A stretch of DNA of 64,000 nucleotides from Lingula anatina (Eukaryota > Animalia > Brachiopoda). Below, one piece after another: positions 1 through 64,000 of this stretch; position 1 is the stretch's first letter, and the number at the start of each line of letters is the position of its first letter. The stretch covers positions 9,052,001 to 9,116,000 of the forward strand of contig CM120640.1 of assembly GCA_051362555.1 (NCBI GenBank), in the 5' to 3' direction. Position numbers and translations under genes: made by a program. Under the pieces are notes generated by a model. That model was not told the origin of the DNA and ran no database searches. It saw nothing but the letters and a program-made list of their open reading frames with translations.

Positions 1-399
1 AACCCTAAAATCCGTGAGGGCCTCTGTTGGTCCAATTCTATTAAAAACAAATAATTTAATGACATGAAGAAGGCTAATTTTCTACGCTTAATAACTACTT
101 AGAAAACTATCAGTTTATAAAGATAACGAAGAACAACACTAAATGCCACAGTCTTCTGTTGATTAATAAGTGGTGGAAGTAAAAGGGTTTAAAATGGCAA
201 TTTAAAAATTCTTATTCAAGGAGGGCATACGTGCAAACTATTGGGGGGGGGGGGGGGGCAGGGCCAGATTATTTTTTTATGATAGTTAAGTAACAAATAC
301 GGAAATAGTTTCAGTGGTAAAATAAACGGGTTTAAACTAAAAACATTTACTTAGGATCACACTGAATGATGACATATTTTATTTGCCATATCAACTCAC

Positions 400-2908
400 G
401 TGTTATAGAGCTCTACATCAGGTATCCACACATCTTCACCACGAACTTCTAGTTCACTTAGTCCGCCAAAGTTTCTTGGAAACCACACTAACCTCTTATC
501 TTCCCAGGTCTAAAGGGAAAGCAGTGCATGGACATTAACATTTAATACTTGTTTCAACTTTTAATATTTATACAGATTGAAATAATAAAAACAGACCCAC
601 CAACATGTAAAAAGGGTCGATTAAAGTTCATACGATACTTTGAAACAAAAATGGTCAACCCAAACAAAAACGCCCATCAAGTGCGCGCCTATACGAGCAC
701 ACGGACACGAATCACACACTACGCCACCTGACAACTTTACTCAGGAAAAACTAGTTCTGCACAGTGAATTCGGTAAAGTTCCTTGGTTTAAATTCAACAA
801 CAGTCCAGTGTATTACTAAGGGAAAAGAGAAAACGCTTTCTCACTAATCTTACTAATCAATGCACTAAAAGCGAGCAGAAAAACCCACAAAGATCTCATC
901 AGGAGCAGTGGCGGATTCAAGGGGAAGAGACAGGGGGAATACGTCCCTCGTTTAACCAAGAACACAATGCAACAATTGGAACGACACAAAACCAAGTATT
1001 TCATCCAATCCTGTCCCGTACGTATTACGTTAAAATTCCTCGTCGACTCTTTTGTATATTTGTCACCGCCCCCTCTTTCCCTAACGCCAAAGCCTGGTTC
1101 CGCCAGTGAAGAGGTCCTTCTGAACTTCACACGATTAACCGTTATATCCAATATTGAGCTTGGATATCATGAACCTGACGGTGCCACTTCATCGATGTCA
1201 AGAATACACGCAGAAAACAAGAAAACAAGCAGTTCTGAAACCTATATAACTGAGCCAAAAAATGTATTTTAAAAGCAATTACTGCTAAACCGTGGGAATG
1301 GACGAAAATATACAATTTCGGTGTGTTTTGCTTGAACTGGGTGCTTATAGGGTCAGGGGGAAATATTCAAGAATGCAGATCCTGAGCTTATTTTTAACTG
1401 GCCTTTTTTCTGGTCGCCAAATAAGTGGTTCGTTCACAAGAAAGGGAGACAAAATTATGAATATGTTTAGACATTTTACTCTCTGTGAAATATCACACTT
1501 TTGCCTAATAAGAAGATGGAATCTGAATCAGGTAAGTTTTCATCGTTTTGCCCACTGCTTAAGAAAACCATTAATTCATCTCTCCGATATAAGCCAAATA
1601 TATGACATTGAATACACCCCATCCCCACGTCCAATACCTCTGATATGTCATGGAACATTAAGCCCGTTCCAGCTGTTGCATGTCTAATGCTTACCTCCAA
1701 GGTAAAGGTAATACATAGAGGTGAAGCGTCTGGTACTAGCAGGTTGGCAATGAGAAGAATTTCCCGGGGATGCAAGCTAACTAACTCATATTGTTAGCGT
1801 TATGGAAGAAGGCAGTGAGAGGGCTATTTGGGCTATTGGGCGGTATTATCATTTAACTTGCACAGAACAATTCAATGTTGATTTGACGCCCATACACACA
1901 ATACGTATAGGTTCTTATTCAGGGTGATCCATGAAGGTTTGTGTAAATGCAACACTAAATCTTACCATCTGCAGCCATGCAGCAAAGGAAATGGATTGAT
2001 CTTCCGGATCGAACTCTAGGATCTTCCTCAATATCAGATTGAAAGTCACTGGCACTGGCGACGATATATTCACTGCAGGGCGAACATTTTTGTCATAGTC
2101 TTTAAACAACCGCTCGTAAATGGTATTTTCACTGTGAAAAAGAGCAAACACCATATTTCAGAAAAATACCGATTTCCAACGGGTAACTGTTTTATCAAGA
2201 TATAAGAAAAACAATTAAGTGGTTCAAGAAGGCGAAAATATGATAAGATGACATCTATCAAGTTACCCTATGAAAAACAGAACACGAAGCGTACATATTT
2301 TGTATGGGTGCTGTACATAAAGGTTTACCACTTTGTTCGCTAATATGTGTATATTAATGAACATATAAAAATTAATTTCAGACACAAAACGACAATAAAT
2401 GTGTTATTAAAATTTGCCTCAATTGTTTTTCAAATTTAAACAAATAATGTAAAGCTACACGTTTGTTAGAGTGGAAGCATTTAAAGCAAACTGTTTATCT
2501 TCTAAAGCTTGTTACTCTCCGTAACATAGAATGTACGCCTTTCGATCTTCCTAGCTATTCAAAACTCTTTATTATTATCATTTAAAAAACGCCTATTTTT
2601 CAATAGTCAATGTAATTGTTTTCACTTGTTCACACCAAATCAGAAAACACCAAAGAAGTCACGATTGAATGTAAAATATGAACCCAGACACTGTTTCTAG
2701 TTACATTGGTGTAACACAAGAATGGCAAAATGTGTTACCAAATCGCATGAGAACCGTCGTGCATTAATTCAAATAAAACTTACTCTTGGGCTTGGGCTCC
2801 AATGGTAAGATAGGCAAGTATGCTACAGAAAAGCAAAGTGTTGCACAGCGCGTTGTTGCCTGCACGCCCCATCTCTCTCGGTGTTCCTGCAGAAGAACCA
2901 AGGTTCAT
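400..2908 (-). CDS. Gene A: nAChR/AChBP-family ligand-binding-domain protein, 3'-partial (continues beyond window start); exons 2908-2784, 2131-1966, 509-400
   Basis: Spliced translation: MNLGSSAGTPREMGRAGNNALCNTLLFCSILAYLTIGAQAQD|ENTIYERLFKDYDKNVRPAVNISSPVPVTFNLILRKILEFDPEDQSISFAAWLQM|TWEDKRLVWFPRNFGGLSELEVRGEDVWIPDVELYNT. It has a signal peptide, the L-F-x-x-Y-x-x-x-V-R-P motif, W-x-D-x-R-L-x-W and W-x-P-D-x-x-L-Y-N. Junctions are GT-AG with consistent phases (2,0,2). An alternative start lies at 2872. Confidence 0.9.
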
Positions 2909-5667
2909 GGCAAAAAGCTCCGCACAGCGTGACGTAGCGACGTATTAAGTTTCAGCTGCAGATCGTGATTACTTACTTAGATGTGTTGGTTATCTTTGAT
3001 CCCTATATTGACACGATTCCCGTGGCAGACTTTTTTTAATAAAGGTAACGGCATATAGTCAAAAGCCCTATGACCCCGACACCATCCTACTACATATGAA
3101 CGAAAACTTGACATATGCTAATATGCAGTCAATAATTTCAGCTGGTCTGAAACACTAACCGCCTCGTGTCCGGCTCCCCACGCTACAGCCTGTGTAAAAA
3201 AACTTTCTTAAATTGTACACCACAGGCAAGCAGGAAGTTGTCGAATATTATTTTATCAAGAATAAAATTGGATACTTATATCTCTAGAAAGGTAATTTCT
3301 TCCAACTAGGTTCCACTTGTTACTTTGATGGGTGCTAAGCGTGACGTTAGGTAAGAGACAAAATATATGTTTTGCAACAAACAGTGCCATGCAAAATTAA
3401 TAAATAAATAGATAAAAATCATTTTAGTTAAGTTATATTTACAGAAAATGCATTCTGCTCAACTGGCTCAAAGCATTGCTAAGAACACATGAGATAGACT
3501 GACTGCTTTTAAAAACTAATGTGGCAAAACTATTTCAAAATGCAGTTGCCAAGATAATTACAAAAAAATATTTACAAGAAACTCAACTGTAATAAGGCAT
3601 TGCAAATTACTAGTAGGCCAAATCGATTTAAAATCAAAAGACCACGAATAAAGAATTTCTTTTAAAACAATATTGTATTTCAGCAATTTCTCCATCATTT
3701 TGACCACGTAGCAATTTTTCAAAATGATTGAGAGGCTACTTGAACCTTTTGCCCTAAAGTGACCGCTGAACTATTTCTAAAACCTGTAAATGCCGTTTCA
3801 GTGTAGGGAAACCGTTGCTAACATATGTGAGTCATTACCATTCCAAACATAATACACAGAAACAGAAGTTCCAACTTTGAATTAGGTTTGAGTTATTTCA
3901 AGATTTTCACATCACCAACATTAAAATTGTCTTACAGAAATAAACTATATAACTAACATAGTTTTGATTAGAGTTTTATTTTTTCATCAAATGTACAAAG
4001 TCTCTAAGTGTAACAACATATATACCGTTCATTTTCTGTTCCGTGTAAGTTACACGTTCCAAAAGATGAGATGGCAAAGGTAAATACGTTTTATGCGATT
4101 TCTTTCAGGTGTGTAATTTCTTAGACTAACGATGTTTATTCTTAGGGAAGTATAATATTGTTCTTCAGCGTTTTCAGGGGTACCCCGCGGTTCAAGGGCA
4201 AGACCGAAAATCGGTTTGGTCCTTTAGGTCAATTTTTCCATGAGTCTATCCACATATAAATCAGAGTTGTAGTTTGAACATTTCATTGTCATCTTAGATT
4301 TTTACTTTATATAAAGGACTTCTGCGAATAATCTTGCTATCCAGTTATTATTGACAGTGGACCATAATAGTCCAAGAACAATCACAAAATTATGTAGACA
4401 AGTAATAACTCGAGGAAGGATTAAAATTTCCACAAATAAAACATCTACAGAACAGCTATGAAAACAAAACTTCTGAATCACATGTAGGCTCAGAAAAGGT
4501 CCAGCGACATGCTGTCCCTGCACACCGCTTCAGACCAACAACAACAATTTCTGCCAGTGGGTAACTTGTCAACTTGTCAGGTCAGATTACATTTATTTCG
4601 TGTCTGCAGAATTAGTGAAAATGAGAAACTGAATAAATTGCTGGAATTGCCCTTCCAAAAACGAGTCGAATCTTGAACCGAACATTCAACTTTTGAGAAT
4701 TGAGAACAGTATTTCTGAGTCTCGCCTGGCAGACAAATCTTCATTAACCACGGAATTGACTACCTCGACATCTGCTAAAAAACGATAACATAGATTTTTG
4801 CCTGGGAGTTTCATTCTAGCCCGGAAATAAGCTAAATATTTGGTATTAGGTTTAGTTCACAACTGTGAGCATAACATATCGAGTTCCTTTCCCCCCAGTT
4901 TCATTGATTTTAAATAAAGTATATCATACAAGAAGCAAGACAGATGTAGGCTAACAGCAAAGTCGGTTGCACTAAAAAGACCACAATCAGAGCAGCCCTA
5001 GGAAAAAAGTTTCTCTTGTTTGGCAACAGAAAGAAAGGTCTCACGGGCCAACAGACATTTCAGCGAATTTTTTCCGGCATTATGACTTTTTTGTGGCCTT
5101 TCTGCCTTTACCTAGATGCCAAATCTCTATAAATAACTTTCGGTAGGTTATAGCACCTTCTAGAAACGAAGATAAACAAGTAGATTTTGATGGTCTCTAC
5201 ATGTTGTGATTACACCGTAAAGATTTGAAGCAAAACTGATCTCGGTAGAGGTCAGCATCAAATTTACTCTCCTTTAAAGACTTCGTGTCTGGACATAGTA
5301 TTGAAGGGAGCAAAAAATGACAACTTGGGCAATAGTAAAAGCTACATTTTGTTTTTTGATAGGATAATAAATCCAACTTCGCTATTTGAATGTGATTGAA
5401 GCTACCTGACCCCGGAGGGGATTGTTCTAATAAAGGGTATTAGAATGCACAATCGATTCTGTTTTCTTCATAATATTTTTTTAATTTCCGCAAAAGTTAA
5501 AGAGGAAGCGTTATCGAATGTTTCTGATTTGCATATTGGGTTTATTTTTGTACCCCTGGGCACAACGTTTACAAGAGCTGTGCACCCACCGAGTAGGTTA
5601 AGTTTAAACTAGATGGCAGGGAAATCCCTATTTTTGCTACACGTGTGAAACAAAATCCTCTGTTAAT

Positions 5668-5670
<3 letters not shown>

Positions 5671-5711
<41 letters not shown>
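5671..5711. repeat. (GA)n microsatellite
   Basis: About 20 perfect GA units. Confidence 0.95.
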
Positions 5712-5713
<2 letters not shown>

Positions 5714-6335
5714 TTCCCGAGCCCCACAAGCCAATTTTCCCAGGGAAGTCTGAAGGCCCACTGTGTGCTCCTGAAATAGATACCACTTTGGACCAGGGTG
5801 CTTTATCTGTTTGCATAAATTTCTCTCCAACTAAAATCAAATTCTGTACATCGAGACATTAAACTCTTTCTGGTATGTTAATTAATCAATGCAACTAATG
5901 AAGAACTAATTAACTGACCTTTGCTGAAAAACCCAATTGCTGTTGCTGTTCCATTTGCAGCTGTGTGAACATCCCGCCGCAATCGCTTCATCTCAGCCAC
6001 CGCATCTTCCCAGCAAACCACTGGTCTTGTAACAGAGGCGTCCTTGACATCTTCTGGTATTTAAAACGTGCGTATAACACCTCTAAGGCACTTAAGTAAA
6101 ATATCAGCCTTTTAAACCGTTTTCAACACGTCTTGATGTAAAGACCACGCAAGGCAGACGTTCTTCAAACGTTCTCAAACATTTGTATCATATCTGGAAA
6201 ACTTGGTGTGACAACAACCGAGGCCAATTGAACTTTTGATTACCAACCGATCATAGATAAAATCTGCTCATGTTTCTGGGAAAATTGATCAGGTCTTTTT
6301 GTTCTGGACATCTTATTAAAAACGCAGTTGCAACT

Positions 6336-6376
<41 letters not shown>

Positions 6377-7022
6377 ATGGTAACCCGTCGACCTCAAAAT
6401 GTATTTTAATCTTTCACATGTTGTAGGTTTGGGAATAATGGGATACACATCGGGCCTATCTTGAACCCTAAGATAATGGAAAAGCGCCAGTTTAATACAC
6501 CACATTACAATAATACTGTTCCACCAATCAATAACACATTTCTCCAAAATATGACATTTTTTATTCCACCATATATATACTCAAAATTTGAAAACTCATT
6601 TCCTACTAGTAATCGTTTGCGGATCCAGGATTCTGATAGGGGGTAGGGGGTCACAAAGCAAATATACCATAATATGTAGGGCACGTGAATGGAAAATTGA
6701 TTGGTTTTGGAAGAGATGAATCATAGCTGAACAGATGGCTAGTAGCATCAACTTACAACATAAAAAAAACGTGAAGGGTTAGTATGACTGTTTAGGGGGT
6801 AACAAAATGAAGCCAATGAGAGATCGGACTTCAGCATAAAATACAGATCTAACATATTTCTCTTGTCTAATATTAATATCATATTAAAAAATTAATGCTA
6901 TCTCAACTGCCCTTGCATGGCGGCGATGCAAGTTATTGACGCATCTCCATTTTGGCACCACTTGAGATCGGTTTACATATAAGAAACAGGCACTTCGAAT
7001 GAATTCCTTAATATAATGGTTG

Positions 7023-10000
7023 CTATTGCTGAGAAGCTAAAGCTAGTGCTACTAGAATCCATAGCTGCCACGTGATGATGTGAGACGCTCCTAAGCTTAC
7101 GGGTCCAGCGTCTGAAATTGAGAGAAAATATTATGCATTATGACTGTTGTGTATATGTCCTATAGCTATCGATATCAAGTTCTTGAAATAGCAAGCGGTC
7201 GGTATACTTAGGAAGAAAAATATACAGAGAGAAAGGTCACAATGTATTTTGTAATAGGTCCAACTCGCAGCCCACTAAATAACGCTTTTAAAATAAGCAT
7301 GACACCCAAAAACCAATTTTTCGTATCTCATGCAAATGTTTATGTTCAGAATTTATAATTAATCAAAAACTTTCTCGTGTTTTTGTCTTGTATTGCAAAC
7401 AATATATTTCGTAAATTGCCTTTTGTATCTGCACAAAGTAAAGAAGACAATGTTTTGTTGTAACATATCAGTAATAAACACGGTAATGTATCCTTTTAAA
7501 ATAATTTTTCTATTATAAAATATTTCATTTCACACCCAAACCTAATACACAGGTGCATTTCACATGCTGAAAAATCCAAAGAGTAAAATTGAATGAATAC
7601 AGTTGTATTCAATTTTAAAGCATATGTGTGTATAGAATAAAAATCCACGACTGATAATTGTCTTTATTCCGGGTCATTTGATTAAAAATTTTATATCGCG
7701 TTCCGATATATGTTGTATAGTCATTCAGTTAAGGTAAGTTATAGTTATACATAACGTAAGGAAGTTTTATAAATATTTAAACTGTAACTCGAGGGGCTTT
7801 GCGTCATGTTTAATACTATGTAACGTATGTTCCCCAGAAAAATTGTCAGAAAGTTTCATCTTACCCAAGTACTTGGTGCAATAGGAAACGGGGATTTTTG
7901 TTGCTGACTGAAAATTTATATTGATTCCATGATAGTTTGGTATTTCTGATACAATATTTGGACCACGAATGGAAAATAGTTTATTTAATGCTTATTTTAC
8001 TGTCGGTAGGGTGTATTTTCATCGTTTTTTTAACATTCAGTGACAAGCAAACTCAAGTCGCTTAAAAACAATTAACAAAAACAACTGCTCTATACAGAAG
8101 ATTATCATAATTTTTACAATGTTATACTTGTAGGAGAACAAAACCAATGATGACTGAATTTTCAAAGTGAGTAAATCGTTCACAGCTGCATTTGAGACAG
8201 TAACGTATGTTCCTTTTGTGGGGCTAGACGATGAATTGTTTTTTATTATTCATGGTACCAGGAGAGTGAAACTCTGATACAAGTTGTGGGACCTTAAATA
8301 ATCAAGCACAGTTTGGAATCTATGCACTAAATATTTTAAAGAGCATGCCTATGACCTCATTTGCACCTCTATATTGGGTTTGGGTGTTCAGAGAAAAGCC
8401 TATCTTAACAAATGTCTTTAATTCGTATCTCGACTTACCTGCTGAACGATCCCTGCTTAGCTTGAGTGTGTAGGTTATGTCAGGGATAGTTTTATTAGCG
8501 TTACGCACCGTCGTGGCGTTCAGCAATTTCCACTCCATATCAGCGCTATATTCGGTCAGGTCGAGGTCGTCCCCTACCAAGTCCAGCTGGTCGCCGGGAT
8601 AAACCCAGGACGCGAACTTCAGCTTACACTCGTGAACCTCGTCATTAAGATCTGTGGCGCAGCTAGCTCTGAAATTTGCATCGTCATCATCATCATCATA
8701 ATAATAATAAAAATAGATAAATAGATATAAAAACAGATAAAGAATAAACAAAAAATCGAAAGAAATAATGATTTTAATTAAAATTAATAAATAAATAAGA
8801 GAAAAGGTGCCACGATATGCAGTGATAAGCTGCACTTAGACGAGACACTATAATAATAAACGATACAGCCGGGGAGCCACTGGCCCATATGACCGTTATT
8901 TTCCCGGGGCCGTAGCGATAGTCCGAAGGTTCAATAGTCCGAAGGTTCATTGGTCCGAAGGTTCACTATAGAACCTTCGGACCAATGAACCCTTGATTAA
9001 AAAATCGATGAAAATGTTACCACTTTTCGGACCAATGAACCTTCGGACCAATGAACCTTCGGACTATCGAGACGCCCCCATTTTCCCAATTATTAGATAG
9101 TAGCCTCGTTTTTAAATAGGCCCGCTTCGCCTTGAGAAAATATGGCGGGAATCAGAGGCATAGAATAGGGTAAGATTAAAAGGTGATTATAGAATGACTG
9201 TAGAGGTGTATTTAAAAAGACTTGGCAGAACGATATATTATATGCTTAAGTTATATTGTATACACCAAAAGAATGTTGACATATGTATTTTACAGAGTTT
9301 TCACTGATTTTAGATGCCAGCACCAAAATGGCGTCAGACAAAACTCCGACGTAAACACGCTTTTTTGAATAGAGACAAATGCAGCTGAACAAGTATTTTC
9401 TTTTTCTGTTCACATTTTTAGATAGCTAAATTATCATTTTTGCACATATGAAAATTTTGGAATCCGGAGAAACCTCTGTCTTATAGATTTTGAGCATTTC
9501 CAACAAGGTGTATATTGAGCGTAAAGATCATTGGGTCAATGGTAGCTAGCAGCTTCGTTGGTTTCGTCATTATTGAATGAATGTCATTGTAAGATATTTA
9601 TGCCGTTTTTGTTAGACATGGGCTTAAAAAAGCAGAAAAAGGTGATTTTGAGTTGGCAGTGTGCAGATACTTGCTGTCACACGCTGACTGACGCGCGAGC
9701 GCACACGCGCGTCGCCATCTCATTCTTTCTCTGCCATACACAAGTACGCATATACTTGCACAAACATATGATTTTTAAGTTTGTGAACTATGAAAGAACA
9801 ATCAATAAATGTTTCAATACTGATTGAATTTGAGTCTAGATTACCCTCAGTAATACTATTCAACTATAATTGCTACCTGTTTTGCTATTACAAAGGTTGT
9901 TTATATATTTTAATATATTATTATATATAATATATATAATAAATATATTTAAACATCTATTTTAGTTTATGTGAGTGTGTGTGATAAGAAAACCACTAGA

Positions 10001-13000
10001 AAACAACTTTTTTATGTACCTTTTAAATACTAGTAAATGGGATAAATGGATTTATTCACATTTCTATATGTATATTTCATTAGGCTTGAACAACATGTCT
10101 GGGGCCAGGATGAATCCTTTTGCCATACCTTGATCTGCAATCCTCATGAGTCATGACAGATAGAAGTTGTCCCAGACACCCATCATTTCTGATGCTGTGT
10201 GACATAGAGCACCACCTCAACTTATGGCATACTTTAAAGGGATTACATATTTTTCTTGACTGTAGCTGTTGCTAATATTATCTGTATACTAGTAGATAAT
10301 CAGTAAAATCAAGAATATGCATTCATGGTGTAATGTACATGTAGTTTGTCATTGGCAATTGGACAAAACTTAACTTAGAAATAAAACAATTGAGTAAAAT
10401 CAAATGCAAAGATGGATTGGAATATGACTTGGTAGCAAAAAAAAAAGCTAACCTTGTGAAAATTAATAAAATTATATCATATGTTAAAATTTAAGAATTG
10501 CCCTTTCAAAAGGAATCTGTCTGTTCATTGGCTTAACAATTATGAATTGCAATGTAAATTTGCACTGATTCATTATGAGTAGTGAAAATTATAATCATTA
10601 CAATGCATGTAGTAAATTTAAAAACAATAAAAATTGATATTTTCTGTGATTGTATTGCAGATGATATACAAGTAGCTTGAATGTTAAAATAATAAAAGCA
10701 AAAATAATTAATGAAATATAATACTGGTTCTTCATTTGTTGTTAAATTTTATGTATTGATGAAAAAATTGATATGGTGCATGCAAGTTGGTAATATAGTA
10801 TTCTCTAATACAAAAAAAACTAATAGCATTGAAAAAAGAACAACCAGTAAAATCTGAGTGATAGTCGGGCCATTCCAGCATATTCTGTTTTTTTTTTTTG
10901 TTTTTTTTTTTTGTTTTTTTGCCTCTTCTTCCCAGCACCAGACTATAATATATTCGATAATCAAATCTGCACATTTTCAATACGTACGTGTTTGTGTGTG
11001 CAATAAAGGAAAAGGCCAAAACGAGACTGGGTTACTAAAGAATATAAGAACTCGAAACGAGGCTGATGTACGGATATTGCGAGAGCAATTTTTTGACGGC
11101 ACTCGAGTGTGGTTTGAATCGAGACACTTTCAGCTGAACAAATGCCCCTTGACATGCTTACTATAGCAAAAAGCTGAATAAATTCCTCACATTTTTTCGT
11201 AAATTCTAAAATCCAGAGAGACCTCTATAAGTACAAACATCGGCGTTAAAGTTGGACTTGCGTAATTGCTTTCACAAATTTTTAATTTCAAACTCACTTT
11301 TTTACACAAAAGCGACTTTGGATCAACTCAAGGCGCATCTCAGCTTATTTGAAATTTATTTTTAAAAATGTGAATATAAATAATGATGCATTTGGTATCT
11401 TAATAGCTGAGATATTTCACCCTTTTTGATACCCTCTAAATACTCGAAATTTTGGTCAATTCAAAATAAACTTCCGGTTTCTCTAAAGTCCCCCTAGCGG
11501 CAGCTCAGTGGCTCCCGGGCTGATAATCTGTCTGGATCGGTCTTAACCGGCTTAATTGTCTGTCACGCCTACCGAATCTGCTAGGGTAAAGATAATTACC
11601 ACCCTTAACAGCTTTACTTAGCTTGACGGAAATTTTAGTAAGACTCCCCAGGGAGATAGGTCGATCCAAATATCTGTGGGAATGGTCCCTGAGACTCGAG
11701 TTTGGAAACGCCAAATCCGTTTATAAGGTCTGTATAAAAATCCCGCATACTCTTCTGACACTGGCTTGCAACAGTGGTCACTCGGATCAGTAACTAAGTT
11801 ATCGATCGTCCCAGCAGTAGGGTAGTAAGCACTGATATGGTACTCTTTACCGGACGACCTTCTAGCTGTTCTAACAGTTACAAAATCTGTTTTCTAACAG
11901 CTGGAGGGGCCTCTGTTAAAGTGTACTGATACCGAAAGAAAAAAATCACTTACGTGTATTTCTTAGACGGAACATATATAACCTCGCCATTGTTGGCCAG
12001 TCGAACATTTGTATTGGTCGTGATATCTTCCGTAGGTGCAGCTCTGAGGTTTAAAAGAAATAAAGAAAACAAATTTGGGACGTCATTTTAAGTATAAAGA
12101 TGAAATATGTGTATCATTACATCACGATAATCTTGACAGGTGGGGAAAAGACATCAAACAACGCCGCCATGCTGTTACAGAGTATACTCATCAGCGGCAA
12201 ACACTAGGAAACATCTACAGCAACGGAATGTTCTCTTGATTAAATGGCGAAAAGCTAACATACGTCTTGCTTATGGAGAAACGGTGCCAAGTTAAGTATC
12301 ACTCACGCGTTCATCAGCTGAATATCCGGCACCCATATTTGAGAGGCCGCCACGGCAATCCTGCTTACGTCATTGAAAGAGGCTGGAGTCCATTGAAGAT
12401 TGTCAGCTTTCCACATCTGAAATGAAAAAAGATACTTCGGCTCAATTAGCAATTTGATAAATTAGATTTTAGCTAGAGGTATGTGAGTATCCTGACTGAG
12501 ATGACATAATGAATTGTGTTGATGCTAAAATTGCACTGTTCAATTCTTGATATAACCAAGCAGTTGATACAAAGCCTTGACATAACTAGTTTTTTTTTTT
12601 TTTTTTTTTTTTGCATCAATTAGTAAAATGGCGGATTTTATAAACCACACCTGAAATGAGGCCTGCGATAGCTGAAAATGACCCAAATTGTACCATATTT
12701 TCATTTTTCGCATGGTGAGAAGTGGAGAAATTCTCTTTATGTACATGCAATTAGTGTTTGCAGTTTATAGAGTTCTCCAATATATTATGAACACATCAAT
12801 TTATACAAAAAAAGGGAAAAAATCAACTACCATTGTTTGCCATGCTACAAAGGAAATGTACTGTCTTTTCACGTCGAAATCCAGGATCTTTATCAGTTTT
12901 AAACTCAGTGTAACTTGAAGTGGAGCCTCCGGGTTTTCCGATGGGATGACACCCTTAGAATAACCTCGGGACAGGAACAGCGAGACTTTGAGTCTTGCCT

Positions 13001-13554
13001 CACTGAAACATAGAACAATGGAGCTATGAAATATAGTAGGTCCTATACTTTATTCCCCATGGTGGTCAACGGTTCGTGTGGTTTTTCCATCGACTTCTCA
13101 GCATTAAATGCCAACAGAAAGAGCAAAACAATAATACGTTGATTTATAGGTGGTGACCAGCCTTGGAATTTTTTCTTAAGCCGTGCATTACGATACATAT
13201 ATATTTAGTAGATCTAAAAACATTGCGAGAAAGCAATATATCTGATACTACTTGTGTGTATATAACTGATTACTGACTGATATTACCCAATGATAGCACA
13301 CTAGCTCGAAAAGGTTATTGCACATCATCTCCCGAGATCGATTAGATTAAGGCGTACGGTATCGTCTACTTTCTGGACAAAATATGCTCTTGTTTCATCA
13401 AAACCTTGCTGTTTAAGAATGTTCAAAAAGTGTTGCAGCTCCTGTGTGAAAGAATAAATACTCACTCTGCTCCTTGAGCAAGGACGAGCGCCCATACTGT
13501 CATGCAATGGATAAAGAGCAGATTTAGCAGCATAGTGGTTCCCCAGGTCGCCAT
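7023..13554 (-). CDS. Gene C: AChBP-like protein (259 aa) lacking loop C cysteines, with a putative C-terminal GPI-anchor signal; exons 13554-13466, 13002-12831, 12416-12307, 12043-11954, 8668-8439, 7111-7023
   Basis: MATWGTTMLLNLLFIHCMTVWALVLAQGAD|EARLKVSLFLSRGYSKGVIPSENPEAPLQVTLSLKLIKILDFDVKRQYISFVAWQTM|MWKADNLQWTPASFNDVSRIAVAASQIWVPDIQLMNA|AAPTEDITTNTNVRLANNGEVIYVPSKKYT|ASCATDLNDEVHECKLKFASWVYPGDQLDLVGDDLDLTEYSADMEWKLLNATTVRNANKTIPDITYTLKLSRDRSA|DAGPVSLGASHIITWQLWILVALALASQQ*. All introns are GT-AG and the exons sum to 780 bp in frame. Exons 1-5 are high confidence; the last exon is inferred from its acceptor (tttctctcaatttcag) and phase match. Confidence 0.85.
8906..9079. mobile_element. 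Small foldback/MITE-like element with 15-bp subterminal repeats in inverted orientation and an 8-bp TSD
   Basis: The left arm GGGGCCGTAGCGATAGTCCGAAGGTTCA... mirrors the right arm ...TGAACCTTCGGACTATCGAGACGCCCCC. The unit (T/A)GGTCCGAAGGTTCA occurs about 3 times per arm. The direct repeat ATTTTCCC flanks it at 8898-8905 and 9080-9087. Confidence 0.8.
9180..11610 (+). mobile_element. Probable degraded DNA-transposon remnant (Kolobok-like transposase fragment); boundaries uncertain
   Basis: 10150-10242 reads VMTDRSCPRHPSFLMLCDIEHHLNLWHTLKG, resembling the TDRH...H-x-F-D-x-W-H-x-x-K-G motif of Kolobok-type transposases, with stops upstream. CpG-rich flanks surround a CpG-free core. No convincing TIR pair was found. 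Confidence 0.3.
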
Positions 13555-14165
13555 CTTGCGAGATCAATTCTACGCTAATGAGAAAGGGGCGGTATACGCA
13601 TGGCATGCAATTTATGGGTTGAGTTCGGAATATATATATATTGGTTGTGGAATTTGGAAACACATTTGGAAAGGATGCTAAGCTACAAGTTGAATATCAG
13701 GACATTCTTTTCAATGCAGTGAGGTTTTGTAATATGCGTTAAACTAGGTTTATTTACACTGGCCGAGTATTTGTGAAATGCGCCGTTTCCGTTCTTTCTT
13801 TCTTTTTTTTTTTTTTTTTTAGACATTGATTTACACTCTTCCAGCTGTTTTTTATTATAAACAGAAGATAATAAGGTTTTGCTGTTGCCTCTTGTAGAAG
13901 CTGTTTAGGCATCTTAGAAGGTCTATATCATGCTTACACCTATATTCAAAATAAACAATACCTTTACCCTTCACTTGCTTGTTAGGGTAGACTATTTTAT
14001 ATATTGGGCAGAAAAGATGTTATTTTTATCAACTTAGAAACTTTGGTCTCGACTACGCAAGCTGTAAAATGTTCTCTGTACTTTGCCAACACAACTCGAA
14101 ATGAAAATGAGAATGAGACCAATCAGCGCTCATTATCGTTTCTCTTCTCTCTTTCTCTCTCTCTC

Positions 14166-14203
14166 TATGTATGTATGTATGTATGTATGTATGTATGTAT
14201 GTA
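14166..14203. repeat. (TATG)n microsatellite
   Basis: About 9 TATG units following a CT-rich tract. Confidence 0.9.
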
Positions 14204-14922
14204 TAATAAGAAAATGGACCTTAGGTTTACATTTAACATGACATACACCGTGTTTTTGCATGGTCAAATAAAATGTACTACGTGTTTGGTCTCTGCAAAC
14301 TGCTGATGCAATTTGGTTAGTCTAGTTGTTATTTAACCAAACATTATTAAATAAGTTCATTTTATCAGGGAAAATACAGACCTCGACCAACAATTTCAGA
14401 GGGTTTAGCAGGCCTTGGTTGAGCATTACATTTGCAATATTCCTTTTATTAAATCAGTCCCTCTACAGCGTCAAACTATTACTCTCGATATATGAAGTAT
14501 AATGAAAAAAAATCATATAAACTGTCGCTTATTGACCTAACGTTGATAACTGAATGCACTACGCAGAACTTTTTATTGCGTAAGATGTACGACGATTATC
14601 ATTACTAGGCTTTCCTTTATATTCCAACTGCTAGGGTATAAACCTTGTCGTCAACCATTTTACCCACGCGTCTATTATCGTCAAGTAATGACTTTCATAA
14701 AAAACCACTGCAGTATTTAATGTATTTCTAGAAGAGATTTATAGCAGTGTTGAATACACGCCTATAAACGAGCGAGACCCACCTTTCAATACAAAGCTTT
14801 GCTAACCACATTAGAGCAGTGATTTTCATTATGTTACTGTCAATATTTTCCTCGAGTATTTAAGAAATAGACTCTTTAGTTTTTTCAGTCAAGTAATCTT
14901 TTTGGCTGTGGCAAAAAAGTTA

Positions 14923-17249
14923 TTATTTTTCGTCTTTGACACGAAGATTGAGAGTATACTGGACATCGACATAAGGTTCCGGGCAACAGGCATAGTACTT
15001 TACTACCCGCGTTGCGTTGGCGCTGATCAGGTCCAGGAAGTGACTTTCCACGTAGTCAGTAGTGTCCACGTAAGGGAAGGTTTGGTTTTTGTCCATGTCG
15101 TCCAGCACAAGGTCAAGCTCATCGCCACTGTATATCCAGGACCCGAATTTTAGATTGCATTGGTGGACAGTGGAGGAAGATGCAGCATCACAAATAGCAC
15201 TTAAATTGGAAGAAGAAATGTTTGGCTTAATATCTGCCCGAGCTTATCAAACTAATAAAATAGCCATAGACTTGAAGTGTAAAACACAATAAAGCACCAA
15301 TTATTATGACTGTACATTATCATGAGAAACTAACTTCATGAAATTCTGTCAAAATGAATTTTGAGATTTATACTGTAGGGCCTATACATATATTAGTAGA
15401 ATCAATCTATACTACAAAATGTTCCATTAAATTCCACTTGCTACAGTTCTGAACTACTATTCTCAATACCTGTATATTTTGCTGGACTTGTAAACCACGT
15501 GTCCATCATGTGAAACCGTGGCAAGAGCATTCACTACATCTCTTGTTGGAGCCATTCTAAAAAAGAAATCGGGGATCACAGATTCGATGGCAGATTTATT
15601 TTGCAAGTAAAAATAAAAAACAAAATAAACAGAACTTGCCATGATTCAAACGTCAGAAGATAGAAAATGTGATTTTCAAGCTATGAATTCCGAGGCACGG
15701 AATAAAAAACCTAGCTATTTGGAAGTTTTTGTGGGCCATGAAAAGAGAGGATATAAAAAGTGATAGCATCATGTCAGATGAAGTATAAGCTGATATACAT
15801 CTTCATTTGTCTGAATTATTGTTAACATTTCAAATAAAAGAATGCTCGCGAAACAATAATAAATGAAAATAAAAAGAGATGTGCTTTCGTGCTACTACAG
15901 TATGACATAAATTGTACTATAACTGTCTTTCACAAAGCCTACAAATGTCAAACACATCTTAAAATATAATCTTTTACCATTCAAAGGGCAAAACGAATCC
16001 TCCAAGATACCTCCTGTCGTTCTTTATACTCCTATAAACTTACAGAGAAAATCATTGGGAGGAAAATGAATTACTGTAGCAAGCACTCTGTGCAAGATCT
16101 ATGTGTCTCACATAGATCAGGGAATTATATCGGATATAATTCCCTGCATAGATGCAGCATCAAACACTCACGCGTTGTACAGTACGATGTCTGGTAACCA
16201 TAACTTGTCTGCGTTCACATAAATTGTATCGGCATTTTTGTAAGATGGTGGATACCACTGTAATCTGTAGTCAATCCAGGTCTGAATAAATAAATAAATT
16301 GATTAATAAATAAATGCAGTCAATAAGAATAACAGCAGCATTTTGAATTCCATGCACTGTATAATCTAAGGACATAGGCGACTGCATACTTGTGAGCCTC
16401 ATGAAATAATGAAGAAAAACTTTAGCCCGAAGACTCATCAAACTTTGGTGTGAGCTATATGAGCCCTATCTGTTTGAAAAGCCAGCAATACACTAGATTC
16501 AACTGGTTCTATATATAAATTTATTGATTGCTTGGATTGGTCTTGGGAAATAATTAAAAGGATTGCTTTAGTTTAAAAGAAACATACCAATTTTAACACC
16601 GCGTTTATTTTAAGTGCCCCCTTCTTAGGATCAAAATCGATGCTGCGGAGACCCAGACTCAGTGTAACCTCAGCCGGCTCTGTTGCAGTCTTTGAGGGAC
16701 GGACATCCTTGAAGTAGTCTTGAAGTAAATCTGCATAAAGGGAAGTTATACTGAAAAGAAAGGAAAAATTATAAAACCTGTATATGCCCGTGAAAGTGTG
16801 ATTTTCCGAGCAGTAAACGAGTCAAACAAATAAAATAGTTACTGTCATATGAGAAATCTTAGGTGGTGGAAGAGAAAGATGCCGTTACAAGTCTGCTGTT
16901 GGAAAAGAGATTTCATTCCTAGCCTGTCAAAAAATGAAGAAATTATCAAAAAGGCAATTGGCATTTCCCTAACACATTACACGTACTCGGTACCTCATAG
17001 TAACGTTCAAGTATTTGAACTTCGCATTGTATATACACTGCAGTATGTAGCTTGGTTTGTGAATAAGTGAAGGATTTTGAAGCCAACTCCAGACTTGCAT
17101 TGCACGGACATTGCGTTCCATGCGTTTATATCGAGCCACATAAAACAAACTACTAGTGAACTATAGAGTAAAACTACTTACTCTCCACCTTGCACTACTA
17201 CTGCCGCAACTGCACTCCAGGAGACGAAACACCACAGCCATGCCGCCAT
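14923..17249 (-). CDS. AChBP: Gene B: secreted acetylcholine-binding protein (AChBP)-like, 234 aa; exons 17249-17182, 16750-16588, 16281-16172, 15556-15470, 15199-14923
   Basis: MAAWLWCFVSWSAVAAVVVQGGD|ITSLYADLLQDYFKDVRPSKTATEPAEVTLSLGLRSIDFDPKKGALKINAVLKL|TWIDYRLQWYPPSYKNADTIYVNADKLWLPDIVLYNA|MAPTRDVVNALATVSHDGHVVYKSSKIYS|AICDAASSSTVHQCNLKFGSWIYSGDELDLVLDDMDKNQTFPYVDTTDYVESHFLDLISANATRVVKYYACCPEPYVDVQYTLNLRVKDEK*. It has a signal peptide, loops A (YN), B (SW) and C (YxCCPEPY), and a stop right after beta10 with no M1-M4. Exons sum to 705 bp in frame. The symbol is family-level only. Confidence 0.93.
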
Positions 17250-19044
17250 TTTGAAGCAATATCCATATACTGTATTCAGGGATCAGATGGTTGTTTATTT
17301 TACAGTTTGACTAACGAAATTATTAATCAAATTAAAACAAAAGACAGACGAATTTTCAGTTCTTGCAGTGGACGTTATTTTAATTAACACTGCATACTTA
17401 TTAATTACCTATTCATAACGCAATATGAATTTGCCATTTTGATACGGCCCCTACTGGAAACGAAAACACCTGTTTATTTTTCGTCTGCAGACCTACTAAC
17501 CGGCTATTAACAACACCCCGATCCGACGCTACCTCTGAAACCGCCTTGCGCTCATTAGATCTTGAACCTTTAGGGAGTTAAGAATAATGATATGATATTT
17601 TGAAAGCAGACTGAAACTGTTTTTGCCAGCTCTTTAGACACGCCTTTTATTAGCATTATAAGCTCAATCTTAATTGGCGACATGGTAGGAAGCCTAAACC
17701 ATACATTTTGCTTCGACTGGTTTTCTTGGTGTGTTCAGTGAATATATATAGATAGATAGATAAAATTAAAACTGGCAGATTCGGCTTTGTATTAAAGAGG
17801 GGAAGAACTCATGTGTAGGCGTGAGCATAACACGGAAATTAAAATAAATGGTGTTATAACAACTAAACGACGTTTGCTCTTCAGAATATCCTAAATATCC
17901 CATGCAAAATGTTTTGTACTGCTGTACGCTACCTGCTAGAGAATACGATAAAGGAACTCCACAGTAAAGTTAACAATGGGTTTATTCTACAACATGAACT
18001 AAGGTTCAGTTCAGTTCAATCCCACTCGGACTTGCAGGCTATTAACTGTACTTGTTGAACGAAAAGCGCTTTCTCTGAGAAATCTAAAAGTGCATCCATC
18101 CATGAACCCAATACTACCAGTATTTTCGTTAAACCAAAACGATACAACTTGGCTTACTTTCTTTCCTTGAGAACTACCTTTCAAGAGAACTCCTGTTGAC
18201 AGATCCCAAGGCAGCAACACGTTTTTCGCACTCAGTAATTGAAGTTTCGGCCTTTTTTTTTATACAGACACCTTTATTTGTATCCTCGACCCGAGTCAAT
18301 CATCAACTATAGACAGGTAAAAAGAGGAAAAAGAGGGAAAACCTTAACAACTGACACGACCTAGGATAGAAGTGATGCCGTCTACTTGTTTTTATATCCA
18401 GAATACCGGATATAAGGCCTATAATTGTGTTTTGCAGGGCTTTAACCAAGGCATGAGCCGAAAGCTCTCGCACATTGTTATTTTTGTGCCTTCTGATACC
18501 ACAGGGATCTCTAGAAAAGTTTACAAAATTGAAGAATGCTAGCTAGCGGACCCCGTGTTCAGGAAGTATTATTTCTGTTTAACGGAAAATAGTCATAAGG
18601 AAAGCTTGGGGTTATTACATGAGCATAAAACACCAGACCTACCAATATCTTTTATTGTATGATTGGTCACTCAGTGTTTGAATAAAAGCTTTACATTCGT
18701 AGGTTGTGCTAGAGAAGCACATTCTGATGTTCACGAAGGATAATTGGTAATGGTGGATGTGGTAGCTGTGACAAGGATCACCTAACACATTAGCGCAGGC
18801 GGCTGCAACCTACTCGGTATCAATTTATTGTCTGAAAGATATGAAATAAGGAGTAGCACACAATGCTTTAGTTTACCTAGTATCCCCAAGCATTTGGATC
18901 GAGTATCATGCATCTCACTGAAGACGAAGAGTCGCGTATACAATGAAAAACATGAAATATTCAAGTCTAATGGCTATTATTTGTGTGTATTTGGGATTCA
19001 GTTTCACTACACTGGGTCCAAATTAAGGTTTCAATCATCATCTA

Positions 19045-19090
19045 AAGCCAATATTGGTGAACAAAAATGCCAATAGAGGGCGCTCTTCTG
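19045..19090 (+). promoter_or_regulatory. Putative promoter elements of the plus-strand gene: two CCAAT boxes and a CTCF-like motif (CCAATAGAGGGCGC, 19070-19083)
   Basis: The motifs sit about 200 bp upstream of the putative ATG at 19274 in a CpG-rich patch; motif match only. Confidence 0.35.
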
Positions 19091-19273
19091 AAATTGACAA
19101 GTTGCAGTCTAGGAGCTATCGAGCTGGGCGCATCTTGACAAGGTCAGAGGGTATCTCGAGCGCCCGCATCATTCGGGCAGCGACTTAGGTTGATGTGTTG
19201 AGGAATCTTGTGGCTATCAAAGGAATTAACATTTATTGAAAACACGAAATATAATTGTAAGTTAGCGGATGTG

Positions 19274-19343
19274 ATGCAGAAAAGAACTGCAATGAACTGG
19301 CGGCGCCCAGTACCCCGCATCGCAGTGATGTTTACAGTAGTAG
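19274..19343 (+). CDS. Putative first coding exon of an unidentified secreted/membrane protein gene (MQKRTAMNWRRPVPRIAVMFTVV-)
   Basis: ATG in a CpG-rich promoter-like region, basic n-region followed by a hydrophobic stretch, and a strong phase-1 donor G|GTAAGA at 19343/19344. An alternative ATG lies at 19292. Confidence 0.6.
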
Positions 19344-22300
19344 GTAAGATGCATTATCAGATTGTTTTGAAGTTGCGACGTATTATTACTTACCGTCTTT
19401 TAGTTTCACTGAAATATGCCTTTTAATGAATGATTGTTGTTAGCTCAATGATGTACCACTGGTTACATTATCATACAGTATGTTATTATGGGGATTGTAA
19501 TAATTCACTCCAAAAATTTGACATCTTGCTAGATCTATGTCGTCTGGAGAGGAGCCGGCACTTTTGTCTGACAGTCAGTAACGTTAGTAACATGTTGAAC
19601 TTGTAAGGATGTTACCGAAGTGGAAAAAAAAGCTGACTAAAACGAAATTAACTTTTTTGATGAATTAAATCGCATGAAATAATGTATTTTGCTGTTGTAG
19701 ACAAGTTGCAAAACAGTAAGGTTTTAGTTATAACACAAAATGTATTCTATTGCATGCGACATGGATGTCTCAACTTGTCCCACATGTTCATTGATTTGAG
19801 AACTTAAAGGTACAAAGATCTGTGAATAAGTTGGTGATCACATTGTGCACTAGAATATGTGGTCTCCTGGTCTGTTCTGTGGCTTCATACACAGTGGATG
19901 TCAGTGTGTCTAATGTTAACCCAAAACGAAAAGAAAACATTCACTTGCCGTGAAGGATTTGCATTACCTCTGAATAAGTTAAGCGCCTGGGGTTAAATCA
20001 AGCACAGACTAGACTGTGTTCAAATATGAAAAATAATATCACTGAAGTAATACAGAGGTAGGAATCTGTGCCTTAGAAATTTAAAGAACGTTTGAACTTT
20101 TCAACAATGCCTGATTAGTGTGCTTGACCTAACACATGGATATTTCATTGGATTGGGATTGTGCTTATCTTAAGTGGAAATTATTGAAAACATTGTATAC
20201 TTCATTAGGTTGTGTGATTGGGAAGATTAATCTAATCAATGATATCACACTTGGCTTTAGATGTGACTACATTGTATAAGATTGCTAAGGTAAAAGTAAT
20301 CAGCACAGCTTACCAGTTTTAAATACACGATAATTGGTGATTTCATTTATTACAGATCATGTATTTCTTTCAATGAAGTTTCACACTATGGAAAGTTTGA
20401 GTAAACGTATACTCCCTAGGTGAATGTTTTAATTATTTGTAATTATTGTGTTCATATCATTGGTTAAGTGCTGTGAAGTGCCTGTCCTAGCTAAGGTTTT
20501 TGGACAGTCTGATTGGATTCTGGATTTGTTATAGATTAGTCTAGATTTTTGACATTGTTTGAGTTAGCAGTTCTAAGCTGTCAGTCAATATTGGCTCGGA
20601 ATAAAGGTAGAAGGAGAGAAAGGAGATTAATACCACAGGCCTATAAGCCAGTTAATTGCCTGCCAGTTTCTTTTTAGATAAAAGAACAGACCTTTCTTTA
20701 TTTTTCTTCAACCCTAGAACTTCACGGTGTACTTTCTCTGGTGTGTTTATTTGAATTGACAGTTCTTGTCATGATGGTGTAATGAAAACCATGTGCATGG
20801 CCAATGTAGGTTTTTGTGAGGAAAATTACCTTACAAGCAGAGGAATTCTAATGCCTGTTAAATTTATTTTTAACCAATACATAGTGTCAGGACACCTGGT
20901 GGGACAGAGGACAAAGTCATCTTATTGACTAAACCATTATTGAAAAATAATACAGTTGTAGTAGACAATAAAGTAAGAATAGAATATGCATAATCTGCAT
21001 ATTACAATACACAACAGAATGTAAGGCTGATGATATATGATGGTTCAATTCTTATTTAAATTTCTTGAAAAATCATTGGGGGATCAGGATCATTATTTAT
21101 CATTTATTTTTTTAATAGGGATACATGTAGTCAGGGAAGAGGATCAGAATGAAAATATAGCCAAGTCGGGGAGATGAAAACTTGTGTTACAATTTAGTTG
21201 TCCAAAATAAGTACATGAAAAAAGTACATAAAAGTCTGTATACATGTCCATATATTGTTTTTGGTGTTTGTGCCATGTAACTGATCTCAGGTGCTTCCTT
21301 TTCCATGAATATTATTGAAATATCAGGACTCTTCAACTCTGGTGTGAAATCAAAACAGCTTGTTCCAAATATTTTCTTTTTATGTTGAGAGAATTTCACA
21401 TCAATTCACTCCGTGGCTCTATTTGCAGTTTTCATTTAATTTAGAAACCTTCCAAATGCAAAATAATTTCATTGATTCAATTTTGGGATTTCAAAAAAGC
21501 ATCCACTGTGTCAAGAATATTGATTTGAGGTTTTTGCTGAAAAAAATCAACACCGAAGAGGACAGAATAAAAAAAAAAATTGGGGAAAAAATTCTTCTGG
21601 CATTTTAGATGCAACTCTTCAGTTGGTAGATGAAAAAACGTACTTCTAATCTATTTTTATTTCCTCTAGTGGAAATTGTGTACAATGAACTGTGTATGTT
21701 ACACGAGGTGCAGAAAGATGAGTGTGACAGTGAGTGAAAAGTTTATGTGAACTTGTGAGTTGCAGCAGTCTAATGTATGGGAGCAGGCTCCTTTGTACTC
21801 CTATCCCTGTGGTATCACAAGATCTAGGGATTTGTAACTATACCTGCCATTTCCTATTACAGATCAGTCAGAGAAATAACACAAACTTCTCTAATTCTTT
21901 TCTGCATTTCTAGAGCTTTGATTTTTTTCTTGCTTTTAAATCACACAATGGAATGAAAATTGGAAATTTTACACCCCTCCTCATCTCCCCTTTATCTTTG
22001 CTTGATAATCTGGCAAGGGATATAGTGTGCATGGTTTTGGGGGCTTAGAGAGCCAAGGAGTTTATTTTTTTGTGAATGGTGTCAAGACTTAACTGGTTGG
22101 TGACCCAGCCTCAAGGTTGACTCAGGTTTGTGGCTGACAGGGCAGACATTATTAACCCTTGCAGGGTCCATTTCAAAGGATTGGCAAGTTTCCATAATAC
22201 TCCCATTCCCGTTTCCAATTTGGGGAGGTGATTGCAAGTTTTCCCTTCCATTTCTACATAGTATTACTGGGCTTGTGCTAAAATTATTTTAGATTAACCA

Positions 22301-25300
22301 AACAGTTACTTTTTTTCATCAATGAATGGCAGTCAAAAAGAATATTATTCGTGTAAAAAATCCTTTAACAAAGTAGATATATTTTAGCCAGTAGCTAAAA
22401 ATTAACATGCCAATGTGAGTTTAGGTATGAGACCCTGGTCCTGCATGTTGCAATGTATAGATCTATACCCACGCAGCCTTAGTAGATGTATGGAAGCATT
22501 GATTAGTTAAGTATCCCTTTAATAGAGTTAAAAGAAGGGTTTCACAGTTACCTTACAGAGCTGTTGTTATCGACCAAGTAATGGATGACCACTGCTAGGT
22601 GGTCAAAGCAAACCCCCCTAAGTATTATTACTGCACATTTCACTATCCACCCCAGCGTATTTAGTGTTGTTCTTGTGAGGTGATTCATATGTATATTTAA
22701 TTATACAGTTTGTGGATTACTTGCTTTTGTACAGAAGAAGGCACTTAGTAGGAGTTAGTTCTCATTGTTTGTGCTTTTATTTGTTATATTTAGTTTAAGA
22801 CCAAATTGGTCGAAGGACTTAAGTCAGGATTTAGTCTTCATCTGCTGTTAATGTATTTACATTTATATGTCTTATGCCTTTCGACGGAAAGATTTGCATA
22901 AGTTGACTGTATTGTGTTGGTTGTAAGCAGCTTGCACCTTAATGAATATATTGTTGACCTTTCCTATAGAATATAAAACAAAGTAAACACTTGGGACATA
23001 GACTCTCACCTTCCACAAGCTGTGACTGGAACAAAGGCTGGTAGGATAATCAGTTAGTGAGTCATTAGAGACAGACACTTCTCATTCCAGCACCTGAGAA
23101 TGGGAGAAAAATATCGAACTCTACTAAATTGATATCTAGCGTGTCTCACTTCCACTTCCCCTGGTTTGATTGGTTAGAAGTGTACCACCATTGGTCGTTG
23201 AGGGAATTGCTGATGGTTCAATCCATCAGGCTGGGTGGATTTGAAATAAAGGATGTCAAACAGTAGTAACAGGGGCTTAACTATGATTGTAGCTCTTTTA
23301 TTTCATAGGTACACTCTGACTAAAAGCTATTAGCAGCTCAAACCAGACAGTGCTTTTTTTCCTCCTTTTTTCTTTTTTTGGGTTTATTCAAACTAGGGAA
23401 ACTAGACCCTGTATCAGTACTTAACATGAAGGTGTGTTTGACAATAGGGGAAAACACTAAGTATCTGTAAACAGCATGCACAGTTTCAGGCAGTGGCCAC
23501 CCATTTGAACTAATTCATTCCCCTCCACTTCTATTGTGGTCCAACCTGGTGTATTTGGCCCACACTATTGTGGTAAAGGTGTATAAAAGGGCACACCTTT
23601 GACCAAGCCTTTCTAAGGAAATAGCCCAAAGGGGCAAAAGGTGTTTTTCAGTTCTACAGGATATGCATTCACCCAAGAGTCATTAATTCTAAGCATTGCC
23701 TATTATTTCACCCAGTTTGATCAACCTGAAAAGAACAATAGTTTTGAGAAGTCTTGTTTTGTGTATGTGTGGCAGCTTAATTGTTACTGTTAGCGCCTTG
23801 AGATGATATCCAGATTTAACAAGATTAAAGTCACCAACGCTGAAGATTTTGGTCTTTAACCCAGTGCTTTTTATTTTATTGAAGTGTGATCAGGTGGATC
23901 CAGGGCCCCAATATGAAGTCTGATATTTCAGCCATGTATGGACTACATGTTTCCATGGGATAACATATGGTATCTGCCACAGGGGATCTTTACTATAAAA
24001 AAATTGGGGAAAATCTGACAACAAATTTGATGGTTCTATGTTTGACAGCTCAGTAGGTTTTTGCTCCAGAACAGACAGGTGTTTATACCCGCACTGCTAT
24101 GAGAAAACAATAGCGCAGACGTGTGCTCTGTCATTAACATGTACAATTCCATCTCCCCCTAGGGTTACATGGAAATTGTGGCCTTTATGTCACCATTTCC
24201 GCAGAGCTTCAATTCTGTAGATAAAGAAAACATATCTTTTCTCCATCAGGTTGCTGCTCTTGGTGTTTGATGGTTGTTGTGCAATGGTTAGACTTTCCCA
24301 AGGCAAAACACTGTTTATCTTGTCGCACCTTTAAGTACCAGTCCTTGTTCTATGGTCATTATTTCCAATAAAATCAGTAGTCTTAATTTCTTCATTTGAT
24401 TAACCCTTAGAGCAGTAAGGCAGATTTTCTTTATTCCACCTTTCTATGGTCCATTTGGCCCTGGTGTTAATGACATAACAGACTTTCCAGTGACAGAAGG
24501 AACATTGGCTGTCTAGACAAGCTTTGATTTTTAGTTCATGTAATCCCTGCTGTTTGCTCCCAGAATGCTGAAGGCAGTGTATTTTGGACAGTTCTCAGTA
24601 AACAACTTGGTAACATTAGAATGGACTTGGATATCAGTATAATCAGTATTTTTAAGCTCTTCAGATATAAATATATATATATTTTTATATGTGTGGAATT
24701 TTGAGAATTTGCTTATTCTTGCTTGAAGCTTTTATCAAATTTCCTGTTTTTAAGTGATGTTTATACCAATGGATTAACAAATAAACCATAGATTTAGACT
24801 TTGAAAGCAGTGTTTCATTTGTAAAATTAGTATGTTTACTAAGAAGCAGTGGTCATATTAACTTTTGCTGTCACCCGCATACCTCCCTTTAGAGTATTTT
24901 TTATCTTAACCTAAAGTAAACAAAATTCCCACTCCTATGAAATTTAACTTTCACTTCTTTGCTGACAAGCGATCTAAAAGTTTTCAAGATTAAGGAGATT
25001 GGTTAAAGTTTGGTGTTTTCTTTAAATTTCCAAACAGTTGACATGGTACAGACGTGAAGCAGTGCAATGACATACTAGAAGAAAAAACATTTTGATCTCA
25101 CATAATAATGGCTTATCATAATCAGTTTGCCTTAACATTTTTGCTCTTTCCAGGCATCATAATTGGCAATTACTAAAGAATTACAGGGTTTTTTCCCCTT
25201 GTGGTCTCTTGAAAAATTTGACCTCATAATTGCAAAGACGTTTAAGTTTTAAAAAGCAACCTGTAGAAAAAAGGAAGAATTGTGTGCAGTGAGTGAAAAA

Positions 25301-28300
25301 CAATATAACATTTTAGTTTGGTAAAGAATCCAAGTGAAGGCATTAACTGCACTACCTTATGTCTTAAAAAGAATCACTTTATCCCTTGATATTATTTCAA
25401 TTCATTTTTATGGGCACCAGTCATTTAGAATCTAACCAAATAGTCTCATTGCTTGAGCAAGTCTAACATGAATTTTACAAAAGGGGGTGAGGCTGATTCA
25501 CATAGAAACAGGTCCAAAATAAGTCTAAATTTTAGTCCACATTGACCCAAGATAAAACAGTAATTGTCCAAAATTTTTAAATAAGAAAGACATACTGTAG
25601 ATACTGTTACAGACCAGTACAATACTCAGTTTCAGTGGACCACTTGGAATTTTTCTTGACCTGAAGTGGATAAAATTTTTGGTATAAAAGTGAAGACCCA
25701 TTTTAGCTGAAAGTTTTTATTTGTGAAAGCAGTCCCAGATAGTGGAAGTGATAAAGGCATAGGGAACACACAGTGGCAAGGTTCCTCATCAATGTAGTGG
25801 GTAGACTACGTCAGCCTAGTGTGACCCCACCTAAAGGTGTGAGAATTTCACAGCCTGTCAGCTCCTGTCAGACACACAGACAGGCAGGAGCACACTATAT
25901 TGATGTGCCATGAAAGATAGCTTAAACTACATCAAAAACAGAGTTTGTATGTAAGGGAAGGGTGTATTGTCGGAGGGAAAGATGGAGATGGTACTGCCAG
26001 GGTTATTATTGCTGATTATATGAAAAAAATCTTTTTTGAAAACAACAACATCTAACAGTGTCGGTACTATTCTGGTACTTCAGTATATATATTTGTTAAA
26101 TAATGTAGCATTTCATTGTTATACCAGAGTTAATAAAATTATGAAATGCTTTGTGTAACTTTAACATTATTGGCATCGTAAATGTAATTCTCAATGAAGT
26201 ATTAGCAGAAGTAGCATACTATTTTCTTTGTGAAAAGAGTTTGCAGGAGTTTGAAAGAAGGATTTATGTTGCTGCAACTTTGCTCAAAAGATATTCAGAT
26301 TCTTGCAGATTTACAGCAACTTTGCAAGAAGCCCCTCATTTGCATAAAATTTTGCTTCAGATTAGCAAGTATGGATCGATAATTTGGAGCAATTTTGCAA
26401 GAAATTTTGAAAAAACTAAAGCATTTTGCAAGAAATTTGTTTGGAACTAAGAATTATTATGATGACATAACTTTTTAATAAAGCCCTATGATAATACTTT
26501 TTGCTAGTGTAATAAATGATGTAGACAACAATTAGGTAGTCTTTTTGTTAGATATTAATGTATATATGTATATTCTTTAACTTTTATTCAAGTATTGCCC
26601 AATTATGATAATTACCCTTTCACAAATGACATGCTGTTTTTACAGACAATATTTTTAGCTCATCACAAGTTGACTTATATGTTCCACTAATATATCTAAA
26701 TGAGTATGCATGCCCACATGTTTTGTAGTAGATGTGTAGCCTAGAGGAAGGAAATGCCTACCGCAGTGGCTATTGACCGAGGCCAGTTATTTATTGCTTC
26801 CTATGGTGGCAGAAGTAGGGGCTTCTCTTCTTCTTCTTGACAGCTTTTCTTCTCCATTGCCACCCTGTGTGTCATAGCATTGCGAATGCATCTTTAATAT
26901 GGAAGCTTTTAATGTATAGCAGGACTGTTAAGAACGACATTGGGCTCTCAGGGCACTAGGCTCTGTCCCAAGATGTACAAGCTTAAAGGAGGTGAACCCC
27001 TCTCTCATCTCTGCAATGTTTAAATCTCTATTGCCAGGTAATCAGATGGCATCTTTCACATCCACTTGAACATGTTGACGTCTCAAGTGGTCTTTCTTCA
27101 TCTGTAGAAGAAGACCTAGACTGCCTTTGCCTTACATGGACCACTTCATTTTGACTTTACCATGTGTGTGTTTCATTTGCTTGATTTTTTTGAGAAACCA
27201 GAAACCAGAAACCCAAGTGATCATGTGTTCTATTAGTATTATGTCAACAAAGGAACATGCAAGTCAAGAACTTATTCAGATTAAAGCTCCTTAAATTTAT
27301 TTTTTATACTGACACCATATTGCTGTCGGATTCCTATTTGTTGCTAAATTGCCAGGATATTGTAGAAAAAAGGCTCTGTCCACTGTAACTTTACCAATTC
27401 TTCTGGTTGACCTGCCTCTTTGAAGACAGTTGACCTGTACTTTTGACTTCAAAAACTAACCTAGTGTCCTGCAATACTTTTTCTATGTGGCTGAGATTTG
27501 AATTAAGATGACAGAAACCATCACTGGCAGTCCACAAGTGCATGGAGAGGTTTGGTGGCTTTTTTGATAATGGACAGCGAGGTCCACTGTGGCCCTGGTA
27601 GTGACCTGTAAGAGTGGTCAGTGATCTGAAACTGTCAGTGGACATGGTCAGATGGGTTCGGTCAAGAGAAAAGAATGCTCCGATGCTGGATGGAATGTTG
27701 GCCGTGAATGGCGAACACTGTAAAAAAAGGAAATAAAACCGATCTTCAGTGACTTTTTGAATTGTAAGATACAATTTTTAGGCAGTTGATATCCAAAGAC
27801 AAGGATTTTATGGTGTGTGGTTTTGGAAGCAAAAAGTAATTGTTCATGCTAGAGATGGGCATGTTAACTATTTTACTTTTAGAATTAAAAAACATTTATG
27901 TGGCCAATATATAAAAAATATTTTTATCAAATAATATTTTCTTCTATAAAATTTCTTGAAGAACAAAGATATATTTTTTTTGGAAAGTCTGACTGGTAAT
28001 TGTGCATAATAAACAGCACAGTGTAATACATATTTAAGTGGATTGACCTTCTGAGAGAATGTTTAAATTTCTAATCCGGAGGTGGTCGTACCTTGCCTTA
28101 GTGACCAATCAGGTAGCCAGTACCACCAGGTGGCCAGCCAACCTCAGGTAACAGGTGCACGCCCCATTTCTCTTACATCAGTTCATTTCGGCAAATTAGG
28201 AAAGGGGCTATTCTCATACAACTGTATGTTATTGCTATGTGCCATTTCTGCATAAATCCTGTGTTTTGACCAGCCATGTACAAACTGACCACATACTCTC

Positions 28301-31300
28301 CCTGTTGTTTTGCTGACATTTGCCCCTTGGACAGGTGAGGCTAGTCAGTTTAGCCAGTTTTAAACAGGTGGAGAAAATTGATCCAGGTGTAAAAATGAAG
28401 GAAAGGGAAAAGAAAAGTTATTGGTGAAATAATGATGGATTGAAGACATTTAGGCTGGGCTTGGTTTTTATTTGAAAAATAAAAAAGCAAAGGGTGATTT
28501 ACAAGTGGCATGATTGATAACTGAAATGATAGAAGAAAAATTATTTCAACAAAAAGCATTTAATCAGCAAAATTGAAATATCACCCTTCTACACCATAAT
28601 CTTTTCTGCAGAAGAACGAAAATTGATCCAATAACAGGAAGTCCACTGGAAAAATATGATGGCAGGTAAATTGAATAAAAATGTAAGATTGAATTATGAG
28701 GAACTAGGTGCAAAACTCGGATGACATCTTAGGAGAAAATGAATACGGAGTGATATTTGATTTCTCTTTGTGTTTAACTTGCTGCGTGACAAGGCCCTCT
28801 TTCATTTCAGATTATGTAGTCAAATTATCCAACTGATACTCTTCGTGTGACATTTTATCCGTGGCGTGTTTCTTAATGAAAGAATTTATACACATGTATA
28901 CCTTGGTATTGAGCTACTTTGTCAGTTGGAGTGAGTTGAGATTCAGCATATATGAATGACTGGCCTACCTGTCAAACTGTTAAAGAGATACTATAAAACT
29001 TACAGGATCTAGAAGTAGCTCTCTAAAAATAACAGGCATGGAATGCAGATGGTGTACCTGTAACTAGATTATGGGTTATATTGGAGACGGCCATCATACA
29101 TAGGCCTATGATGTTTTTCCTGTATGCACGCCTGAATGCATCTCCTTCAAACACTTCATATTACTTCAAAGAAATGAGTTTATTTTCAATTTGCAGAACA
29201 AATATTACCCTAACTGGTATGTCAATTTCCGATCTGTTTTGAGACAATCATTGGACAAGGCGAGCTGGCTAGCATGACACTAGAAAATCAGAACTTAATT
29301 GTTCAGAAAGTTATTGTCTTTGGTCATGAGATCACTCGATCAGTTCTTGAAATTTGACACAATGTAAAGAACACCTCACTGGTCTGTGATTTTTTTCAGT
29401 TTTGGAAGCGTTCCTGAAAGAAGGTGAATAAGTACTTTGTGATTTTCAAACAAGTTAGGACCTGGGTTCATGACCACACATTTTTGTTGGTTCATTACTT
29501 TGTCTGCTGGCATCCATGCCCCAAGAGTGATATGATGGCTTTATGGGAACAGATGAGGGGCTTTGGGAGTCTTCTTTCTCTCCTTCTATCTCTCTTTCTT
29601 GCTCTTGTTCTCTCTCTCTCTCTCAAACTATTCATGAAATAGATCACACCCAAAAGGAATATACCATTGCTGAGATTTAAAGGCAATTTTACCATCAGGA
29701 TTTTTACACACAAATTTGAATATAACTTATAGATTTTATGTAGATTATGTGAATATCATTGCACTGGAAAAAGAAAAAAATGTATGTGATCAATACAACT
29801 CAAATGAAAAGAAAAGTCAAATCTCCACAAGGGTCTTTCGGATGAGGAAGAGCCATGTAATGCTGCGTAGCTTGGGAGAGAAGTCTTATAGGTTAAGTTA
29901 TGAGCATAACTTTCAACTTCAAAAAGTAATGTCACTCTTTTAGGTCTCCACAGTCCTCTACTGCAGACTGCTACCAGTTAAATATTGACAGTGGCATTCA
30001 GTAGTAGGTCACGTGCATGTATGTTATTACTCTTATTCCTTTGAAATTGTTTTTGAAAATATCTTAAGTTATGAATACAAATATAAAGAACACAAGTCAT
30101 GTGGATCTTATCGAGGGTATACATAGACACCGTGGTCTGCATATATTGATCTCCTTTCTGTTCTCTTGCTGGGTTCAGCTTGCAGTAGTTTAGCTCATAA
30201 GAAGATAACAAGACCTATGATGTGTTCATTGTAGTCTGTCTATTGTGTCTAATCTTCTTATCATTGCCAAGCCAGGAAACTATCCAAGGGATGATACAGT
30301 AAATGCTATTAGGGCCCCATGTTCCAGATCATTATTCCAACATCAACTGGCATGTTAATACAACATTGAGAACCCAGGTTGACAGTTCAATTGTTCAGTC
30401 CAGCGGCCTAAATTGTCATCTGAACAAAGTGATTGATAGGTGTGAAGGGGATGATGCAGGGGATTCTTTCCTGGTTCATTAGATGCTGCCTAGATTGCTT
30501 TTAAAATAGTCATTTACATGGCATAAATGAGGTGAAAAAAAGGATGTGAATCAGATGTGACTCACTGTCCTCTTTACTTAGTCTTATTCGACAATATTTG
30601 GAAAGTATTTTCAAATGAATCCTCAGTGAAAAAAGTGAAAGAGACCTTGTTTGAAGTGCTCTGCTAGATATGGGCACTTCATAAAAATCAGTTAAACACA
30701 CTGACTGTGAAAGTTATGTTCCTTTAATGGGTGTTTATTTACAGTTAATTAGCCGTATCTTTAATTTTTGCTTGAGCTTCTTCTACCAGCACGTATTCTC
30801 ACTATTTCTGACAAAATCCCATTTTCTTTGTGTGCTTTAATTGATTTATCAGAGATGCAGGTTTTTTCTTGAGAAGGCAAAACATATAACACACAAAAAG
30901 TTTCCTGCCTCCAACAGAATTGAGTGATTCTAATAACTGCAGTGGGAGTCTAGGCAGGCAAATAGATGTGGTAGGACTTCAAAGAGACACTCATTCTAAA
31001 CATGGAAATTTATGGACTGGCAGCACAGGCCCATAAACTTGAAGTGCTGACTTTATTAAAGGTGCATAAATCAATACTAATTTAATAAAAGGTAGTAAAA
31101 AGTGGAGTTGAAAAACCATAAAATGTCCTATTGTGTAAACCCATCAAGTTCTCATCAGTTGCTTAGTAATGACCAATAATTCAATTTTCATGCCATCATC
31201 GTTCTTATTTGTCTCTTAATAGAAACTTTCATGTCATTATAAGCAATATAACCATGGCAAAAGACTATTATTTCCCAGTTCCTGATTGCTAAAGAATTGA

Positions 31301-31467
31301 AACTGTTTAAATGTCAATCCATACAGTTTTAAATTTTGAATGAATGGTGTGAGAAGTTTCACACCATGGTTTTTATTACTTGTTGATTTGTGGCTCAGGG
31401 CATCAAAGAGAAAATTACATAAACGTACACTTTTTATCATTCCTTTTATTTTTCACAATGAAAGATA

Positions 31468-31571
31468 TATTATTCATAATAGCACAGAAATTTTAGGAGG
31501 GTTTTAAATCTCTGAAATATATTATTCATAATAGCATAAACATTTTAGGAGGGATTTAGATCTCTAAAATA
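31468..31571. repeat. Degenerate 52-bp tandem duplication
   Basis: TATTATTCATAATAGCA...TTTTAGGAGGG..TTA.ATCTCT.AAAT starts at 31468 and again at 31520. Confidence 0.75.
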
Positions 31572-34500
31572 TCCAAGAGACTTTTTTGTGATTTTTTTTT
31601 TTTTTTTTTTTTTTTGTAAAAAAAGATTTAATGAAATTGTACAATCACGAAGCATACATTGGTATAAAAGAAAGAAGTCCTAAATCACAGCTGCAATGAG
31701 TTTTCTAATGTCATAGATTTATTCTAAGTGATGATTTTAGTGCTTTGCATGTTAAGTTCTCCAAAATTGAACAGCTTCTAAAATTCTTTCATTACTAGTA
31801 TTTAGTTGTGCAACATTATATGCTCTTTCTTCACAAAGTGCTGGAAGCTTGCACTTATACTAATTATTCTAAGAGATATGTGTGTGAACCCTAGTCTGGT
31901 ATTGCATGATGGTTGTTATGTGTGCAATACCAGAAGTTTAGTACCTGATTCAAAGCAAGGCAGTTATTGTACATTTCAATTTAAATGCATATCGTCTGTC
32001 TCTCAGATGCTGCTCATTAGCAAGAATAGCATGTCAAAGCTTGTACCCAGACTTATGATGAATTTCCACAATAAATTGAAAAAAGCTCTTGTTTGGTATT
32101 AATATGCAATGCCTCAAGTTATGGTACATTAAGCCAAGTGACTGGAGGTTCAATTAGAGAATGGAATATACCTACTGAGTCACTGTTTTTTTAGCTACAG
32201 CACGAGTTTTTGATATTTTAGGTGTTTTTTTTACTGCATATGCACTTCTTCCCAGATCCATATTTAATTAAATCAGTAGAAATCTGAAAATGGATTGAAT
32301 GCATGAACAGTTTTGGGAATGAATCAGTCTTAGGGGGATTAGTATTAACCGCAGCTTATCTTGCACATGGATTTTTTTTGTCAGCTTGAAACCTTGCGTT
32401 TTTCTTAAGATCTGTATTCTAAAGCTCTCCTTATCTTCACCTGGTCTTGCCAATTTGTTCTTTGAATGAAGCAGCTATGGAATTTTTTTTCTCTTAAACG
32501 GTTCATCAAATTATCATCACATCTTCACACAATTCCAGCCTTTGTTGAGGTGTCATTCTGTCAGAATTTGTCACTTTCCAAAGCTGTCTTCTATTTCCAC
32601 CAAGTGCAGGTCTGGTTATGATAAAAATAACCCCTTTGTTGTCTGCTAATATGGAAGGTGATTGTATTTCCAGTTGAATAAAAAGGGAGTCAAAGGATGC
32701 ACATGCTCATTGTTGTAGTTCTGGTTCTGTCCACTGGGCTGTCAAAATGGCCAGCATTTTTATCAGATCTGGTTACAGAAATATTACAAAAAGTCATTTA
32801 TTTGTATTCCGCCGAGAGAATCTTGTGTCATATATGAGTTGGAAGTAAATCATTCTCCACAGATTTCTTTGACCATGCCAGATGCCCGGGCCCCATGTGC
32901 CACGGAGTCTGACCAGTGGTCAAGGAGTGATAACCCCAGGAGCTTTTAATTACTGACCATACCAATTATAATTACTGTAATTGATCTGTTAATTTTTATC
33001 TCCTGATCACGCTGGTGACCACTGCTAATCAGCACTGACCATTGCCCAGTATCTCCAAGCCACTGACTCAGCCACAGTGACCAGTAGATAGTTGTAGTGC
33101 ACATGAAACTCGCTGTGCTCAACTTTAAGAAAAAAAAATTTTCTGGATCTTGTTAACAAATTTACAGCAACACACCTCTCATTCCAGTAGATAATTAGTA
33201 CATCTACCCGGGCGCAGCATTGGTTCTTGGGATCAAAGAGAGAAATTAACTTGACTCAGAGAATCTGGCAACTTCAGAAAAAAGCTGCCTCATTTGATAC
33301 TGACCTTGAGGGATTAAGAACATACAAGTAACTTTGCACCTTAGCTAACCTTTATTTCCAGACAGAACTTGAGGAGGTTTCTACTTTGTGATTATCTGTG
33401 CTATTGTGCGTTATGGAAATCACTGAGTCATTGTTTCATGTTCTGGTCCGAGGGGCACTAGGGGGCCCTGGGGAGTCCTAACAGCCACTGGGGAGGGGAG
33501 AAGATTTACTGGGATGTCAGAAACATTGAATGAAATGCCAAATTTTCTAAACCATGTTAAAAAATTTAAAGTTGAAGATTAGGAGGCATTAGTTATGTTT
33601 TATTGTACACTTTAAAAACATTATCCTGCCTCCAAAGACTTCACATGTATGTTGAAAATCTGCTGTATTCCCTGTTGAAGATTTTCTCATCTCATGAGGG
33701 AGGTCTGGTGTATAAAACCAACCAGCAAAGCCAATATAGAAAGTTGTTACTGTCTGTTACAAGGCGCCAAGCTTCTATGTAATATCCCTTTTTTATTCTC
33801 TCCCAACCTGTTTAGTCCATCCTTCATCCACCAGAACTTCTCTGGCACCAGTGCGGCCACGTCTTTTTACACACAAAAAACTTGATTATCCCATTAATCA
33901 AAGTATAATTGGCATGGTGCTGGCTCCATTGGTTATGTAAAATGGCAAATTGGTACCAGGCAGACTCCTGACCTTGCTAGTGGGGTTTATTTTTTAACAT
34001 TCTGGGTGACCAGCTGTTGTTTGATTGAGGATTAATAATACATTATGGTGGATTTATAGTTTGGTCATTATTATTACATTGAAGTTTTGAATTAGGATCA
34101 TATTTTCATTCATATTTAAGGATCTAGACTATGCAAGAAATAATTGACTGTCTATACTTTTTATTGCTTTTCAAATATAAGCTATGAATTTGGAGAATGA
34201 TAAAGTAAAAATATGAACATTTTTTGGTAGTGACATACAAAATAAAGTGGCTTTATTTTATCATGTATTTTCATATTTTTTCATAACTGGTGCAGTAGAT
34301 TCTGCAGGTGTCTTCCATGTACAGAGATCCTATTGGAGAATTTTGACATCTTCCATCATATCACTGCTGATTGCAGCCAGCTTGCCACAATGGGCTGCTC
34401 ATACTGAACATTGCCCAGATAACCCGATCATTCTGACTTTTTTCAAGGCATTCGTTATGAGAGATAGGAAGCACACTTCAAGCTGGTTGAAATCTGCCAG

Positions 34501-35765
34501 CATTCCTGGGCCGAAAGCTGCTATCTCATCCATAAAGCTATGAAGCATGAGCAGATAGTGGGGCTAAAGAGATCACATATTTTCCACTTACCCTAGCAGA
34601 TGGTGCATGAACAAAATTTAATTGTGTCCAGTACTGTGGCTCAGCTCTTATTGATGACATTTGCTTTCTCTCACCTTTGCATATAGGGGAAAATAGGAGA
34701 AAATGCTGTTTGCTAAGCCCATGGTATTATAGTTTGCTGCTAAATGAAGTTGTTCCATTAAACATAACAAACATGACGGAAGACCTAAACCAGGGGTTCT
34801 AGTTTCTCTCCTTCCCAAATTAATGCAGTACGTGTTTTTTCTTTTCGTTTTAACACTGGGTTTTGGTTTGCTACCACAATTTGTTCTTTCTTATTTCTAC
34901 AACAAGGTCTCTATAACACTCATTAAAATCAAAACCCAAGAACCCCAAGTGTTCTTATGTCCTACTACAGAATAATGAAGTATTTTATCCTGGCATTCTC
35001 AGAGAGTAAAATGACGAGGGCATGATCTCTGTGTTTTAAGCTGCCAGTCCCTTAAGGCTCACCAGTGTCTATGCCTCTGTGTGTATACTACATTAACTGC
35101 ATTAAATACCAGGTGATTATTTTATCACCACTCCACTGATGCAGGTACATGCACACAGTGTTTGGGGTATTTCTACCTGTCAGGGTCCTGATTTGGTGAT
35201 TTATAGACCTGACATTTCACATGGTACTAGTGTCTAGCCATGGGCTCCATTCATCTCTGTAACCCCGTTTTTCATCCAAGGGATCTGGATTTTATAGTGT
35301 AAAAGATAAAATAAAAGTTGTTGGTCTTGCAGTATTGGTCCAGTAAGTGGAACTCCTCTAAGATATTGTTTATATCCGTCTTCAGTTATTGTATTGTTTC
35401 TAGTGTTTTATTGTATACTTGGATAACATAACAATGTCTATATTGTCAGCCTATCAGCAAGTTGCCAAGGTGACTCTATTGCCACAAGAGAAATATGACT
35501 GTGAAGCAAAAATATGCTTCACCAGAATTTATGCCTAGTCATAAAAGTTGTAGTGTGAAGGGTAAACTTGAGTTAGCCTCTAAGCTTGGAATGTTACATC
35601 ACATTACATGGTTTCCTCAGTCAAAGCTGTGTTAAAATCAATTTTGTTTCTCAAGAAAAGGCGTCCTAACATAAAAACAGTACATTGTTCAAGCCCCATA
35701 AGTTTGCTTTCTTCATTATTGCAGTGTACAAGATTTGGCTGGAGGTGGCAACTTTAATATTAGTA

Positions 35766-38700
35766 ATTGTACCACCAGCGTTAGCGCTGGCGGTACACAT
35801 GGTTTCGGTCCCGTCCGGATCGTTCCGCCGGCTCCGCCGGCTCCGTTGGCTCCGCCGGCTCCGCCGGCTCCGCCGGACGGCTACCGTTACCGCTTCTCCT
35901 CCTAGACGGTAAGGGCCCCCGTACCCATCTCATGGATTTAGGTCACCTATAATCTCAACTCGTTCCACGTAAAATTTGGGCTTTGTCGGTATTGGGGTCT
36001 GGGTGTGGCACTCATTGCAATGCACCCTTGTCTAAAAATGGCAAAATTAAATGCTAATTATCTACCCTACGGAAGGAGTTATGGGAATAATTTCTATAGA
36101 CGGCTTTCCAAAAGTCATATGTGTAGATTTCAAATATACCCTTGGATTTGACCTTTGACCTTTACTTCAAGGTCAAATGGGCCAAAATTTTCAAAAAAAT
36201 TAAATTTTTTACGAAAAAAATTTTTTTTGCCCTGTTATTCAGACACCACACAGACTTAACCAATAATATTATTGGAAGGTGTTACCCTTCAGGTCATCTT
36301 TCATCTCCATGAATTTGGGGTCAATCGGTGCATTTTCACGGGAGTAGCGGCCATAAGATACCGAAACTGAAAACTGTCTCTAATTCGGGAACCGTTAATG
36401 CTAGAGACCCATTCTTTTTTGCATTTTGTAGAGCATGTAAAGCCCAACACTGGAGGTGGTCTCGGTTTTTTTGTATTCCATACGGTTTTCGAGTTACGCT
36501 GTATCAAAAAGTACATATTGGTGGTAAAAGCAAAATGTGCAGTACAGTAATGGATAATAAATTTTGAACTCTGGAAAAATAAAACATAAGGCTTGGCAAA
36601 GCAGACAACTTGTGTTCAAAAATGACATTATTTCATCAAATTTGAACTTCTGAAACTTCAGAGCACCTCCTATTTCAAGAATTTTGACCAAAATGACATT
36701 TTCTTTATTTTAATTAATTTTTTCTGTACGAAATTTAAGGCACATTATGGTAACTCCAAAATTATAACATTTAGTCCCTTATATCTCCAAAACTGGCAGA
36801 GATAGGTCCATAGTTACTATTGAAGTTGAATAGGAAGTCATATACTGGCAATCTTACTATGACCTTGAAAGTGACCTTTGACCTACTTTTCACCATGAAC
36901 TGAACTTTGCAAATTTTTCTTCCCTTTTATCTCCAAAACTGGCAGAGATAGGTCCATAGTTACTATTGAACTTGAATAGGAAGTCATATACTGGCAATCT
37001 AAATGTGACCTTAAAATTGACCTTTGACCTACTTTTCACCATAAACTGAACTTTGCAAAATTTGCTTCCCTTTTATCTCCAAAACTGGCAGAGATAGGTC
37101 CATAGTTACTATTGAACTTGAATAGGAAGTCATATACTGGCAATCTAAATGTGACCTCAAAATTGACCTTTGACCTACTTTTCACCATAAACTGAACTTT
37201 GCAAATTTTGCTTCCCTTTTATCTCCAAAACTGGCAGAGATAGGTCCATAGTTACTATTGAACTTGAATAGGAAGTCATATACTGGCAATCTAAATGTGA
37301 CCTTGAAATTGACCTTTGACCTACTTTTCACCATGAACTAAATTTTGCAAATTTTGCTTCCCTTTTATCTCCAAAACTGGCAGAGATAGGTCCATAGTTA
37401 CTATTGAACTTGAATAGGAAGTCATATACTGGCAATCTAAATGTGACCTTGAAATTGACCTTTGACCTACTTTTCACCATGAACTGAACTTTGCAAATTT
37501 TGCTTTCCTTTTATCTCCAAAACTGGCAGAGATAGGTCCATAGTTACTATTGAACTTGAATAGGAAGTCATATACTGGCAATCTAAATGTGACCTTAAAA
37601 TTGACCTTTGACCTACTTTTCACCATAAACTGAACTTTGCAAAATTTGCTTCCCTTTTATCTCCAAAACTGGGAGAGATAGGTCCATAGTTACTATTGAA
37701 CTTGAATAGGAAGTCATATACTGGCAATCTAAATGTGACCTCAAAATTGACCTTTGACCTACTTTTCACCATAAACTGAACTTTGCAAATTTTGCTTCCC
37801 TTTTATCTCCAAAACTGGCAGAGATAGGTCCATAGTTACTATTGAACTTGAATAGGAAGTCATATACTGGCAATCTAAATGTGACCTTGAAATTGACCTT
37901 TGACCTACATTTCACCATGAACTAAATTTTGCAAATTTTGCTTCCCTTTTATCTCCAAAACTGGCTGAGATAGGTCCATAGTTACTATTGAACTTGAATA
38001 GGAAGTCATATACTGGCAATCTAAATGTGACCTTGAAATTGACCTTTGACCTACTTTTCACCATGAACTGAACTTTGCAAATTTTGCTTTCCTTTTATCT
38101 CCAAAACTGGCAGAGATAGGTCCATAGTTACTATTGAACTTGAAAAGGAAGTCATATACTGGCAATCTAAATGTGACCTTAAAATTGACCTTTGACCTAC
38201 TTTACACCATAAACTGAATTTTGCAAATTTTGCTTTCCTTTTATCTCCAAAACTGGCTGAGATAGGTCCGTAGTTACTATTGAACTTGAATAGGAAGTCA
38301 TATACTGGCATTATAAATGTGACATTAAAATTGACCTTTGTCCTACTTTTCACCATAAACTGAACTTTGCAAATTTTGCTTCCCTTTTATCTCCAAAACT
38401 GGCAGAGATAGGTCCATAGTTACTATTGAACTTGAATAGAAAGTCATATACTGGCAATCTAAATGTGACCTTGAAATTGACCTTTGACCTACTTTTTATC
38501 ATGAACTGAACTCTGCTAATTTCTTTCTCTTTTAACTTCAAACTTGACAGAGATAGGTCCATAGTTACTCTTGAATTTGAATAGGAAGTCATATACTGGC
38601 AATTTACTGTGACCTTGAAATTGACCCTTGACCTACCTTACGAAGAACTTAAATTTGATTGTACCATATATATTTTTTGCAATAGTTTAAAAATTCTTGT

Positions 38701-38842
38701 TGATTGCATTTTTACAGCTTGTCAAGCACAAAACTGGTGGCTATGTCCCTTATTTTGTGTATGTGGGGGTCTATACGAATGCGCTTGCTCCAGCTGGTGG
38801 TACAATATTCGGAGGCGGTATCGCCTCTCTGATCCTCTAGTT
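35766..38842 (+). mobile_element. Non-autonomous Helentron/Helitron2-type element (HINE-like), copy 1
   Basis: Perfect 14-bp subterminal IR ATTGTACCACCAGC (35766-35779) / GCTGGTGGTACAAT (38793-38806). Also a 5' hairpin GTACCACCAGCG-TTAG-CGCTGGCGGTAC, a 9-bp GCTCCGCCG microsatellite, an internal satellite array, a 3' hairpin GAGGCG-GTAT-CGCCTC (38812-38827) and a CTAGTT end. No TSD. Near-identical to copy 2. Confidence 0.88.
36776..38640. repeat. 146-bp tandem satellite array (12 full units plus a diverged partial) inside HINE copy 1
   Basis: TCTCCAAAACTGG recurs at 36784, 36930, 37076 ... 38390 with an exact 146-bp period; the diverged last unit begins near 38536. Confidence 0.95.
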
Positions 38843-39905
38843 TTTTCTAGTGAAGCAGTTTGAAAGGTTCACATATTAATGAAAATTTTGAAAGGTCTCT
38901 CTCTGTCAGCTGGCCAGGGTGCATTATGTGTCTGTGGTCTGTCAGCTGAGTGGTTACTTGGGTTCATGCTGGCTGTGTTGATGCTGTCACATATGCAGAC
39001 AGGAGGAGGCAACTGTTCTCTTGATCATGGACAGGCGAGGAGTATGCCCTTTCATAGTCTTGTCACTTTAATTGCTTATGTTGAGCACTGCAATTAAATA
39101 AACTAAAACAAAAGGTCAGGTGCATTAACGTCTCAAATTAATAGGCGCTGGTAAACTAGTGAACCCTGTTTATGATTTTAAAGAGTATTAACATAATAAA
39201 CAAGTGTGATTTGTGGTAGACTAAATGTTCCTGGTTATACAGAGAGGCTTAAACATTAACAAACATTATCCCTAACCATAGTTAACATGTACTATATATG
39301 TCATGAAAAATAAACATGGGTATTTTTGGTTAACAGCAATTCGCTTTTTTATTATCTGTTTTCTTTCTTTTTGTTTCTTTCTTTTTTAATTAACAGTTTT
39401 ACAACATGTTCTATTGAAGCTGCTTTTACCAAAAAAAATATATACTCTCCCATGTCTCTGCTCCCCCCCCCCAACCTGTTCTCTACCCAGCAGCTCTTTG
39501 TCAGCCTTCACTGAACTAATGGCTGCATGGTTAAACTGGCTCTGTACAGGTTCACACCATGTTTCAACACAAAATGTGATTCATTACAAAAGTTTATGTA
39601 AGATAGTATAAGATAGTATCTGGGGATTGACAGGCCAGGCAGGCCTTTCCACCTTGAGAGGAAGTTGGGCATGAAATGAGTCCATGTTCTAATATTGCAC
39701 ACAGAGCACTTGACTGGCCCCATTCCAAATCCTTTGAAGTCTGCAGAACACTGAGGCAGGCAGGCAAGCCAATGGGGTTTTGCAAATATTGATGTCTTCC
39801 CCTATTTGCGCTGTCCAGATAGGTTTTCTCAGTACTTGTTGCTGCAGTATCGGTGCACTAAATACCCAGGAGTGTCTGATGTGAGATGTATTGACTACTT
39901 TCATT

Positions 39906-42900
39906 ATTGTACCACCAGCGTTAGCGCTGGCGGTACACATGGTTTCGGTCCCGTCCGGATCGTTCCGCCGGCTCCGCCGGCTCCGTTGGCTCCGCCGGAC
40001 GGCTACCGTTACCGCTTCTCCTCCTAGACGGTAAGGGCCCCCGTACCCATCTCATGGATTTAGGTCACCTATAATCTCAACTCGTTCCACGTAAAATTTG
40101 GGCTTTGTCGGTATTGGGGTCTGGGTGTGGCACTCATTGCAATGCACCCTTGTCTAAAAATGGCAAAATTAAATGCTAATTATCTACCCTACGGAAGGAG
40201 TTATGGGAAAAATTTCTATAGACGGCTTTCCAAAAGTCATATGTGTAGATTTCAAATATACCCTTGGATTTGACCTTTGACCTTTACTTCAAGGTCAAAT
40301 GGGCCAAAATTTTCAAAAAAATGAAATTTTTTACGAAAAAAATTTTTTTTGCCCTGTTATTCAGACACCACACAGACTTAACCAATAATATTATTGGAAG
40401 GTGTTACCCTTCAGGTCATCTTTCATCTCCATGAATTTGGGGTCAATCGGTGCATTTTCACGGGAGTAGCGGCCATAAGATACCGAAACTGAAAACTGTC
40501 TCTAATTCGGGAACCGTTAATGCTAGAGACCCATTCTTTTTTGCATTTTGTAGAGCATGTAAAGCCCAACACTGGAGGTGGTCTCGGTTTTTTTGTATTC
40601 CATACGGTTTTCGAGTTACGCTGTATCAAAAAGTACATATTGGTGGTAAAAGCAAAATGTGCAGTACGGTAATGGATAATAAATTTTGAACTCTGGAAAA
40701 ATAAAACATAAGGCTTGGCAAAGCAGACAACTTGTGTTCAAAAATGACATTATTTCATCAAATTTGAACTTCTGAAACTTCAGAGCACCTCCTATTTCAA
40801 GAATTTTGACCAAAATGACATTTTCTTTATTTTAATTAATTTTTTCTGTACGAAATTTAAGGCACATTATGGTAACTCCAAAATTATAACATTTAGTCCC
40901 TTATATCTCCAAAACTGGCAGAGATAGGTCCATAGTTACTATTGAAGTTGAATAGGAAGTCATATACTGGCAATCTTACTATGACCTTGAAAGTGACCTT
41001 TGACCTACTTTTCACCATGAACTGAACTTTGCAAATTTTTCTTCCCTTTTATCTCCAAAACTGGCAGAGATAGGTCCATAGTTACTATTGAACTTGAATA
41101 GGAAGTCATATACTGGCAATCTTACTATGACCTTGAAAGTGACCTTTGACCTACTTTTCACCATGAACTGAACTTTGCAAATTTTTCTTCCCTTTTATCT
41201 CCAAAACTGGCAGAGATAGGTCCATAGTTACTATTGAACTTGAATAGGAAGTCATATACTGGCAATCTAAATGTGACCTTAAAATTGACCTTTGACCTAC
41301 TTTTCACCATAAACTGAATTTTGCAAAATTTGCTTCCCTTTTATCTCCAAAACTGGCAGAGATAGGTCCATAGTTACTATTGAACTTGAATAGGAAGTCA
41401 TATACTGGCAATCAAAATGTGACCTTAAAATTGACCTTTGACCTTCTTTACACCATAAACTGAATTTTGCAAAATTTGCTTCCCTTTTATCTCCAAAACT
41501 GGCTGAGATAGGTCCGTAGTTACTATTGAACTTGAATAGGAAGTCATATACTGGCAATCAAAATGTGACCTTAAAATTGACCTTTGACCTACTTTTCACC
41601 ATAAACTGAACTTTGCAAATTTTGCTTTCCTTTTATCTCCAAAACTGGCTGAGATAGGTCCGTAGTTACTATTGAACTTGAATAGGAAGTCATATACTGG
41701 CAATCTAAATGTGACCTCAAAATTGACCTTTGACCTACTTTTCACCATAAACTGAACTTTGCAAATTTTGCTTCCCTTTTATCTCCAAAACTGGCAGAGA
41801 TAGGTCCATAGTTACTATTGAACTTGAATAGGAAGTCATATACTGGCAATCTAAATATGACCTTGAAAGTGACCTTTGACCTACTTTTCACCATGAACTG
41901 AACTTTGCAAATTTTTCTTCCCTTTTATCTCCAAAACTGGCAGAGATAGGTCCATAGTTACTATTGAACTTGAATAGGAAGTCATATACTGGCAATCTAA
42001 ATGTGACCTTAAAATTGACCTTTGACCTACTTTTCACCATAAACTGAATTTTGCAAAATTTGCTTCCCTTTTATCTCCAAAACTGGCAGAGATAGGTCCA
42101 TAGTTACTATTGAACTTGAATAGGAAGTCATATACTGGCAATCTAAATGTGACCTCAAAATTGACCTTTGACCTACTTTTCACCATAAACTGAACTTTGC
42201 AAATTTTGCTTCCCTTTTATCTCCAAAACTGGCAGAGATAGGTCCATAGTTACTATTGAACTTGAATAGGAAGTCATATACTGGCAATCTAAATATGACC
42301 TTGAAATTGACCTTTAACCTACTTTTCACCATGAACTGAATTTTGCAAATTTTGCTTCCCTATTATCTCCAAAACTGGCTGAGATAGGTCCATAGTTACT
42401 ATTGAACTTGAATAGGAAGTCATATACTGGCAATCCAAATGTGACCTTGAAATTGACCTTTGACCTACTTTACACCATAAACTGAATTTTGCAAATTTTG
42501 CTTTCCTTTTATCTCCAAAACTGGCTGAGATAGGTCCGTAGTTACTATTGAACTTGAATAGGAAGTCATATACTGGCATTATAAATGTGACATTAAAATT
42601 GACCTTTGTCCTACTTTTCACCATAAACTGAACTTTGCAAATTTTGCTTCCCTTTTATCTCCAAAACTGGCAGAGATAGGTCCATAGTTACTATTGAACT
42701 TGAATAGGAAGTCATATACTGGCAATTTACTGTGACCTTGAATTGACCCTTGACCTACCTTACGAAGAACTTAAATTTGATTGTACCATATATATTTTTT
42801 GCAGTAGTTTAAAAATTCTTGTTGATTGCATTTTTACAGCTTGTCAAGCACAAAACTGGTGGCTGTGTCCCTTATTTTGTGTATGTGGGGGTCTATACGA

Positions 42901-42964
42901 ATGCGCTTGCTCCAGCTGGTGGTACAATATTCGGAGGCGGTATCGCCTCTCTGATCCTCTAGTT
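39906..42964 (+). mobile_element. Non-autonomous Helentron/Helitron2-type element (HINE-like), copy 2
   Basis: Same architecture as copy 1: subTIR at 39906-39919 / 42915-42928, the 3' hairpin and a CTAGTT end. Flanks differ from those of copy 1. Confidence 0.88.
40898..42760. repeat. 146-bp tandem satellite array (12 full units plus a partial) inside HINE copy 2
   Basis: Unit starts at 40906, 41052 ... 42658 with a 146-bp period. Confidence 0.95.
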
Positions 42965-45900
42965 AAAACATACATGTATGCACTTTCCTAGTATGGGGAA
43001 GGAGCACTAAAATTTAAGTGATCATTATAAGCGTGAATACCATAATGATTCTAGGGAGTGACATCTTTTAAAGTACTTTTGCTGTTCATTAAGCTAATTA
43101 TTTAGCTCTCCTGCTTTAGATTCAGAGGCAGTTTTACTCACGTAATCCCCATCGGATTTAATTGTCACCTGAGCCTTCAGTCTCCTGGGGAGGAGATGGC
43201 AGGTCCGCGTTGATGTGGAAAAGCCAGGCAACTGCCTTCTGATATAATTGGCTGTCATAATTAGATAGATTTAGGAAATTGTGTAAAGTCTGTGAAATTT
43301 GCAGATGCCATGCCTTGCCATTTAACCTTTTTTTAGCTGATCTCAGGAGGAAGAAGAGGGTTTCAGCTGCCACTGTGTTAAATAAACAGTTGGGGGTTGG
43401 AAAAAAACTTGTCTGGGTAATTCTGAGGGAATTGCCTTTTTTTTGTTTAAACCAGTAGACCCTTCTCAGCATGCTCATTTTAGTCTTTATGAATAGCATT
43501 GAAATCAGTTGATATATCTAAAGTTTTACATGTACGAGCTTGTTAATGTGCATCCATACATTCAGTACTTAATGTGCATGCATGTGCATATACACGTATG
43601 CATGCATATCACACATGCACAGATATATATATGAACGTGCATGCATACGCATGCACGCACACACACACACACACACACCAAGAAATGTATACTCCAGTGA
43701 TATACCCACATCCAGCAGCAACCTGCACAGTGGTCATTGTGCAATACCACACCAGCATAATGAAGGCAAATTAATTATGTGGTCAGCTCTTTCTGGATTC
43801 TGCTCCATTAAGGCCCATTACGGAGCTACTAATCAGATAGACCTAATGTGGGTGGTCATCTACTGACCCAGAGATATGTAATGTCCATTTGAAATGCAGT
43901 CATTCCATGGTATTCATTGGATCAATGACTATACCCCTTTGAATTCACTCTATGTGTAGAAATATTTGTGATGTCAAATTACATGAAGTTACTATTTAGG
44001 ACTATCCAGACTAAGGAGAAAATAGAATTAGACTTGTCTGTGAATGTATTCTTATTGTGAAAGGTGTAATTATATCAATTTTGTGTGTAAGGATTGGTAT
44101 GCTGGTTGGTATTGAAGGTTTTATTAAGTTAGCACAGTAATAAAGAGGCCTAATACAGGGTGACCTTTCCACCTATCAACTGCCTTTGTGAAGTCTGAGG
44201 TTCGCTGATCAAAGAAAGACATATCGACAAAAGGGTAGACGCTTTATTTCCTTTCCAGAGACTGGCCAGAGCTAGATGCCAGGCAGCCACTTAATAGAAG
44301 TCCCTGAACTGCTGCAAAGAAAACCCGCTGCATCAGCTCTTTTTTTGAAATGTTAATCTTGTTTTTGTGCTACTAATATTACTAATATTTTATCAAGGCA
44401 TTGCTTGTGATTTATCTCATATCTGAAAAATAATAAGGTCTTTGAAAATGTATTCTCTGCAATCAGGGCGACTCCTGATCAATCTTGGAACTGTCATGTA
44501 GCTGCAATGAATTTTCCGTTTTGAGCAGCATTTTCCTTGTTGCAGTACAGATCCTCTCAACCTGTGACATCCATCAGGTCAAGCATCTAAACTTAGGGAT
44601 GATTATCGGCTATTCCCACCATCTCCTTCTGCATCTTTGTACAAACCATGTAATGTTGCCAGGATGTCAAAGGTGGTTTAGGTAAAAAATGCATGACCTG
44701 CATATAAGTACAGCCATCTATGATTATACAGTCCAAGGTGTGCCCTATGCACATGTGGACAATGCTTTGATGTACGCATGCTTCTCACAGTACTATATTG
44801 CTTATTGTTACTCAGTTAAATCAAATGTATCTGTTATATTTCCAAGAACAATGTCTTTGTAAGTTGCACATGGAGATGGGTTATGGATAAGTTCTAAAGA
44901 GAGAGATTAGCTCTTGTCAGCAAGTGTGTTTTTGTGACTATCAGAAAATAATGATTCTTGGAAAAATGTCCAAATGAAATGTCTGAAATTTATGAGTGAT
45001 CACAATGAGGCTTGTTTACACAGACTGTATTAGTTCACAGTGAGAGTTCCTCTGGTTTAGGGGCATCCAACAAAATCAAAAGTTGCCTTTAGTATATGAA
45101 TTTTTTTTCTTTTTTTTTTTTTTTGTCTCTCTTCAAGCAGACTAGCTGAATCAATCTGTTATAGAAGTAGCCATTACCTGTTGGTTTCAGACCTGGCTAG
45201 TGCTAGTTTCCCAATAAGTATTTATATGGATTGTGAATCTTACAGAGTTTCACTGACCGAGGGATTTTCTGAGACCTCAAGGCAAAACATGTTCTCATTA
45301 AATTGGACATGGAGTATCTGAACCCTGTCCTCATCTTCCCAGTTCACCACTTAATGACCATCTTGAACTTTCCCCATGAAATCATCATCAGTAATACCTA
45401 GATCAATGGCGTTGCCATCGGAAAAAAAAGGAAAAAAATTCTCGATGAAGCTGACTGTTTTTCAGTGCACATATTCCGCACCTGCCTGCCATTCTCACAG
45501 ATAATTACCTTGGTTCATCTCTATTTCAATTCTTCTCAGGAAATCAGTCCATTTGCTCTACGGGGAGCCTTTAAAATGGAAGGATTTTTATATGCAACGC
45601 TGGCTCTATTCTGCCATTTGCTAATTTAATCAAACTCAATCCAATGCATTCAATGGGGAATACCCGCTTTATAGGTCTGCCGCTAGATGGCGTGGGGGTG
45701 AAAGCAGTCCTTCTAAAATCTCGCAGAATCTCGCTCACGGCTTTACACCAGAGTTTAACATGGAGCGTGTGCACGCGTCGCTGACAGTGAACCAACTCAA
45801 ACGCAATTTACTTGAATGTGGTGCCATAACATCTGGATGAAAATGTGAATTGACTGGAAGGTATGTGTTTTCTTTTCATTTAGTGCTTGAAAAACACGAA

Positions 45901-46074
45901 TGCTGACTATTTTCCTTGAAAAAATCAAAAATTAGTCGAGGTGTGTGTGTCAAATCTGACATGTTATGTACATGTAGACTACTGTAGGTACGAGTAGGCC
46001 TACGCTCATATTTTGTTTTAGTAGCACGAAAGATTTTTATACTTAGTAAATGTACTTATTTATTTTCTTTATAA

Positions 46075-46923
46075 GGTTACCCAAAGAAGGCCCATATATC
46101 GGGGGCAAAGCCTGAAACTGTCGAATTCAGGACCCCAGGACAGCCAACTTCAAGAGCAGGATAAAATGATTACTTCAGGAATCTTACCTATCACTTCACA
46201 TCAGCGGCAAAGATTGCTGTAGCCACCAGTAATGCCTACCCTAAAGCTGACTTACAGGCGGCTGTGATGGACAACAACTATTGCCAAGTGCCATGAAAAG
46301 AATAAAGCATGGATAGAGGGAATGATGTAAGTGAAAACAGAGGTCTGCTATTAAGAATCGGACCCAAATATGAGAAAGAATTATCAAACTAGGTGATAGG
46401 TGACATCATAGAATTATAATATTGTATCTAAACTAATCTAAATTGTATCTATTTAATGCTGTAACCATCTACCATGCTTTAATGGGATATGAATATTTCA
46501 GGTTGAGGAACAAACAGCGAAGGACACTGAGTAAGCAAGTTATAACAAGGAAAGAGCGCAATCTGACACAAGGAGAGACAATGGCGGATCACTGCCTCAA
46601 GATTTGGAGAGATAATTGCAGCTACAGAGAAGAAGTATATAAACAAACTGTATGAATCATTGAACATTGTGTCCAAAACCATTGCAGACACATGACAGTT
46701 GGACACGGACCTGATTTCCCCTTTTGGAATGTGTATCTCGTACACAAATCTGGGCCTAAAGAAAACCTGCAAATACTTTACTCAGTTAGAAGGCCAGATG
46801 TTCATTACGAATCGCCCATTCTGCTATTTTGTTGTGTTTACATTCAAAGATCTGTTTGTGGGGTTGATTCATTCTGACACAGTGACACTGGATATTTTTC
46901 TACATGTATTTTGCAGAGGATAA
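46075..46923 (+). pseudogene. Disrupted YqaJ/lambda-exonuclease-like gene of the ISL2EU element
   Basis: KERQWRITASRFGEII from 46570 and LKKTCKYFTQLEGQMFITNRPFCYFVVFTFKDLFV (ORF 46699-46923) match the YqaJ motifs RITAS.FG and YY.QVQGQM..T....C.FVV. The central catalytic part is missing and there are stops. The 5' limit is approximate. Confidence 0.75.
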
Positions 46924-47209
46924 CTTTTCTTAATGAAAAACACTATAGGAAGTACGTGTCAGCTAGTTTATAGAAAGTACCCCTGCATGAGATGGTTTTA
47001 GCTGCAATCACAATTTTGAAGTGCCATTTAAAAAAAAATGTTTTAACTAAAATGAAATAATTTGGTGGTGCTATATTCTTTACAAAAAGTACTTATGTGT
47101 TTATGCTGTTTTTAATAATCTTTAACTGTAATGAAAAAAAAAACTATGATGCTATTTTGTAAAGTATTTTTAGTGGGATGAAATAATTTGATAGTTGTAT
47201 TTACAGCAA

Positions 47210-47810
47210 ATAATTTGGTTTTTCTGCTTTTAAAAGAATTTTCAAAGTGCTGACATAATGTGGTGGTTCTATTCAAGTAAAATAATTCATAAGTACTATT
47301 TTGTAAAAAGGAACAAAAAAACTGTTCATTTGTAAAATGTTTGTTTTCTGTAATTTTTATTTCTTAAACTGTTACAAAAAGTTTACCATACCTACAGTAA
47401 TCCATTGGCTGAGAAATTGCAGCTATATAATCAGGAAAGTTATAGCACAAATAAATTATCTAAGTATTACATGGTTTCATGGTTTTTACTATGGACTGAA
47501 TAATTATTTTGTTTAAATAAAACATTTGGTTTTGCTGCTTTTTAATGAATTTTCAGAGCGATGAAATAATATGGTGTTTCTACTCAAGTAAAACAATTCA
47601 GAAGTGCTATTTTGTAAAAAAAGAATAAAAACTGTTCATTTATAAAATGTTTTCTTTCTTTCAATTTTATTTCTTAAACTGTTACAAAAAGATTTCCAAA
47701 CATGCATTATTCCATTGGCTGAGAAATTGCATCTATACATGTACAAATAAATTATCTAACTATACCTAGTTTTATGATTCTTACGATGTACTGAATAATT
47801 TTTTTAAATA
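47210..47810. repeat. Diverged ~310-bp tandem duplication within the ISL2EU spacer
   Basis: TCCATTGGCTGAGAAATTGC at 47401 and 47711; ACTGTTCATTT and TTCTTAAACTGTTACAAAAAG repeat at the same offset. Confidence 0.8.
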
Positions 47811-47886
47811 AAAATAATTATTTACTTAACATTACCGGTCATGCTCAATACATCAATAAAAAAGGATATTACTTAATAACACAACC

Positions 47887-48255
47887 TTATGCGGGTAGTA
47901 GGCTACCGGCACTTGTATATTTACTGACAACTCTTCTGAAATTACGGACATAAGAAAACGCACTTTGATAAATCATACTTCCTAGGGGCACTTTCTGGCT
48001 ATGGAGCTCTCTTTCCAAAACTTTATAAGTTTTTCCAAGATCAATTAACCTTTCTACGTGTATTCTTTTTGAGGCAACTCGTCTATCTTTAGGGGGCCTA
48101 ATTACTGTGCCTGGGTCAAGTTGTAACTGTCCTTTTAACATGGAAGGTGTGTTGACATGGGCAACCCTTCACTTCAAACGAAGCCCTGAATCCTCAGGAA
48201 AATTATGCCCACCTTGCCGACTTTGACATTCAGGTACACAACAATACTGAGGCAT
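47887..48255 (-). pseudogene. THAP-domain N-terminus fused in frame to the C-terminus of a Harbinger/ISL2EU DDE transposase (deleted, one internal stop)
   Basis: MPQYCCVPECQSRQGGHNFPEDSGLRLK*RVA (THAP C-x4-C...H-x-F-P...W, with the W codon mutated to TGA at 48169-48171) runs directly into HVNTPSMLKGQLQL...RVASKRIHVERLIDLGKTYKVL, the RIHVER motif carrying the last catalytic Glu of DDE_Tnp_4-type transposases. Confidence 0.85.
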
Positions 48256-51200
48256 GTTTATTAAGGCCAGTGCCACAGTCCAACGTATATGATATCCAAC
48301 ATGGCGACTGTGGAAGGACTGAATTCACACTAGCGACACCTGGCGCCAAGCGGGCTGGTATACCTCATTGCGCACACATTCAGAATTTTGAAAAAAAATT
48401 ACGAGCAGGTTTTCAAATCAGCAGTTTGTTTTTGCTTGTCAGTCTGGGCTTTTTAATGAAGAAGACATTTTGGTGGTAATGAATATGAAAAGGTCTTGCT
48501 CTTGATGTTGTACTTCTCCTCCTTCAGCCAATTATGGTTCATTACACAGGGTTCAAACAAGCAAAGCAAACATCTGCACTGCACCCAAGCACAGTCAATG
48601 ATACCTTGAGAAAAACTGCCACGAGGGAAGTGATTCTTTACATGACATTTTGGCCATCTTTATGATGGAGGCTGATGCTTTTTTCCTTCACTGCGCCATG
48701 ATCATCATGATAGAACAAAAAAGAGCAACCTCGGGACAAAAGCCAAGGCTTCTTTCTTTAATATTTCAACCTTTTTTTAGATCTCTGTAATGGCTTGAAT
48801 ACGAAATATTTGATTATTAGCTTAATTTTGAAGTATTTTTTTTCTGATAAATTAAATTGATATACCCTACCATGATGAAATTGTATGAAAATTGAATGAA
48901 AATAACATTAATCTTTTAGACGTTTACTGAGTGATTGAGAAATAAATACTAAATAGAGTCCCCCATTTTAATTATCTGGTAGTTCATGAGAACATCATTG
49001 AACTGTTATAATTATCCCTCACAAATTAAAACATTCTCAGGGCACTCTGGAAATAACTCCTTACAACCAGCAGGAATCATTATCACAATTTCACAATCAT
49101 TTCACAGTCATTAACCTCCGAGTGGACCTATTGTTCACCCATGATAGATGATAAGTGGAATATTTACAATACTAATAGTTGTGACTTCCTGACTGTGACC
49201 CTTGATGGTATAGCCAGGAGGTGAAATTGGATGGTAGTGCATATATATATATATCTGTTCTGGCTAATGTCAGAATTATTGTACCAAATGTCATATTTCC
49301 TTTGTCCACTTCGTAGTAATCACTGGCCAAGCCATTAGCTGCATTGTAGATGAGGAAGTAAGCACTGGCTGACCACAGGCTATCAAGAAGTCAAAGTGAT
49401 ATGCCCAGGATCCCATCCCGTATTGTGTAAGAACATCATTGTAAGCATGAGGTAACCACATACTGTGGAGGGACTACAAATGAGCTACTCAGCCCTGCTA
49501 CTGGAAATGTCAGTAACATTAACCGTGATAACTTCATCAAAATAATTTGCCCTAAGGGATGGTGGTTACCTGCACTGGGGGTTGTTAGGGAATGAGAAGC
49601 CACCAATTCCTCTCTTTGGGAAGGGAAATTACTAGTTAAAAGAGAGTGAGGTATGCCAGTGCCTTATTAGACGAAATTGATTGGTCCTGAGACTTTTTAA
49701 GTGCTACTTTTTTTTAAAGATACAAAGGAAAAATGGCATTGAGAATTCATTTGGTAACATTACCCAGGAGGGGGACCTGTCATTTAAATCCAACAAGTAT
49801 ACACTAATGCTCTTTCAAAAATTTATTTGACTCTCCATAATTCTAATGCCATAGTCTGTTATTTATGAAGATAGATTGCCTATTATAGGCGTGTCTTTGG
49901 TTTCCCCATAATTTTAGAAGTACTGAAACAAATTGATAGCAGTAAAGGCATATGGGAAATCGTAGATTTGTTGGGATTTACTTTGTCACTGCCCTTTTCT
50001 CTGTCTGATCCTTATTAGACTGACAAGATTAATCTCCCATAAAATTCAATTAAAGCAGTCTTCAGACATTGAATCTCATGTCAGTGTCTGCGTAGATAAC
50101 ATACATTTAAGCAGCCCATCTTGGCTTGGAGGTAAATTAGACTGTTATGGACAGAAGAACTGACCATTCAGAGCATTGGTCACCAAAGCTGTGTTCATAG
50201 GAGTAGTCTAGTTTGGTTTTGAATCGATCAGAAATGATTTTTAGAGAGCTTTCATGTTGAAGGTTCAGAGGCAGATCAATTGATTGCAATTAACATGATG
50301 CATCCACAACTAGTGGTCCAACAAGCAGTGGCCATGGCCTTCATGCCAATTCCATGATATGTGGAGCAAATGAATGAGTTTAAGGGCCCCAGAGCAGGTT
50401 TTGATTACATTTTAGGTTATTATTAGAAGAAATGGGACTAGAAAGTGGCTCTTCAGGCAACCAGATTGATCATTTCAAGGAGATAAATCTGAATTTAGGC
50501 ATTTACAACTTTCTGAGAGTCCTCGTTTAAATTAATCTCCAGAAGCTGTGAGCAAATATCTAGTTTTATAACTGTGATATGAGCTTGTGGGGTTTTCTTA
50601 TATGTACATCATTATTTGGTAATAATAAGAACATTTATGGGTATAAAAGTTGTTTGTTTTTCAACCTGAGCCCTATGGTCACGTTTTGTGTCCTTCACCC
50701 TTAAAACATAGTAATTAGGATGGGTTCCAATTGGTCATTGGCAAGGCTACCTTTTCAGATTGATTATCTCATATATTTTTTCTCACAGTTAACGCTTGAA
50801 TTTCTGTTTCAATTTGTTGCTGTTTATGGCATTCTGTCCATCTTATTTTACACAAAGACACCAAGGCCTACTAACTTAAAGAACTTCTACATATGGTTAT
50901 GTTAAAAATAATCAATATTGTTAGGGACAAATGGGAAGTAGGGAGCCTTAGTACAAAAGACTTGAGTAAGGTAACTGGAATCTTTATTATCTAGTTTAGA
51001 ATGACAGTTATGTTTGACTTGCATGTGGAATAGTAATAACTGTCAAACCACTTTTATTTAGAGATACATTTGGGACAAAATTGCTATGTTCTGCTTAAGC
51101 AATAATTTATTTGATTAACAAGGCATGCATTTTTGATTTGCGGTTTGACATGGCACTGTGTCACGTTTGACTCATGTACTTCACTTCAGTTGTGGCATGT

Positions 51201-51954
51201 TACATGGAGATTTTGGTAGCATCCTGAAACCTTAGTTATAAGGACAGTAACATGAACATATTTCCTGTGTAAGATATGAAATTTGTTCAGATTGAAACTT
51301 ATTATAATTCAGAATCAAATGCATGGGCTCAAAATTTAACATCTTTTAAACAAATTCCTTTTACAAAGATAAAAATTTCAGGGCATCACCATTTGACCTT
51401 TAGCTGTTTATGTTTATTGATTCTTCAGACTTACATTTTTCAGTGCATTTCTTTCATTTGCATGTCTTTAGATAAGCTCTTCACAATAAACTCTCTCAGA
51501 AGGATGAGACCGCTAGCTTAGTCTGACAAAGGAAAGCTCTTGGAAATTGCTATGAATTTCTGGGAAAGATATTCATTTGTGCTGATCACAAAGTAGATTA
51601 TATTGATTCCTGGCATCCTGGTCACTGTATCTAGCTGTTAACTGCCAGGGTCAGTTCCTCTGTCTGTGATCATTACTACATTTTGTCTTATTTTTTTCTC
51701 TCTCTTAAACTCAAGGCGTATCCGGTATGAATACAGTTGTTTACGCATGTTTAAAGGTGGGTTCGCTTTTTCGAAAGTCAAATATAAACCATCTTCTAGT
51801 GCTCACATTTTACCTGTTTGGGAAGGTTTATATTTACAAAAACAACTGCAATTGAAGCTCGTATAGCTTTCTGCTTACACAATAAGAACCACTAATAAAA
51901 GCTTTGAGTAGAGCACAATCCAATCTTAGGAAATATTAAATCCTTCAGGTGTGA

Positions 51955-52090
51955 CTGATTGCCATGGCAACACCAGTTTTAAGTTGGTGTGGACAATGTC
52001 ACTAATTGAAAGGTTGTTTAATAAGGTTGTAAGGAAGATTGGCCAGACATCCTACACCTGCCCCCCTCAAGGCTGATTGCCATGGCAACA
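51955..52090. promoter_or_regulatory. Paired RFX X-box-like palindromes (CTGATTGCCATGGCAACA x2)
   Basis: An identical 18-mer at 51955-51972 and 52073-52090; its core differs by one base from the X-box consensus GTTGCCATGGCAAC. Confidence 0.4.
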
Positions 52091-53405
52091 AGCACTTGAG
52101 ATGTATATACGACTGTCTTGGCAGTTCTAGTATTGATGTAACGTTGCCTTCTGTTGATTGATTTTGATGAATGGTTGCTATTATGTCACTGAACAACTTC
52201 TGTTTCTTGGATTTCTGTTACATTTCTCTGCTATTGATTAGATAAATGTTACGGACACCACTTTCATACAAAACCACACCAAAGACCAAAACGCCTATCA
52301 TTATTATTTTTTATGTAAGGAAGTTGGTAATGAGACCATCGTTGCTGATCAATCACCAATGTGCCTGCCCCATAAATGCAAATTGCGCTTTTGCAGTAAA
52401 AGAAGTAGTGTTACCTTCCAGTGCACCTGTGGAAACCATCCAAACTGTCTCCTTCAAGAGCTGTTTTTAATGGTTGCTGTATTATGCATTTATGTTGTAG
52501 ACATAAAAACTCACTGCTTCATAAAATGAAGGGTTTTAAAGGGCGTTTTGAGTATCATTATTTTTAAAGATTCACAGAAATCACATTTCACTTCAGCTTG
52601 TTCTTTAATAATTCATATGCTTAATGTAACTATTGCATACTGATTAAAATCAAATTTGGTGAACCAGAATGACACCCTTTTGAGTTACTACTGTGGAAGA
52701 AATATGCCATCTCCAAGTAATCAGTATTTCCATATTGATTTCCTTCTTAATTAGTCAGATTACCTTTAGAACAAGTGATACATTATTCATGTGTCCGCTG
52801 CTAGAGGAGTGTATGAGAAATGACAATAATGAATTTTCTCACAGTTGGGGAGAAATATTAGATTATTATTTTTTTTGTCTCATTTTTTTCTTTCAAGATA
52901 AAAGCTGAGTTTTTTCCTTCAATCTGTCTGTCTGATTGTCTCCCACTATCTGAGAGAGAAAGAGAGTGAGGGTGTAAGTCTGGAGCTGATGGTGATAAAT
53001 TTTTTTTCTAGTTTTCCTTGTTCCTGGGCATAAGTAAAGATATCAGCAGCAGTCAACTTTGATTTTCATAAAATACACAGCAAGGTTCTTTCAAAGGTGA
53101 TCCCTGGAACAAACTGGTCATCTAGGATTGAAGTGATATTTGAATGGCCACTGCTCCAAATAATAATGGTGGTCAGATTATTTATAATGTTGACAAATTT
53201 TTTGGACTCCACAAATGCTATGTATAATTAGTAAGACATTGTCAGAATATTCTTGGTGAATCTAGAACTAATAGTAGAATTGTAAAAAAGAATTGAGGGA
53301 TAAAGAGTTCAGCTCTAGCAACATTGCACAGAAGACCAATTATTTGTTGCAAAGTCTTATGATATCTTATTGCCCAGAAATGGGCCAGTCTACTCCCCCC
53401 CCCCC

Positions 53406-53451
<46 letters not shown>

Positions 53452-56201
53452 TTTATATTGCTGAAGAATCTGGAAGGACAGTTTTATGGACTTGGAAACA
53501 CATTAGCAGGAACTTAAAAGGGTAACTAAATAGGCCTCCACCACTTCTTTTCACACATTTATTCAATCTTATCCCCTCATTTATCTGCATAAACAAACAG
53601 GTGGAAAGTTTTTTAAGTCCACATGACAGATTGATTCTCCTAGAAACTTGGTTAAAAACTTTGACCTATAGATACCCATTGCTTTTTATGTACTTCACAC
53701 AGTGTGGCTGAAAACTTACACAACCCATACAAAAAGAGTCATCTTTGAAGACTGAAAAAAAAAAGGTAAATTTTGGTGTAAGAGCAATGTCTGTGATGGT
53801 CATTAACCTTTTATGTGGTGATATATCGGACACTCATTCTTGGATCTTTTTCCTTCTCCTATGGAATGAGACAAAAAAAAAAAAAAACATTGCCTACCAT
53901 TCCTGAATAGCACAGTGTGTGAAATTTTGCCCTGGTAATGTGTGTGGAAGTCAACAATTTAGTGCTGGTTTGGAGTCTTGTAATGTGTGGAGTTGGAGGT
54001 CTCCAGTTACCCCAGCTATATCATCAGTCTGACCAGCCATGTGGAACCTCACTGCCATATTTCACTGCCCATGCTGATTTTTTGACTCAGGAGATCAATT
54101 GTTCTGACTGGATTCTCTTGCTTCTGCTAAGGGAACTGGAATTTATTGTTGTCATCTGAGAAGTTTGCTTCTTTTGACACTGGACGGCTTTGGAATTGTG
54201 CTCAATAATTTGCCTTATAATGAGGCAGACATGTCTTTTATTATAGTCAATACAGGGGATTTTTGGATGTGTTGAAAAGTGAAGTGTGCATGTTAGACTT
54301 GGCTGTGTGCTTACGTGGGCTTTGTACCTGTCATTATTGTCTCATTTGAAGGGAATAGTAGGAAAGAAGAGCCCTCCTCATTGTAACAGAAAGAGAGTAT
54401 TTTGGCTGTCTCCATCTTTTGTTGGCAACTTTCTTTTAAGGGTAGCCATACAAAACCAGTCAAATCTTAGCATTTTTGAAATAGCTGTCTGCTCTTGGTT
54501 ATTCCTTCTCCTGAGTTCTAGTTAGTGTGGGATGAGAGGTTTGATGAGTCCAAAGTGGTTGTGAGATGCTCCTAGTATAAAAAGGTTAACTGGATAAAGA
54601 TTATGTGGATGAAGAGATGATCCCTCTCCAGACTCCTGAGGAAGTAGGAAGCCTGAGTGATTTCCTGCAGATAAAAGATAATTCATAAAACACTTTGAAA
54701 GATTTGCAGAATACCACTGCAAGTTACCACCAGGCTGTCAAGATAAGGATCCTTAGAAGATCTGGTTAAACTGTCAAAGATTTTAAGTGGAAATGCCTTC
54801 AAATGGTGGTTGGGCTAGAAAGATTTTTAGGAGGTGTGTGGCTCTGTCATTTCAGAAAAGGATTTGAAAAGAGACGATTGCCTGGCCTTAGAATGTCTGG
54901 CCATTAAAAACCCACCATTTATGTTAAAAGTAAACATATTTAGGGCATATTTGTGCAAAAAGGGAATTCAGCTAATATTGAATATTGAATTCTCTCAATA
55001 TACAAAACTTCATTAATTCATAGCAGTGAATATGATTCTTTTATAATATGCAGCCAAGATTATTTCTCTTTGATGTAAGGCAATCTCTCTAATACACCAA
55101 ACCTTTTAGTGAATGGGTAAAGTAACAGTATCTCTGTGATAAGCTTGCATCACAGTTTACATGTCTTTTTAATGTGCCATTTCATAGCAGACCAGGTGGC
55201 CTTATGATCCCACTTCTTTTACACAATACTGACAACTTCAAACATTTTATAAGCAGTTTGGATATACATCTATACCTGTTTACGCACTACTGGAAGTCTT
55301 TTTTGCTCTTTATGATTTGATTTTATAAACAAGAACACACTTCAGTACCTTATAGAGATATCGGTTGCAAATTTAGTACATGTCTCTCAGATGTGAACTT
55401 ATGAGGTTTGCTAAATTCAATTTACAGTCTCTAGTTGAATTTTCTGAACTAAAAAACCAAAGATTGCTACCTGTGTTGTATCATTCTGTTGTTTTTTCCA
55501 GTTAATGACATATTTATGCACATGTATAAAAAATATTTTAGAGTGAAATGGTTTTTAATTTCAGCGCTGATGGGTGTGTGTATGCATAACTTAAGATAAG
55601 GTTTATGAATATCACACTGGTTAAAACAGTTTTTATGTACATTCCTGTAACAACTCGGTGTATATGCCCCACTGTCATCAATTATCTAAGTAATTTTCAT
55701 CTGTTATTTTGGTCTATCAGTGCTCCTGATTTAACTCTCCAGTCCCAGTTGACTCCAGATTTAAGTGACTACCCATGTCCTGTAAGTGAATGGAATTTAG
55801 AATAATGGTTATTACCTGCGATATGTTTCAGCCTCCAGAACCGTGTCTGCTGATGGTTGAGCTTTAATTCCCATATTATTGCAAATCCAATAAGTTACTT
55901 AATTTAATGGAAATGTAATTTTGGCCCCCAAGACCTTAATCAGTGTCATTTTGAAAACAATGACAGATAGGACAGATTTTCATACAAAGCCTAAAGTATG
56001 CTCAAAGAAACGTTGATCCAATTTTTCTGACATGTTGTGTGAAATTTTGATAGGCTGATGACTTATTTCTCCAGAGAGTTTATCAAATGGTCATGTACCA
56101 GTCTGTGCTTACTGTGGACCAACTGTTAGTGTTGAATTGAAGTGAGCTTGGCTGTGTGTTTCGCTGTTGTTTAACTATGACCCATGTTTTTATCATTGCA
56201 G

Positions 56202-56268
56202 TGATGCTGACTATATGCTGTATAATGGCAGATGATGAAGATTATGTGTGGGATTCAGATGTGCGGCC
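56202..56268 (+). CDS. Putative second coding exon of the plus-strand gene (-VMLTICCIMADDEDYVWDSDVRP-)
   Basis: Acceptor tttttatcattgcag| and strong donor CC|GTAAGT. A phase-1 join to 19343 gives a continuous signal peptide IAVMFTVVVMLTICCIMA followed by acidic DDEDY. Confidence 0.55.
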
Positions 56269-59200
56269 GTAAGTTTCGCATTTCTTTTATGGCAAAATTA
56301 CTGTTGTGAAATATTCTGTCATATGGATTTTGTTTAGATACTGACTGAATTTTCCTTTGTGTTCAGTGTCAATCTTAACTAATTCTACATTTGAACATCT
56401 TTTAAAGATTTGTTTTTAAATTTTACTGATCCTAACTGAAATTAATTAAATTTTTATATTTTATGATATGTGCATAATCTCAAATTGCAGTTTTTTACCA
56501 TTATTTTTATTAAATGTCTTAAAAAGATAGTTTACTATAATAGTCACAAAACTATATTTTGATACAATAAAGCCTAAATTTAAATAAAAGTTCTTAGTTT
56601 ATAGACAGCTGTGATGTTTCAAAAGGTCATTTGAGTTTAGTGGTGCTGTAAACTTTTTCCAACAAAGAAATGGTACCATATAAAAAAGATGGGATATCAC
56701 ATTTTTATATAAAAACACTGTATATGTCTATTATTCTGATCACCTTTGTTTGTCCTGTCAGTACTGTTCCAGTTCCTGTTAAATGCAATTCTTCCTTCAG
56801 TTTCATTTTATTGGCAAAAATGCAAGTTATTCTAGTCATTCTGGCATTTTCATATATTTTTATTGCTTGTCTTATAATTTGCCTTACCACATTTTTGTTT
56901 TAATGCAAAAATATTTGGCACACAAGCAAATGATGTTTGTGAATTTGTATAGTCTGAACATTTCAAAAATGTGGTCACAGTTTTTATTGTTTTGAAAAAC
57001 AACATTTTCATTTTTTCAACTTTTTCTAGTAAGTGACCTATCATTTTAATGCAAACTGTTAAGTCAGTTAAGTCTTTTTTTGAGTAAACTTAGTTTTTCT
57101 TGGTATTTGGGTATGAATTTCTGAAATTGCCAGGATTCATTTTGCTGTATAATTTGGTGAAATAGACTATACAACCTCTAGCCATAACCTATACTACTTT
57201 CAGTATATTTTTTATAGCTGAATGTCTGCACATGTCTCAGCTTTGCTGTATTGTTATCATGACTATATGATTAACGTCCATTTTATGCTTCTTAAACAAC
57301 CCTTAAGTGATTTTAGAGTTTATAATTTTTTATTCATGAATCTTTTCAGAATCGTCCAATACTTTTCAAACATTAGTCATCATTGAAGAAAGCAGTTAAT
57401 CAATCTGATTGCTCCAAGATTGTAATTTATAGGTGGTTTAATCCTCATCAAGTGGAGAGAACAATGACATCTTCCTCCTGTATCTAATTTACTGTAATTG
57501 TAATTGCTGCTTTATTATGTTTTATAGATCATTACAGAGGTATTTTGATAATGTATCGCTGTTTCATTGCCTGTACAAATACAGGACTTGGTTGCAGGCT
57601 CACAGAGCCTGCCTGTATCAATAATGATTAAATAGCATGGTGTAATCAACTTCATCTTGGTTTTGTCATCAAGATAGCCTAATCAATACTGGTATCTTAT
57701 ATAATCTGATCCTACTCAGACACTTGCAATCAAATCAAAATGTGTTGTCTTTGACCATGGGTAATGGATGGATTTTCCTGGCCTTGCTGTTTGGATTTAT
57801 CAGGAAGGCTGTGTGTTTCCTGACTGAGTGTCCAAACACGCCAGGACAAGAAGCTTTGTTGTTTTGAGGAAACACCTGGAAAACTTGTTAAAACTAAAGC
57901 AATCTTACACCACCAAGGAGGTTTATCTGTGATTTTTGAAAAAAACAAGTTCAACCAAATTTCCTCTGCACATATTTCAAGTTTGATGGTTCAGTGATAT
58001 TTATGTGATTGCTAATGAAATGCTACTGATGAGTTAGATGCAAGATAGTGCATGTGTAGAGAACATGACTTGTGTGTTATCTTTTTTGTTGATGCTGTAA
58101 ATCTGTCACTTTTGATCTGATTTTTTTTATTATTTATAGGTTGTAAAAAGTTTCCATTTTAGGCTGTTGGATCTTTATCACAGAGAGCAGGTGTGAAAGG
58201 TTGCTTCCGAAAAAAAATCACCTTTATCAAATTAAAGAAGAAGTTGTACTGCATGTGGGGCTGGGAAATAAAATTCTATGAAATATGATATATTTTAAAC
58301 CCATCTTCTTGTGTGTGTTTGATTAGGATTAAGAGATATCCCGCCCAGGTTATATTTGAACAATCCAAACTAATCACATCACAGAAGACTGTTCCCTTCA
58401 CAATCGTATATATTCATAGGTCTCCTTTTTAAAGTTCAATACCAACTAATCCTTCTTATAAATACTGCATGAGGTAAGCTGATTAATTATTGACTACTGT
58501 ATTATTCCTGCATGCCCTCAAATGCAGGTGGGAGGGCAATGGAGGAGGAAGGAGAAGATTGTGTTACAGAACCTGTCTGCAGCTGGGTTTACTCTGAGTG
58601 ATTTGAGACGAATTGGGACCAAGAAAAAAATTACACACAATAGAGGGGACTATTGTTAAAGAAAGTTTTGTCAGAATAGTTTTTTTTTTTTTTTTTTGTT
58701 CATTTTTTTGCTCGATTTGAATATTAAGTTGGGTGGAAAAAAAGTTTGGATGTGCATGTGTGTTGGGGATTGGGGGGGGGGGGGGGAAGGGGTATAAGAG
58801 AGAAGCCAATCTTAATTTCTTTCCTGTTATAGGTTCCATACAGACACAGCATAGGATAAAGAGGAGGGGGGAGGTATGAAGGTAAATGTGAAGGTAAATC
58901 TATTCCTTACTGCACTTGAAATTGCATGTGGTGCAGCTCAAAATTTCGACATGCATTGCATGATAGGTGCTGATATGAAAGAGAAGATAATTGTTCAGTT
59001 GAAGAGCTTCACTGGGCAGAGAAAAAGTCCAATCCCAAGGATGGCACTTAGGGAATGGATTCAACATGAAATAATATTCATTCTCTTAAGTGGAAATACT
59101 TGTCTTTAGGCCCAGTCATGCATAGATATGTGATTGACTTCTTGCCACAAGAAAAATGACGTCCCTTCTCTCTTTAAAAATGCATTTAGTTGCCAGTTTA

Positions 59201-61038
59201 AGGGTGATATTTGAGATAAAAAAGAAAGTGTGAAGCCTTTAATGATTAATCCATTATTCCAGACAGCATTGGTGAACTGTAAAATTATATGCAGATTGGC
59301 GTGCTTTCCAATATCTTCTCATTCCATTAAACAGATAGCTACGTAAACTCATCCCCAAAGTGGAGAGGGAGTTGAGCCAGATCTCCTGCTCTTTTGTTTC
59401 CGGCTTTGACTCTGATGGCCGTGGGACTATTGAAAAACTAGACACAAAAGACCAGCATTAGATGTTGACTTAGTAATATACAGCAAATATAGACTATTAT
59501 CAAATCAGAACACACTGTGGATCAAAACACTTGGTTAATTGAATTAGCAATAAGTCTGCCCCATGGTTGTTAATTTCCCTGATTTTTAATTTAGGAAAAA
59601 AAAAAATAATTACAGAAAATTGTCTGAAAAAAGTGAAAAGCTGTTATTGTGTTTAATTTCCAATTGTCTTAAGGCAAATATGCACAGCACATTATAATTA
59701 TGAACACACAGACAGGCAACAGATCTGACTAGACTGGTTGACAGATATGATGTCCATCACTGTCTGTACTTTCAGCATGTCTCCAGGTAGTAATAAGCTT
59801 TTCCTGTACCACCTCACAAGATTCATATCCTCCTCAACTGCATCTGGCTCAGTTCTGGCTAAATTGAATATGGTGATAATTGGCAATCATTGTGGACTGA
59901 ACTTTGTCGCAGTTTTCATACATCAAAACATGATGATTTCCCAGGATAATTTCCAGCCGTCAAAGCTTGAAGGAAAAGAATGGCTGTCACATGGCTGCCT
60001 CGAGACTGAAATCGGAATTAGCACCATTCACAGTGTTTTGTGACAGTGTTGGTATTCTGAATGTCTCTACCTGACTGGGCTGAAAGTAACAATAACTTCA
60101 AAAATCCAATAAAGGATGATGGATATAAATGCTAATTCTTCAAATTGAGCAGATAAGTTAATTTTCCAAAAGGTCGCCTAGCTGGATTGTCAGATGATAA
60201 TTAAGCTGACTGGAGATGGTTTGTATTAAGATACAGCTGTAATATCATGATAGTGCAGATGCAGTGTTAGAATGATTTCAGTCAGAATTAGCTTACAACT
60301 TGAATTATTAAGTGATATGATTGCAATTAAGCCATATCACAGTTTAACCTGTTCTTTTCATCATTGAATTTGATATCTTGATATTGTACTAATAGGTGCC
60401 TAATAGACCACAATTTATTGATATCCGTTAACAGAGTAACCACTGCTCACACTGCCAAAAATAAAAATCTGCCAAAGTTATAAATTCCTCTTGCTGATGA
60501 GAAGTAAAAGGGTATTGTTTTGCACATGTGCATGTGATTATAATAATAATAATAGCAAGATTAAAATCTAAACAATAAAAACCTGAAAAAAAAGTAGAAA
60601 AATAATTTCAAATGTCAAAGCGTTTGACCTCCAATTTCCCTGCAAAACCCCATGTCACATGAAGGTTGCCTCTGGAATTTATTTCCTGCAGATAGTCACT
60701 TTCCCATCTGTAAGGTGACTGGTAAAGTAGGGTTTCATTTGCCCACCAAGTAAGAAATGCCTATAATATCCAAGAAGAAAGTTCTATTAAGACATTTTAT
60801 TACCCATGTGGGTAATCCAAAGTGTCTTTGATTGTAGACTTGAGAGTCTAAAACGAGCAAATGTGTTATTACTGATTATTTTGCTATTTTGTATTTGTTG
60901 GAGTGCTCTTTTTAAGACAAAGCAATTAACCTCAGCAGCTGGTTCCAGCTGAAGGATCTGAATGCATATCAGCTGATCAGCTGGTCCAGTATCAGGCCAG
61001 GAATACAAGCTGCTCTTCTGGGTTGAGGGACATGTTAG

Positions 61039-61088
<50 letters not shown>
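61039..61088. repeat. (AAT)n microsatellite
   Basis: About 16 perfect units. Confidence 0.95.
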
Positions 61089-64000
61089 TCCTTTTTTTCT
61101 AAGACTTTCTTTCATAAAAGTAAAAAAGTTTGCCATGCCAGATTATTTTCTTGGTTACATTACAATCACTTATTAATGAAATATTCATAGCTAACTGTTA
61201 CAGTCTCATATATTGTCACTTAGAACAAAGGGCCACCATACTCATTGCTAGCATATAAAATGTATGATACTTCTTTCATTGTTAAATCTCCACAATACAG
61301 TCATATCATCTACCCTTATGTGCAGCTCTGCTGAAGTAATGATAAATGCCTCATTTGTGAAATTTTTCCAAGACACAATAAACCAGCTTTGAAAGTGGTA
61401 AAAATCAATGTTTTGCCATTTCATTGGCATTTTATTTCAATTACCATGATTACCAGGGTTGGGGACAAGTCGGTCTAAATCTGGCTGTACTCATTCATCA
61501 TTTTCCTAGATATCCACTCGATCAACAAGATTCTAATTAATGAAAAAACTTCATTTCTGTAAAAGGTACCTGTACATTAGTCTTTTTACTGATGTTAAGA
61601 TTTATCTGATTCTTATGAAAGCAGTTATTTTTTAGTATTGAATGGATCTGTGAGAACAAGATGTTATTCTATAAAATGTCCTAATATCGGAGATAGGGGG
61701 TGGGGTTGGAAGAAGCAGGATAGGTAATATGCAATGTTCTAATTCACATTAGTGAATGTCTATAAAACTGCATAAATATTTCCTTTTTAACTATGAGTCA
61801 TTTTATGTTATTTTAACCATGAAGGCAATATTTTGGATACATTTAATGCATTATAATGGGCTTTACTGATTGAATTTTATCAAATAGGGCAGCTAGAGCA
61901 GTCCATCCTTAGATGCTGTTCAAAGAAGCCTCCCATCAGGCACATGACGTCATGAAAAAAAAAAAAGAATCAAATTTGCCATTGTGCGTCTCTGGAGATT
62001 CTCTTCTTTATGGGCAGGGCAGCCCAGTTTCCTTTTTTGCTTTCTTTTCCACATCATCTTCATATGGATATATACAAAAATGCAGTACTAAGAATGTTGA
62101 ACTATAAAGTCTGAAATCAGCCTTGAAAAATGCAAAATCCACTTTTCACTGTTCATTTTGGCAATGCCTTCCTCTAGATGTCTAATATACTGTTTGCTAT
62201 ATGGCCACACAACTGACTTCCTGTGCCTTTGCCAGTAACTCCCAAGAAAGAATAAATTTAAATGGATGTTAAATGGATTTAGAGCACTTAAGGGAATTTG
62301 TGTACGATTTGTAATATATTTGTTTACTTTGCCAAAATATACTGATTCATCCCTTCCGTATATCTGTCAAGACCAGTAGGTTTTTTTTTTCTCAGTCTTT
62401 TTCAAGTTACGTCTTTGCCTATCAGCCTATCTGTGAACTGTTATAAAGTTGGTTTGTTTGACATGTAGGCCAGCATGGGGTCCAGTTTGTATATAACACC
62501 TTTGTTACTAAGAAACCTGAAGCCGTACCACTGAAGTGTTTTCTCAGTTGGCCGTTCCATTACTCTCAACCTCACTCTGTAGTGGGTAGGAGCACATGGG
62601 AAGGCGAAGCCACAATTCCCACTTTAGAAGATCCCAAATATCCCACACCACCACATGGGTTTAGAAAAGAATAAGACAGAAGCCATGGAAACCTTTGTGA
62701 TTAGCTACAGGAAAGGGTTGGCCTCTGGTCACACACACTAGGAGAGAACATAATAACATTGTGTGGTGGGCAACACGTCTGGTCAGTGGTGAGAGGGTGG
62801 TCAGTTTTGTCTGCTACATCCATGCATATCACTCAACACTATGGTTTAGCCTTTCTTTGGGACCCCAGGAATCAATGTGGTCAGTCCATCTGCCTCTCCA
62901 CACCATTCCATACAGCACACAGAATATTGAGGTAGCAAGGGACTATATGGACCTGAAGATTTACTCGGATGAATGAACATCATGTATCTGTTCTAGGAAA
63001 ATGTTTGTGGAAGTAATTTGATTCGCACTCAATGTGAGCATTAATTCCCCTTAGGTGTTTTCCACCAGTACAAATTGGCTGTGGTCAGAGGGAGGAGGCA
63101 TCTGGGGTTTTTAAAGTTAAAATATTGGTAGAATAAATGAAAGGGATTGCGGTAACAGAAGCGGATTATCAAGCTGCAGTATTAAGACCAAGATGAAGTT
63201 ACGCAAGGAGGTGACTCCAGCCACCTGATGTGTGGCCATGCACTGGAAACTTCATCAGAAAATCCAATTGAACACAGTCTAGCAACAGTGCAGTGATTTT
63301 CAGTGGAAAATAGGATTTATCCAACTTGGCATTGTGTCTAATTCAATGTTGCTCTTGGCGTTAGAAGTGTGCTTGCCTCTACATGACTGGTTGAGGAGTG
63401 ATTTGGGAGATGTCATTAGAGCAAAAGAAACTAGTTGAATATAGCCACTTTATATGAAAACGGGGCAAATATTTTTGCTGCATATCTTGCAGACTGCCCA
63501 TGCCCAAATACCCTGGAAACTAGCAAGATTTAGGAAGCTAAAAAGATTTCACATGATGGCCTCATGCTAGTTTTACTTGGCTGAGTTTGTTACGCTTGGG
63601 CGTTTATAAATAAATGGAATTAGGCACAGGAGTAGGACAAATTGGATCTTATTTCAGTGGAACGAAGGAGAACAGAGTTGTCTGGGAAGGTTAACTTTAC
63701 AGCATGCTAACATTGAGTTTAATTGCTTTGAATTATACAGGCAGGAAAAATGCTCCGGTAAAACAAGAGAGGATTGCAACACACAACAATGTGAAACAGA
63801 GCCACATATGACTAACAATTTTTTTGGCAGCCAATTTGTCAAGGGATTGGTGAACCAGCTTTCTGTTTCCATAGAATTAATGAAGAGATCAACCTTATTA
63901 ACTTTGACATGGTTTCCTATCTTTTTTATATTGTCACCCTCTGAGCTTCAACATCAGGAAATGACAAACTGAGAAAGTACAGTAGGAGCCTTTTTGTCAC

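What the first reader, a model, noticed from the sequence alone, without database searches (positions are those of the whole stretch)
400..17249. Candidate channel-less, membrane-tethered heteromeric acetylcholine-binding system: tandem AChBP-like genes with complementary binding faces
Seen: three co-oriented LBD genes. Gene B has the whole principal face (loop A YN, loop B SW, loop C YYACCPEPY), but Val replaces the loop D Trp (NAVLKLTW vs receptor NVWLxQxW). Gene C shows the reverse: loop D Trp kept (VAWQTMMW), loop A Tyr->Met, loop C deleted, and a GPI-like tail. Known: nAChR agonist sites form between an alpha (+) face and a neighbouring (-) face, and the classical Lymnaea/Aplysia AChBPs are soluble homopentamers. 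Inference: B and C (possibly A) co-assemble like alpha/non-alpha subunits into a pentamer without a pore, held on the cell surface by C as a local ACh buffer, toxin decoy or co-receptor. I do not know of such a described arrangement but could not search.
Basis: partly seen in the sequence, partly recalled or inferred. Interest (0 to 1): 0.88.

Follow-up and report, generated by a model that had tools for sequence, protein, structure and literature searches.

The report
Anchored, channel-less acetylcholine-binding protein trio
A brachiopod has three neighbouring genes for the acetylcholine-receptor binding domain with no channel; two carry tails predicted to take a lipid anchor and two keep opposite halves of the binding pocket, so they likely build a surface-tethered, possibly mixed five-subunit acetylcholine sponge, which is untested.

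Summary
The window matches Lingula anatina. Three tandem minus-strand genes (B, C, A) encode signal peptide plus nicotinic ligand-binding domain, no channel, and a short 10-residue Cys-loop like AChBPs. They form one clade (support 0.98). B keeps all six principal-face residues but has Val/Leu at loop D and no anchor. C keeps the loop D Trp, has lost loop A Tyr and the loop C cysteines, and ends in a GPI-type tail. B and C are both expressed in 2 of 4 RNA runs (about 1:1 in the deeper one) and both absent in the other 2. So tethering does not need C, and B could pair with A. Loop D Trp loss is also weak evidence for an obligate partner: 4 of 20 other channel-less relatives lack it. Co-assembly is not shown. 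Verdict: a new variant of AChBP. GPI-type tails are well supported by sequence and were not found in print; a mixed alpha/non-alpha-like pentamer is plausible but unproven.

The parts
17182..17249 (-). Gene B exon 1 (ATG, signal peptide)
   Evidence: joint to exon 2 in 22 and 8 reads
16588..16750 (-). Gene B exon 2; loop D codon at 16599-16597 is Val in the window, Leu in RNA reads and RefSeq
16172..16281 (-). Gene B exon 3 (loop A Tyr112)
15470..15556 (-). Gene B exon 4 (loop E, with Lys137 at the Met114-equivalent position)
14923..15199 (-). Gene B exon 5: 10-residue Cys-loop, loop B Trp164, full loop C, stop; no anchor
   Evidence: reads run through the stop with no onward joint
14450..14922 (-). 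Gene B 3' UTR, ending near a poly(A) signal at about 14450
   Evidence: depth 6-23 in run X4 falls to under 1 below 14448; signals
13962..13990 (-). Gene C non-coding first exon (upper end not fixed), about 460 nt from B's last poly(A) signal
   Evidence: loose end of 4 reads at 13576; GT/AG context
13466..13574 (-). Gene C first coding exon (ATG at 13554, signal peptide)
12831..13002 (-). Gene C coding exon 2 (loop D Trp84)
12307..12416 (-). Gene C coding exon 3 (loop A Tyr replaced by Met122)
11954..12043 (-). Gene C coding exon 4 (loop E Arg138, Ile146, Val148)
8439..8668 (-). Gene C coding exon 5: 10-residue Cys-loop, loop B Trp175, shortened loop C without cysteines and with an N-glycan sequon at Asn212
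   Evidence: 9 reads from exon 4 continue into it
7023..7111 (-). Gene C last exon: GPI-type signal (small-residue site, spacer, hydrophobic tail, stop)
   Evidence: present in both RefSeq models; not covered by the RNA lay
2784..2872 (-). Gene A exon 1 (signal peptide; RefSeq starts at an ATG at 2908)
1966..2131 (-). Gene A exon 2 (loop D Trp kept)
400..509 (-). Gene A exon 3 (loop A Tyr kept)
1..37 (-). Gene A exon 4, cut by the window edge; the rest, with full loop C and the GPI-type or soluble ends, is known only from RefSeq proteins

Best explanation
This is a tandem trio of channel-less acetylcholine-receptor binding domains in Lingula, in which C is predicted to be a GPI-anchored, non-alpha-like subunit that likely co-assembles with the principal-face subunits B and/or A into a surface-tethered pentamer that would bind acetylcholine or a similar cation without signalling. 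Shown: gene structures, no transmembrane domain, residue patterns, B's lack of an anchor exon in RNA, and co-presence of B and C transcripts. Inferred: (1) all three enter the ER by signal peptides; (2) the tails of C and of A isoform X1 are replaced by GPI right after strand beta10, where helix M1 starts in a receptor, so the ring would sit on the membrane in receptor orientation; (3) sites form at B(+)/C(-), from B Tyr112, Trp164, Tyr212, Cys214-Cys215, Tyr219 and C Trp84, Arg138, Ile146, Val148, or at A(+)/C(-) and B(+)/A(-); (4) faces offered by C's short, probably glycosylated loop C are silent; (5) B, having no anchor, is held at the surface only through C or A; (6) A can also work alone, tethered (X1) or secreted (X2). 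The role would be local buffering of acetylcholine or decoying of receptor-targeted compounds.
For: No channel: B ends after beta10 and RNA reads run through its stop. The Cys-loop has 10 residues without the FPFD-type motif in A, B and C, against 13 residues with the motif in 122 of 132 channel-type relatives. GPI-type geometry in C and A-X1: small-residue site 21-32 residues from the end, hydrophobic 11-mer of 2.5-2.6, 0-2 residues after it. C folds as an intact LBD (mean pLDDT 92.8; TM 0.86-0.89 to AChBP and receptor ectodomain chains by target length) yet keeps only 1 of 6 principal residues, so it cannot make a canonical site alone. B keeps 6 of 6 principal residues at only 34-40% identity to its paralogs, but has Leu/Val at loop D and Lys at the loop E Met114-equivalent position, where Lys occurs in 10 of 163 relatives. 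B and C are both present in 2 of 4 runs and both absent in 2 of 4. Junction reads in X4 are B 30, 17, 22 and C 27, 17, 21. The pattern holds in the second RefSeq copies of B and C.
Against: A has a complete site (Tyr188 equivalent is Phe) and its own GPI-type isoform, so the trio can deliver tethered binding without mixing. Loop D Trp is missing in 4 of 20 other channel-less LBDs and 11 of 112 alpha-type channel subunits, and is kept in 7 of 12 non-alpha ones. Its loss can be nearly neutral (PMC4845029). The two Biomphalaria AChBP paralogs each form pentamers alone (PMC3423370). Co-presence in 4 bulk runs of unknown tissue is weak (1 in 6 by chance given the margins), and neighbours about 460 nt apart may share regulation. 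No orthologs outside Lingula were found, so conservation of the split could not be tested. B's variation looks unconstrained (19 nonsynonymous to 6 synonymous among the rows shown).
Confidence: 0.45

Rival explanations
1. Three independent homopentamers: A is the real acetylcholine binder (tethered or secreted), B is a secreted low-affinity binder or decoy with an altered complementary face, and C is a GPI-type surface protein with a different ligand or an adhesive role.
For: A is complete on its own. Described AChBP paralogs homo-assemble (PMC3423370). Loop D Trp loss occurs in other channel-less LBDs, including a snail protein with Arg there. B's pN/pS of about 1 fits a decoy under diversifying selection or relaxed constraint.
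Against: It treats as coincidence that two paralogs lost opposite faces and are co-present at about 1:1, and it gives C no known ligand.
Confidence: 0.35
2. Non-cholinergic use, like the pearl-oyster amorphous calcium carbonate-binding protein (ACCBP) or the snail haemolymph AChBPs: mineral or small-molecule carrier at the mantle surface.
For: AChBP-family proteins bind amorphous CaCO3 (PMC3423370). A Lingula homolog of ACCBP is expressed in mantle and lophophore at 11 FPKM (PMC4595640 supplement); it could not be mapped to these genes.
Against: In the 2026 Lingula shell-proteome supplement the only Lingula row with PF02931 is a different protein, a 54.8 kDa GABA-receptor-like one with 1 peptide. 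B and A keep the aromatic box and vicinal cysteines.
Confidence: 0.1
3. C and B are not partners of each other but enter true nicotinic channels as pore-less subunits that dampen or retune them.
For: C's model superposes on alpha7, alpha9 and muscle receptor ectodomains about as well as on AChBP. A GPI anchor at the M1 position would place it beside receptor ectodomains (inference).
Against: The short Cys-loop without the coupling motif is typical of channel-independent AChBPs (PMC4569296). No Lingula channel partner was tested.
Confidence: 0.07
4. Truncated or decaying receptor duplicates without function.
For: B's nonsynonymous-rich variation; C's lost site.
Against: Intact frames in the window and in both RefSeq copies, correct splicing and expression, conserved fold, and no transmembrane exons in the window by tblastn with four full-length receptors.
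Confidence: 0.03

Closest known systems
Molluscan and annelid acetylcholine-binding proteins (Lymnaea, Aplysia, Bulinus, Biomphalaria, Capitella AChBP)
   Same: Signal peptide plus nicotinic LBD, no channel, altered Cys-loop. B and A keep the aromatic box and vicinal cysteines. B's best solved-structure hits are AChBPs and AChBP chimeras (E 6.5e-36 to 1e-28).
   Different: Described AChBPs are soluble and assemble from one subunit type (passages of PMC3423370 and PMC4569296). Here two of three paralogs have GPI-type tails and one has no principal face.
Heteromeric nicotinic receptors (alpha plus non-alpha subunits)
   Same: The site would form between a cysteine-bearing principal subunit and a complementary subunit supplying loop D Trp (PMC4845029). 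C resembles a non-alpha subunit. That muscle alpha1 lacks the loop D Trp, as B does, is recalled and was not tested here.
   Different: No transmembrane domain and no coupling motif. A, B and C form their own clade, so any alpha/non-alpha split would have arisen independently.
'LBD' and 'LBD-TM' gene classes of lophotrochozoans (Jiao et al. 2019, PMC6896357)
   Same: LBD-only genes (4-34 per genome) and LBD plus one hydrophobic segment (2-11 per genome) are tabulated for 10 molluscs and annelids; tandem arrays are common.
   Different: Lingula is not mentioned (0 occurrences). The passages seen give no GPI or split-face interpretation.
Pinctada ACCBP and Biomphalaria haemolymph AChBP (mineral binding)
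   Same: Channel-less LBD in a shelled lophotrochozoan.
   Different: None of A, B or C appears among the PF02931 rows of the Lingula shell-proteome supplement.

Membership tests
AChBP (channel-less Cys-loop LBD) | Neur_chan_LBD fold with signal peptide | tested here: met
   Pfam E 9e-42 for a B copy; model of C and Foldseek; hydrophobic N-termini read from sequence
AChBP (channel-less Cys-loop LBD) | No transmembrane channel domain | tested here: met
   B stop read through into UTR; RefSeq A, B, C are 234-271 aa; no TM exons in the window
AChBP (channel-less Cys-loop LBD) | Cys-loop lacking the receptor coupling motif | tested here: met
   10 residues, no FPFD-type motif, in A, B and C; 13 with motif in 122 of 132 channel-type relatives
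AChBP (channel-less Cys-loop LBD) | Complete aromatic box and vicinal cysteines in one subunit: gene A | tested here: met
   W, Y, W, F, CC, Y
AChBP (channel-less Cys-loop LBD) | Complete aromatic box in one subunit: genes B and C | tested here: not met
   B lacks the loop D aromatic; C keeps 1 of 6 principal residues. They are AChBP-like, not classical members.
AChBP (channel-less Cys-loop LBD) | Soluble, secreted | tested here: inconclusive
   B and A-X2 have no anchor; C and A-X1 have GPI-type tails; no localisation data
AChBP (channel-less Cys-loop LBD) | Pentamer that binds acetylcholine or nicotinoids | not testable with these tools
   needs protein work
GPI-anchored protein | N-terminal signal, small-residue omega site, spacer, terminal hydrophobic stretch, no cytoplasmic tail | tested here: met
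   rule-based check on C (both copies) and A-X1; no trained predictor was available
GPI-anchored protein | Release by PI-PLC or mapped omega site | not testable with these tools
   experiment needed
Nicotinic receptor subunit (the RefSeq names) | Four transmembrane helices M1-M4 | tested here: not met
Obligate heteropentamer | Subunits made in the same cell and co-assembling | tested here: inconclusive
   co-presence in bulk runs only

The most novel reading that the evidence does not exclude
Lingula has re-evolved the alpha/non-alpha division of labour in a receptor family with no channel: soluble B (principal face) and GPI-anchored C (complementary face) form an obligate mixed pentamer on the cell surface. 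GPI-tethered AChBPs would be an unrecognised, recurring class hidden among the 'LBD-TM' genes of lophotrochozoans; at least one unnamed protein outside the Lingula clade, P0148, has such a tail.
Probability: 0.28. Interest if true: 0.75.

Novelty: new variant of a known kind. Interest (0 to 1): 0.52.

Why it matters
AChBPs are the standard soluble models of nicotinic receptors, and their natural role is still unclear (PMC4569296). A GPI-tethered form would put an acetylcholine sink or decoy at a fixed place on a cell surface. That is a different way to shape cholinergic signals than secretion or hydrolysis. A natural channel-less heteropentamer would be a soluble model for alpha/non-alpha assembly and an independent case of complementary loss after duplication of a homomer. 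The GPI-type tails are the better supported part and can be tested quickly. The mixed pentamer is the more surprising part and is unproven.

Tried and rejected
Complex prediction of a B+C dimer: score 0.03 against a mark of 0.34, alignments not used, controls not folded; no verdict either way. No whole genome is held, so synteny and the rest of gene A could not be read. No indexed RNA holder was listed; 4 of the 9 raw-read runs offered were laid, on 11900-17330 only, so expression of A, splicing of C's GPI exon and the orphan exon remain untested in RNA. Lys at the Gln57-equivalent position of B was considered as a sign of a dead face or a carboxylate ligand and dropped, because Lys or Arg occurs there in 68 of 163 relatives. 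An anchor exon for B between its stop and C was sought; the one candidate was not hydrophobic enough and no such joint was seen. An alternative soluble tail for C through 6053-5919 and 4771-4686 keeps frame but has no support: no Pfam match above cut-off, no PDB hit, weak second acceptor. Ortholog searches found nothing closer than 37% outside Lingula. The second RefSeq copies of B and C (92-93%) were considered as a retained duplicate pair. They may be divergent alleles: two diagnostic changes are in 12 of 28 reads in X4 and 0 of 9 in X7, so they are not counted as independent. Look-ups of earlier scan findings returned nothing. The supplements of PMC13121700 had no hits for the three terms.
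Full report
Source and gene models. The window is 36% GC eukaryotic DNA with no whole genome held. Six-frame reading gave three co-oriented minus-strand genes with the same intron phases: B (17249-14923, 234 aa), C (13554-7023, 259 aa) and A (from 2872, off the left edge). Searches with single exons returned Lingula anatina RefSeq proteins. B differs from XP_013380747.1 at 1 residue and C from XP_013380739.1 at 2; A matches XP_013380740.1 and XP_013380741.1 over the exons present. RefSeq names them receptor subunits, but none has a channel. Second copies of B and C at 92-93% lie on another scaffold. No second copy of A was returned.

No channel. B stops just after the last strand. In run X4 reads continue through the stop into a 3' UTR ending near 14450, with no joint leaving exon 5. 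tblastn of the window with four full-length receptors found only LBD exons at E under 0.4. The Cys-loop has 10 residues and no FPFD-type motif in all three genes, while 122 of 132 channel-type relatives have 13 with the motif. Variable Cys-loops are described for AChBPs (PMC4569296, passages). These genes are therefore AChBP-like by design, not truncated models.

Binding faces (anchored on a vertebrate alpha7-like hit; alignments). B keeps 6 of 6 principal residues. At loop D it has Val in the window and Leu in both RefSeq copies and in 25 of 25 and 6 of 6 reads. It also has Lys at the loop E Met114-equivalent position (10 of 163 relatives). C keeps Trp84 and a conventional loop E but only 1 of 6 principal residues. 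Its AlphaFold model (95-row alignment, mean pLDDT 92.8) shows an intact sandwich with a six-residue turn between beta9 and beta10, a flexible linker and a terminal helix; an N-glycan sequon sits in that turn.

Anchors. C ends in small residues, a spacer and a hydrophobic stretch with 2 residues after the best 11-mer; candidate omega sites lie 21-32 residues from the end. A isoform X1 has the same kind of tail and isoform X2 has none. This was a rule-based check, not a trained predictor. C's last exon was outside the laid stretch, so its use rests on both RefSeq models and canonical splice sites. One unnamed relative outside the clade (P0148) has a similar tail; a second (P0092) may be intron read-through.

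Evolution. In a FastTree of 162 LBDs (225 columns; rows under 170 residues and five redundant or partial rows dropped), A, B and C group with support 0.98. Their inner order is unresolved (0.44). Mutual identity is 34-40% and the best outside match is 37% or less. The comparison set is the best 150 of 10,181 representatives plus earlier hits, so it is a biased sample. Within it, the loop D Trp is missing in 4 of 20 channel-less LBDs with vicinal cysteines (one of the 20 looks like an engineered chimera, and one has a single helix with a tail), missing in 11 of 112 alpha-type channel subunits, and kept in 7 of 12 non-alpha ones. B's loss and C's retention are thus each unremarkable. C's loss of the principal face is the strong signal.

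Expression (4 of 9 offered runs, 6-25% of each read, tissue unknown). In X4 both genes are expressed on the expected strand, with junction reads of 30, 17 and 22 for B and 27, 17 and 21 for C. In X7 both are low (B 3, 3, 8; C 2, 3). X1 and X3 show no spliced reads and next to no exon depth; divergence of those animals from the window cannot be excluded. Six of 7 introns appear as joints. Depth between B's 3' end and C's first exon is about 1 or less, so the transcripts are separate. The match is 1 in 6 by chance given the margins, and close neighbours often share regulation. Among the 40 variant rows shown of 106, 34 fall in coding sequence: B 19 nonsynonymous to 6 synonymous (pN/pS about 1.0-1.2) and C 5 to 4 (about 0.4), each scored alone against the window codon. 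None of those shown hits a principal-face residue, which is not significant by itself.

Mechanism. C cannot form a canonical site by itself yet is intact and expressed. The simplest use for such a subunit is the one non-alpha subunits have in receptors: supplying the complementary face to a neighbour. B is the natural partner by position, level and its weakened complementary face, but A could serve on either side. With GPI added where M1 would begin, the ring would stand on the membrane like a receptor ectodomain and bind ligand without signalling. I put mixed assembly involving C at 0.45 and the strict B-plus-C obligate form at about 0.28. Against it, Trp-to-Ala at loop D costs about 2000-fold at the alpha-gamma site, 13-fold at the adult site, and nothing at alpha-delta (PMC4845029, passages). 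The two Biomphalaria paralogs each form pentamers alone, with only a speculative mixed dodecahedron (PMC3423370, passages).

What is in print. Ten full-text searches were run. The listings showed no paper on Lingula AChBPs, GPI-anchored AChBPs or natural mixed AChBP pentamers; most subscription journals are not covered. PMC6896357 (passages and Table 1) tabulates LBD-only and LBD-TM genes in ten molluscs and annelids and does not mention Lingula. PMC4595640 (supplement rows) lists one Lingula ACCBP homolog that I could not map. PMC13425148 (text and supplement search) lists no A, B or C among PF02931 rows. PMC13121700 (supplement search) had no hits. PMC10338036 and PMC6504684 (passages) gave background only. 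Expression tables not held as text could bear on co-expression.

Verdict. Real, and more than an ordinary AChBP: a Lingula clade of three channel-less LBDs with predicted GPI anchors on two and a split of binding faces between two. It is a new variant of a known kind. The heteropentamer remains a testable inference.

Noticed in passing
window 5919-6053 and 4686-4771, minus strand: An orphan open exon of 135 nt (GC 0.50, usable splice sites) and a possible terminal exon lie between C and A, in the phase that would give C an alternative non-anchored tail. No Pfam or PDB match; not covered by RNA.
   Followed up: partly
window 14923-17249 (gene B): Coding variation among reads is nonsynonymous-rich (19 to 6, pN/pS about 1), with a cluster in the N-terminal helix; this could be diversifying selection, as for a decoy, or relaxed constraint.
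   Followed up: partly
protein P0148: An unnamed 255-aa LBD-only protein outside the Lingula clade has a GPI-type tail, suggesting that tethered AChBP-like proteins recur.
   Followed up: partly
proteins P0016, P0019, P0020: Unnamed metagenome proteins with a full-site LBD, one transmembrane helix and a short cytoplasmic tail: another way to anchor a channel-less LBD.
   Followed up: no
window 35766-38842 and 39906-42964: A 3.1 kb direct duplication at 96% identity, each copy holding an array of units about 146 nt apart.
   Followed up: no
window 16115-16146: A short repeat in B's third intron attracts reads from other transcripts in runs X1, X3 and X7.
   Followed up: no
window 13962-14450: Only about 460 nt separate B's last poly(A) signal from the known part of C's first exon.
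   Followed up: partly
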